A stretch of 64,000 nt of DNA from Macrostomum lignano (taxonomy: Eukaryota), in the NCBI GenBank assembly GCA_002269645.1, contig NIVC01001178.1, positions 280,003 to 344,002 on the forward strand, read 5' to 3'. Made by a program: the position numbers and the translations under genes. Below, one piece after another: positions 1 through 64,000 of this stretch (its first letter is position 1; each line of letters starts with the position of its first letter). The notes beneath the pieces are model-generated. The model was not told where the DNA came from. It saw only the letters and a program-made list of their open reading frames with translations, and did no database searches.

Positions 1-490
1 AAGGGATTAGCGAGAAGGGATTAGCGTGGAGGGATTAGAGAGGAGGGATTAAAGAGGACGGATTAACGAGAAGGGATTAACGAGGAGGGATTAGAGAGGA
101 GGGATTAGAGAGGAGGGATTAGCAAGGAGGGATTAGCGAGGAGGGATTAGAGAGGAGGGATTAGCGAGAAGGGATTAGCGAGAAGGGATTAGCGTGGAGG
201 GATTAGAGAGGAGGGATTAAAGAGGACGGATTAGCGAGAAGGGATTAACGAGGAGGGATTAGAGAGGAGGGATTAGAGAGGAGGGATTAGCGAGGAGGGA
301 TTAGAGAGGAGGGATTAGAGAGGAGGGATTAGCGAGAAGGGATTAGCGAGAAGGGATTAGCGTGGAGGGATTAGAGAGGAGGGATTAAAGAGGACGGATT
401 AGCGAGGAGGGATTAGAGAGGAGGGATTAGCGAGGAGGGATTAGAGAGGAGGGATTAGAGAGGAGGGATTAGAGAGGAGGGATTAGAGAG
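1..490. repeat. 14-bp G-rich minisatellite (GGGATTAGAGAGGA and variants), truncated by window start
   Basis: Tandem units gggattag[a/c]gagga visible directly. Confidence 0.95.
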
Positions 491-1596
491 GATGTATTAG
501 CCAGGAGGGATCAATGAGGGAAATTATCGTTGGGATGAGCTAGAGACACAAGCGAAAAAGGAATTAACCCTGCAAGCAATAAACTTACATTGAAGAGGAG
601 CCGGAAGTCTACCTGAAAAAATAAATTCCTTAAATATCCTAAACTGAAACTGACATTTTCAAAGAAATTATATAAGGAATTGAAGTTTTTCCTCTAATGT
701 AGGTTTCAAAATTTAGGACAGTTCAAACAGATTACTTAGTTAGTGCATCCGTGTTGTTGACTTGAAATAAAGTTGGTCTAAACTACGATATTCTTATCGG
801 TGGAGACATTAAACCAAGTTAAACCGGTTTATCAGTATTAATGTAAACAATTTCAAATGATTTCCTAGAAACTTGCACTACTTTCCGTTTTGCACTGAAA
901 GAATTAGCATTTTAAGTCACTACAGATTTTACAGGCATAAATTTTTATTAGTCAGCGTGGTTCCGATAACAAATATAGTAACTTACCAGTTTGGAAAACG
1001 TTTGATTTAACAGTTGCATCCTGGCGTCAAGCAGACCTTAAAGCTAAACGTCAGATTGGCTAATCATTTGGCTTAATCATCATTTTAAAGACTCTAGAAG
1101 GATTCTAGATTGGGAAAAAAGAGTAGTTAAGCTGTCATAATGTAATTTAAGATCAAGGTGCTACTTATTTATATCAAATGTGAGACTTAATGAAACTTCT
1201 TAGCATTCAGGCACTTCAAATAATTATTGTCTATGGTAATTTATGTCAAAATATACAACTATATAAAATACGATTGCTTATTTAATCGTTAAAAAATTGT
1301 ACTATTCTGAGCCGGGAATGTGTTGTCTGTGGTAATTTTTAACAAAAACTAGGATATTATATCATATAATCTCCTCGAAATCAGGAGCAATCGAATTTAA
1401 TATATGATAAACGCCGTTTAATTCATCATAGTCTATGGTTAGAATATCCTCGGCTGCAATCAATGGTCCTCGGCTCGCTACGCTCACCTCGAGACCATTA
1501 AACGCAGCCTCGGACATTCTAACCACAGAATGTGAATTAAACGGCGTTTATTATTTACATATAGAACTATGGCCGAGACTAATTAAGTCGCTTCAC

Positions 1597-3175
<1,579 letters not shown>

Positions 3176-3495
3176 ATAAATGAACAGGACTTCAATTCTA
3201 TTAAAGGATACATCAGCATCAAATGCTTTCAACCTGATTTCTAAAAGTGCGTTTTTCGTTGGTGAATTGCGCTGTCGAGGCCTACAACTGGAAACCTTGA
3301 AAACAGAAGTAGCCAAGCTGATGAGGAAGAGAGCCTTCCTTCATTAGTCATTTCCCCGACAGGTCTGCGCAGCCCCCCCCCGCGTGCCCGGTAAACAACC
3401 AGCCATCGGTGCCGCAGACCCAAAAGCCTTACGAACTGGTGCACTTTCAAGACATCGTAGCTCGAATGCAACTTTTATTCTTTTGCCTCGCCTCG

Positions 3496-3750
3496 CCAGC
3501 ACCAAGGAGTGCCAGCACTAAGGGGCGCCAGCACCAAGGGGCGCCAGCACCAAGGGGCGCCAGCACCAAGGGGCGCCAGCACCAAGGGGCGCCAGCACCA
3601 AGGGGTGCCAGCACCAAGGGGCGCCAGCACCAAGGGGCGCCAGCACCAAGGGGTGCCAGCACCAAGGGGCGCCAGCACCAAGGGGCGCCAGCACCAAGGG
3701 GCGCCAGCACCAAGGGGCGCCAGCACCAAGAGGCGCCAGCACCAAGGGGT
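3496..3750. repeat. 16-bp GC-rich minisatellite (CCAGCACCAAGGGGCG)
   Basis: Tandem units; translated period of 16 aa equals 3 units. Confidence 0.95.
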
Positions 3751-4209
3751 GTCCGGAACATTACTGAATTCACAACGAAGTGATTCCAGTGTCTGCTGTC
3801 TGCACTGCCACACAGCAATGTCTGGCTACCCGAATACATGCTGGATGATTCGGCCACCTAAATGCCAACCTTGCAATCCTTGTAATCAATAACTTTCTGT
3901 TGCTCCTGTCGGTAGGAAAGAACTTTCAAATAATAGCTATGGTACTTGTAAATCACAAGGGCTTCGGTTAAAAGCATGCGAATCAAGGTAGGTTAGAGTG
4001 CTGTTTTGCTAATCTGCAGCCAAGTTGCGGTGGCTTCTACAAGAGAGAGACAGCAAAGCTATTGTACATTTTACGAAATAAGGCCTCAGTTTCATGAGGA
4101 GCTTGTCAGGTGTCTAAGTCATAGATAGATATGGGGCAAAAGGCTCATGGAGAATTACGCGAAAGTCAAGACATGGCTCAAAGTGAACTGTTGAAATGCC
4201 TCAAGACCA

Positions 4210-4445
4210 AGGGGAATTGCTGAGATGTCTAAGGATCAAGGGGAATCGCTAGGAGATGTCTAAGGATCAAGGGGAATTGCTGAGATGTCTAAACATCAAG
4301 GGGAATTGCCGCGATGTCTAAGGATTAAGGGGAATGGTCAAGATGTCTGAGGATCAAGGAGAATCGCTGAGATGTCTAAGGGGAATTGCTGAGATGTCTA
4401 AGGATCAAGGGTAATCCCTGAAATGTCTAAGGATCAAGGGGAATT
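4210..4445. repeat. Degenerate ~29-bp tandem repeat (GGGGAATTGCTGAGATGTCTAAGGATCAA)
   Basis: About 8 degenerate copies; related motif near 17995-18090. Confidence 0.8.
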
Positions 4446-4812
4446 ACCTGTACCTTTTACTTTAATTAACATTTTCTCCATAGGTCTCTGTGTTTATTCG
4501 AATACCTTGAATGTAAAGTTTAGTTTCACGAACTTTCAACGCGACTATTTTAGTGCAAATTTCCAGACAGAATTTCCAATGGGGAAGATTTACAAGTACA
4601 CGCACTGTAGAGGTCCAAAACTATAGGATACGAGCTAAATTTGCATCCTAGCAACGATTTGTACAAAATTTCTTCACCAATTACATTCGTTTGCAGCAAT
4701 GACCGCAAATTCTTCCTTTTCGTTGCCATGTGCATCATCAGTGAGACCAAGATTAAACAGACTTGGGTTCTAGAAATCCTAAACTAGGCTTTGTCAGTAG
4801 TTTGGACTAAGG

Positions 4813-6912
4813 ATGCAAGGCCCTAAAGAGATGGCGGAGCCACAGAAAGGACCATGGAAGCCGGACCTTCCACCAGCACCTCCTCAAAACTATCCGCGCA
4901 GTCAGAATCGACCAAAATCAGCGGCCGAAACGGCGCAAATGTTGATCAGCGAGTTCAACGACTACGGGCATCGAACCACGGTGCACGGCCTGGGCCACAT
5001 GTACCAGTCTACAGACATGAGACGCAAACTGTTCTGGCTAGCGCTCACAGTTATTGGCTCCATAGCTTGTGGAGTTCACATCTACTTCATTGTAGAAAAC
5101 TACAACGAGACTCCAGTCAATTCCGTCATTCTCAACGGTGGGGTTCGAGTGACCTTTCCAGACGTGACCCTCTGCAACATGTACCCGATCTCTGAGTCGG
5201 TGCAGAACCACGGAGTCGGTGAGATCCGGGGTCACATTAGAAAATACTGGAGATTCTTTCGCGGCTTCATCAAAGCTTCGACGGGATATGAGAATAGCAC
5301 CAGGAATCGATTTCAAATGGCCAGGAAGTTCTTTCAAATTTTCTGGGCATCCGAGGACACAAGAGACCTGGCTCACGATGATGACCTATTTCTAGTCTAC
5401 TGCAGGTACAAAAACCGTAAGTGCACTAGCAGGCATTTCAAAATGGTGCAGAACATTGTCTACTGGAACTGTTACACATTCACGCCAAAGTTTGATGGAG
5501 AGGAAGATGAGGACAGGCGCGTGTACAGTGGAAATGAAGACGACGGTCTCAACATGATTCTGTACACCAATTCGCACCTCAGAAATATCCATGCGAACAA
5601 CAGCCTCACGACTGTAGACGGAATTATAAATCTGACACGAAGCGAAGCAAAACAGGGGTTGCGTCGAGATCAGTCTAATTTTCTCGAACGCTACCTGGTG
5701 AATTACAGTCTTTCTTTGAACCAGCTGCTAGCCGGAGACAGGTTGGAGCCCGATGGAATTCGGGTCATTCTCCACGAGAAAGGAACTTACCCCCACATGG
5801 ACATGAACAGCGTGATCGTTGGTAACGGAGACTACTCCAAAGTCGTCTTCTCAATGGAGCGCAAGATTTCCAAGAACCGGCCGGATTTCCCGTGCCGAGA
5901 AACCTCCAAGGACGCCGCCGATGAGGAGGTGGAGTACGTTTCCTACTACCCTGGCGTCGATGTGAGGTACACCACCAAGAGACCGCCACCGAACTTCAAG
6001 AAGTTCAAGCGCGATCGACTCGACTACGTAGTGACTCGAGTCCAGGACCTGTTCTGGTCGAGCTGCAGCTGCTACACCCACGTGGTCCCGTTCTCGCACT
6101 TCAACTCGAAGCTGTGCTACTTTTGCAGAAACGGCACGGACCCAGTGGAGATCCGACGCACTCTCGAGCGAGTCCACTGCCACGACAGAGTCTACCAGAA
6201 CCAGCTGAAGAAGAACATCCTCACCTACTTCAGCGACTCGCAGCGCTTCCAGCCGTGCACTGGCGACGAATACGACGTGAAGATGGGCAGCTCAGCGTGG
6301 CCCAGCCAGCGCGACATCATGTTCCTCGTCGACCAGTACGTGATTCCCGCCTTCCTGCACGAGAGCGTCGGCAACCGGTCCTACAACAGCATCCTGAAGA
6401 ACACGAGAGTCTACCCGATCCGCGACATCATCGGGACGACGCCCGAACAGGCGATCGGCTCAAAGACTATCAAGTCGTTCAACTGGACCGTGGACGAGTT
6501 CCTCATTCGCAAGAGCTTCCTCAAGGTGGCCATCCACGCCGACAGCCCGACGGGAACGCTCAACGAAGAGGTCGAGAGCTACTCGTTCGCCGAGGCGCTG
6601 TCGGAGATCGGCGGCATCTTCGGCCTCTACGCCGGCGTCTCGCTGCTCACCTTCTTCGAGTTCGTCGAGCTCGCCTACCTGATGGCCACGAAGCCGAAGG
6701 AGGTGACGCGGCATGAGAAGGACGGCAAGTCGAAGTTCGCCATGCTGCAGCAAACCATGGAGGACGGAGAGCTGCCAGCCAGCGAGGTGCTCAAGTACAA
6801 GCAGCTGTTCGACCGCGGCAACTGCTGCGCCCTGCCAACGGCCAGCGCCTCCCAACAGAGCAGGAGCTTCATCATGCAAGCTGAGAGGGAGGACTCTCTT
6901 TTCCTTGCTTGA
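4813..6912 (+). CDS. DEG/ENaC (ASIC/FaNaC superfamily) sodium channel subunit, intronless, 699 aa (copy A)
   Basis: Pre-TM1 HG motif (TTVHGL), TM1, FPDVTLCN, WNCYTF, GIRVILH, Cys-containing thumb, TM2 LSEIGGIFGLYAGVSLLTFFE; AATAAA at ~7140. Confidence 0.95.
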   Translation: MQGPKEMAEPQKGPWKPDLPPAPPQNYPRSQNRPKSAAETAQMLISEFNDYGHRTTVHGLGHMYQSTDMRRKLFWLALTVIGSIACGVHIYFIVENYNETPVNSVILNGGVRVTFPDVTLCNMYPISESVQNHGVGEIRGHIRKYWRFFRGFIKASTGYENSTRNRFQMARKFFQIFWASEDTRDLAHDDDLFLVYCRYKNRKCTSRHFKMVQNIVYWNCYTFTPKFDGEEDEDRRVYSGNEDDGLNMILYTNSHLRNIHANNSLTTVDGIINLTRSEAKQGLRRDQSNFLERYLVNYSLSLNQLLAGDRLEPDGIRVILHEKGTYPHMDMNSVIVGNGDYSKVVFSMERKISKNRPDFPCRETSKDAADEEVEYVSYYPGVDVRYTTKRPPPNFKKFKRDRLDYVVTRVQDLFWSSCSCYTHVVPFSHFNSKLCYFCRNGTDPVEIRRTLERVHCHDRVYQNQLKKNILTYFSDSQRFQPCTGDEYDVKMGSSAWPSQRDIMFLVDQYVIPAFLHESVGNRSYNSILKNTRVYPIRDIIGTTPEQAIGSKTIKSFNWTVDEFLIRKSFLKVAIHADSPTGTLNEEVESYSFAEALSEIGGIFGLYAGVSLLTFFEFVELAYLMATKPKEVTRHEKDGKSKFAMLQQTMEDGELPASEVLKYKQLFDRGNCCALPTASASQQSRSFIMQAEREDSLFLA
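5744..6892. repeat. Left arm of a 1149-bp near-perfect inverted repeat (pairs with 10332-11480)
   Basis: Base-by-base comparison gave 5 substitutions (5772, 5823, 5908, 6137, 6855) and no indels. Confidence 0.95.
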
Positions 6913-7749
6913 GTTATCGCTGAATTATTTATAAGTGCTTATTTAGTGAATTATTTAAACTACTTGTCAGTAGCAACTGATGTAAAGTGCAAAAAACAAA
7001 ATAAGTTTCATTGAGCATAACCAGACCACCGTCTTCAGACTTCAACAGCAATTTAGGTACAGCTGATAAATAAATTACCCACATAGCACTACTGTCTAGT
7101 AGTGCAGATTGATTCGACGTAAGGTCCAGTAGAAAAAGCAATAAATAAAGTCTCTAGTTTGTCGAACTGCAGCATCCAAGAAGTTTCAGAGCGTTGGAAG
7201 TTGTTCATTATTCAATAAAATGCTATGTAAAACTTGATGTATTATAAATGTATAATTTTTTGCAGAAATTAGGGACAACTAAAACAGTTGTAGTTGTGTT
7301 GTGTATTAGTTATCCCATGCAGAAGTATTGCTGAATGAGTTTTTAACTGTTGACTTTCATTGAATTTACGCCTAAGTTATTGCACTTTCATGTCACTCAT
7401 AAATCACACAATACTTATTGAATTCTACACTAATTTCCTGCAATAAATGCAAATATATGTCCGTGCATCGGTTGTCTGTACCAGCCAATATGCTGCTGTC
7501 TACTCGTAACTCCGTTATCAATGAAGTTTCGTGGATTTTGTGGATGCTGAATAGACAGAAAAAAACGATAAATTTTTGGAACTGATTAGAAATCCAAATA
7601 ATAGAGGTTTTGTTTCAACAAAATTATTCTACTAATTTTAATTAGAAGTTAACAGCGAAAAAAATTTCTATACATATCGGAAGCTAAGTTTCAGCCTCTG
7701 CCGTAAGCATTGAAAACGAAGTGATTTAGAGTTCGTTAAAATCCTTCTC

Positions 7750-7935
7750 TGCCTTCCCCTTCTACCTCTGCTCCCCCTCTTCTTCTCCTTTTCTCCCCCT
7801 CCGCATCTACTCCGCCTCTGCCTCTGCTCCCCCTCTGTCTCTGCTCCCCACTCTGCCTCTGCTCCCCACTCTGCCTCTGCCCCCCCCTCTGCCTCTGCTC
7901 CCCCTCTGCCTCTAGTGATCCCCCTGCCTCTCCCA
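7750..7935. repeat. CT-rich low-complexity repeat (CTCTGCCTCTGCTCCCC-like)
   Basis: Visible directly. Confidence 0.85.
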
Positions 7936-8362
7936 CTGCGTTTGCTTAACCCACCACCCCACCCTGACTGCCCCGGCCCCTTGGCAGTCCAATACTAATT
8001 GGCTGCCGCACTACATTGTGGTTAGCCGTTTTACGTGCAGTCCCCTGCAGTGTCACCTCCTAGCATATCAGGTACCTCTCTACCCTAAGCTTGCCCTGAT
8101 TGGCCGGCTGCTTATGGCGGTTGCGGGTCGGTGCACTGCGGATTAAAGGGTCTTGACCAAATATATACTTATTCGCGCAGTGAGCCAGGGGAGACAATCT
8201 GGAATCTATTATCGCTCAGTGTCACAACTACATTACATGTAGATTTAAGACTATTGTTTCAAGCGTATCTTTAGCATGGACAACTAAAGCAACGTATATA
8301 CAGGACGCGAAACTCACGTTTCATGGAAAAAAGTTTTGAAGGCCACTTTTCGTCGAAAAATA

Positions 8363-8858
8363 CACTACGGGGATAAGAAATTTTCACTTTTTCATTATTA
8401 AAATTGTATTTGCTTTTGGTAGTAGGCAGACCCAATGTTCATCTTTTGATATGTTGTGCCTTTTTTACAGCTCTATTGACGTTTGTAAAGCTTTTTGTTC
8501 AGAAAACTATGATTCTGTGTTAATTTTTATTCTACGTACAACTGCACATGTCCTGTGTCTAAAAACGATTAAAGTGGCACAGCTCGGCTTATTGGTTTTA
8601 TGAATCTATTTTGTCATTCTTATAGCTGACTGTGTAGCAGTATGTGTAGCATTTTTTAGCATTTTTAGGTGCAGGTAATGTACGTAGAATGCAAAAATAA
8701 CATATAGAATCCTAATTTTCTAAACAAAAGCTATATAATTATCAATAGGGCTATAGGAAAGGCACAACATATCAAAAGATAAACATTGGGTCTGCCTCTT
8801 ATCGAAAGCAATAACAATTGTAATATGTAAAAAGTGAAAACTTCCTATTTCCGTAGTG
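8363..8858. mobile_element. Foldback / non-autonomous DNA transposon with CACTAC termini (CACTA/EnSpm-like), ~496 bp
   Basis: Degenerate inverted arms of ~200 bp, e.g. aggcagacccaatgttcatcttttgatatgttgtgcc (8424) vs reverse complement of 8761-8797; both ends read CACTACGG inward; no target-site duplication recognised. Confidence 0.7.
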
Positions 8859-10299
8859 TTGTTTCTTTCTACGTCCCACGGCTCATCCGGTTCCTCCGGG
8901 CCACCAAACGAGCCTCCGTCTTCCCCACCGAGGACAACGCTGCAGACAGGACCGGCAGACCTCCCAGACCGGCCCCTCGCCCTAGCCTATGCGGGTCTCT
9001 CAGGGATTAGCGGAATGGGCGACGCTCGCCTCCCCGCTGAGTCTTCGGACCGCCCTGCAGCTAAGTCAAGTAAGTCAAAAGGCCTTTAAAACAGTTTCCA
9101 TAGATTTCGAGTGTTGCGTTCTTCTACTTTAGTAGTTCTTGATCTTTATCTGATAGGCGATTACAAATTGCAACTTTCTGCATCAATAACGTACTATAAG
9201 GCTTACAAGCTATTTCTTGAATTTCAGTTTTAGGAAAGCAAAATACCAAGGTACATATAAACGCATTTTGGCTTAGTAACATCCTTCTATAGATCACTAT
9301 TCCTCAACATATTCGTCCAGAGGTAAGGAAATTTCTGTCTAACAGCAAGGCAGTGTATTAAGGCGGCTCTTGAAGTAATTTTTGCTCTCTTGAAATGCCG
9401 CCCTTCATACTGCAGCAGTTCCACCATATGCTGTACATGCATATAGCTGTAAGGTATTATTCCAGCTAAGGGGTGCACAGGGATTCACATTGCCTACATG
9501 CCCTCTGCCCCAGCCTCGCTGGAAGCACACATTATTTAGGCCAATCCGATCAATCATTCTGACCGTGCCGAAGATCTTCTTTTTAGCTGCAGTCCACCTG
9601 TGAGCCACTCGCATGCAGTGCTCTGGCTGCGTGGGCCTTTCACTGCTTTTCTTTTTTTTGAAGCCGGTTTGCTCCTCTCCTAGCAAAGTATAACAAACTA
9701 TCAATTAAATGATTGCAAAAACAATAACTTATATATGTAAGGAAACATACTAAAATTTATTAATTGACAATTAAATAAGCAATACTGTTAAGGTTTTATC
9801 TGTCCAAATAGCGGTAAAAATGGTATCAACGTAAGTCAAAGGATCAAAAGAGTTCGCATTAATCCCATTTACAGGGTACCAAAAAGTTAAAAACCGACGC
9901 CAAAACGAAAACGCGAAAATGAAAATGGCAGATAGAATATTCAGCAAATATCTGAGAAGCAGAAGAGTAATGTACAATATATCAAGGGAAATTACAAAAA
10001 CATACCAAGCTGCATATTTTTGCTGAAACGTCATTCGGTAAGATATTTATATTTAGTTCACGGATACACTTGCAAAATTATTCAGAGCAAGGCAATAGTC
10101 AATTTGCAATCCGTTAGGCCCATCCTACTAGTACTGACCTCTAACAACGCGCACCTGACTTTCTCTTCGCAAGGCATGTACAAGCCGCGCACATGTGCAC
10201 CAATGAAGCTATTCTGCTTCAAAGTCAACACCAATAATACAATGAACGGGGAACTCAACCTTCTGAATGCGTGAAAAATTGCGGCCAAAATTATTCGGG

Positions 10300-12519
10300 T
10301 CAAGAAACAATCACCGGACGTCGAACTGAACCCTCCCTCTCAGCTTGCATGATGAAGCTCCTGCTCTGCTGGGAGGCGCTGGCCGTTGGCAGGGCGCAGC
10401 AGTTGCCGCGGTCGAACAGCTGCTTGTACTTGAGCACCTCGCTGGCTGGCAGCTCTCCGTCCTCCATGGTTTGCTGCAGCATGGCGAACTTCGACTTGCC
10501 GTCCTTCTCATGCCGCGTCACCTCCTTCGGCTTCGTGGCCATCAGGTAGGCGAGCTCGACGAACTCGAAGAAGGTGAGCAGCGAGACGCCGGCGTAGAGG
10601 CCGAAGATGCCGCCGATCTCCGACAGCGCCTCGGCGAACGAGTAGCTCTCGACCTCTTCGTTGAGCGTTCCCGTCGGGCTGTCGGCGTGGATGGCCACCT
10701 TGAGGAAGCTCTTGCGAATGAGGAACTCGTCCACGGTCCAGTTGAACGACTTGATAGTCTTTGAGCCGATCGCCTGTTCGGGCGTCGTCCCGATGATGTC
10801 GCGGATCGGGTAGACTCTCGTGTTCTTCAGGATGCTGTTGTAGGACCGGTTGCCGACGCTCTCGTGCAGGAAGGCGGGAATCACGTACTGGTCGACGAGG
10901 AACATGATGTCGCGCTGGCTGGGCCACGCTGAGCTGCCCATCTTCACGTCGTATTCGTCGCCAGTGCACGGCTGGAAGCGCTGCGAGTCGCTGAAGTAGG
11001 TGAGGATGTTCTTCTTCAGCTGGTTCTGGTAGACTCTGTCGTGGCAGTGGACTCGCTCGAGAGTGCGTCGGATCTCCACTGGGTCCCTGCCGTTTCTGCA
11101 AAAGTAGCACAGCTTCGAGTTGAAGTGCGAGAACGGGACCACGTGGGTGTAGCAGCTGCAGCTCGACCAGAACAGGTCCTGGACTCGAGTCACTACGTAG
11201 TCGAGTCGATCGCGCTTGAACTTCTTGAAGTTCGGTGGCGGTCTCTTGGTGGTGTACCTCACATCGACGCCAGGGTAGTAGGAAACGTACTCCACCTCCT
11301 CATCGGCGGCGTCCTCGGAGGTTTCTCGGCACGGGAAATCCGGCCGGTTCTTGGAAATCTTGCGCTCCATTGAGAAGACGACTTTGGAGTAGTCTCCGTT
11401 GCCAACGATCACGCTGTTCATGTCCATGTGGGGGTAAGTTCCTTTCTCGTGAAGAATGACCCGAATTCCATCGGGCTCCATTTTATCGCCTGCCAGCAGC
11501 TGGTTCAGAGACAGATTGTAGTTCACCAGGTAGCGCTCTAAATAGTTTGACTTATCACCGTTTGAACTGTCTTTACCGTTATTTTCCTCATCGTAGAAGC
11601 CCTTTGTCGTTGTCAATGCGTTACTAGCGTGAATATTTCTGAGGTGTGAATTGGTGTACATGATGAGGTTCAAGCCCTCGTCTTCGTTGCCGCTGTACAC
11701 GCGCCTGTCCTCCTCCTCCTCTCCGTCGAACTTTGGCGTGAATGTGTAGCAGTTCCAGTAGTCGATGTTTTGAACCATTTTGAACTGCTTGTTAGAGCAG
11801 GGACGACTTTTATACCTGCAGTAAACTAGAAATAGGTCGTCGTCGTGAGCCAGGTCTCTTGTGTCCTCGGATGCCCAGAAAATTTGAAAGAACTTCCTGG
11901 CCATTTTAAATCTATCCTTGGTGCTGTTGTCCATTCCGGCTGAGGCTTTGATGAAGCCGCGAAAGAATCTCCAGTATTTTCTAATGTGACCCCTGATCTC
12001 ACCGGCTCCGTGGTTCTGCACCGACTCCGAGATCGGGTACATGTTGCAGAGGGTCACGTCTGGAAAATTCACGTGGACTCCACCGTTTAGAATGACGGAA
12101 TTAACTGGAGTTTCGTTGTAGTTGGCCACAATGAAGTAGATGTGAATGCCGCAGGCAAAGCATCCAACGATAGTGATGAGGAGCCAAAATAACTTTCGTC
12201 TGACATCTGTGGACTGGTACATGTGGCCCAGGCCGTGTACCGTGGTTCGATGCCCGTAGTCGTTGAACTCGCTGATCAACAACTTGACGGTTTCAGAGGA
12301 TTTTTTCTTCTTTCGCTGGTCCATACGCGCCTGCTGAGGTCGATAGGCAGCAGGTTGTGCAGCTGGTTGTTGCTGCTGTATGATGCCTTCTTGTGGTTGC
12401 TGAGCCGTCGATTGGGGCGAAATCTGCGACGCCTGCTGCGAGGCTTGCTGCGATCTGTGATCGCTTGCTTCTTCAGCATTGCTGCTGTTTCCATCAGGCA
12501 TGATCGGCTGCAGTATCAT
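10300..12519 (-). CDS. DEG/ENaC sodium channel subunit, intronless, 739 aa (copy B, inverted paralog of copy A)
   Basis: Same family motifs as copy A; Q-rich N-terminal extension; start Met uncertain (M1, M7 or M66). Confidence 0.95.
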   Translation of the reverse strand: MILQPIMPDGNSSNAEEASDHRSQQASQQASQISPQSTAQQPQEGIIQQQQPAAQPAAYRPQQARMDQRKKKKSSETVKLLISEFNDYGHRTTVHGLGHMYQSTDVRRKLFWLLITIVGCFACGIHIYFIVANYNETPVNSVILNGGVHVNFPDVTLCNMYPISESVQNHGAGEIRGHIRKYWRFFRGFIKASAGMDNSTKDRFKMARKFFQIFWASEDTRDLAHDDDLFLVYCRYKSRPCSNKQFKMVQNIDYWNCYTFTPKFDGEEEEDRRVYSGNEDEGLNLIMYTNSHLRNIHASNALTTTKGFYDEENNGKDSSNGDKSNYLERYLVNYNLSLNQLLAGDKMEPDGIRVILHEKGTYPHMDMNSVIVGNGDYSKVVFSMERKISKNRPDFPCRETSEDAADEEVEYVSYYPGVDVRYTTKRPPPNFKKFKRDRLDYVVTRVQDLFWSSCSCYTHVVPFSHFNSKLCYFCRNGRDPVEIRRTLERVHCHDRVYQNQLKKNILTYFSDSQRFQPCTGDEYDVKMGSSAWPSQRDIMFLVDQYVIPAFLHESVGNRSYNSILKNTRVYPIRDIIGTTPEQAIGSKTIKSFNWTVDEFLIRKSFLKVAIHADSPTGTLNEEVESYSFAEALSEIGGIFGLYAGVSLLTFFEFVELAYLMATKPKEVTRHEKDGKSKFAMLQQTMEDGELPASEVLKYKQLFDRGNCCALPTASASQQSRSFIMQAEREGSVRRPVIVS
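10332..11480. repeat. Right arm of the 1149-bp inverted repeat
   Basis: Reverse complement of 5744-6892 with 5 substitutions. Confidence 0.95.
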
Positions 12520-14689
12520 GTCCGCAGTCTTTTCTTACAATCCGATTGACAGACTGCAAAACTGAGAAACGGTTTTGGTTTATTTATCTCGCGCAACGCG
12601 ATGGATGCAGTCGAGGATGATGCAAGAACTGTGCGAACAGTTATTTCGCCAGGGTTCCCGGTTGAAAACAACGTCGATAGAGTCGGAGGGAAAGAGGGGC
12701 TGAAGGCCAGTATGTTGGTACGATGCCTCGTGTTCATTGGTAGCCGGCAGAATCGTTCGGGTCTGGGGATGTTCAGGATTGAAAGGTTTTAGAAGTTTTT
12801 TACCTTCGGCGCGTACATCGGCGTGACGCATCTGTGCACGCAGCTTACTACTAGTTACGGTTCCGAACGCTGCATACATGTAGTAGCTTTTATCGGAAGA
12901 TCGGTGTACGAAAAATACATTCGCTAGTGCGCTAGTGCGGTCGATGCTGCGGAAAAGTCAATGCCGCATCTACCTTGAAGTAGTCAAGTTTACAGGTTTG
13001 TCCTAGTCAATTCACAGGTACGTATTATCAAAGCTATTAAATAAGCCAGCCGATCTCTATACTGATACGTGTTTTAAGCTGTATAAACACTGATTACGCA
13101 AAACTTGACGTTATTTGATGGCGGTTGAACGAGTACTAAAAGATTTATATAAAAAACGACCTTTCACTGTACATTTTTCTCACACACTTTTCATGGGCTG
13201 CAATCGGAGAAAGGGATGTACAAGGTAATAACCACGATTCTGAATTTTTTAGGAACCCAAACTTGGATCCTTATAAACACCAGACACCAGAAGCGCAATA
13301 GCCAGGATTTGTATGAGGCGCCATCGAGAACGCCCGCACCAGAGGCTTCATTGTGAGTGCCAGCACTAAAAGGTGCCGCAGCTGGTGTGAAGGGGTACTT
13401 TACTCAAAGTCCACTATTTTAGTAGGACCATAGGACCATGGAGACAGGCGTACTTATGGCTTGCTTAAAAAGCTCGCAAGCTGACCTAGTTATTCTAGTA
13501 TCTGTGGCTAATACCCAGACGGTTGCCAAACTTTTCTTCTGCAGAGAAGGAGTTACGCTCGAATAAGTGGGACTTTGCAACTTTGCAATCAATCTTAAGA
13601 GCCACCATAGAAAGCTGTCTTTTGTGTAAAGTTAAGAGATCGCAAACTAAGTTGCGTTGAGCAAGCCATAAATGCAATTTCTCCATCCGACGCTTATGGT
13701 CCGACGTAAAGACCTCCTGGCTACAGAACACCCCCACCAGAGACAATTACACTGTAAATACAGTATATGGATGCAACATTAATATGCGTGTCGCTACTTA
13801 ACATATACACGTACATGTAGCTACAATCGCGCCGTCCTTGACATGCCTACATCAACCTCGTCATGCATACTAAAAAGAAAACTTTTACTTCTTGCTAGAA
13901 TAACACAGTTAGACGTGTACATGCGCACGCATCTGCAGTAGAAATGGGAATCTGCAGCATCATTGTGAGAAAAAACAGGAAAAGGCCTCCCCTGTCCGGG
14001 CTCGATGGAACGAAAATGTCAGTCTAATTACCGAATGAACTGGGGCGCTTCCAACAGGCTATCTGTAAGCCCACGCGTACATGTATATAAGCCCCGGGGA
14101 TTCTAAAACATACATGCACATATAGAAGCTACACGTCAAGAGGAAAATGGAGAGGGCTCTTCCAACTGTTAGTGCGGCTATATTGCCCATGATATTCTAG
14201 GTGCCGCGTGGCTTGCAGACCAGCTTCACCAACAACATCGGTGCTTGGATCTGTTCGGGGAGGAAAACTGAGATAAAAAAGGAAAAATCTCTTTCCGATA
14301 AATTCGCTTCCTACTGCCCGACAACCAGTCATTCAGCATGAGCCTAGATCTAGAGGATCAGGGACCAGTGAGGATTGCCATGCCATGCCTAAAGCTATTT
14401 TCTGGTGTGGAAAATTAACTTTGCACTTTAATATTGTGCAACCGCCGGCAATATTAATTGTCACGGTATAAATATATTATAGGACCCGTATTTCAGCAAG
14501 TCAAGGATGTTTATATAAAAAAGGAGACAGCAGACACAAGCAGGCCATTGTAAACTTTGCTTGTAGCAAACTGTTTTCCTCCAGAAAGCAGACGACGTTC
14601 TGCAGCAGACAGACTTTTCCTAGCTAATGTGTGCTCCGTGTGTATTTTTACTGCATAGAATATACCCCGACCGAAAATATTTGTCCTTT

Positions 14690-15310
14690 CAAAAACAGTA
14701 AGTGTGCCAGTTGTGCCACAAATATGCCCTTTGACAGAGTTATAAATGTCTTTGTATGTCATATTTGGCACACTTGATACAATTGTACCAATTGTGCCGT
14801 AGCTATGCCATTTGGCACAGTTTGTAAATGTCGATGTATGTCCTATTTGGCACACTTGACACAAATAGTATTTTTACTGATAATTGGCCAATGAAACCAA
14901 TTGGCACACTTGGCACACTTGCTACAATTGTGCCAGTTTTGCCACAGCTATACCATTTAGCACAGTTATAAATGTCTTTGTATGTCCTATTTGGCACACC
15001 TGGCACAAATAACCTTTTTATAGCTAATTCCTCTTGGAAACCATTTGGCACACTTGGCGCACTTACTACAAGTGTACCAGTTGTGCCACAGCCATACTAT
15101 TTGACACAGTTATATAACTGTCTTGGACTGTCCTTCTTGGCACACTTGGCACGAATATCCTTTTTATAGCTAATTGGTTATTAAAACAGACTGGCACACT
15201 TGGCACACTTGCTACAATTGTACCAGTTGTGCCACAGCTATGACATTTGGCACAGTTATATGTCTTTGTCCTTCTTGGCACACTTGGCTCAAATAACCTT
15301 TTTTATTGCT
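14690..15310. repeat. Degenerate ~140-bp tandem repeat rich in TGGCAC/GTGCCA motifs
   Basis: Recurrent ggcacacttggcac and gtgccagttgtgccacag; 4-5 units. Confidence 0.75.
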
Positions 15311-15391
15311 AATTACCTAACAAAACTGTTTGACGCACACCCGGTGCAACTTGCACTGAGGCTGCGACGTCAGTAGCTTCGATTTTGGCAG

Positions 15392-16208
15392 ATGACCGGC
15401 AGGTTTTCACTCCCAACTTGCGGCATGATCTGCTCAGACGCTCGAAAATGGCGCAACCGCGTTTGATTGACGCCATTACAAAAGAACTAAAGCAGCAGAT
15501 CACGCAACATCTCGCCGTCCATCTAGATCAGCTCGTGGACCCAGCCGTCACAGTTGACAACATGCTGGTCGACGACAGTGGAAAGAAATTATACTACGGT
15601 AAGAAATTAATAGTCCTTCATTTATGATCGCGCAAATATCCTATTGTTACTCTCAAACGCTCTTCAATCCTTAAAAAACACCTCTGCAGCCAATCGGTTT
15701 CGCCTTTACGTCCAACGTCGCTCGGACCAGGGTCATGGCCAGTAAGGATATATCAAGAACCAACGACTCCGGCCAACCTCAATGCACTTCTCCGCGAGAT
15801 GGTGCGGGGGTGCTTCAGCGACGACGAGATTTTGGTAACGTCGTTGAGCGGTCGCGCTACTGAGCCTGGTCGGCCACGCCTGCTACCTGGCTGGAATCGA
15901 CATCCCAACCAATGAAAGCGATTGAAAAGGCCTACGTCCGATGCTCCATCACCGTCAGTCGGCGTGAAAAGCAATCCGGACGTTTGCCTGTAAAGAAACT
16001 TCGTCAAGGTGCGGCTGCCAATGTCACTGACACTGTGCAGTCGGAGGCGGCTAATGCACTCGCGAGGACTGAGCGCGGGATATCTGCTGTTGCATCTAGC
16101 AAAACTAAACTTGTTTGGCAGATGCGGGACCCGTCTAGCTTGGTCTGTCTCCCTCATGTTTCTGGTTTTGTTTTCCCCTGGAAATATGCTCTTTTCCACA
16201 TAAAGTAA
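15392..16208 (+). pseudogene. Possible degraded BEN-domain-like coding relic
   Basis: Exon-like 15392-15598 (ttttggcag / gtaaga), second acceptor at 15689; peptide NLNALLREMVRGCFSDDEILVTSLSGRATEPGRPRLLP (~15775-15890) resembles the BEN core from memory; frames broken. Confidence 0.35.
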
Positions 16209-16939
16209 CCAACTACATTACTATAGTTAGTTCCAGACTCGTAAATTACAATAGCACCAGGAATCAGACTTGTTGTCTAACTAGAAAAGTATAGGGGAAC
16301 AGAGGTATTGGAGTTGGTTTCACTAATTGCTTGTTTTTTATCTAGTTGTTTGTTTGTGCTTTTTAAATTAATACATTAGATGTATACATGTTGTTACATT
16401 AAAATCCTGTGCCACGTGTAGTCGACTCAGTAGTTAATTTGTTACATTGCATGTTTTAGTTTCAAATGTATTAGAAGTGTAAACTCTTTGGCTGGCACCA
16501 CAATTTTCATGCACCGCGCTTTTTAATTACGTTGTTTTTTGTTTCCTGTCCAATGTCCGCTGTCTGTTATGTTTCTTTCCGTTAACTTCTAGTATGCATT
16601 TTTTAATTCCGCAGCCTCCCCTTTTTCCTGTTTTATACATGTTTTTTGTCCTATTTGCTACTTCCCATTAAATATATACGTATTTATGCAACATCCCTTT
16701 TTCCAACTGTTTTAAATCTGTTTATGTTCGCGCTCAACATTATTTTAAAGTTTAATTTACATTGACAACTCTTTTCAATTTGTCTTCCCTCATTTAAACA
16801 TGAGAAGGACCTCTCGCAAATCTTAGCTACTTCATACACTTCATAACTCGTAGTTGACTAACGGGTCAACTATAACAGCATCAGATAGCATATTATGTGC
16901 TTAGTTCAACTGCTTTAAACTGCAATTCACTCGTCTGGA

Positions 16940-17195
16940 GAATTTACGCCAAATGGCACAGTACGCGCTAGTTTAACTGCTTCTAGCTGCACATTTACTC
17001 GTATGGTGCCAAATGGTCCATTTATGGCACAGTTGTGCACAATTATAAGCACTCAAAAATAGCTGAGACAACTGGCACAGTTGTGGCACAGTTGTGGCAC
17101 AGCAGTGCACAATTAAAAATTTGATTCTTAATTGTGTCACATGTGCCAATTGGCACAGCTTGGCACAGTTATATTTGTGCCAAGCTGTGCCACCA
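16940..17195. repeat. Second TGGCAC-motif cluster
   Basis: ggcacagttgtggcacagttgtggcac, gtgccaattggcacagcttggcac. Confidence 0.65.
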
Positions 17196-17491
17196 ATTGT
17201 CGATTCTCACAAATTTCGTGTCGTTTCGACAGTTATTTTGGGATTCCCCCCAATTCATTTTTTATGTGCTATTTGACGCATTTAAAGAACAATTATTTCC
17301 GGTCGGGACATGCACAGTTCACTGTGTGCACCACACTGCAGCACAACGGCCAGGTAATAAAAATTGCATCTGATGCATAAGGTTAGCGATGCATCAGACA
17401 TCAAATATTTCTGCATCTAACAGGAAAAAAATTCCCAAGAAAAATATAATCAACCAATTCATATCAGTTTATAAGTACACATTGACGAGTT

Positions 17492-20400
17492 TTAGTCCAA
17501 GAACACTAAAAGAAGTTTTGCCGCACTTAAAGCATCAAATGTTAGCGGCAAATTTAAGAGTTCTTGAATTCCTTCGCAGCGATCTTTAGGAAGACAGGCA
17601 GCCACTTGGTTGGCTGAATCACTGATCAGCTCGTTGAGAAGATCGCTAGCGACAACCAGATCGTGAGCGACTAGCCAATTTTGGACAACTTTGGTATCTT
17701 TAGCTTTACCAATCCATTGATTTAAGCGACGTCGAAAAATGAACGATAGAAGGTCAAACCACTTTGGAATGTTCAGACCGCTGTGCGCCAGCAGTAGTGA
17801 CTGTAATAAAAGTTAATTGGATCAGTGGTAATAATGATCATATTCGCAGAAGAGCTGTAGGCACCCTTGGCCTAACGCCTTCGGCGACATCATCCTACAA
17901 CCAGCGTCAACGTTATTTCTGAACATTCCGTTCACTTCTTGAGCACACACAAGCGCGCCAATACTGTACACATTAACCAGTCAGGCTCATTGGGAAATAG
18001 CTGAGATGTCAAGACTTATGAAGAGATTGCTGAACTGCTGTGGCTCATGGTGGGGAGTTGCTGAGATGCCAAGAGTCAATTGGGAGTTGTTGGTAGGTTA
18101 CACATTAATTTCCTTAGAATGCTAACGATAGCGACTGTAAAAGATCAAAAGCCGCATGTATAGTTTATCCCAAAAACTTGCTAGTTTTCCACTAGAAAGC
18201 AACACACCTGAGCGGCCTCATCAAAGCCTGGCGTATCTCGAACGTCGCTCAGGGATTGTAAAACGTCAGTTAAATCAATCAACAATCGGTCATGACAATG
18301 TCGAGCATTGCATGCGTTGAACCAATTGTGATTGATGCTGATGCAGGCTTCCAAATTAGCCACTTGATGATGCCAGCCGGATGGGACAAACAAAACGTCT
18401 CCTGGCTCTTGTAGCAACCGGATCCCGGATAGACTTGAGAGCGTTTCACTGCTGCACTCTCCCAGATCCCAGGGCAAACGGTTTCTACAGAGCAGCTTTT
18501 TCTCTTGACCTGGCGGTAGCAGAATCCACAGCTTCCTGCCTGCAATGTTGGCCGACCAACTGTAGGAACCGAACACGTCGCAGTGAAATGGCGTCCTGAA
18601 GTATTTAAGCCAGAATTGTTTCTTTAAGTGAATCGATAACTCATTTCCCATAACAGTTAATATGGTACTTCTTAAGGATTTGAGAGCAATTCACTAAAAT
18701 TAAAAAATCTTCTTCACAAGATTTGAATCGAATGTGGTTTGATAGAAAATTTCAGAATCTTAGTTCTTTTAGTGATTCTCAAGAGTGCTCAGTTTTGATT
18801 CTCAAGTCCTCAAGAGAGTGCTCAAGAGTGATTCTGAAGAGTGCTCAATATAGTGATTCTCAAGAGTGCTTGATAGAGATTTTAAAAAGTGCTCAATAGC
18901 GATTCTCTAGAATGCTCAATAGTGATTTCAAGAGTGCTCAATAGTGATTTCAAGAGTGCTCAATAGATATTCTCAAGAGTGCTCAATATAGTGATTCTCA
19001 AGAGTGCTCAATAGATATTCTCAAGAGTGCTTAATAGAGATTCTCAAGAGTGCTCAATAGAGATTTTCAAGAGTGCTCAATAAAGATTCTCAAGGCTGCT
19101 CAATAGAGATTCTCAAGAGTGCTTAATAGATATTCTCAAGAGTGCTTAATAAAGATTCTCAAGAGTTCTCAATAGAGATTCTCAAGAGGGCTCAATAGAG
19201 TGATTCTCTCAAGAGTGCTCAATAGAGATTCTCAAGAGTGCTCAATAGATATTCTCAAGAGTACTCAATAGAGATTCTCAAGAGTGCTCAATAGAGATTC
19301 TCAAGAGTGCTCAATAGAGATTCTCAAGAGTTCTCAATAGCGATTCTCAAGAGTGCTCAATAAAGATTCTCAAGGCTGCTCAATAGATATTCTCAAGAGT
19401 GCTCAATAGAGATTTTCAAGAGTGCTCAATATAGATTCTCAAGAGTACTCAATAGCGATTCGCAAGAGTGCTCAATAGAGATTCTCAAGAGTGCTCAATA
19501 GAGATTCTCAAGAGTGCTCAATAGAGATTCTCAAGAGTGCTCAATAGAGATTCTCAAGAGTTCTCAATAGCGATTCTCAAGAGTACTCAATAAAGATTCT
19601 CAAGGCTGCTCAATAGATATTCTCAAGAGTGCTCAATAGAGATTTTCAAGAGTGCTCAATATAGATTCTCAAGAGTACTCAATAGCGATTCGCAAGAGTG
19701 CTCAATAGAGATCTTCAAGAGTGCTCAATAGAGATTCTCAAGAGTGCTCATTAGAGATTTTCAAGAGTGCTCAATAGAGATTCTCAAGAGTTCTCAATAG
19801 CGATTCTCAAGATTGCTCAATAGATATTCTCAAGAGTGCTCAATAGAGATTCTCAAGAGTGCTCAATAGAGATTCTCAAGAGTGTTCAATAGTGATTCTC
19901 TGGTGTGATCAACAGTGATTATGAAGAGAGATTAATCACGTTTCAATATGCTTTTTTGATGCTTCAAAATTACAGTAAGAACGGATCGACAAATGCATCT
20001 GTTTGGTTTTCGAAGAATTTGAAAAAGAACGATTTTTTAATGATTTTAAAACAACCAATAAGTCAAACTCGGTCTCACCAAGAGTGCTGAGGTCCCAGGT
20101 ACACAAACCGATAGTCGCTATCAGTCTGGTCTAGACAATATTCATTCAGCCAATCAGATGTGAAACAGTCTGGCACTGTGTAGGCGCGATAATCTGGATA
20201 TAGCAATTGAAAATGCCAATCCTTCAAATACAGAATTTGATTATGCTTTGCAGTTGCTTCTCCGAACTGCGAACTACTAATAGCTGACCAATATTCGCCA
20301 AAATAATCACTGGCCGACATGCGAATCACTGGGTGACTGTCGCATTCTTCTCGATTGCACTGCGATACGGGCAGATTTTGGCTGTCTGAAGTTCCAATTG

Positions 20401-23244
20401 AAACAGTTAAGATTTTTTAAAGATTTCGAAAGATCTCAAAGATCTCTAGATGCGCGGCGCATTGAAGGCTGCGTACGGCTGTTCAGTCCAAGGACTGCTG
20501 GGGGTCGCCACACAGCCTCAATTACCCCAGCTAATGCTGGCACCCATTTTACAGCTGGGTGAACTGAAGCAATGCAGAGTTAGGTGTCCTACTTAAGGAC
20601 ACAAATTTTTTCGAGTGGATCGCGAAACCGTGAGTCCGATGCTAATAGGACTAATAGGACAAGAATCACTCGCACACAGGGGCGTCGCCATGGATTTTAT
20701 GGTGGGGGGACAAAGCCAATAATTATACATGTACATGACTAAATTCTTGTATATGTACATTATTTTCAGAATCGGTGTTGTAGGCACTCATTTTAGCGCC
20801 GCAGGCACTCATTTTAGCGCCGCAGGCACTCATTTTAGCGCCGCAGGCACTCATTTTAGCGTCGCAGGCACTTATTTTAGCGTCGCAGGCACTCATTTTA
20901 GCGCCGCAGGCACTCATTTTAGCGTCGCAGGCACTCATTTTAGCGCCGCAGGAACTCATTTTAGCGTCGCAGGCACTCATTTTAGCGTCGCAGGCACTCA
21001 TTTTAGCGTCGCAGGCACTCATTTTAGCGCCGCAGGCACTCATTTTAGCGCCGCAGGCACTCATTTTAGCGTCGCAGGCACTCATTTTAGCGTCGCAGGC
21101 ACTCATTTTAGCGTCGCAGGCACTCATTTTAGCGCCGCAGGCACTCATTTTAGCGCCGCAGGCACTCATTTTAGCGTCGCAGGCACTCATTTTAGCGTCG
21201 CAGGCACTCATTTTAGCGTCGCAGGCACTCATTTTAGCGCCGCAGGCACTCATTTTAGCGCCGCAGGCACTCATTTTAGCGCCGCAGGCACTCATTTTAG
21301 CGTCGCAGGCACTCATTTTAGCGTCGCAGGCACTCATTTTAGCGTCGCAGGCACTCATTTTAGCGCCGCAGGCACTCATTTTAGCGCCGCAGGCACTCAT
21401 TTTAGCGTCGCAGGCACTCATTTTAGCGTCGCAGGCACTCATTTTAGCGTCGCAGGCACTCATTTTAGCGCCGCAGGCACTCATTTTAGCGCCGCAGGCA
21501 CTCATTTTAGCGCCGCAGGCACTCATTTTAGCGCCACAGGCACTCATTTTAGCGCCGCAGGCACTCATTTTAGCGCCGCAGGCACTCATTTTAGCGCCGC
21601 AGGCACTCATTTTAGCGCCACAGGCACTCATTTTAGCGTCGCAGGCACTCATTTTAGCGTCGCAGGCACTCATTTTAGCGCCACAGGCACTCATTTTAGC
21701 GCCGCAGGCACTCATTTTAGCGTCGCAGGCACTCATTTTAGCGTCGCAGGCACTCATTTTAGCGTCGCAGGCACTCATTTTAGCGCCACAGGCACTCATT
21801 TTAGCGTCGCAGGCACTCATTTTAGCGCCACAGGCACTCATTTTAGCGCCGCAGGCACTCATTTTGGCGCCACAGGCACTCATTTTAGAACCGCAGGCAC
21901 TCATTTTAGCGCCGCAGGCACTCATTTTAGCGCCGCAGGCACTCATTTTGGCGCCACAGGCACTCATTTTAGCGCCGCAGGCACTCATTTTAGCGTCGCA
22001 GGCACTCATTTTAGCGCCGCAGGCACTCATTTTAGCGCCTCAGGCACTCATTTTAGCGCCGCAGGCACTCATTTTGGCGCCACAGGCACTCATTTTAGCG
22101 CCGCAGGCACTCATTTTAGTGCCGCAGGCACTCATTTTAGCGTCGCAGGCACTCATTTTAGCGTCGCAGGCACTCATTTTAGCGCCGCAGGCACTCATTT
22201 TAGCGCCGCAGGCACTCATTTTAGCGTCGCAGGCACTCATTTTAGCGTCGCAGGCACTCATTTTAGCGTCGCAGGCACTCATTTTAGCGCCGCAGGCACT
22301 CATTTTAGCGCCGCAGGCACTCATTTTAGCGCCGCAGGCACTCATTTTAGCGTCGCAGGCACTCATTTTAGCGCCGCAGGCACTCATTTTAGCGCCGCAG
22401 GCACTCATTTTAGCGTCGCAGGCACTCATTTTAGCGTCGCAGGCACTCATTTTAGCGTCGCAGGCACTCATTTTAGCGCCGCAGGCACTCATTTTAGCGT
22501 CGCAGGCACTCATTTTGGCGCCACAGGCACTCATTTTAGCGCCGCAGGCACTCATTTTGGCGCCACAGGCACTCATTTTGGCGCCGCAGGCACCCATTTT
22601 GGCGCCACAGGCACTCTGTTTTGTCGCCCTGCAGCAAAATTATTGATTTCCATAACGGGTCACAAGGTGGGGTTGGGAAGAATTGGCAATTTGGAAGGGG
22701 ACATGTCCCCCCTGTCCCCCTCCCATTGGCGACGCTTCTCGCACACCCAAAGACGCAGTCACCACAATATATCAGATATATCTGAAGGTACCTAAAATCA
22801 TGTCATAGAGCCATACATTTTTCAGTCATAGTCCTGCAATGTAGTTTTAAACAAGCCAAACTTTACCTTTGCACAGACGCCACAGGAAGCCGTAATTCAC
22901 TGAGCCATCCGAGTTAATCCAGTCAGTTCGAGCTGGCCAACCGGTCGTGGCAAAACGTTTTAACAAAACCGGTTGATTTGCGTGTAAATATCTGCAGTGA
23001 ATCAGCAGTTTATATACGAAGTTCTTTAGTTAGTCAAAAATGGTTTAAGGGGGTGTAGTTACATGTACAAGGAGCAATGGACAGTGATTATTTCTAACTT
23101 TCTACCCTTTCAATTGCATAAAAAAGCATCTACAAACCTGCGATAAATCTCCTTCGGATCACACTCCTCAGTTAAAACCGTCACGGGCAGTTCCTCTCCG
23201 AGTTGTAGTTTCTCAAACCTCGCAACTCGATCGGCAGAATCCAT
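17492..23244 (-). CDS. JMJD4: JmjC-domain 2OG/Fe(II) oxygenase JMJD4, 5 exons, ~411 aa
   Basis: Exons (minus) 23244-23138, 22991-22867, 20385-20079, 18595-18208, 17800-17492; all GT-AG with matching phases; motifs LYLKDWH, SDWLNEY, YRFVYLGP, TPFHCDVFGSYSWS, FVPSGWHHQV, ISINHNW. Confidence 0.93.
18790..19890. repeat. 23-bp minisatellite (GAGTGCTCAATAGAGATTCTCAA) in JMJD4 intron 3
   Basis: Visible directly. Confidence 0.95.
20463..20660 (-). mobile_element. tRNA-derived SINE copy, head degraded, in JMJD4 intron 2
   Basis: Shares ctcaattaccccagctaatgctggcacccattttacagctgggtgaactgaagcaatgcagagtt with the copy at 54408-54634. Confidence 0.8.
20677..22737. mobile_element. hAT-type MITE carrying an internal minisatellite
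   Basis: Left end CAGGGGCGTCGCCA, right end TGGCGACGCTT; 8-bp direct repeat CTCGCACA at 20669-20676 and 22738-22745. Confidence 0.7.
20772..22612. repeat. 21-bp minisatellite (GCG[C/T]CGCAGGCACTCATTTTA), ~88 units
   Basis: Visible directly; variant units interspersed. Confidence 0.98.
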
Positions 23245-23839
23245 CTCATTAAAATATGATTGTGTTTTGTTATTGAATTTCAACTTCTTGTAGTCGTCTC
23301 TGAAATAAGATGTACTTTTAAGCTTCTGAAAGTCATACAGACGGAACGCGTTATCAATTCAACTTTTTTCCTAGTTTGAAATAGTTAAGCTACAGAACAG
23401 CCGACAATGTGCCTGTATGCCCATAATGTAGGACTTTTAAAAAAGAAACTTTAATGTCAAAACCTTCTAGCCTAGGAAAAACTAATTGCATACCAATACA
23501 GACGTACAAAGGATGTGAGAGTTAAAACTCTTTGAACTTCTCTCAATATTCGCGGTGTCCAGCGTTAAAAGGTTCTGCAAATACGTATTTCCGTATATAT
23601 ATATACCTGTGTAAGCATTTTTAAGTGAATTTTGCGAATCGGCTTTACTTTTAAGACGATATCCCTAATAGTATTTAACCTATGCAGGAATGTTCACTGT
23701 CGACACTCAAAAACCTAACCAAGGACGTTTCGCTTACACCAGCTCGAAAGTTCACATTTACGAAATCGTGAAGATTTGTGAGCTAGCGGAAATGACTATG
23801 TAGCAACACGTTTCGGTGATGTGAAATTTGGAGCTTTTG

Positions 23840-24124
23840 AAATATCGAGCTTGTGAAGTCTCGAGCTTGTGAAGTCTCGAGCTTATGAAGTCTCGAGTTT
23901 GTGAAGTCTCGAGCTTATGAAGTCTCGAGTTTGTGAAGTCTCGAGCTTGTGAAGTCTCGAGCTTGTGAAGTCTCGAGCTTGTGAAGTCTCGAGCTTGTGA
24001 AGTCTCGAGCTTATGAAGTCTCGAGTTTGTGAAGTCTCGAGTTTGTGAAGTCTCGAGTTTGTGAAGTCTCGAGTTTGTGAAGTCTCGAGCTTGTGAAGTC
24101 TCGAGCTTGTGAAGTCTCGAGCTT
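23840..24124. repeat. 16-bp minisatellite (GAGCTTGTGAAGTCTC) between NUDT8 and JMJD4
   Basis: Visible directly. Confidence 0.95.
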
Positions 24125-24601
24125 ACAATATGAAACGCCCACTATTCAAGGATCACTAGGAAGTCTCATAATCCCAGCCAGAACACCAGATACTAAGACC
24201 GTACACCCGGCATCATATCCTGATCAACCTCTTTTTTAAGATATGCTCGCAGATTAAATTTTAGTAAAACACTTTCAGAAAACCAAAAAGTGATTGCTTT
24301 ACCTATGGCAGTTTTGGCCAATAAAAAACCAACATATATTTTTATTTAACATTGAATCGAAAATAAATTTAGAACAGACAATCGAAATAAGTATGCAAAT
24401 AAAATATAATTAAAAGAACTAACTGTGTACCAGATAAGAGACAATCAAGGAACTGAAAAAGCGCAATACAAGTTAAAACAAAAAAATCTACATTTCATGG
24501 CGCACAAAATGATACATCAAAATAGAAAAACTCTATTGAATAAAATAGTGCTAAAATAGGGCTATAGTACTTATAGTAAAGCAGCAAAGTTAAAAGGATG
24601 T

Positions 24602-26820
24602 CTAAGAGCCAACCAATGGTTTTGACTTTTTCAAAACAGCTTCACCTTCAATTTGCATTCGGTTGAGCCGCTGAGGGAATTCCGGCCCCAGCAATAATCG
24701 CAGGGCAACAAAAGTGAAAACAGCGGTCAGACCCCAGATCCTGGGCAGCTGATCCCTGAGAACAGGCACTGCGTACCGACCATAACCTGGCCTGTCAAAT
24801 ACTGTGTAGCCCCAGGCACCCGGCTTGTCCAACAGGTGTTCCAGCGATCGAAACAGAACAAGCGACACCTCATCAGGATTTGCTCTCAGCTCACTTAGGC
24901 TGGCCAATTCACCGCAGTATCCGATCACAGGTGTGACTGCGAATTTGGCAGATGTCTGAAATTGCATAGGGCTAGTTTAGATTAGATTAGATCGGATCAG
25001 ATTAGATGAGATTAGATAAGATCAGGTCAGATCAGATTAGATTAAATCAGAGTAGATTAGATTAGATTAGATTATATTATATAAGATTAGATCAGAGTAG
25101 ATTCGATTCGATTAGATAAGATTAGCTCAGATCAGAGTAGATTCGATTCGATTAGATAAGATTAACTCAGACCAGATTAGATTAGATCGGAGTAGAATAG
25201 ATTAGATCAGAGTAGATTAGATTAGATTAGACTAAACCAGAGTAGATTAAATTAGATTAGATCATATTATATAAGATTAGATCAGAGTAGATTCGATTCG
25301 ATTAGATCAGATTAGCTCAGAGTAGATTAGATTAGATCAGAGTAGATTTGATTAGATCAGATTAGAGTAGATTAGATTGGATTAGATCAGATTAGCTCAG
25401 ATCAGATTAGATTAGATCAGAGTAGATTTTATTAGATTAGATAAGAGTAGATTAGATTAGATCAGAGTAGATTTGATTGATTAGATTAGATTAGATAAGA
25501 GTAGATTAGATTAGATAAGAGTAGATTAGTTCAGATTAGAGTAGATTAGATTAGATCAGATTAGAGTAGATTAGATTACATTCGATTAGAATTTCTTTTT
25601 TACAAACACATTCAATAGGAACTTCAGCGTTAAAAACATTTTATTCTTTAATGAAACTAAGAATAATGACTATTCAAGGCTTTATACAAGCACACTATGA
25701 ACTTTTATTTAATTTACCCTTTTTTAGCTGACAGATAAAAGATTGCTAGTTCAATCAATAATCTACACTAATAACAGTAAGTATATCCCCAGGCAGCAAC
25801 TATCAACAGTCAAGCAATATTGTACAAATCAACAGTTTCTCACAGTATGCGACCGATGGGCACCCCAAACGTCGACCCGACCAGCCGACAAGCCAATCTC
25901 CTCTTCGGCCTCCCTCAGAGCTGTCGCAGCCGCCCAGCTCAACTCAAGGTCGGAGTCGCAGTCCCTTCCGGTGGAGTTTAATTCGCGCACACCGCCAGGG
26001 AAGCTGACCTACAATGCAGTGTAGCGCAATTTGATTTATAGGTCTGCGGCGCAGCGGTATCGCGTCTGTCTTCGGTTCAGGAGGACCCGGGTTCGATCCC
26101 TGGTCCTACTTGCAATAATTTTAGGAAAAATATTTTTTTAATAAAAAAACTCGTATTATTACTACTAGTAGAGTATTAAAAATATTTTCTTGTTAATTAT
26201 TTATCATATTATTTTATATATTTTTTATTATGAGTAGAGTATTCAATAAATTTTCATTATTACTTTTTTGGTGCATGTAATATTTCGCCATTTCTACTGT
26301 TTAGTAGAGTGTCGAGGAAAGGCTATGTGTAGAAATATCGATATTTATTTAATTTTAACATGTACACAATGATTTAATCAGACTTTGCTACTTAGAAACA
26401 ATCCTTATTAAAAATGGGTGCCAGAATTAGCTGTGGCAATTGAATGTGTATGTAGCGACCCCCATCTGACCCATTAGGGCCGGTGTAATCAATTATTATT
26501 ATTATTATTATTATGCCAATCAATTTTGCCAGCTAGCTGCCTACCTGCCCACTGTGGCTCCTGAGCTGGCCGGAACGCACGGTGTACAGGAGCCCGGGTC
26601 CGACGTCCTTCAGCACGCAGAACGGCACCAACACGCTGGCCTGTCGATGATCTGCGGAAGCTGGGACGGACACTGGATGAGGCAGCCGCTGAGCCTGCTT
26701 CTGCAGAGCTTCAATGCAGCGTAGGCGGTTGGCACCTTCGAACAGGTGGCAGCGATGCATGCGGCTGAAGGGCGGGGGAGTGTCTTGAGAGACCTCTGGG
26801 GCATCTGGCCTAAGGGACAT
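24602..26820 (-). CDS. NUDT8: Nudix hydrolase, NUDT8-like (CoA diphosphatase subfamily), 3 exons
   Basis: Exons (minus) 26820-26545, 26008-25844, 24955-24602; GLLYTVRS..HSGQ/VSFPGG, Nudix box ALREAEEEIG, RIWGLTAV. Confidence 0.88.
24975..25590. repeat. (AGATT)n-type pentanucleotide satellite in NUDT8 intron 2
   Basis: Visible directly. Confidence 0.95.
26041..26110 (+). pseudogene. tRNA-like sequence (Arg-TCG-like anticodon arm), probable SINE head or tRNA pseudogene
   Basis: A-box-like CGGCGCAGCGGT, arm TCTGT-CTTCGGT-TCAGG, B-box GGTTCGATCCC; acceptor stem does not pair; SINE 3' fragment with (ATT)n at ~26412-26513 on the same strand. Confidence 0.65.
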
Positions 26821-26869
26821 GCCAATTACGCTTTGTATGCAACTAAGGCTTGAGACTTGGGATTCAAAG

Positions 26870-27260
26870 TGTGATTCTTAGAAAAGCAGTGTGATTCTTA
26901 GGATATTCAGTGTGATTCTTAGAAAGTCAGAGTTTGATTCTTAGAAAACCAGGGTGTGATTCTTAGAAAACCAGGGTGTGATTCTTAGAATTTGCAGTGT
27001 GATTCTTAGAATTATGCAGTGTGATTCTTAGAATATGCAGTGTGATTCTTAGAAAACCAGGGTGTGATTCTTAGAATTTGCAGTGTGATTCTTAGAATTA
27101 TGCAGTGTGATTCTTAGAATATGCAGTGTGATTCTTAGAATATGCAGTGTGATTCTTAGAACATTCAGTGTGATTCTTAGAACATTCAGTGTGATTCTTA
27201 GAACATTCAGTGTGATTCTTAGAACATTCAGTGTGATTCTCAGAACATCAAGTTTGATTC
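26870..27260. repeat. 21-bp minisatellite (CAGTGTGATTCTTAGAACATT) between RPE and NUDT8
   Basis: Visible directly. Confidence 0.9.
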
Positions 27261-27737
27261 TTATTATCTTAAATAACTCTCAGACTATTTGAATAGATTT
27301 CTTACAAAACTTTTAAAAGCGTGATTCTTAGAATACACTTGGCTTCCTAAAAAATGATTAAGATTCAAAAATGATAAATTGGTATTCTTTAAGTACAAGC
27401 ATTTTTTATTTCAAAATAGATCTTATTAGTACTAATTTATTACTATAAATTAAAATTCTTAGAATAAAACTCTTCAAGATATTAAAAAAATAAACGTACA
27501 ACTGGATTAGGACTTTAAAAAGCTTAATTTTTTAAAGTTTAATTTTAACACATTATAATAAGAAACAAGAAATTTTCATAATTGAAATTTTATCAAATAA
27601 TTTCACGTAAGTTTCATTTCTAATAATTCATAAAGCCTAAAATGCACTACAAAAATGGTTGGAAATCGCATTGCACTACAAATACCATACGAGCCTATAA
27701 CCAAGTTAATCAACGATAAAAAGTTATTTTCTATTTT

Positions 27738-29803
27738 TCAAGATTTATAAACCGATTTCAGTTGAGCAACCACAGCGGCCGGGTCTGGGCTCTTGATCAG
27801 GGCGGTGCCGGACACCAGAACGTTGGCACCGGCTGATGCGCACTGGGAAACATTGTCTGGCGTTACGCCACCATCAACTTCAATATCTAACGTGGCGTAT
27901 CGATCGCGGAGCGACTTCACTTTGGGCATCATGTCAGACATGAACGACTGACCCCCGAAGCCTGGATGCACCGTCATTACTAGGATCTGCGAGGTATATA
28001 GGATTTGGGATCGGAATGGTTAGGGTAGGAATCTAGATATTGAGATTGCGATCATTGACTTTGAGATTGAGATTATTGATTTGGAGATTGGGATTATTGG
28101 TTTAGAAATAGGGATTGATTCAGGGAGTAATAGGGAGTATTGATTTTGAGATTGGGATTATTGGTTTAGAAATAGGGATTGATTCAGGGAGTAATAGGGA
28201 GTATTGATTTTGAGATTGGGATTTTTGATTTTGAGATTGGGATTATTGATTCTGAGATACGAATTCTTGATTTTAGGATTGGGATTCTTGATTTTAGGAT
28301 TGGGATTCTTGATTTTAGGATTGGGATTCTTGATTTTAGGATTGGGATTCTTGATTTTAGGATTGGGATTCTTGATTTTAGGATTGGGATTCTTGATTTT
28401 AGGATTGGGATTCTTGATTTTAGGATTGGGATTCTTGATTTTAGGATTGGGATTCTTGATTTTAGGATTGGGATTCTTGATTTTAGGATTGGGATTCTTG
28501 ATTTTAGGATTGGGATTCTTGATTTTAGGATTGGGATTCTTGATTTTAGGATTGGGATTCTTGATTTTAGGATTGGGATTCTTGATTTTAGGATTGGGAT
28601 TCTTGATTTTAGGATTGGGATTCTTGATTTTAGGATTGGGATTCTTGATTTTAGGATTGGGATTCTTGATTTTAGGATTGGGATTCTTGATTTTAGGATT
28701 GGGATTCTTGATTTTAGGATTGGGATTCTTGATTTTAGGATTGGGATTCTTGATTTTAGGATTGGGATTCTTGATTTTAGGATTGGGATTCTTGATTTTA
28801 GGATTGGGATTCTTGATTTTAGGATTGGGATTCTTGATTTTATGATCATGGATTCGATGATATCTTGAAAAAGGGGCCTAAATGACATTGATATCAGGAA
28901 TAAAAACTACAGTCCTAGTGATTAATAGAATGAATTATTTATTAAAATTTCAATAACCTGGTCAACAGTCTCCACAAAGGGAAACACCAAATGCACAGGC
29001 GTGTCCGGGCTGATCCCAAGTCCCACTCGCATCCCATTCTCTCGGATATGCCGAATGCACTCGCTGCAAGCTTCGGTGTCAACATTCCCGACGACTGGCG
29101 AAGAAGAGTCGCTGCCGCCACCTGTGGAGCCGATTTGACAGAATGGCTCCAGGTGGAATGTGTACTGATTGGCCCCCGCACTGGCCATGGGCTGCACCCA
29201 CTGACGCGGCTTGGAGACCATCATGTGCACCTGGGAGTCAGGGTGAGAATGATGGGTGAGAAGGACATTCCTGGCTACGCGCAAAACTATTGAATTGAAA
29301 TTACTGCCTAATTGTCTCTCTGTCTGTCTGCCTGCCTGTCTGTCTGTCTGCCTGCCTGTCTGTCTGTCTGCCTGTTTTTCCGTCTGCCTGCCTGTTTTTC
29401 CGTCTGTCTGTCTCTCTGTCTGTCTGTCTATCTGTTAGTCTGCCTGTCTGTCTGCCCGTCTGCCTGTCTGTCTGTCTGTCTGCCTGCCTGCCTGTCTGTC
29501 TGTCTGCCTGTTTTTTTGTCTGTCTGCCTGCCTGTTTTTCTGTCTGTCTGTCTATCTGTTAGTCTGCCTGTCTGTCTGCCCGTCTGCCTGTCTGTCTGTC
29601 TGTCTGCCTGCCTGTTTTTCTGTCTGTCTGTCTGTCTGTCTATCTGTTAGTCTGCCTGTCTGTCTGCCCGTCTGCCTGTCTGTCTGTCTGCCTGTTTTTT
29701 TTGTCTGTCTGCCTGCCTGTTTTTCCGTCTGTCTGTCTGTCTGTCTGTCTATCTGTTAGTCTGCCTGTCTGTCTGTCTGCCTGTCTGCCTGCCTGTCTGT
29801 CTC

Positions 29804-29842
<39 letters not shown>

Positions 29843-29972
29843 GTTAGTCTGCCTGTCTGCCTGTCTGCCTGTCTGCCTGCCTGTCTGTCTGTCTGTATGT
29901 CTGCCTGCCTGTCTGTCTCTCTGTCTGTCTGTCTGTCTGCCTGTCTGTCTGTCTGTCTGTCTGCGTGCCTGC

Positions 29973-30006
<34 letters not shown>

Positions 30007-30495
30007 GTTAGTCTGCCTGTCTGTCTGTCTGCCTGTCGGTCTGCCTGCATTTTTTATGCCCAGTAGTATCTCATCAAATATCATAAATTTCTTATAACTG
30101 TATTCCTAACGACTATTTTCTCTCTGTGCCATTCTATTGCATCAAGCAAGCATCAATCCAACTGTCTCAGTGTCTGCATGCACATCTTATTAGTGTACAG
30201 TGCAGTCATATAAGCTTAGTCCAGTGGTCTCAATGCCAGCCCGAATCAGCACAAAGCATCAACTGCTAACCTCAAGAAGTACACCTGGCAGCTTTGGACG
30301 AAGGCACTGCACAACAGGATGACCAAATGTTAAATTTGGCACAAAGTGGCCATCCATGACATCCAGATGGAGAAAATCAGAACCAGCTGAAATCATTCTG
30401 TTGCATTCCGAGTGCAGCTCGGCCAGGTCTGAGTTCAGAATGGAAGCAGCAACCTTCACTGGTGGTGAATGAGGCTGACACTGTTGCGGCTGCAT
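27738..30495 (-). CDS. RPE: Ribulose-phosphate 3-epimerase, 3 exons, ~248 aa
   Basis: Exons (minus) 30495-30271, 29230-28958, 27986-27738, all phase 0; [49 protein letters not shown]. Confidence 0.96.
28040..28845. repeat. 21-bp minisatellite (GATTTTAGGATTGGGATTCTT) in RPE intron 2
   Basis: Homogeneous core 28262-28845 with degenerate left flank. Confidence 0.97.
29312..30048. repeat. Degenerate (CTGT)n microsatellite in RPE intron 1
   Basis: Visible directly. Confidence 0.97.
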
Positions 30496-31696
30496 TAGGA
30501 CTTGGTGTTTATTAAATATGAGCAAACTTAACAAGATAGTTTACCAATAGAAGATTTTCTCATAAATAAAAAGGTAATTTGCTTATTTCTCTAAGTATAA
30601 TATTTAGGTCCTAACAAACAAGTATGCCATTTTATAATAGGGGTTAATAGGGAATAATAGGAATAAACTACGAGATTAGCTAATACATATATTACTATAT
30701 TATTATAAAAGCATATGTCTAGCTAAAAGCGGACAAGAAATAATATAATAATAGTGAAGTGTATTGAAAATTGGAAATGCATCTATAATTTTTTTAGATG
30801 TATGTATGCATATACATATGTTTTCATTCTTTGAACTTTTTGCATTGTATAAATGAAATTTTTGCTGCAGTAATATAACATTAATTATTGGGCCCAATAA
30901 CTGAAACTTTTTTTGATATATTTTTATGTAGATAGGCCTAGGATACTTTCAAAATTGACCTTAATAGGGAAACAAAAATATGATATAGTTTAAAGTATTT
31001 ATCAAAATTATTTTAATTTGTTTTAATTATATATATCCATATATACATACTATATTGGCATATAATCTTATATCTAAAGCTGAGTAGACCAACTAGGTTT
31101 AAGTTTATTGTGTATCTCCCCCTAGATGACAGGCAACTCAAATGCCATACTTCTAACAGTATGATCTCAAGTTAACAGAGAGAGTCTTGATTGACTGCAA
31201 TTTGATAGAGATAGTATTCATATTAAATTGTTAAGATGCAATTTATTAGAGGATTTTGAAGGATTCTTGTTTCACAGAGAGGATTTTGATAGATTTCAAT
31301 TTCATAGAGAGTTAAAATGTGAAAGAAACATGAATAGAAAAAAGAGAAAAAAAAATAAAAAGGAGAAAAAGATAAGAGAACAAGGCAAGAGAAGAGATAA
31401 GAGCAAGAGGAGGCAATAGATTATACCAAATTTTCTAGTGCAAATCAACAATTTCTCTGACATATTTGCCATACTTATAGTGCGAAACTGCATAGTTGGA
31501 TGAATATAGGCCTATTCTATGAATTAGTAATTATTAGACTTTTGCTGATTATTGTAATATATAATTCTTTGCATCTTTTAGATGTCTTTTTATTATAATT
31601 ATAGTAATAACAATAATAATAATAGATTACACCTGCCCCAATTGGGCCAGATGTGCAACTGACAGCTCAGCTGCAGCCATTGCGTGGCACATTGTA

Positions 31697-31915
31697 AAGC
31701 TACATACAGCTGTTTAGACCAAGGACTAGGAGGTTGCCATATACTCTCAATTATCCCAGCTAATACTGATACCCATTTTATAGCTGGGTGAACTAAAGCA
31801 ATGCAGAATTAAGTGTTTTGCTCAAGGACACAAATTGTTCCAAGTGGGATTAGGAATCAAACTCCCAACCTTCAAGCTATGAGGCTGACACTCTAAACCA
31901 ATAGGCTATAACCCC
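31697..31915 (-). mobile_element. tRNA-derived SINE copy (diverged)
   Basis: Collinear with 54408-54634 over ~220 bp. Confidence 0.8.
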
Positions 31916-32499
31916 ATATTCTCCCAACCCACAAATCCTTGCATATATATAATTATAGCATGTATACAATATTTGTTCATTTTATTATGAATATAAGACT
32001 ATTCAAATTTTAATTAAATTAAATTTTCTGTCTACTATTTACTATTCACTATTATTATACAAATATATAATTTTTTATTTGATTATAAGTTAACAGTAGG
32101 AATGCAAAGCAATTTTTCCATCTATCGAACTACCAAGAGGGGGGAAATCCCCCCTCTTGGATCTCCTACTTGGAAATCCCCCCCCCAACAATTTTTTTTG
32201 CTACACCGGAACAGAGCAATGCATGCACACAAAATTCAAGAACATGGGCTAACTTTCTGTTGCACACCTTTTCAAACAAGAATCAAGTTGCCAGTCCTCT
32301 GGACTGTCAAGATATTTGATGATTCCACCAGAAGTTTGGATTTTCCCCATAAGTGCTAATGTATTCAGTACACTGTTACACCCCTGTGTGCCATTTAGCA
32401 CTGCGCCTTAGTGCAGCCAAGTCTAAATTTCATCAGCATGTCGACCACATGTGTCTGCATCAGTTCTGACTTTTTTGGTGTGGTCATTAGCCTCCACCC

Positions 32500-33330
32500 A
32501 GGTGGAGCTTCTGGACCCTCAACAGGTGGCACCAGGAGACTATGGACACCCTGGTGCAGATTTCTCTAGTTTCGCCGATCAAGCCCCAACAGTGGGCAAG
32601 AATCAACTGCCAGACATTCTCAGCTAGTCTCTCAAGCATTCTGTCATCATCCCAATGCCATTGGCTCCTTCAACAGATTACACCAGGCAACTATGGACAG
32701 CCTGATAAGAATTTCTCTAGTTTCACTGATCAAGCCTCAACCCTGATTGCAGCGCATGGGCATTTTGGCGGATGGCGTCTGGCGCGGATTGGCCTGGCGG
32801 CAACGCGGCGCGTGGCAGCAGCGCAGCGTGCGGTGGCATGGCGTGTGGCGGCGGCGCGCGGCGGCGTGGCAGGTGCTTTGGCAACTGGCGGCAACAAAGG
32901 GCCAGGTCAACATCGATTGATGCGAGCCATTGACTGACTAATTGAACCAAATCACTGATCCTGGGGACTGGCCCTGGCGCGGTACGGGTAGATGTCTGGC
33001 GCGGGAAAGGGGGGGCGTCCGGCGCGGTTCAGACCTTGGCTGCAATAGGGGCCTCAACAATGGGCAAAAATCAAAATCAACTGCTGGACATCCTCAGCTA
33101 GTCAGTCAAGTATTCAGCCATCACCCCAACACCATCGGCACTTTCAACAAATTACACCAGGTGACTATGGACATCTTGTTGGAACTGTCAGGTTTTTCTT
33201 ATCAAGCTTCAATAATGGGCAAACCTCAATTGTCAGACATTCTCAGCTAGTCTCTTGAGCCTTCAGTCATCATCCCAACACCATTGGCACCTTCAACAGA
33301 TTACACCAGGTGACTATGGACACTTGAGCA
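32500..33330. repeat. Three dispersed copies of a ~110-bp block with an intervening GC-rich patch
   Basis: acattctcagctagtc...attacaccagg[c/t]ractatggaca near 32610, 33085, 33235; GCG-rich stretch 32760-32880. Confidence 0.7.
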
Positions 33331-35603
33331 TGATTTTTTATCATCTCTTAACATTTCTAAAGCTCTCAAATTTTTTTAAGCATGGACATTGCTATAGGTA
33401 AGCTTAAACTCATGTTGCTATATATTTATATTATTATTATACATGCATATTTTATTTGACAAGCTGTTTAGTTTATTCAACAATAATATTATTTTGCTTA
33501 TCGCAATGTTTCCAAGAAATACAATTATTCATATATAAGCTTTAATTGAATCTACGTAGTGAGCTGTGAATGGGATTTATAATTTGTGCACGTGTAACTT
33601 ACTTATAATAAGTAGAATAATTCCAACTTGACTAATTGCTTTTGAGCTTTGAAGCTTTGAGACGGTTAAGAGATAGTATGGCGTCTGCCATATCATGACG
33701 AAAATGCATTGAATTCGTTCAATTGCATAGTTTAATAAATATAAACAAAAATATTCAGAAATTACTCGTTTAAGTCATTACTACTAAGAAATGATCTCAA
33801 TATCTTAATTACTGTTATCTCAAATATCTCAAATCTCAAATTAATGACAACAAACTGACATATTTACACTTATTAAAATTTTACTATTTGTTGGCAGACG
33901 AAACGACTATATCGTATTCTTGCAGACAAAAGGGTGGCAGACGAAACGACCGTCTACCTCTGGTATAACTCCAAGCATGAAATGGAATTTGGCTAATAGG
34001 GGCCTAATAAAAATGCAATATAATTATATAACTAGGGCATAGGCCTAAAAGTATTAAAATTCAAAACACAAATGATTTTTTAGGTCTATAATTCTATAAA
34101 TAAAAATTATCAAAAAGAAAAAGGAAATTTCTAAAAATCTTCAAAATCTAACTGTGATTCCTAGCAAGAGCGATCTATCCCAATATATTTTTATAATAAA
34201 AATGGGAATTTACATTGGCCCATTTAGACTTTCGGTGGATAAGGGGAACTAAGCAGTAAAAATATATTTTACATTTAGCATAATACAATGACAATGTATT
34301 ATATTATGCAATGACAACACTACCATTATCAAGCATTCCTATTTGACTGTGGCTTCTGTGACAGCACCTCAAAAAGGGAACAAAAAGTTTGCACTATTGC
34401 ATCTTTTTAAGTGAATAATAAAAGCATTACAATTTACATGTTACCCAGGCGTAGCAGAATTTATGTGAAAGATACTGCGATAGTGATAGCAATGTACATA
34501 CATATGTATGTTATGGTTATGTAATTCTGAGCTTTTAAGCTCGTGTCATGATAATGACAGTTGCCAGTTGCTAAGCCATAAAAAGATAACCTTGGATTTC
34601 CAGCAATCCGAGAGATAAAACTCAATGGCCCGAATAATTTGGAAATTTTATAAATGACTAGGACTATTTAATGTACCCCTAATCTCTGGGGTTGGTGGCG
34701 CATTGACGCGGCGTGATGAGTAGGTGAGCGAGGGCACATTTATTCTGCTTAGCAAAGATTAAGTTAACACATTTTGTCAAATTTAGAAGTCGGTTTCGTA
34801 GATAAGTAACATTTTAAAAAAGCAACTACAATAACAAAAAATAAAAGATTAAGTATTTCATGTGACAATAAAAGTATAAAAAGGTTTTATAATCAGCAAA
34901 TTTTATAGCAAAAAATTTTTGTGTTTTTATTTAACATATTTTTATGTGGGAATAATCACAGCGATAAATCATTTTTTCTAAGACATCAATCATCATCCAG
35001 TCGTTAATCTAATATCTCTGTCGGTCAAAAAATAGACCACGACGGTTTTCTACTTTTCTAGTGATGATTTGCTTTTGCTAGTGTAGAAAAACTTTAAATA
35101 GACGAAAAAGTCCTAAGCATTAATAGAGATCTAATTAAGATCTCGACAATAGTACGCCTTACTTTATATTCAATTTTATCGCCAGCTGATTCAATAAAAC
35201 TTAAAAGTAGTCGTCGAAGTTAAAACTGGCGGCATTTTTAGTCTAAATAGAAGCTGCAAATTTACGTAGCACCTCCATCTAATTTTCTCTTATAATAAAT
35301 TGCTACAAATACTAAACAATATTCAGCTAATCAGCTCTACTACAGCTTAACATACATAGCCTAACATAGGTGATTTTTCCTTCTTCAGATTACTAATTTT
35401 CACTACACAACACTACACAAGTTGGACTTAACACTTTGCTTCGATTTTTTAACAATTTGTATTCTTCATAAATAATATAGTTCTGTTCATTAGTAGTATT
35501 AAGGCTAATCATCATTATAATTTGTAGTCTGAAAGCAATTAGTTTTATAAACTTGAATTAAAACAAACTATTTCATGTGGAATGCAGTTTTGTAAAAAGA
35601 AAA

Positions 35604-38600
35604 ATGTCACTATTTGACTTTCAATCAAGAGAAGTTGTTCACGTCAAAGTAAAGGTAAGTGCCAATGGTCAATGGTTATACTAATTAGTTTATTACTTTT
35701 CATCATAAACTAAATATGCATTCCCATGGACATTTAGTAGGATATAAAATTTAAGCAAAGTTGCCTAGCAAACTATATATAATTCAACCTATTTTTTATT
35801 CAAAATTTAGTAATATAAAATGCCAAAATTAAGTTAATTAGGCCTATTAATTTAATTTAAGTTTAGGATAATATATTTCTTTTATATCATAAATTCTTAG
35901 CCTAGATAAAGCTAATATAATTAATAATATTTAGCTGTATATAAGCTTTTTGTGCACAAGCTGAAAACAAGTCATTTTATTTATATAAATATTAAAGGAT
36001 TTTTAGCATAAGAGTTTTATATTTATCAAATTTACATAGCAAAAGAATATAAATGTTTGAATAATTATCTTTAATATCCATTAGCACTCATACAGGTAGC
36101 ACTATATTTAAGCAAAAATATCTTTATTATCTATTTTTTTATTATTAATTTAGTTCATTATATAATCATTAGGTTTACTATGCTTTTATTAGTAAAACAA
36201 GATCGCTGTACTAACTTTGTTGATACAAATAGAATCAAGGTTTCAATAAAAGGCTTAGCCAAGATAGGGAGGGGGCTAGAGACTTGTCCCCCCTAGAGAG
36301 AGAATTTTTTACTGCCTTTGTATTTGTCAAAGATAGATTAATATAATTTGTCCCCCATGACATTAATCTTGGCTATGCACTTGGTTTCAATTATAAATTA
36401 AACTAAATATAACGTGTAATGATATAAAAATTGGGCATATCAAAATTTCATTAAAACCAATTAATTTATTTTAGTTATGCAGTTCAACTGATGATGCAGT
36501 ATACAAGAAGTTTAGCATTGATCCTGGCATCACAACCTTTGAAGTATTACAGCGACTTTTGGCTAGAGCATTTGATATCAAGTGGTAAGTTAAATCTTAT
36601 TGCTTAATAGAATTCCCATCAATGCAATCCCAATGCAAGTCAGATTTGGGGATGTGGGATTTGAATCCCATTGTCAGAGTTGGGGATTTGAATCCCATCT
36701 ATCAGATTTAAGATTTGAATCCCATCTGTCAGATTTGGAGATGTGGGATTTGAATCCCATCTGTCAGAGTTGGGATTTGAATCCCATCTGCCAGAGTTGG
36801 GGGTGTGGGATTTAAATCCCAGTGGTGAGATTTGGGATTTGAATCCCATCTGTCAGAGTTGGGAGTGTGGGATTTGAATCTCATCTGTCAGATTTGGGGA
36901 TGTGGGATTTGAATCCCATCTGTCAGATCTGGGGATGTGGGATTTGAATCCCATCTGCCAGAGTTGGAGATGTGGGATTTGAATCCTATCTGTCAGAGTT
37001 GGGATTTGAATCCCATCTGTCAGAGTTGGGGGTGTGGGATTTGAATCTCATCTGTCAGATCTGGGGATGTGGGATTTGAATCCCATCTGTCAGAGTTGGG
37101 GGTGTGGGATTTGAATCTCATCTGTCAGATCTGGGGATGTGGGATTTGAATCCCATCTGTCAGAGTTGGGATTTTAATCCCATCTGTCAGAGTTGGGATT
37201 TGAATTCCATCTGTCAGAGTTGGGATTTGAATCCCATCTGTCAGAGTTAGGGATGTGAGATTTGAATCCCACCTGTCAGAGTTGGGAATGTGGGATTTGA
37301 ATCTCATCTGTCAGAGTTGGGGGTGTGGGATTTGAATCCCATCTGTCAGAGTTGGGGGTGTGGGATTTGAATCTCATCTGTCAGATCTGGGGATGTGGGA
37401 TTTGAATCCCATCTGTCAGAGTTGGGATTTTAATCCCATCTGTTAGAGTTGGATTTGAATCTCATCTGTCAGAGTTGGGGATGTGAGATTTGAATCCCAC
37501 CTGTCAGAGTTGGAATTTGATTCCTATCTGTCAGAGTTGGGATTTGAATCCCACCTGTCAGAGTTGGGATCTGAATCCCATGGGTCAGAGTTGGGATTTG
37601 AATCCCATCTTTTAGATTGGGACATGTGGATTTAGTGCATCCCTTTTTCTATACCTTCGTTTTTCACTTTCTATGCTTTGTTTAATTTTCCAGCGACTTT
37701 ACCATATCCTACCTGGTGACAGATGACATTGGGGAGAAGGTCTACCTATCTATGCTGTCAGACTGGGATCTTGATGCGGCTATACTTAGCGCTTCAGATC
37801 CCATTCTAAGGCTGAAGATAACATTGAGGAATTTTGACAATGGTAAGGTTATAAAATTTTGTTTTTAATGAGCAAATGAAAAATGTCCTTTCCTGATTTT
37901 TCATACTTTTTGTTTGCACAAGCGCTGCTTAATTTCTATTGAGGTTCCTTCATTTTATTTACTAATTGCACAGCAACTCATGGTAAGTGACTGTGACTGA
38001 TGATGGAAACCTTCAGTACAAAAATAATGATATTATGCAACTTTGATATTAATCAAAATGCTTTTCTGTTGTGTTGTACGAGGCCAGAGGTGAATTTATC
38101 TACAAAGATAAATCTAGTGTTGCACAGTTACATACTTGCATAGGCTGTTATATAGTACTCTAGTATATAAGTAGTATGTTAAAATATGACAATTTATAAT
38201 TAAATAATTAATTTCAGGCCTAGATAGCGGAGTATTCACCTTTCACCAGTCGTACAATCAGAGCTTTGAAGACGGGCTCAATCACGAGGATGAGTCTAAA
38301 ATGGCTTGTAAATAATCTCGCTATAATATACGTATAAAAATGAGACTAATAAGAATTAATTCTTTGCCGTGCACTTTAAAGGGGTGAATTTGCGTGCTTT
38401 TTTATGGAACAACTGCTACTCACAGCTTTGAGTTTTGACTTTTGAGTTTTCCTTTTCACTTTTGCGCTATTTTTACTTTTCACCAGTTTTTCCCACAGTT
38501 ACAACAGAAATTGTTCTCGTTACAGTCGGTTGCAGCTTTAACTCAACTTTAATTGAATGCTTTAGGACATTGTAATAAAGCATTGCTTTTTTGCTGTTAT

Positions 38601-41600
38601 ATTGGCGTGTTTCTTAATTGTTGGTTTGGGTATGGCGGTGCTGCCATGTTAAGATTTTTACAAAATTAGTTATTTTGTTTATTGTTTTTTTCGGTATTAT
38701 TCATATTTATCGAGAAGATAAAATTTAGTGTAGCTTATATCTATCTAAATCATACTTTATTGAATCCGATATGTATCGAAAGTATACTTAATCGTAGCCG
38801 ATATGTATTGAAAAGATACTTTAGTAAAGCCGATATAAATTATAGGATATTTTTGCTAAGCTAAAATGTATCGAAAGTGTACTTTAGCGTAGTCGATATG
38901 TATATAGAAGGGATACTTTAAAGTAGCCGATATGTATCCAAAGGATACTTAAGCGTAGCCGATATGCATCGAAGGTATACTTTAGCGTAGCCGATATGTA
39001 TCGAAAGGTGATGGTTTATCCTAACCGATATGTATCGAAAAACATCATTAACAATTTGAAAAATCGACAGGCATGGACAAAGATTGGGATATCATATCCC
39101 GAGGCGAGCTGCCGCTTCAGTCCCAAGCCGGTCTGTTGGCTCTTCAGCGACAACAACAGAAAGAGCAGCAGCAACAACAACAGCAGCAAAATCACCAAGT
39201 GGCCTTATCGAATAGTTCCAGCGTTGTTGCCAATGGCAACAGCAGCGTCAGCCAGCAGCCGCCGCAGCAGCAGTCGTCAAGTTCAGGCGGCAGCGGGCCC
39301 AGTCAGTTCTTCTCTCAGTTGGGCAGCCACGTCGGCAAGTCGATGATCACGCAGATGCAGAAAGCGGTTGGCGGCTGGAAGCTTTTGCCCGAGCTGAATT
39401 TGCCCAGCAGCAGCTCGTCCGGTCCGGCGCTTCCGTTCGCTCGTCAGGACGCGATGTCGGCTCCGCCAAGGCCGCCTGTGTCTGACAGGGAGTTCCAATC
39501 GCATCTGGACTCGGCTGGGCGGGTGCGCGACTTCTGGGCGTTGAAGCAGGCCGTGTTTCTGGGAGGCCTGGATCCTTCGCTGAGAAAGGTCGGAGAACGG
39601 CAATCTAAGTTGTTAATTTAAACAAATAATTTTTTTTAAAAATTGACAGCAGTTTCTTTTTTTGACTGCACTATAATAGTTTTTTCAGATTTTTGGTGCT
39701 AATTAAAACTTTATTTATTTTGGCGCCATTTTAAATTTCTTTTTTGGCACCAATTTAAATTTCTTTTTTGGCACCAATTTAAATTTCTCGGTTTTGGAAC
39801 CATTTTTCCAATTATTTGATTTTGACACCAGTTCCAACATCTTGATTTGGTGCCAATTCAATCTTTTAGTTTCAAATTTACCAATTCGAATTTTAGGTTT
39901 TAGCCCCAATTTAAATGTATCGATTTTGGCACCAATTCAAATTTCTAAGTTTTAGCGCCAATTTAAACTACTAGATTTTGGTGCCAATTCAAATTTGACT
40001 CAAATTATTTTTGCGTTATCTTCAGATTAAATGAGAAAACTTTAGATGCATCCATAAAACACAATCAATTTATTTCTTGGCTACAGGTTGCTTGGCGCCT
40101 TCTGCTTCCGGTGTTCCCCAAGGGCAGCACCGGTCAGGAGCGCATTGCCTTCATGAAGCGCTCAGCTCAGCGCTACTTCGAAATGAAGCGCTGCTGGAAG
40201 GAGACTTACGCAGCGGGTCAGATGAGTCAGGCGCATCTGGCTCTGATCACAGCTATTAGCAAGGATGTTATTAGAACTGATCGAGGTGCGTTCGTGCTCC
40301 ATTCTTGTAACATCCATTATTTTATTATCTTGATTCTGGTTATGCTTCTGTGTCTTGTGTTCTGGGGACACAAAGCATTCACCCCTCTGCACGAAATTTT
40401 ACTGCAGCTTTTGGTCAGTTGTAAACACAAATCTATGTAGTCTGTCTGCTTTGATCTCTTCCTTCTCTGTCCTTTTTCTCTTTTCTCCATTCATTTCTCC
40501 CTTCACTCTATGCCCTTCATCTCTTCCCTTCATTTCTTCTCTTCGTCTCATCCCTTCTTCTCTTCCCTTCATCTGTTCCCTTCTTCTCTTCCCTTCATCT
40601 GTTCCCTTCTTCTCTTCCCTTCATCTGTTCCCTTCTTCTCTTCCCTTCTTCTCTTCCCTTCTTCTCTTCCATTCATCTGTTCCCTTCTTCTCTTCCCTTC
40701 TCTTCCCTTCTTCTCTTCCCTTCTTCTTTTTCCTTCATCTATTTCTTTCATATTTTTCCTTCATCCCTTTCTTACTGCGCATATTTTGTTTGCCATTTAT
40801 CATACTTTAATTCACCAGCATCGTGAAGTTGTAGTGAACCTAAATTTGTATACAGACACAGACTCCTTTATCTTCAATGCTTAATTTTGCTTTAATTCAT
40901 TTCTTTATATCACCTACCAAAACGATAGCATGGTACTCGTATTACTCAATGTCAATTACCATTGATAATGATTATTAAATTTATAATAACCGTTAGTTTG
41001 TATAATCGTATTAAATCCTATATACTAAAAATGAGTTGTCTGTGGGTAGGTAGGTAGGTAGGTATGCGATAGATTTCAGAAAAAATGGCTCAACCGATTT
41101 TCTTCAAACTTGCACCATTCGATCAGAAATTTTCCTGGGACGGTACATGCATCTTGGCTAAAAAATTGCTCAATATTAAAGGGATTAAATATTCGAAAAA
41201 CAGGCTTTTTTGCAAAGGTCAAGCGGCTCTTTCGATCTGAAATGCATTGTAAGAATGCTAGAGAAAAAACTGACTGACTGAATTTCAATTCTGATAAAGA
41301 TTGCATCACAACAAGTTGAAAACAGTGCCAAAGAAATGCACACACAACTTGATTGAAATTGCGTAACAATATTGCTAACTTAAATTGACACTGATACTGG
41401 CTGACTAAGAAATTGATTATGTCATAACTTTTTACTCTAACCAACTTGCTGTAAGCATTGAATTATAAGGGCCACAAATCATGTTCGCCAATTGAAAAGA
41501 GATAGCATAGATGCGAACAGACTGGACTGCTAATGCAGCGACCTGGGTTCCAATCTTAGTGCTGCAAAAAGATTTTTTTATTAAAACACCTTGAAAACAC

Positions 41601-44600
41601 GAAACTGCTAAACATAAAAAAGCACAATGTCAAACATAAAAGAGGCACCATGTCAAACATTACATGGGCACCATGTAAAACATATACGTCACTCTATGTC
41701 AAACATTAAAGAGCCACCATGTGAAACATAAAAGAGTCACCATTTCGAAAATTAAAGAGCCACCACGTCGAACATTAAAGACCCACCATGTCAAACGTAA
41801 AAGAGCCACCATGAAGAACATTAAATAGCCACCATGCCAAACATAAAAGAGCCACTATGTCGAACATTAAAGAGCTAGCATGTCAAACATTAAAGAGCCA
41901 CCATGTCGAACATAAAAGAGCCGCCATGTAAAACATTAAACAGCCACATTGTCAAACATAAAAGAGCCACCATGTAAGACATTTAAGAGCCACCATGTGA
42001 AACATTTAAGAGCCACCATGTCAAACCTAAAAGAGCCACCATGTCGAACATAACAGAGCTACCATGTCAAACATTAAAAAGCCACCATGTCCAACTTAAA
42101 CGAGCCATTATGTCGTACATTAAAGAGCCACCATGTCAAACATTAAACAGCCACCATGTCAAACACAGAAGAGCCACAATGTCAAACATAGATGAGCCAC
42201 CATGTCAGATATTAAAAAGCCACCGTATCAAACATAAAAGAGTTACCATGTAGAACAAAAAAGAGCCACCATGTCGAACATAAAAGAGCCACCATGTCAA
42301 ACATAAAAGAGCCAACATGTCAAACCTAAACGAGCCACCATGTCTAATATTTAAGAGACACCATGTATAAGTGACTTTATGTCAAACATTAAAGAGCCAC
42401 CATGTCAAGCATAAAAGAGCCACCATGTCAAACATTAAAGAGCCACCATGTCGAACGTTAAAGAGCCACCATGTCAAGCATAAAAGAGCCACCATGTCAA
42501 ACATTAAAAAGCCATGTCAAACACTAAAGAGCCACCATGTCGAAAATAAACGAGCCATTATGTCGTACATTAAAGAGCCACCATGTCAGACATTAAAGAG
42601 CCACTATGTCAAACATAAAATAGCCACTATGTCAAACATTAAAGAGCCATCATTACATTAAGGTGCCACCAGGTCAAACATTAAAGAGCCACCATGTCAA
42701 ACATTAAAGAGCCACCATGTCGAACATTAAAGAGCCATCATGTCAAACATAAAAGAGCCACTATGTCAAACAATAAAGGGACACCATGTCAGACATTAAA
42801 AAAAACCCGAATCAAACATAAGAGAGCCACCATGTAGAACATTAAAGAGCCACCATGTCAAACATATATGTGACTCCATGTCAAATATATACGTGACTCC
42901 ATGTCACACATAAAAGAGCCACCATGTAAAACATATACACATGACTACATAACAAACATTAAACAGCCATCATGTCGAACATTAAAGAGCCATCATGTCA
43001 AAAATTAAAGAGCCACCATGTCAAACATTAAAGACCCACCATGTCAAACATAAAAGAGCCACCATGAAAAGCATATACGTGACTCCATGCCAAATATATA
43101 CGTGACTCCATGTCAAACACAGACGTGACTCCATGTGAAACACTAGAGAGCCACCATGTCAAACATTGAAGAGCCACGATGTCAAACATTTAAGAGCACC
43201 ATGTTAAACATAAAGGAGCCACCATGTCGAACATTAAAGAGCCACCATTTCAAACATTAAAGAGCCATCATTACATTAAGGTGCCACCAGGTCAAACATT
43301 AAAGAGCCACCATGTCAAACATTAAAGAGCCACCATGTCGAACATTAAAGAGCCATCATGTCAAACATAAAAGAGCCACTATGTCAAACAATAAAGGGAC
43401 ACCATGTCAGACATTAAAAAAAACCCGAATCAAACATAAGAGAGCCACCATGTAGAACATTAAAGAGCCACCATGTCAAACATAGAAGAGCCACCATGTC
43501 AAACATAAAACAGCCACCATGTCAAACATAAAAGAGCCACCATGTCAAACATAAAAGAGCCATCATGTCAAACATATATGTGACTCCATGTCAAATATAT
43601 ACGTGACTCCATGTCACACATAAAAGAGCCACCATGTAAAACATATACACATGACTACATAACAAACATTAAACAGCCATCATGTCGAACATTAAAGAGC
43701 CATCATGTCAAAAATTAAAGAGCCACCATGTCAAACATTAAAGACCCACCATGTCAAACATAAAAGAGCCACCATGAAAAGCATATACGTGACTCCATGC
43801 CAAATATATACGTGACTCCATGTCAAACACAGACGTGACTCCATGTGAAACACTAGAGAGCCACCATGTCAAACATTAAAGAGCCACGATGTCAAACATT
43901 TAAGAGCACCATGTTAAACATAAAGGAGCCACCATGTCGAACATTAAAGAGCCACCATTTCAAACATTAAAGAGCCATCATTACATTAAGGTGCCACCAG
44001 GTCAAACATTAAAGAGCCACCATGTCAAACATTAAAGAGCCACCATGTCGAACATTAAAGAGCCATCATGTCAAACATAAAAGAGCCACTATGTCAAACA
44101 ATAAAGGGACACCATGTCAGACATTAAAAAAAACCCGAATCAAACATAAGAGAGCCACCATGTAGAACATTAAAGAGCCACCATGTCAAACATAGAAGAG
44201 CCACCATGTCAAACATAAAACAGCCACCATGTCAAACATAAAAGAGCCACCATGTCAAACATAAAAGAGCCATCATGTCAAACATAAAGGAGCCACCATG
44301 TCAATCAAAAAAGAGCCACCATGTCAAACTTAAAACAGCCACCATGTCAAACATAAAGGAGCCACCATGTCAAACATTAAAGAGCCGCAATGTCAAACAT
44401 TGAAGAGCCATCATGTCAAACATTGAAGAGCCACCATGTCAAACATTAAAGAGCCACCATGTCGAACATTAAAGAGCCACCATGTCCAACATATATGTGA
44501 CTCCATGTCAAACATTATAGAGCCAGCATGTCAAACATTAAAGTGCTACCATGTCAAACATAGAAGAGCCACCATGTCGAACAATAACGAGTCACCATGT

Positions 44601-47600
44601 CAAGTATATTCGTGACTCCATGTCAAACATAAAAGAGCTACCATGAAGAACATTAAAGAGCCACCACGTAAAACATTAAAGAGCCACCATGTCAAACATA
44701 AAAGAGCCATCATGTCAAACATAAAGGAGCCACCATGTCAATCAAAAAAGAGCCACCATGTCAAACATAAAGGAGCCACCATGTCAAACATTAAAGAGCC
44801 GCAATGTCAAACATTAAAGAGCCATCATGTCGAACAATAAAGAGCCACCATGTCTAACATTAAAGAGCCACCATGTCGAACATTAAAGAGCCACCATGTC
44901 TAACATTAAAAAGCCACCTTTTTGAACATAAAAGAGCAACCAATGTCGAACATTAAAGAACCACTATGTCCAACATAAAAGAGACATAAACAATAAAGGG
45001 ACACCATGTCAGACATTAAAAAAAACCCGAATCAAACATAAGAGAGCCACCATGTAGAACATTAAAGAGCCACCATGTCAAACATAGAAGAGCCACCATG
45101 TCAAACATAAAACAGCCACCATGTCAAACATAAAAGAGCCACCATGTCAAACATAAAAGAGCCATCATGTCAAACATATATGTGACTCCATGTCAAATAT
45201 ATACGTGACTCCATGTCACACATAAAAGAGCCACCATGTAAAACATATACACATGACTACATAACAAACATTAAACAGCCATCATGTCGAACATTAAAGA
45301 GCCATCATGTCAAAAATTAAAGAGCCACCGTGTCAAACATTAAAGACCCACCATGTCAAACATAAAAGAGCCACCATGAAAAGCATATACGTGACTCCAT
45401 GCCAAATATATACGTGACTCCATGTCAAACACAGACGTGACTCCATGTGAAACACTAGAGAGCCACCATGTCAAACATTAAAGAGCCACGATGTCAAACA
45501 TTTAAGAGCACCATGTTAAACATAAAGGAGCCACCATGTCGAACATTAAAGAGCCACCATTTCAAACATTAAAGAGCCATCATTACATTAAGGTGCCACC
45601 ATGTCAAACATTAAAGAGCCACCATGTCAAACATTAAAGAGCCACCATGTCGAACATTAAATAGCCATCATGTCAAACATAAAAGAGCCACTATGTCAAA
45701 CAATAAAGGGACACCATGTCAGACATTAAAAAAACCCGAATCAAACATAAGAGAGCCACCATGTAGAACATTAAAGAGCCACCATGTCAAACATAGAAGA
45801 GCCACCATGTCAAACATAAAACAGCCACCATGTCAAACATAAAAGAGCCACCATGTCAAACATAAAAGAGCCATCATGTCAAACATAAAGGAGCCACCAT
45901 GTCAATCAAAAAAGAGCCACCATGTCAAACTTAAAACAGCCACCATGTCAAACATAAAGGAGCCACCATGTCAAACATTAAAGAGCCGCAATGTCAAACA
46001 TTGAAGAGCCATCATGTCAAACATTGAAGAGCCACCATGTCAAACATTAAAGAGCCACCATGTCGAACATTAAAGAGCCACCATGTCCAACATATATGTG
46101 ACTCCATGTCAAACATTATAGAGCCAGCATGTCAAACATTAAAGTGCTACCATGTCAAACATAGAAGAGCCACCATGTCGAACAATAACGAGTCACCATG
46201 TCAAGTATATTCGTGACTCCATGTCAAACATAAAAGAGCTACCATGAAGAACATTAAAGAGCCACCACGTAAAACATTAAAGAGCCACCATGTCAAACAT
46301 AAAAGAGCCATCATGTCAAACATAAAGGAGCCACCATGTCAATCAAAAAAGAGCCACCATGTCAAACATAAAGGAGCCACCATGTCAAACATTAAAGAGC
46401 CGCAATGTCAAACATTAAAGAGCCATCATGTCGAACAATAAAGAGCCACCATGTCTAACATTAAAGAGCCACCATGTCGAACATTAAAGAGCCACCATGT
46501 CTAACATTAAAAAGCCACCTTTTTGAACATAAAAGAGCAACCAATGTCGAACATTAAAGAACCACTATGTCCAACATAAAAGAGCCACCATGTCAAACAT
46601 AAAAGAGCCATCATGTCAAACATTAAAGAGCCACCATTTCGAACATTAAAGAGCCACCATGTCAAACAGTAAAGAGCCACCATGTCAAGCAAAAAAGAGC
46701 CACCATGTCCAACATAAAAGAGCCACCATGTCAAACATTAAAAGAGCCGCAATGTCAAACATTAAAGAGCCATCATGTCTAACATTAAAGAGCCACCATG
46801 TCGAACATTAAAGAGCCACCATGTCTAACATAAAGAGCCACCATTTCAAACATAAAAGAGCCACCATGTCAAAAATTAAAGAGCCATAATGTCAAACAGT
46901 AAAACGCCACCATGTCAAACAATAAAGAGACACCATGTCAGACATTAAAAAAACCCTGAATCAAACATAAGAGAGCCACCATGTAGAACATAAAAGAGCC
47001 ACCATGTCAAACATTAAAGAGCCACCATGTCAAACATTAAAAAGCCACCATGTCAAACATTAAAGAGCCACCATGTCAAACATAAAATTTACACAATTTC
47101 AAACGTAAAAGTAAGCGTCATGCCAATTTTAAAGGAGCCACTATAGAGCTAAGGAAATTGTAGCACTAGCTACTTTACTTATTGTATGGTGGATGCTTAC
47201 TATTTGGGGTGCTTGCTATCTGGGGGATGCTTGCGATCTGGGGGATGCTTGCGATCTGGGGGATGCTTGCTATCTGGGGGATGCTTACTATCTGGGGTCT
47301 GGGGAATGCTTGCTATCTGCGGATGCTTGCTATCTGGGGTTGCTTGCTATCGGGGGGATGCTTGCTACCTGGGGGATGCTTGCTATTTTGGGATCGATGC
47401 TTGAATGCTGTCTGAGGATGCTTGCTGTCTTGGGATGTTTTGTTTTTAGAGGGAATGTCTGTTGTTGTTTTTTGAAGGCTTTAGTTCGCTGTCTATTTGT
47501 TATTTGTAAAGAACAAGGATTCTAACCAGATGTCCCCCATCGGGGGGCGAAGATTGCTAGTATAATCTGAAATTAAAACGATCACAGACCAGTCGTATTA

Positions 47601-50600
47601 TGCCTATCCGTCGGTTAATAACCCGAGCCAATTAACTCACCTGCACCTGATGAGCCTGTTGCGAAATGGCTACAGCGGACCGCATCAATCTGCGGCAGCG
47701 AAATTTAATGATCACTTGGATTCAGGTGTTTTGCCGCTGCGATGTCAATTTTGAGTTTCATTAAGTAGAGAATTTGATTCATTATCCCCAGGTGTTACTT
47801 TTATTCATGATTACTGTTTTATGCAAAATTGTGAATTTTTTACAACTTCCAGTTGCGTCTCTCTCCACCCTCTCACTTCTGTCACTCTCCACCCCTCAGC
47901 TCTGTTCTGTCACTCTCCACCCTCTCACTTCTGTCACTCTCCACCCCTCAGCTCTGTTCTGTCACTCTCCACCCTCTCACTTCTGTCACTCTCCACCCCT
48001 CAGCTCTGTTCTGTCACTCTCCACCCTCTCACTTCTGTCACTCTCCACCCCTCAGCTCTGTTCTGTCACTCTCCACCCTCTCACTTCTGTCACTCTCCAC
48101 CCCTCAGCTCTGTTCTGTCACTCTCCACCCTCTCACTTCTGTCACTCTCCACCCCTCAGCTCTGTTCTGTCACTCTCCACCCTCTCACTTCTGTCACTCT
48201 CCACCCCTCAGCTCTGTTCTGTCACTCTCCACCCTCTCACTTCTGTCACTCTCCACCCCTCAGCTCTGTTCTGTCACTCTCCACCCCCTCAGTTCTGTCA
48301 CTCTCCACCCCCTCAGCTCTGTTCTGTCACTCTCCACCCCCTCAGTTCTGTCACTCTCCACCCCCTCAGCTCTGTTCTGTCACTCTCCACCCCTCAGTTC
48401 TGTCACTCTCCACCCCCTCAGTTCTATCACTCTCCACCCCCTCAGTTCTGCCACTCTCCACCCCCTCAGCTCTGTCACTCTCCGCCCCCTCAGTTCTGTC
48501 ACTCTCCACCCCCTCAGTTCTGTCACTCTCCACCCCCTCAGTTCTGTCACTCTCCCCCCTCTCAGTTCTGTCACTCTCCACCCCCTCAATACTGTCACTC
48601 TCCATACTCTCACTTCCGTCACTCCCCATACTCTCACTTCCGTCACTCCCCATACTCTCATTTCCGTCACTCCCCATACTCTCACTTCCGTCACTCCCCA
48701 TACTCTCACTTCCGTCACTCCCCATACTCTCACTTCCGTCACTCCCCATACTCTCACTTCCGTCACTCCCCATACTCTCACTTCCGTCACTCCCCATACT
48801 CTCACTTCCGTCACTCCCCATACTCTCACTTCCGTCACTCCCCATACTCTCACTTCTTTCACTCTCTCCCTCATTCCGTCACGCTCTCCCTCATCCTATC
48901 ACTATCCCTCATTACGTCACTCTCCTTTATTCCGTCACTCTCCTTCATTCCGTCACTCTCTCCCAAATTTCCGTCACTCTCTCCACACTCCGTCACTCTC
49001 TCCCTCATTCCGTCACTCTTTTCATGGTTTTAAAAATGATTTTAACAAAGGTAAGTAATGTTAAATTATTTTCAGCTTTCACTATAGCCAACTAATTAGA
49101 TTTTTACTCCCCGATACTCTTATTTGAAATCTATTGATTTGCATCCTTTAAATCATCATTGAGTAAAAACACAGTAAATGAATTTGAATATCTTGACTCT
49201 ACTCTTGCCTACTAACTAAGTAGACAAATAAGCATCTGTAGCTAATATTGTATTTTATATTAACATTCTATTAGCTCGTATATTGATTATTGATTTGCGT
49301 TTTTTTAAATACTCCAACAGGTCACCCGTTCTATTCCGGCGGCAACGGCAACGTAGCCACAGGCGGGAGTATGGCTGACGCAGCTGAGAGCGAATATTCT
49401 CCGCATATTCTGCAGCTGTTCGACCTTCTAGTGACCTACGCTATTTATCACCCGTCTGTTGGCTACGCCCAGGGTTAGAAAAGAGTTTGTTACTCTGCTA
49501 GGGATTGAGTCTGTCACTCTGCTAGGGATTGAGTCTGTCACTCTGCTAGGGATTGAGTCTGTCACTCTTCTAGGGATTGAGTCTGTCACTCTCCTAGGGA
49601 TTGAGTCTGTCACTCTCCTAGGGATTGAGTCTTTCACTTCTAGGGATTGAGTCAGTCACTCCTCGAGTCTGTCACTCTTCTTGAGTCGGTCACTATTCTT
49701 GAATCTGTCACTCTTAGGGATTAATTAGGGAGTCTGTCACACTCTTTTTAGGCTTGAGTGAGTTCACCCCTTCTATGGTCAAATCTGTCACTCAATCTTC
49801 CTAATAAAACTTGTCACCCCGCTGGCCTCAGGCTAGATAAATCATTTCTACAGCTGTACAATCACACAATTACTCCTCGTTGACGTTCCCGCAGGTATGA
49901 GCGACTTGGCAAGCCCTCTACTAGTGGTGCAGAAAGACGAGGCCTACGCGTACATCTGTTTCTGCGCCCTGATGTGCCGAACCAAGGACAATTTCCGACG
50001 CGAGTCAACAGCTATGCTGACCAAGTTCCAGCACCTTCACGACCTCATCGTGCACATGGACGCGGAACTGGCGGCGTTCCTTCGCTGCCACGGCTTGGCC
50101 GATATGTTCTTCACGCATCGCTGGCTGCTGTTGGAAATGAAGCGCGAATTTCAATTCGATGACACTCTAAGAATGCTGGAGGTTCAATGGGCTGGGCTGC
50201 CGCACCTGTTCACCTTTCCCAAGAGTGCCGATGGTGTACCGCTGCAGGAGGATGCCTGCATCGGTGTGGCTTCTCCAGCCTCCGCCAGCACCAGCGCCGC
50301 GGCCGCCGTGTCTCCGCCGTCGCCGAAGGACACTCCCTACCTCCGACTGCAGTCCATGCTGAGACAGTCTCGCGAGGAAGCCTCAGCTCTTGCTTCTAGT
50401 GGCGCCTCGGCCACGGCCGCCGTGGTGCTGAAAGACGGCGTCGTTGAGCTGCCACCGCCCGAGGTTCTGGGCTGCGGCAACCCCTTCCTGCTGTTCATGT
50501 GCGCCAGCATGCTACAGGAGCATCGTGACCGGGTGATGCGTTCCTGTCACGATATGTGCGAGATTGTCATGCACTTTAATCGGCTGATTCGGAGTCACAA

Positions 50601-50718
50601 TCTTGGCGCAATTCTTAATCGAGCCAGACAGATGTACACCGAGTACATGGAGGCCCAGGATGACAAGTTTTCTTTGGCTTTAACTAGCGGAGCTCAGTTG
50701 GCTGGGTCATCTAATTGA
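35604..50718 (+). CDS. TBC1D25: TBC1 domain family member 25 (Rab-GAP with LIR motif), 7 core exons plus one candidate cassette exon
   Basis: Exons 35604-35654, 36475-36584, 37694-37842, [38218-38307], 39071-39588, 40087-40285, 49321-49473, 49895-50718; phases match; REVVHVKVK, FSIDPGIT, LSDWDL, DWDII (LIR), KDVIRTDR, YAQGMSDLASP, RWLLLEMKREF, GNPFLLF. Confidence 0.93.
36251..36380. mobile_element. Small MITE-like element in TBC1D25 intron 1
   Basis: Inverted ends TAGCCAAGAT / ATCTTGGCTA with internal G/C runs. Confidence 0.45.
36640..37620. repeat. 27-36-bp minisatellite (GGGATTTGAATCCCATCTGTCAGAGTT...) in TBC1D25 intron 2
   Basis: Visible directly; quasi-palindromic core. Confidence 0.95.
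38765..39040. repeat. Degenerate ~38-bp repeat (GCCGATATGTATCGAA...TACTTTAGCGTA) in TBC1D25 intron
   Basis: About 7 copies. Confidence 0.8.
39715..40000. repeat. Degenerate repeat (TGGCACCAATTTAAATTTC) in TBC1D25 intron
   Basis: Recurrent motif. Confidence 0.7.
40480..40740. repeat. CT-rich low-complexity repeat
   Basis: Visible directly. Confidence 0.9.
41620..47090. repeat. 5.5-kb 23-bp minisatellite (AGAGCCACCATGTCAAACATTAA) with higher-order duplications
   Basis: Period 23 nt; marker block caataaagggacaccatgtcagacattaaaaaaaaccc recurs near 42771, 43391, 44101, 44991, 45701, 46921. Confidence 0.98.
47190..47400. repeat. 18-bp repeat (ATCTGGGGGATGCTTGCT)
   Basis: Visible directly. Confidence 0.9.
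47860..49020. repeat. CT-rich minisatellite with successive unit types
   Basis: ~52-bp dimeric unit, then 24-bp CTCTCCACCCCCTCAGTTCTGTCA, then 24-bp CTCCCCATACTCTCACTTCCGTCA. Confidence 0.95.
49490..49720. repeat. 24-bp repeat (CTAGGGATTGAGTCTGTCACTCTG) in last TBC1D25 intron
   Basis: Visible directly. Confidence 0.9.
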
Positions 50719-50854
50719 TGCTTGACACTATTTTCTTTTAAGTCTATCACTTTGTCTGAGAGAAATGGTCGATTTTTCAAGTTCCAAAATAATAATGATT
50801 TTCTTTTGTTTGTTCAGAAGTTTCAGTTGTGATATGAGTTTTTGTTTGTATGCA

Positions 50855-51340
50855 TTGCTGATAATAACCTAATAAAATAGTCTTATCTGTCTTATCTAGC
50901 GTACGCTGTCTAAAAATAGCAACACTGTTTTCATTCTCTAGTCAGCGTCCGCTGTGTCTATAAATAGCAAGTGTTTTCATTTTTTAGTCAGCGTACCCGT
51001 GTCTAAAAAAGGTTATCAAAGATTTTGCTGATAATAACCTAACAAAATAGTCTTATCTGTCTTATCTAGCGTACGCTGTCTAAAAATAGCAACACTGTTT
51101 TCATTCTCTAGTCAGCGTACGCTGTGTCTAAAAATAGCAAGTGTTTTCATTTTTTAGTCATCGTACCCGTGTCTCAAAATAACATCAGTGTCATTATCTG
51201 GCCAGCGTACGATGTGTCTAAAAATAGCAACAGTGTTTTGATTATTTAATCAGCATACGCTGTCTAAAAATAGCAACAGTGTCATTATCTCACCAGCGTA
51301 CGAGCGTATGCTGTGTCTAAAAATAGCAACATCGTACGCT
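50855..51340. repeat. Degenerate ~55-bp repeat with a ~170-bp duplication downstream of TBC1D25
   Basis: agcgtacgctgtgtctaaaaatagcaac recurs; block near 50855 repeated near 51025. Confidence 0.75.
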
Positions 51341-52154
51341 ATACGTTTAAAAATAGTGACAGCGTTATTAACTGACGCTGTTAAGAACTGCTAACTGAGC
51401 TTTTAAATTGTGATTTAGCTTGTAAATAGAAATGACTGATTTATCAGTTGGAAAAAGGGTCACTGATATAAATATGATAAATTTATTTTTTTTTGAATTC
51501 AATAATAAATCATTTGTTCTTTTGATTCATGATTTCTTTAGAATGGAGTGAATTTTTTTGTCTTAAATAGGTTTTTAACTTGAGACTTTTTTGATCATCA
51601 GGTTATTATATCTGCTTATCTCGCTCTTTATTGATTATTATTATTTAACCTTTAGTTATTATTATTATTCAATTGGGTGATGGCCAGCATTTACATTGAG
51701 TCGCAATATTATAATTATATTTAACTGACTATTACAATTATATTGTCGACTTCTTGTCATGCCCTTGCTTATCAGATCAAATTAAAATGTTTGGTAATTA
51801 TTTACGTATTGATAATGATTAATTGCATCAATATAGCAGGTTATCAAAGATTTTGAAACACTGCGCAAACTTTCCTAACTGGCTGATTTGCTATTTTGAC
51901 ATAAATAAAAGTGACTTATAATCACTTCATTCACATTCTTTCCCGCGTTATTACTTATTGCTACTTATATTAATATTATCCTGCAATGCTACTGTATGCC
52001 TTGGTTCCTGTCCATTCCAATTGACAGTTTTTTTGTTCAGACAAAATATACCGATATGCCATGCTGCATTCTGCATTAGAAGTCCTGCAAATTCCCGTTT
52101 ATCGAATAAGTTACTTGCTGACTGCTGCTATCTGCTCTGCTTTTTATGGTCCAT

Positions 52155-53028
52155 GATGCTCCCAGATCCTCAGTTGCTGGGCCAGCCTCCCAGATCCTCA
52201 GTTGCTGGGCCAGCCTCCCAGATCCTCAGTTGCTGGGCCAGCCTTCAAGATCCTCAGTTGCTGGGCCAGCCTCCCAGATCCTCAGTTGCTGGGCCAGCCT
52301 CCCAGATCCTCAGTTGCTGGGCCAGCCTCCCAGATCCTCAGTTGCTGGGCCAGCCTTCAAGATCCTCAGTTGCTGGGCCAGCCTCCCAGATCCTCAGTTG
52401 CTGGGCCAGCCTCCCAGATCCTCAGTTGCTGGGTCAGCCTCCCAGAGTGTCAGTTGCTGGGCCAGCCTCCCAGAGTGTCAGTTGCTGGGCCAGCCTCCCA
52501 GATCCTCAGTTGCTGGGCCAGCCTCCCAGATCCTTCGTTGCTGGACCAGCTTCCCAGATCCTCAGTTGCTGGGCCAGCCTTCAAGATTCTCAGTTGCTGG
52601 ACCAGCCTCCCAGATCCTCAGTTGCTGGGCCAGCCTCCCAGATCCCCAGTTGCTGGGCCAGCTTCCCAGATCCTCGGTTGCTGGGCCAGCCTCCCAGATC
52701 CTCAGTTGCTGGGCCAGCCTCCCAGATCCTCAGTTGCTGGGCCAGCCTTCAAGATCCTCAGTTGCTGGGCCAGCCTCCCAGATCCTCAGTTGCTGGGCCA
52801 GCCTCCCAGATCCTCAGTTGCTGGGTCAGCCTCCCAGAGTGTCAGTTGCTGGGCCAGCCTCCCAGATCCTCAGTTGCTGGGCCAGCCTCCCAGATCCTTC
52901 GTTGCTGGACCAGCTTCCAGATCCTCAGTTGCTGGGCCAGCCTTCAAGATTCTCAGTTGCTGGACCAGCCTCCCAGATCCTCATTTGCTGGGCCAGCCTC
53001 CCAGATCCTCAGTTGCTGGGCCAGCCTT
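52155..53028. repeat. 28-bp GC-rich minisatellite (CCCAGATCCTCAGTTGCTGGGCCAGCCT)
   Basis: Visible directly; 28-aa translated period equals 3 units. Confidence 0.97.
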
Positions 53029-53360
53029 ATGTGATTCTGCCTTTTTACCAGATATTTTAAATTTTATGTTTCCATATACTAAAAATTGGAATCTAAAATA
53101 GCCACTTTTTGCCATAGAAGTTGTCAGAAGTCAACTTTTGTGCAAACTAAAATAACAATAAATTTAGCACTGACAAAAAATAAATTTCTGTTGCAAAAGC
53201 TCAGTTAGTGAGACACTAAAGACATACAAAGTATATTAAACAACCTGTAAGCCATTCAACAGACTCCGTCATCCAATTCTGGCTAGTACATTATTTCAAC
53301 ATCGAACAAATTAATTTGTGTCTGTAAATAACCGAACGCAGACGAGAGATTTTCAGAAGC

Positions 53361-56300
53361 ATGTCAAAGTTTAACGTTGACAAGATAACAGTTAGTCAGA
53401 CCCAGTGCTTTTTTGATAACAAAACTGGTACGAAAGTGTATGAGAAGCCGAGTCTGATGCAGTATGAAAGTCAGCACTTTAAGTGCAAAGCGATTATTGA
53501 GTTGGAGGAGTGCGTTGCCGACCGGAACTGGACAATCGGACTCATTCAGGTGAGATTCGAATTTTGTGATAATAAGTTACAGGTAATTGCGTGTCTGATT
53601 ATTACCGTGTCTAACAGGTTTGATGGTGATGATTCCCGTGTCTAACAGGTGTAATGATTCCCGTGTCTAACAGGTGTAATGATTCCCGTGTCTAACAGGT
53701 TTGATGGTGATGATTCCCGTGTCTAACAGGTTTGATGGTGATGATTCCCGTGTCTAACAGGTTTGATGGTGATGATTCCCGTGTCTAACAGGTTTGATGG
53801 TGATGATTCCCGTGTCTAACAGTTTGATGGTGATGATTCCCGTGTCTAACAGGTTTGATGGTGATGATTCCCGTGTCCAACAGGTTTGATGGTGATGATT
53901 CCCGTGTCTAACAGGTTTGATGGTAATGATTCCCGTGTCTAACAGTTTGATGGTGATGATTCCCGTGTCTAACAGGTTTGATGGTGATGATTCCCGTGTC
54001 TAACAGGTTTGATGGTGATGATTCCCGTGTCTAACAGGTTTGATGGTGATGATTCCCGTGTCTAACAGGTTTGATGGTGATGATTCCCGTGTCTTACAGG
54101 TTTGATGGTGATGATTCTCGTGTCTGACAGGTTTGATGGTGATGATTCCCGTGTCTAACAGTTTGATGGTGATGATTCCCGTGTCTAACAGTTTGATGGT
54201 GATGATTCCCGTGTCTAACAGGTTTGATGGTGATGATTCCCGTGTCTAACAGTTTGATGGTGATGATTCCCGTGTCTAACAGGTTTGATGGTGATTCCCG
54301 TGTCTAACAAGTTTGATGGTGATTCCCGTGTCTAACAGGTTTGATGGTGATTCCCGTGTCTAACAGGTTTGATGGTGATTCCCGTGTCTAACAGGTTTGA
54401 TGATTCGCGTCTGAAGGCTGCCTACGGCTGTTCAGTCCAAGGACTGGGGGGTCGCCAAACACTCTCAATTACCCCAGCTAATGCTGGCACCCATTTTACA
54501 GCTGGGTGAACTGAAGCAATGCAGAGTTAAGTGTCCTGCCTAAAGACACAGATTGTTGTTCCTAGTGGGTTAAGAATCGAACCCCTGACCTTTCAGTCGT
54601 GAGTCTGATGCCCTAACCACTAGGCTAGAACCCCGTGTCTAACCCCCTGTGTTATGTTACATTATTACTCAAGTAATGTGGGAGAAGTAGACTGAAGATT
54701 TTTCCTTCTATATTTATCCAGTTTTGTACTTTTACACTCCATCAGTGACAGAAGCTTCAGTGTGTCTAGCCGATTGATAAATTCTAACACTTGCAACCCG
54801 CCCGCAGGCCTGCGACAGCATGTACCTGGAGAACCGCTACGGCCGGCACGGCAGCTCATTCTGGGAGTTTCATCCCATCAAGTCCGGCCGGCACCGGATG
54901 GTGAACGACAGCGACGGCCGGCAGTATCCTTTCTACAGCGTCACCTCCAGCAAGTGCGAGGTCACCCGGGGAGCCGTACACAACTGCGTAGTGAAGCTGC
55001 AGTACGCCGATCACTTCTATCCCACCGTGGTCTGGGAGCTGCCCTACTGCGGCGGGGCCAAGCTTACTGAGGTTATTCGCAGACAGGACTTCTGGATCTG
55101 GCTGGTGAGATCCTGGATGCCGGCGCATTACATCTCTCACCTCATATCTCACCCCATATCTCACCCTATATCTCACCCCATCTCTCACCCACTCTCTCAC
55201 GCCATCTCTCACCCCATCTCTCACCCACTCTCTCACGCCATCTCTCACCCCATCTCTCACCCACTCTCTCAGGCCATCTTTCACCCCATCTCTCACCCAC
55301 TCTCTCACGCCATCTCTCACCCCATCTCTCACCCACTCTCTCAGGCCATCTTTCACCCCATCTCTCACCTGATGTCTCAACGCTTATCTCTCACCCATCT
55401 CTCACTCCATCTCTCATTTCATATCTCACCTTATCTCTCACCCATCTCTCACTCCATCTCTCATTTCATATCTCACCTTATCTCTCACCCATCTCTCACT
55501 CCATCTCTCATTTCATATCTCACGCCATCTCTCACCCCCTCTCATCCCATTTCGGACTCCATCTTTCACCTCATCTCTCACCCCATATCTCATCCAGTCT
55601 CTCATTCCATCTCTCATCCCATCTCTCATCCCAACTCTCATCCCATCTCTCATCCCAACTCTCATCCCATCTCTCATCCCAACTTTCATCCCATCTCTCA
55701 TCCCAACTCTCATCCCAACTCTCATCCCATCTCTCATCCCAACTCTCATCCCATCTCTCATCCCAACTCTCATCCCATCTCTCATCCCAACTCTCATCCC
55801 ATCTCTCATCCCAACTCTCATCCCATCTCTCATTCCATCTCTCATCCCAACTCTCATCCCATCTCTCATTCCATCTCTCATCCCAACTCTCATCCCATCT
55901 CTCATTCCATCTCTCATCCCAACTCTCATCACATCTCTCATTTCATATCTCATCTTGTCTCCCACCCCATTTCTCACTCCATCTCCCACCCCATCTCCCA
56001 TTCAAAAATCTTATCGGATATCTCATTAATAGCTCCCGATCAAACATCCCATAGCACATCCCACCCCACAGGTGGCCGTGAGGCGCGCCGGCCACTACAA
56101 CCGAGGCAACGACGTGTTCCACGTTGGCAAAGACGAGTTGTACATCCTGCGCAGCATGCGCTGGCACTACTGCCTGCACATGCGGTTCGACCCAGATGAA
56201 CGCGTCGGCAACCGCCTGCGCTCGGTGGCTGACCGTCAAGTCGAAGAGCCGAGCATCCTGTTGCACTCTGACGAGCCGGTGCCCCTGTCGGCTGTGCACC

Positions 56301-56767
56301 CGCCTCACTGCAACGCTGCCCAGTCGCTAATCTGGTATCCCAGAGTGCGCACCGGACACCACAAACCCGAACTGCTGGTGCCGCCTCGGCAGGCCATCGT
56401 GCCCTGGGACCGCTGGTCCGCAGAGATGCTGCCCGGACTGTCGCCTCGGCCGCAGCGGCCCCGAGAGCTGCGCGTCTGTCCGCTGTGGTCCAAGGACTCC
56501 GACATCGGCGTGGCGCCCGCAAAGGTTCAGCAGCCGCTGCCATCATCGGAGACATCGCCAGCCGCTCTGGCGGAGAACCCCCTGGCCGAACGTCTGCTTC
56601 GAGCTCACAAGAAGCGATGGCAATTCTTGAAAGGCGACGGTTTCGCTGGCAACAGTCGGGCAAAGAGTAAATTGTTGCTCAACTCCACAGATTCTTCCGG
56701 GTTGGCCATGTCCATCAAGCAGGCGGCTGCTGCTGCGGCGGCTGCTGCCGCTGCTTCCGTTGTCTGA
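53361..56767 (+). CDS. FAM78: FAM78-family protein, 3 exons, ~393 aa
   Basis: Exons 53361-53549, 54808-55104, 56072-56767, all phase 0; NWTIGLIQAC, SFWEF, NDSDGRQYPFY, DHFYPTVVWELP, RRQDFWIWLVA, MRW, EPSIL, CNAAQSLIWYP, LLVPP match FAM78A/B as recalled. Confidence 0.88.
53615..54400. repeat. 31-bp minisatellite (GATTCCCGTGTCTAACAGGTTTGATGGTGAT) in FAM78 intron 1
   Basis: Visible directly. Confidence 0.97.
54408..54634 (-). mobile_element. Best-preserved tRNA-derived SINE with CORE-like central domain
   Basis: Minus strand: A-box TAGCCTAGTGG, B-box GGTTCGATTC, then TGTGTCTTTAGGCAGGACACTTAACTCTGCATTGCTTCAGTTCACCCAGCTGTAAAATGGG. Confidence 0.85.
55130..56000. repeat. 12-bp CT-rich repeat (CCATCTCTCATC variants) in FAM78 intron 2
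   Basis: Visible directly. Confidence 0.95.
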
Positions 56768-57169
56768 AGATGCTTCTGGGCCCAGGATGGACAGACGATT
56801 TTTGGTGCATCATTTTTTTTCTCAAGCTGAAGCAAAAAATAAGTTTCAATTGTTTGCTTCGTTCAATTTTATTTGCTGCATTTTTTCTTGAATAAGTAAT
56901 GGAAAACTGCTTTAAATGCTTGTTTTGCTGCGTCAGCTTTCACCGAAAGATATATATGTAATCATATTTTCCCGTTTAAATATTGACCATCAGCAAGTCA
57001 AACAGATTTGACCCTCTACTTGGGTTTGGGCCAAAATGTTCCGGTCTGATCTACAACTGATGGACTGGCGTGTTGCTTTCTCTGCGATTTTGTCTCCTCT
57101 TGTTTCTCTCCTTCCAGAGCAGTTCTTCAACTTTCATCCGCCTGCTCCTGCCCTCTGCCCGCTCTCCGC

Positions 57170-57790
57170 TCCCTGGTCTCTCCCTCTTCCTCCTTCTCTC
57201 CTCTCCCATCTCCTCTTAATCTCTCTCTCCTTCCTTGCTCCCCCTCTCCCTCTCCCCCCTACTCTCCCTCTTCCTCTCCCCCTCCTTCTCTCCCTTTCCC
57301 CTCTCCCCTCCTTCTCTCCCTCTCCCTTCTCCCCTCCTTCTCTCCCTCTCCCTTCTCCCCTCCTTCTCTCCCTCTCCCTTCTCCCCTCCTTCTCTTCCTC
57401 TCCTTTCCTTCTCTCCCTCTCCCCTCCTTCTCTCCCTCTCCCTTCTCCCCTCCTTCTCTCCCTCTCCCTTCTCCCCTCCTTCTCTCCCTCTCCCTTCTCC
57501 CCTCCTTCTCTCCCTCTCCCTTCTCCCCTCCTTCTCTTCCTCTCCTTTCCTTCTCTCCCTCTCCCCTCCTTCTCTCCCTCTCCCTCTCCCCCTCCTTCTC
57601 TCCCTCTCCCTTCTCCCCTCCTTCTCTCCCTCTCCCTTCTCCCCTCCTTCTCTTCCTCTCCTTTCCTTCTCTCCCTCTCCCCTCCTTCTCTCCCTCTCCC
57701 CTCTCCCCCTCCTTTTCTCCCTCTCCTTCCCCCCTATCCCCTTTTTCCCTCTCTACCTCCCCCTCTCTCTCTCTCTCTCTACCTACCTAC
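57170..57790. repeat. Polypyrimidine low-complexity repeat
   Basis: Visible directly. Confidence 0.95.
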
Positions 57791-58574
57791 CTATCTCCAT
57801 CTTTTTCATTCACGAGTATACAACCTTTTTGCACTCATTCACCCCGCATCAGATCCAAGACGCCGATCAACTACAACGAGACGGCGCCTCCTGTATTTAA
57901 AGACATTTAATTTTTAATAATAATAAAGTCTGTAAAATGGCTGTAATAATGAATCACTTGCAGAGAGAGTTACACTGGGCAACTCGCAAGTGAAGCTTCC
58001 TTCTGTTCATTGTGAATTACAGAAGCAGCAAGCAGCAACCCCACTCCCACTCGCTAAACAATGACTCGGCATAATGGCAGGAACCAGTTTCGGGTGCGCG
58101 AAACCCGGCGCAAAACCCGGCACACAAGACAGTCGGGGATTAAGCGGCCGGGGGGTTGTACGACAGACACAGACTGGGAAGTATAGGGCATGGCAATATA
58201 AATTTGAACAAACACGCACACAAAGCTTTTATAACTTTCTAACTCCAGATGCTAGCTATAATTAAAAGTCCCTGAACTATAGGAATCCATTTATAACCCA
58301 ACCCCCTCCACCTTTGCTGGTTTTGTGCCTGCACGCAGTTCCCTCTGGCCGATTGGGTCGGGATCCGTTTCACTGTACTCAGAAGTGAGTATGCATGTAT
58401 AACCGCGTATGAAACGCTCGATACTTTTTCAATTTTTTTTCGCAATGAGGCCAACTAACTGAAAGTCGCATTTTAACAATTTGGTAAGTCTTGAATTCTT
58501 ATAACAATTATAATTGTCTTTTCAAAAATTTAAACATAGTGCAGAAAAATACATTTCGGTAAGAGCGGAACATG

Positions 58575-59255
58575 AATCTGATGGCGCCAAAATGAATCTG
58601 ACGGCGCCAAAATGAATCTGATGGCGCCAAAACGAATCAGATGGCGCCAAAATGAATTAGAATGGCGCCAAAATGAATCTGACGGCGCCAAAATGAATCT
58701 GATGGCGCCAAAACGAATCAGATGGCGCCAAAATGAATTAGAATGGCGCCAAAACGAATCAGATGGCGCCAAAATGAATCTGATGGCGCCAAAATGAATC
58801 TGAGGGCGCCAAAATGAATCTGATGGCGCCAAAACGAATCAGATGGCGCCAAAATGAATTAGAATGGCGCCAAAATGAATCAGATGGCGCCAAAATGAAT
58901 CAGATGGCGCCAAACTGAATCTGATGGCGCCAAACTGAATCTGATGGCGCCAAAATGACTCTGATGGCGCCAAAACGAATCTGATGGCGCCAAAATGAAT
59001 TAGATAGCGCCAAAATGAATCAGATGGCGCCAAAAAAATCAGATGGCGCCAGAACTAATTAGAGACGCGCCAAAATGAATCTGATGCCGCCAAAATGAAT
59101 CAGATAGCGTCAAACTGAATCTGATGGCGTCAAAAACAATCCGATGGCGCCAGAACTAATAAGAAAGGCGTCAAAATGAAATCTGATGGCGCCAAAATGA
59201 ATCAGATGGCGCCAAAACGAATTAGAATGGCGTCAAAATGAGTTTAAGGCGCCAA
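58575..59255. repeat. 20-bp minisatellite (GATGGCGCCAAAATGAATCT)
   Basis: Visible directly. Confidence 0.95.
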
Positions 59256-59738
59256 AAACATGTCTTAGGTAGTGGTGATTAAGAAAGCATTGACTCACCA
59301 GCATGCATAATCTACTCTCTACAGATTTAAACTCTCACCGTATCCCCTGTCTGCGCTGTAGAAATACGAATAAAGAAGTTAACACGCTAAGTAAACAGCA
59401 AGCCATGCACAGATTTGCGTTTTCGTCCTTTCGATCAAAAAATCTGTTCTAACAATCTGCTCCAGTCCCAGTGTTTCACAGTTCCTGCAGCTGCGACCGC
59501 TTATTCTAGATTAGCTGAGTTCGGGTGAGTCAACACTTACAGCTGAGTGGCTTTTGGACTGCAATAAGCTCTCTGCAGTACAGTTCTAGGCACCGGATGT
59601 TGGGCAGTCCCAGCAGTGCTTACGAGTTAACTGCCAAAATTGCCGACTAGAATGCAGAATTTTATTTTATGTGAAACCGCTTGATAGGAATGAAAAAAAT
59701 ATTGTCGGGTTTTGTGGTTAAAATTTTGGATACGGACC

Positions 59739-59741
<3 letters not shown>

Positions 59742-59800
<59 letters not shown>

Positions 59801-59932
59801 CTTCTGTCCTTCTGTCTGTCTGTCTGTTCTGTCTGTCTGTCTGTCTGTCCTTCTGTCTGTCTGTCTGTCTGTCTGTCTGTCCTTCTGTCCTTCTGTCTGT
59901 CTGTCTGTTCTGTCTGTCTGTCTGTCTGTCCT

Positions 59933-59993
<61 letters not shown>

Positions 59994-59994
59994 G

Positions 59995-60047
<53 letters not shown>

Positions 60048-60060
60048 GCCTGTCTATCTG
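59742..60060. repeat. (TCTG)n microsatellite
   Basis: Visible directly. Confidence 0.97.
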
Positions 60061-60229
60061 CATCCGTAAACACCATTTTTTTTATTAGAGGCAGGGGGGT
60101 TGTGTGCACCCTGGCGCACTTTAAGCGACACGCACACAACCGGCGAGAGGCATTACTGCCCATTCCTCTGAGCAGGCATACAAGCGCGCGGATACGTACG
60201 CAGGCACACACTCCCACACAGGAGTGTAC

Positions 60230-60428
60230 AGTGGCCCTAACTTTATAATATCGTTAGGCATGTACACTTCACTGCGCCTTGGGGGGGTTGACTCTCAAGG
60301 CCGTTAATTGCATGAGCAGAGCCAAGCCGAGATTCCAATTCAGCCCCAAATTAATGTGACTGCACTTGGAATCGAGCCTGGGTCGCTGGCACACCAGAGC
60401 CTTCGCTACCGCTGGGCTACGGCCCCCC
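60230..60428 (-). mobile_element. Second tRNA-headed SINE family member
   Basis: Minus strand GGGGGCCGTAGCCCAGCGGTAGCG...CCAGGCTCGATTCC (A and B boxes); body differs from the 54408 family. Confidence 0.6.
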
Positions 60429-60501
60429 AGTAAACACCATAACACCATAACATAACATCAGTAAAACCATAAAATTGCAGAGGTTATAATCCACCGTCTC
60501 T

Positions 60502-63636
<3,135 letters not shown>

Positions 63637-63654
63637 GTAGTTTTGGTTATCTAA

Positions 63655-64000
63655 CAGCTTGACAGGATCTCTAATAGCTTGACAGGGATCTCTAACATTG
63701 ACAGGGATATCTAAGCACTTGACAGGGATCTCTAACAGCTTGACAGGGATCTCTAACAGCTTGACAGGGATCTCTAATAGCTTGACAGGGATCTCTAACA
63801 AGCTTGACAGGGAAATATCTAACAGCTTGACAGGGATCTCTAACAGCTTGACAGGGATCTCTAACAGCTTGACAGGGATCTCTAACAGCTTGACAGGGAT
63901 CTCTAACAGCTTGACAGGGATCTCTAATAGCTTGACAGGGATCTCTAACAGCTTGACAGGATCTGTAACAGCTTGACAGGGATATCTAACAGCTTGACAG
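63655..64000. repeat. 21-bp minisatellite (CTAACAGCTTGACAGGGATCT), truncated by window end
   Basis: Visible directly. Confidence 0.95.

What the first reader, a model, noticed from the sequence alone, without database searches (positions are those of the whole stretch)
4813..12519. Half-homogenised inverted DEG/ENaC gene pair: shared pore half, divergent sensor half
Seen: two intronless paralogs face each other. From 5744 to 6892 they differ at only 5 of 1149 nt (2 amino acids: K/E, T/R). Upstream of a sharp boundary at the LEPDGIRV codons they carry many synonymous and amino-acid changes, and identity also stops abruptly 6-10 codons before the stops, giving different tails (DSLFLA vs GSVRRPVIVS). 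Established: arms of inverted repeats can be homogenised by gene conversion; DEG/ENaC channels are trimers with the pore built mainly by TM2 and modulators sensed in the finger region. Inference: ongoing arm-to-arm conversion keeps thumb, TM2 and cytoplasmic tail interchangeable while the N-terminus, TM1 and finger diverge. This would be a constant-region/variable-region design for a co-assembling channel pair.
Basis: partly seen in the sequence, partly recalled or inferred. Interest (0 to 1): 0.78.

Follow-up and report, generated by a model that had tools for sequence, protein, structure and literature searches.

The report
Gene conversion between inverted channel paralogs
Two tail-to-tail copies of a flatworm DEG/ENaC sodium-channel gene keep their last 1.15 kb almost identical through repeated, GC-biased gene conversion while the rest has drifted apart; this is a real example of a well-known process, and nothing here shows it is a purposeful 'constant/variable region' design.

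Summary
Two intronless, convergent DEG/ENaC genes (A 4813-6912 +, B 10300-12519 -) differ at 5 of 1149 nt in 5744-6892, against 19% in the 5' part. dS is 0.012 in the tract and 0.6-0.76 upstream. The window is Macrostomum lignano assembly Mlig_3_7. An independent homeologous contig shows the same arrangement, boundary and tract, so a contig-specific assembly artefact is unlikely. Non-allelic gene conversion is the best explanation, and it looks recurrent. GC3 steps from 0.61/0.66 to 0.86 at the boundary and rises to 0.9-1.0 near the 3' end, while a single-copy paralog stays flat. The 5' half holds an older tract (5157-5376, dS about 0.26). Two derived A>G changes sit in both arms of one homeolog only. 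The adaptive reading is unsupported. Gene A has no transcript-based gene model, shows AT-biased synonymous decay, and is a pseudogene (stop at codon 145) in the homeolog. The 5' half evolves under purifying selection (omega about 0.13-0.15), not diversifying selection. The predicted finger region lies in the least diverged part of that half. Mosaic concerted evolution with raised GC3 is already described for other gene pairs, so this is a new member of a known kind.

The parts
4813..6912 (+). Gene A: intronless DEG/ENaC (Pfam ASC) ORF of 699 aa. It is intact in this window but has no gene model.
   Evidence: HG motif at residues 58-59, FPDVT at 115, G-V-S at 608
10300..12519 (-). Gene B: intronless DEG/ENaC ORF of 739 aa, annotated as Mlig030741 (protein P0001).
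5744..6892 (+). Young conversion tract, A arm: 5 differences from the B arm, dS 0.012, GC3 0.86.
10332..11480 (-). Young conversion tract, B arm (mirror of 5744-6892; position in B = 17224 minus position in A).
6138..6854 (+). Core of the tract: a 717-nt run identical between the arms, with GC3 0.9-1.0. It contains sites 6430 and 6447, which are shared by both arms within a locus but differ between homeologs.
5596..5745 (+). Hypervariable, indel-bearing patch just upstream of the boundary (B mirror about 11479-11625). Synonymous sites are saturated, and A and B are as far apart here as each is from the outgroup. It is a likely barrier to heteroduplex extension.
5157..5376 (+). Older conversion tract of intermediate age inside the 'divergent' half (B mirror 11845-12064). 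7 of 74 third positions differ, against 33% overall; dS is about 0.26.
6893..6912 (+). A-specific C-terminal tail (DSLFLA) and stop codon, with no convincing homology to B's tail.
10300..10331 (-). B-specific C-terminal tail (GSVRRPVIVS) and stop codon.
6913..10299 (.). Unique spacer of 3.4 kb between the convergent genes. The two sides show no mirror homology except the inner inverted repeat.
8355..8865 (.). AT-rich inner inverted repeat (arms 8355-8540 and 8679-8865, 82% identical) near the middle of the spacer. It folds as a hairpin of about 200 bp. Any role is unknown.

Best explanation
A and B are old inverted (convergent) duplicates of an intronless DEG/ENaC gene in Macrostomum lignano. 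Where conversion has not reached, their synonymous sites are saturated. Non-allelic homologous exchange between the two arms (interparalog gene conversion) has repeatedly overwritten parts of the coding sequence, and now does so only in the 3' 1.15 kb. On the 5' side the exchange stops just downstream of a highly diverged, indel-bearing patch. On the 3' side it stops where alignable sequence ends. Heteroduplex repair is GC-biased, so third-codon positions in the converted part have stayed or become GC-rich, while the escaped 5' halves decay towards AT. Shown: the tract, its statistics, its presence in two homeologous loci, the GC3 step, and the layered ages. Inferred: the molecular route (heteroduplex formation and repair between the arms), the barrier role of the diverged patch, and that conversion is still going on. 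The pattern is most simply a by-product of recombination mechanics plus purifying selection on gene B, not a selected design.
For: (1) dS is 0.012 in 5746-6892 and 0.59-0.76 in 4942-5745, with dN/dS about 0.13-0.18 in both. The identity therefore extends to silent sites and cannot be due to protein-level selection. P = 2e-94. (2) An independent contig, NIVC01000293.1 (L003), differs by 2.2-2.4% in the non-coding parts of the locus, which matches the published homeolog divergence (PMC10733133). It carries the same convergent pair, the same boundary, and 3 differences in the tract. (3) GC3 is 0.61 (A) and 0.66 (B) in the 5' half and 0.86 in the 3' half (Fisher 2e-13 and 5e-10). It rises to 0.9-1.0 towards the 3' end. 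The single-copy paralog P0005 is flat at 0.79 and 0.84 (p = 0.18). One recent copy of a long-independent 3' half would not give this. (4) The ages are layered: dS(A-B) is 0.83, 0.26, 1.11, saturated, 0.03, 0 and 0 along the gene. The 5157-5376 segment is significant (p = 2.4e-6, 0 of 300 permutations), and its dS to the outgroup is not reduced. (5) Site patterns inside the tract are incompatible. Sites 5823 and 6855 are paralog-specific in both loci. Sites 6430 (Ile>Val; the outgroup has Ile) and 6447 are derived A>G changes present in both arms of L003/L004 and in neither arm of the window. (6) Copy number is constant at two genes in both loci. (7) A mosaic pattern with raised GC3 is the accepted signature of conversion-driven concerted evolution (PMC2720389).
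Against: Only one species and effectively two versions of the locus are available, because L004 is nearly identical to L003. The post-split event rests on two sites 17 nt apart. The assembly was polished with Pilon using short reads and RNA-seq (PMC5730564), and 93% of read pairs in this genome map to several places (PMC10733133). Single-site patterns inside a 99.6% identical tract could therefore be polishing artefacts. Within-locus A-B differences (5 and 3) are no fewer than between-locus differences (4 and 4), so conversion since the homeolog split has not been frequent. The GC3 contrast is polarised with a single outgroup. The A=B versus outgroup AT>GC excess is only p = 0.034. No reads were examined.
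Confidence: 0.8

Rival explanations
1. One-off event. A single recent conversion, or a patch-like replacement of 1.15 kb, happened shortly before the homeologs split, and nothing has happened since. The 'ongoing' element is an illusion.
For: Both homeologous loci share the same boundaries. Differences within a locus (5 and 3) equal those between loci (4 and 4), which is a star-like pattern. The only post-split signal is two neighbouring sites that polishing could have created.
Against: The GC3 step and gradient need a long-lasting difference in regime between the halves. A second, older tract lies at 5157-5376. The derived states at 6430 and 6447 sit in both arms of one homeolog.
Confidence: 0.12
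2. Selected modular design. Selection holds the boundary in place so that two co-assembling subunits share an identical thumb, TM2 and tail but differ in the N-terminus, TM1 and extracellular loops.
For: A is intact in the window. dN/dS is about 0.09-0.15 for A's 5' half, both against B and between homeologs, so A has been under constraint for most of its history. The boundary is the same in two homeologs. A similar idea has been proposed for other mosaic pairs (PMC2720389, discussion).
Against: A has no transcript-based gene model. A carries a stop at codon 145 in L003. A's lineage shows 16:0 GC>AT synonymous change. There is no sign of diversifying selection. The finger-aligned segment is the least diverged part of the 5' half and was itself converted earlier. 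Both boundaries sit where conversion would stop mechanically. The region upstream of A is full of tandem repeats and 6% diverged between homeologs, against 1.2% upstream of B.
Confidence: 0.06
3. Assembly or polishing artefact. The two 3' halves are really diverged and were homogenised by collapse or by Pilon correction, or the inverted arrangement is a chimeric join.
For: The assembly is redundant, polished with short reads and RNA-seq, and 36% of it by length lies in chimeric scaffolds (PMC5730564, PMC10733133). Contig L004 ends in the spacer about 200 nt from where gene A would end.
Against: An independently assembled homeologous contig reproduces the arrangement, the boundary and the tract, while differing by 2.2-2.4% in its flanks. 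The arms still differ at 5 and 3 sites. Reads from a sequence 19% diverged would not map, so polishing could not create a sharply bounded 1.15 kb tract. There are no Ns in the window. The GC3 gradient is a property of the sequence and not of the identity between arms.
Confidence: 0.03
4. Reverse history. A and B are a very recent inverted duplication, and one copy's 5' half was later overwritten from a third, diverged paralog.
For: Identity ends abruptly at 6892, as a duplication breakpoint would, with each gene reading through into a new tail.
Against: No flanking non-coding sequence is shared, which a recent duplication should leave. The 5' half is itself a mosaic of several ages. The only other paralog found is 65-69% identical. 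Both 5' halves are about equally far from the outgroup. This history also leaves the GC3 step unexplained.
Confidence: 0.02

Closest known systems
Mosaic concerted evolution of mammalian gene pairs BMP8A/B (inverted), DDX19A/B and TUBG1/2 (Carson and Scherer 2009, PMC2720389)
   Same: There are two paralogs at constant copy number. Part of the gene is homogenised by conversion while the rest diverges. The boundaries are sharp and conserved. GC3 is raised in the concerted part. BMP8A/B is also an inverted pair.
   Different: The genes here are intronless, only 3.4 kb apart and convergent. The evidence spans two homeologs of one species rather than many species. One partner shows signs of decay.
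Arm-to-arm gene conversion in large palindromes (primate Y and X ampliconic genes; e.g. PMC4772468, and Rozen et al. 2003 from memory)
   Same: Inverted arms are kept near-identical by intrachromosomal conversion.
   Different: In classical palindromes the arms are near-identical over non-coding sequence as well, with a short spacer. Here homology is limited to coding sequence, only the 3' half is homogenised, and the 3.4 kb spacer is unique.
GC-biased conversion among intronless Hsp70 paralogs, including inverted pairs (Kudla et al. 2004; Bettencourt and Feder 2002; recalled from memory, not checked here)
   Same: Intronless paralogs, conversion confined to the coding region, and raised GC3 in the converted part.
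   Different: In Hsp70 essentially the whole coding sequence is homogenised and both copies are expressed. Here only part is homogenised, and expression of A is doubtful.
Gene conversion among ion-channel paralogs (Nav channels of Taricha newts, PMC8476164)
   Same: Partial conversion tracts move sequence between paralogous channel genes.
   Different: In the newts, short tracts spread adaptive toxin-resistance substitutions. No adaptive substitution is identifiable here.
DEG/ENaC channels; the closest solved structures are FMRFamide-gated Na+ channels (7yvb), then ASIC5 and ASIC1
   Same: Full-length Pfam ASC match, the HG motif, the post-TM1 FPxVTxCN motif, a Cys-rich ectodomain, and a TM2 with a G-x-S motif.
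   Different: Only the TM1-to-finger and palm-to-TM2 parts align to the solved structures (E 2.5e-23 at best). There is an insertion of about 40 residues before the GIRVILH strand, judged against ASIC1 from memory. The gating stimulus is unknown. The M. lignano DEG/ENaCs tested for peptide gating were other genes and gave no response (PMC9234716).

Membership tests
DEG/ENaC (Pfam ASC, PF00858) | Full-length match to the family profile above the curated threshold | tested here: met
   A scores 168.6 bits and B 176.3 bits against a cut-off of 23.6, covering profile positions 1-455 of 455.
DEG/ENaC (Pfam ASC, PF00858) | Two transmembrane segments flanking a large Cys-rich ectodomain, with the HG motif before TM1 and FPxVTxCN after TM1 | tested here: met
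   There is a hydropathy peak at residues 72-95. HG is at 58-59 and FPDVT at 115. There are 14 Cys between the N-terminus and residue 693. TM2 aligns to the TM2 of FaNaC, ASIC5 and ENaC.
DEG/ENaC (Pfam ASC, PF00858) | G/S-x-S selectivity-filter motif in TM2 | tested here: met
   G608-V-S610 lies in '...GLYAGVSLLTFFEFVE', aligned to 'GLWMGISVLT' of FaNaC and 'GLFCGASLIT' of ASIC5.
DEG/ENaC (Pfam ASC, PF00858) | Trimeric, amiloride-sensitive cation channel activity | not testable with these tools
   This needs expression and electrophysiology. The AlphaFold model was unusable (mean pLDDT 30).
FaNaC (peptide-gated subfamily) | Placement inside the FaNaC clade and gating by FMRFamide-type peptides | tested here: inconclusive
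   FaNaC is the best PDB match, but only partially (E 2.5e-23, two stretches). No phylogeny was made. Published tests of other M. lignano relatives found no peptide response (PMC9234716). The pair is not filed as FaNaC.
Interparalog gene conversion / mosaic concerted evolution | A sharply bounded tract whose silent-site divergence is far below that of adjacent homologous sequence | tested here: met
   dS is 0.012 against 0.59-0.76, P = 2e-94, and the identical run is 717 nt against a permutation maximum of 174.
Interparalog gene conversion / mosaic concerted evolution | Raised GC3 in the concerted part relative to the divergent part and to a non-converting relative | tested here: met
   GC3 is 0.86 against 0.61 and 0.66, and the outgroup is flat at 0.79 and 0.84.
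Interparalog gene conversion / mosaic concerted evolution | Paralogs within a genome or locus share derived states that are absent from the orthologous or homeologous locus | tested here: inconclusive
   Two sites (6430, 6447) show this pattern, and two others (5823, 6855) show the opposite. The numbers are small and polishing is a caveat.
Interparalog gene conversion / mosaic concerted evolution | 3' halves cluster by species and 5' halves by ortholog across sister species | not testable with these tools
   No sequences from other Macrostomum species were found in the protein collection.
Classical palindrome (Y-chromosome type) | Arms near-identical over coding and non-coding sequence up to a short spacer | tested here: not met
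   Homology is limited to 4940-6892, the flanks show no similarity, and the spacer is 3.4 kb and unique.

The most novel reading that the evidence does not exclude
The conversion boundary is held by selection, so that two co-expressed subunits share an identical thumb, pore-lining TM2 and cytoplasmic tail but differ in the N-terminus, TM1 and extracellular loops. That would be a conversion-maintained 'constant/variable' pair for heteromeric DEG/ENaC channels. A mechanistic variant is that the roughly 200-bp hairpin-forming inverted repeat near the middle of the spacer acts as a fragile site that starts the exchanges. This would fit identity and GC3 being highest towards the 3' ends.
Probability: 0.06. 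Interest if true: 0.6.

Novelty: new member of a known kind. Interest (0 to 1): 0.25.

Why it matters
The pair is a clean, compact example of partial concerted evolution. It has layered conversion tracts, a clear GC-biased signature and a natural time marker, the recent genome duplication of M. lignano. That makes it useful for studying how duplicates escape conversion, and as a warning for anyone building DEG/ENaC trees or dating duplications in this genome, because the two halves of the gene give different ages. It also gives indirect evidence for GC-biased gene conversion in a flatworm. It does not open a new question about channel function unless gene A proves to be expressed and to co-assemble with B.

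Tried and rejected
(1) A third paralog in the window: the 688-aa ORF at 20729-22795 is a translated 21-nt minisatellite with spurious Pfam hits, not a channel. (2) Residual homology in the flanks: local and global alignments of the 3' flanks, the 5' flanks and the mirrored spacer intervals score at the level of shuffled sequence. (3) The whole locus as an old palindrome centred on the inner inverted repeat: in the window the inner repeat shares its axis with the gene arms to within 3 nt, but in L003 it is 96 nt off. The exact symmetry is therefore not conserved and is probably chance. (4) Rfam scan of the spacer: no match. (5) Structure prediction to place the boundary on the fold: mean pLDDT was 30 with a 3-sequence alignment, so the model was unusable and no fold search was run. 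Domain placement rests on sequence alignments to FaNaC and ASIC and on motifs. (6) Sister-species orthologs: the protein search returned only M. lignano sequences, so the tree test could not be run. (7) Literature on the gene: no paper mentions Mlig030741, and the M. lignano channels tested by Dandamudi et al. are other genes. (8) Purifying selection as the sole cause of the identity: rejected, because synonymous sites are identical too. (9) A reduced synonymous rate as the cause of the 5157-5376 segment: rejected, because dS to the outgroup there is 1.07-1.35.

Full report
SOURCE AND GENES. The window is part of contig NIVC01001178.1 of the Macrostomum lignano DV1 assembly Mlig_3_7 (GCA_002269645.1). 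The protein of the minus-strand gene is found there and nowhere else with that exact sequence. The finding covers two long ORFs. Gene A is 4813..6912 (+, 699 aa) and gene B is 10300..12519 (-, 739 aa). They are convergent, with 3,387 nt between the stop codons. Both match the Pfam ASC (DEG/ENaC) profile from position 1 to 455 within a single ORF (E 3e-49 and 1.5e-51). Both carry the family motifs: HG before TM1, FPDVTLCN after TM1, a Cys-rich ectodomain, and G-V-S in TM2. The closest solved structures are FMRFamide-gated Na+ channels (7yvb, E 2.5e-23), then ASIC5 and ASIC1, but only the TM1-to-finger and palm-to-TM2 parts align. No other paralog lies in the window. The 688-aa ORF at 20729-22795 is a translated minisatellite.

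THE OBSERVATION. It is correct in every detail. From 5744 to 6892 the arms differ at five positions: 5772, 5823, 5908, 6137 and 6855. Two change an amino acid (K/E and T/R). Upstream, 151 of 803 aligned nt differ, and the N-terminal 40-80 residues barely align. Identity ends at 6892, leaving the tails DSLFLA and GSVRRPVIVS. Nei-Gojobori estimates give dS 0.59-0.76 and dN 0.075-0.12 for the 5' part, against dS 0.012 and dN 0.002 for the tract. The probability of five or fewer differences at the 5' rate is 2e-94. The longest identical run is 717 nt, against at most 174 in 10,000 permutations. Because silent sites are identical, selection on the protein cannot be the cause. Nucleotide homology is confined to the coding sequence. 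Neither the 5' flanks, the 3' flanks nor the mirrored halves of the spacer score above shuffled sequence.

AN INDEPENDENT COPY OF THE LOCUS. Gene B belongs to a protein cluster with a second member on two other contigs. One of them, NIVC01000293.1 (L003), carries the whole locus. It has the same convergent pair, the same boundary, and three differences between the arms in the tract. Non-coding parts of the locus differ from the window by 2.2-2.4%, and by up to 6% upstream of A. That matches the published divergence among the three subgenomes of this recent polyploid: 2.2% overall and 1.9-2.4% between subgenomes (PMC10733133). The other contig, L004, is nearly identical to L003 and ends in the spacer. 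The mosaic is therefore older than the split of the homeologs. It is also reproduced in an independently assembled contig, which argues strongly against a contig-specific collapse or chimeric join. The window has no N gaps.

ONE EVENT OR MANY. Four observations point to repeated exchange. (a) GC3. The shared 3' part has GC3 0.86, against 0.61 (A) and 0.66 (B) in the 5' parts (Fisher 2e-13 and 5e-10). The step sits at the identity boundary, and GC3 climbs to 0.9-1.0 towards the 3' end. The single-copy paralog P0005 (65-69% identical, on another contig with no inverted partner) is flat at 0.79 and 0.84 (p = 0.18). If a 3' half that had evolved independently for dS of about 0.7 had simply been copied once, it should look like the 5' halves. 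A long-standing GC-biased conversion regime explains the contrast, and raised GC3 is a recognised companion of concerted evolution (PMC2720389). (b) Layered ages. Along the gene, dS(A-B) is 0.83, 0.26, 1.11, saturated, 0.03, 0 and 0. The low segment at 5157-5376 is significant (7 of 74 third positions differ against 33% overall; p = 2.4e-6; 0 of 300 permutations). It is not a slow-evolving region, because its dS to the outgroup is 1.07-1.35. In 5596-5745, A and B are as far apart as each is from the outgroup, so the duplication is much older than the average 5' divergence suggests. (c) Incompatible site patterns inside the tract. Sites 5823 and 6855 separate A from B in both loci. Sites 6430 and 6447 separate the window from L003/L004, with both arms agreeing within each locus. 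At 6430 the outgroup has the window's Ile, so the Val (A>G) is derived and has reached both arms of the L003 lineage. Site 6447 is also A>G. (d) The remaining arm differences are private to one arm of one locus (5766, 5772, 5908, 6137).

CAVEATS. The assembly was polished with Pilon using short genomic reads and RNA-seq (PMC5730564), and most reads in this genome map to several places. Single-site patterns inside a 99.6% identical tract, as in point (c), could therefore be artefacts. Polishing cannot create a sharply bounded 1.15 kb tract from sequence that is 19% diverged. Differences within a locus (5 and 3) are as many as those between loci (4 and 4), so exchange since the homeolog split has been rare.

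WHERE THE BOUNDARIES LIE. The 5' edge lies between 5743 and 5772. That is just downstream of the most diverged stretch of the gene (5596-5745), which has saturated silent sites, dN of 0.37 and a one-codon indel. The 3' edge is the last alignable base before the unrelated tails and flanks. Both are the places where heteroduplex formation would be expected to fail. This step is inference from the known sensitivity of homologous exchange to mismatches.

THE ADAPTIVE READING. The shared part does contain the Cys-rich thumb-like region, TM2 and the cytoplasmic tail, and the divergent part contains the N-terminus and TM1. However, the segment that aligns to the finger region of FaNaC (about residues 116-188) is the least diverged part of the 5' half, and it coincides with the older conversion tract. 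The 5' half shows purifying selection (omega 0.13-0.155), not diversifying selection. Gene A has no gene model on either contig, although the annotation was built from transcript evidence. Its lineage shows 16 GC>AT and no AT>GC synonymous changes, against 10:8 for B (Fisher 0.003). Its upstream kilobase is filled with tandem repeats and is 6% diverged between homeologs, against 1.2% for the 580 nt upstream of B. In L003 a complex mutation at 5247-5263, with a 4-nt deletion, puts a stop at codon 145. Its 5' half shows omega of about 0.09 between homeologs (9 synonymous and 3 non-synonymous changes outside the lesion). Loss of one of three subgenome copies is also common here, and the outgroup's homeolog in L002 has lost the region before TM2 as well. 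A may therefore still function from the window's subgenome, but nothing here shows expression, co-assembly or selection on the boundary. No functional data exist for this gene. The M. lignano DEG/ENaCs that were tested, alone and in combination, are other genes and gave no peptide response.

COMPARISON WITH WHAT IS KNOWN. Mosaic concerted evolution means that part of a gene pair is homogenised by conversion with raised GC3 while the rest diverges behind conserved boundaries. It has been described for BMP8A/B (an inverted pair), DDX19A/B and TUBG1/2. The idea that the concerted part preserves a shared interaction surface while other domains diverge has already been proposed there (PMC2720389). 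Arm-to-arm conversion in palindromes and conversion among ion-channel paralogs are also documented (PMC4772468, PMC8476164). The present locus is not a classical palindrome, because homology is limited to coding sequence. It is a new member of a known kind.

VERDICT. Conversion is supported and is probably recurrent and GC-biased (confidence about 0.8). The 'constant/variable design' is unsupported (about 0.06). Interest is low to moderate (0.25). The locus is a tidy example with a useful internal time marker, but a specialist would not find it surprising.

Noticed in passing
window 8355-8865 (arms 8355-8540 and 8679-8865); L003 13637-14144: An AT-rich inverted repeat in the spacer folds as a hairpin of about 200 bp (DNA fold z = -19.6). 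In the window its axis coincides with that of the gene arms to within 3 nt, but in the homeolog L003 it is 96 nt off, so the exact symmetry is probably chance. It has no Rfam match and no other copy in the window or in L002 and L005.
   Followed up: partly
window 7951-9100: This part of the spacer, which includes the hairpin repeat, differs from L003 by only 0.17%, while the neighbouring spacer segments differ by 2.2-2.3%. The cause is unknown. It could be constraint, exchange between homeologs, or polishing of a repeat family.
   Followed up: no
L003 about 17400-17440 (equivalent to window 5247-5263): The homeologous copy of gene A carries a clustered complex mutation (7 substitutions and a 4-nt deletion within 17 nt). 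The new sequence resembles nearby sequence (TTCAAAGCTTCA), which suggests a template-switch event. It creates a stop at codon 145.
   Followed up: partly
L002 10001-11710 compared with L005 10001-12067: The outgroup paralog has two homeologous copies. The L002 copy loses alignment after about nt 1590 of the coding sequence and lacks TM2, so it is truncated or rearranged. This looks like another case of gene loss after the genome duplication in this family.
   Followed up: partly
L004 (NIVC01003962.1), contig end at the equivalent of window ~7114: This contig stops in the spacer about 200 nt beyond the position of gene A's stop codon, and its last 600 nt align poorly, with many small gaps. This probably reflects an assembly break at the inverted repeat.
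   Followed up: no
window 14665-17308: About 2.6 kb is present in the window but absent from both L003 and L004. It is an insertion or deletion between homeologs upstream of gene B, and it contains a called 68-aa gene at about 15448-15745.
   Followed up: no
window 20782-22616: A 21-nt minisatellite of 87 copies gives open frames of 435-688 aa on both strands. These produce spurious Pfam hits (LbR_Ice_bind, SNAP).
   Followed up: yes
window 41610-47087, 1600-3178, 47850-48866, 52159-53027 and others: The window is very rich in tandem repeats, for example a 23-nt unit in 239 copies and AGAC/AGAT microsatellites of about 1.5 kb. This explains most of the long ORFs and the strong strand skews.
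   Followed up: partly
window 49897-50718: An ORF matches the C-terminal part of a RabGAP-TBC domain (E 7.5e-13). It is probably an exon of a multi-exon gene.
   Followed up: no
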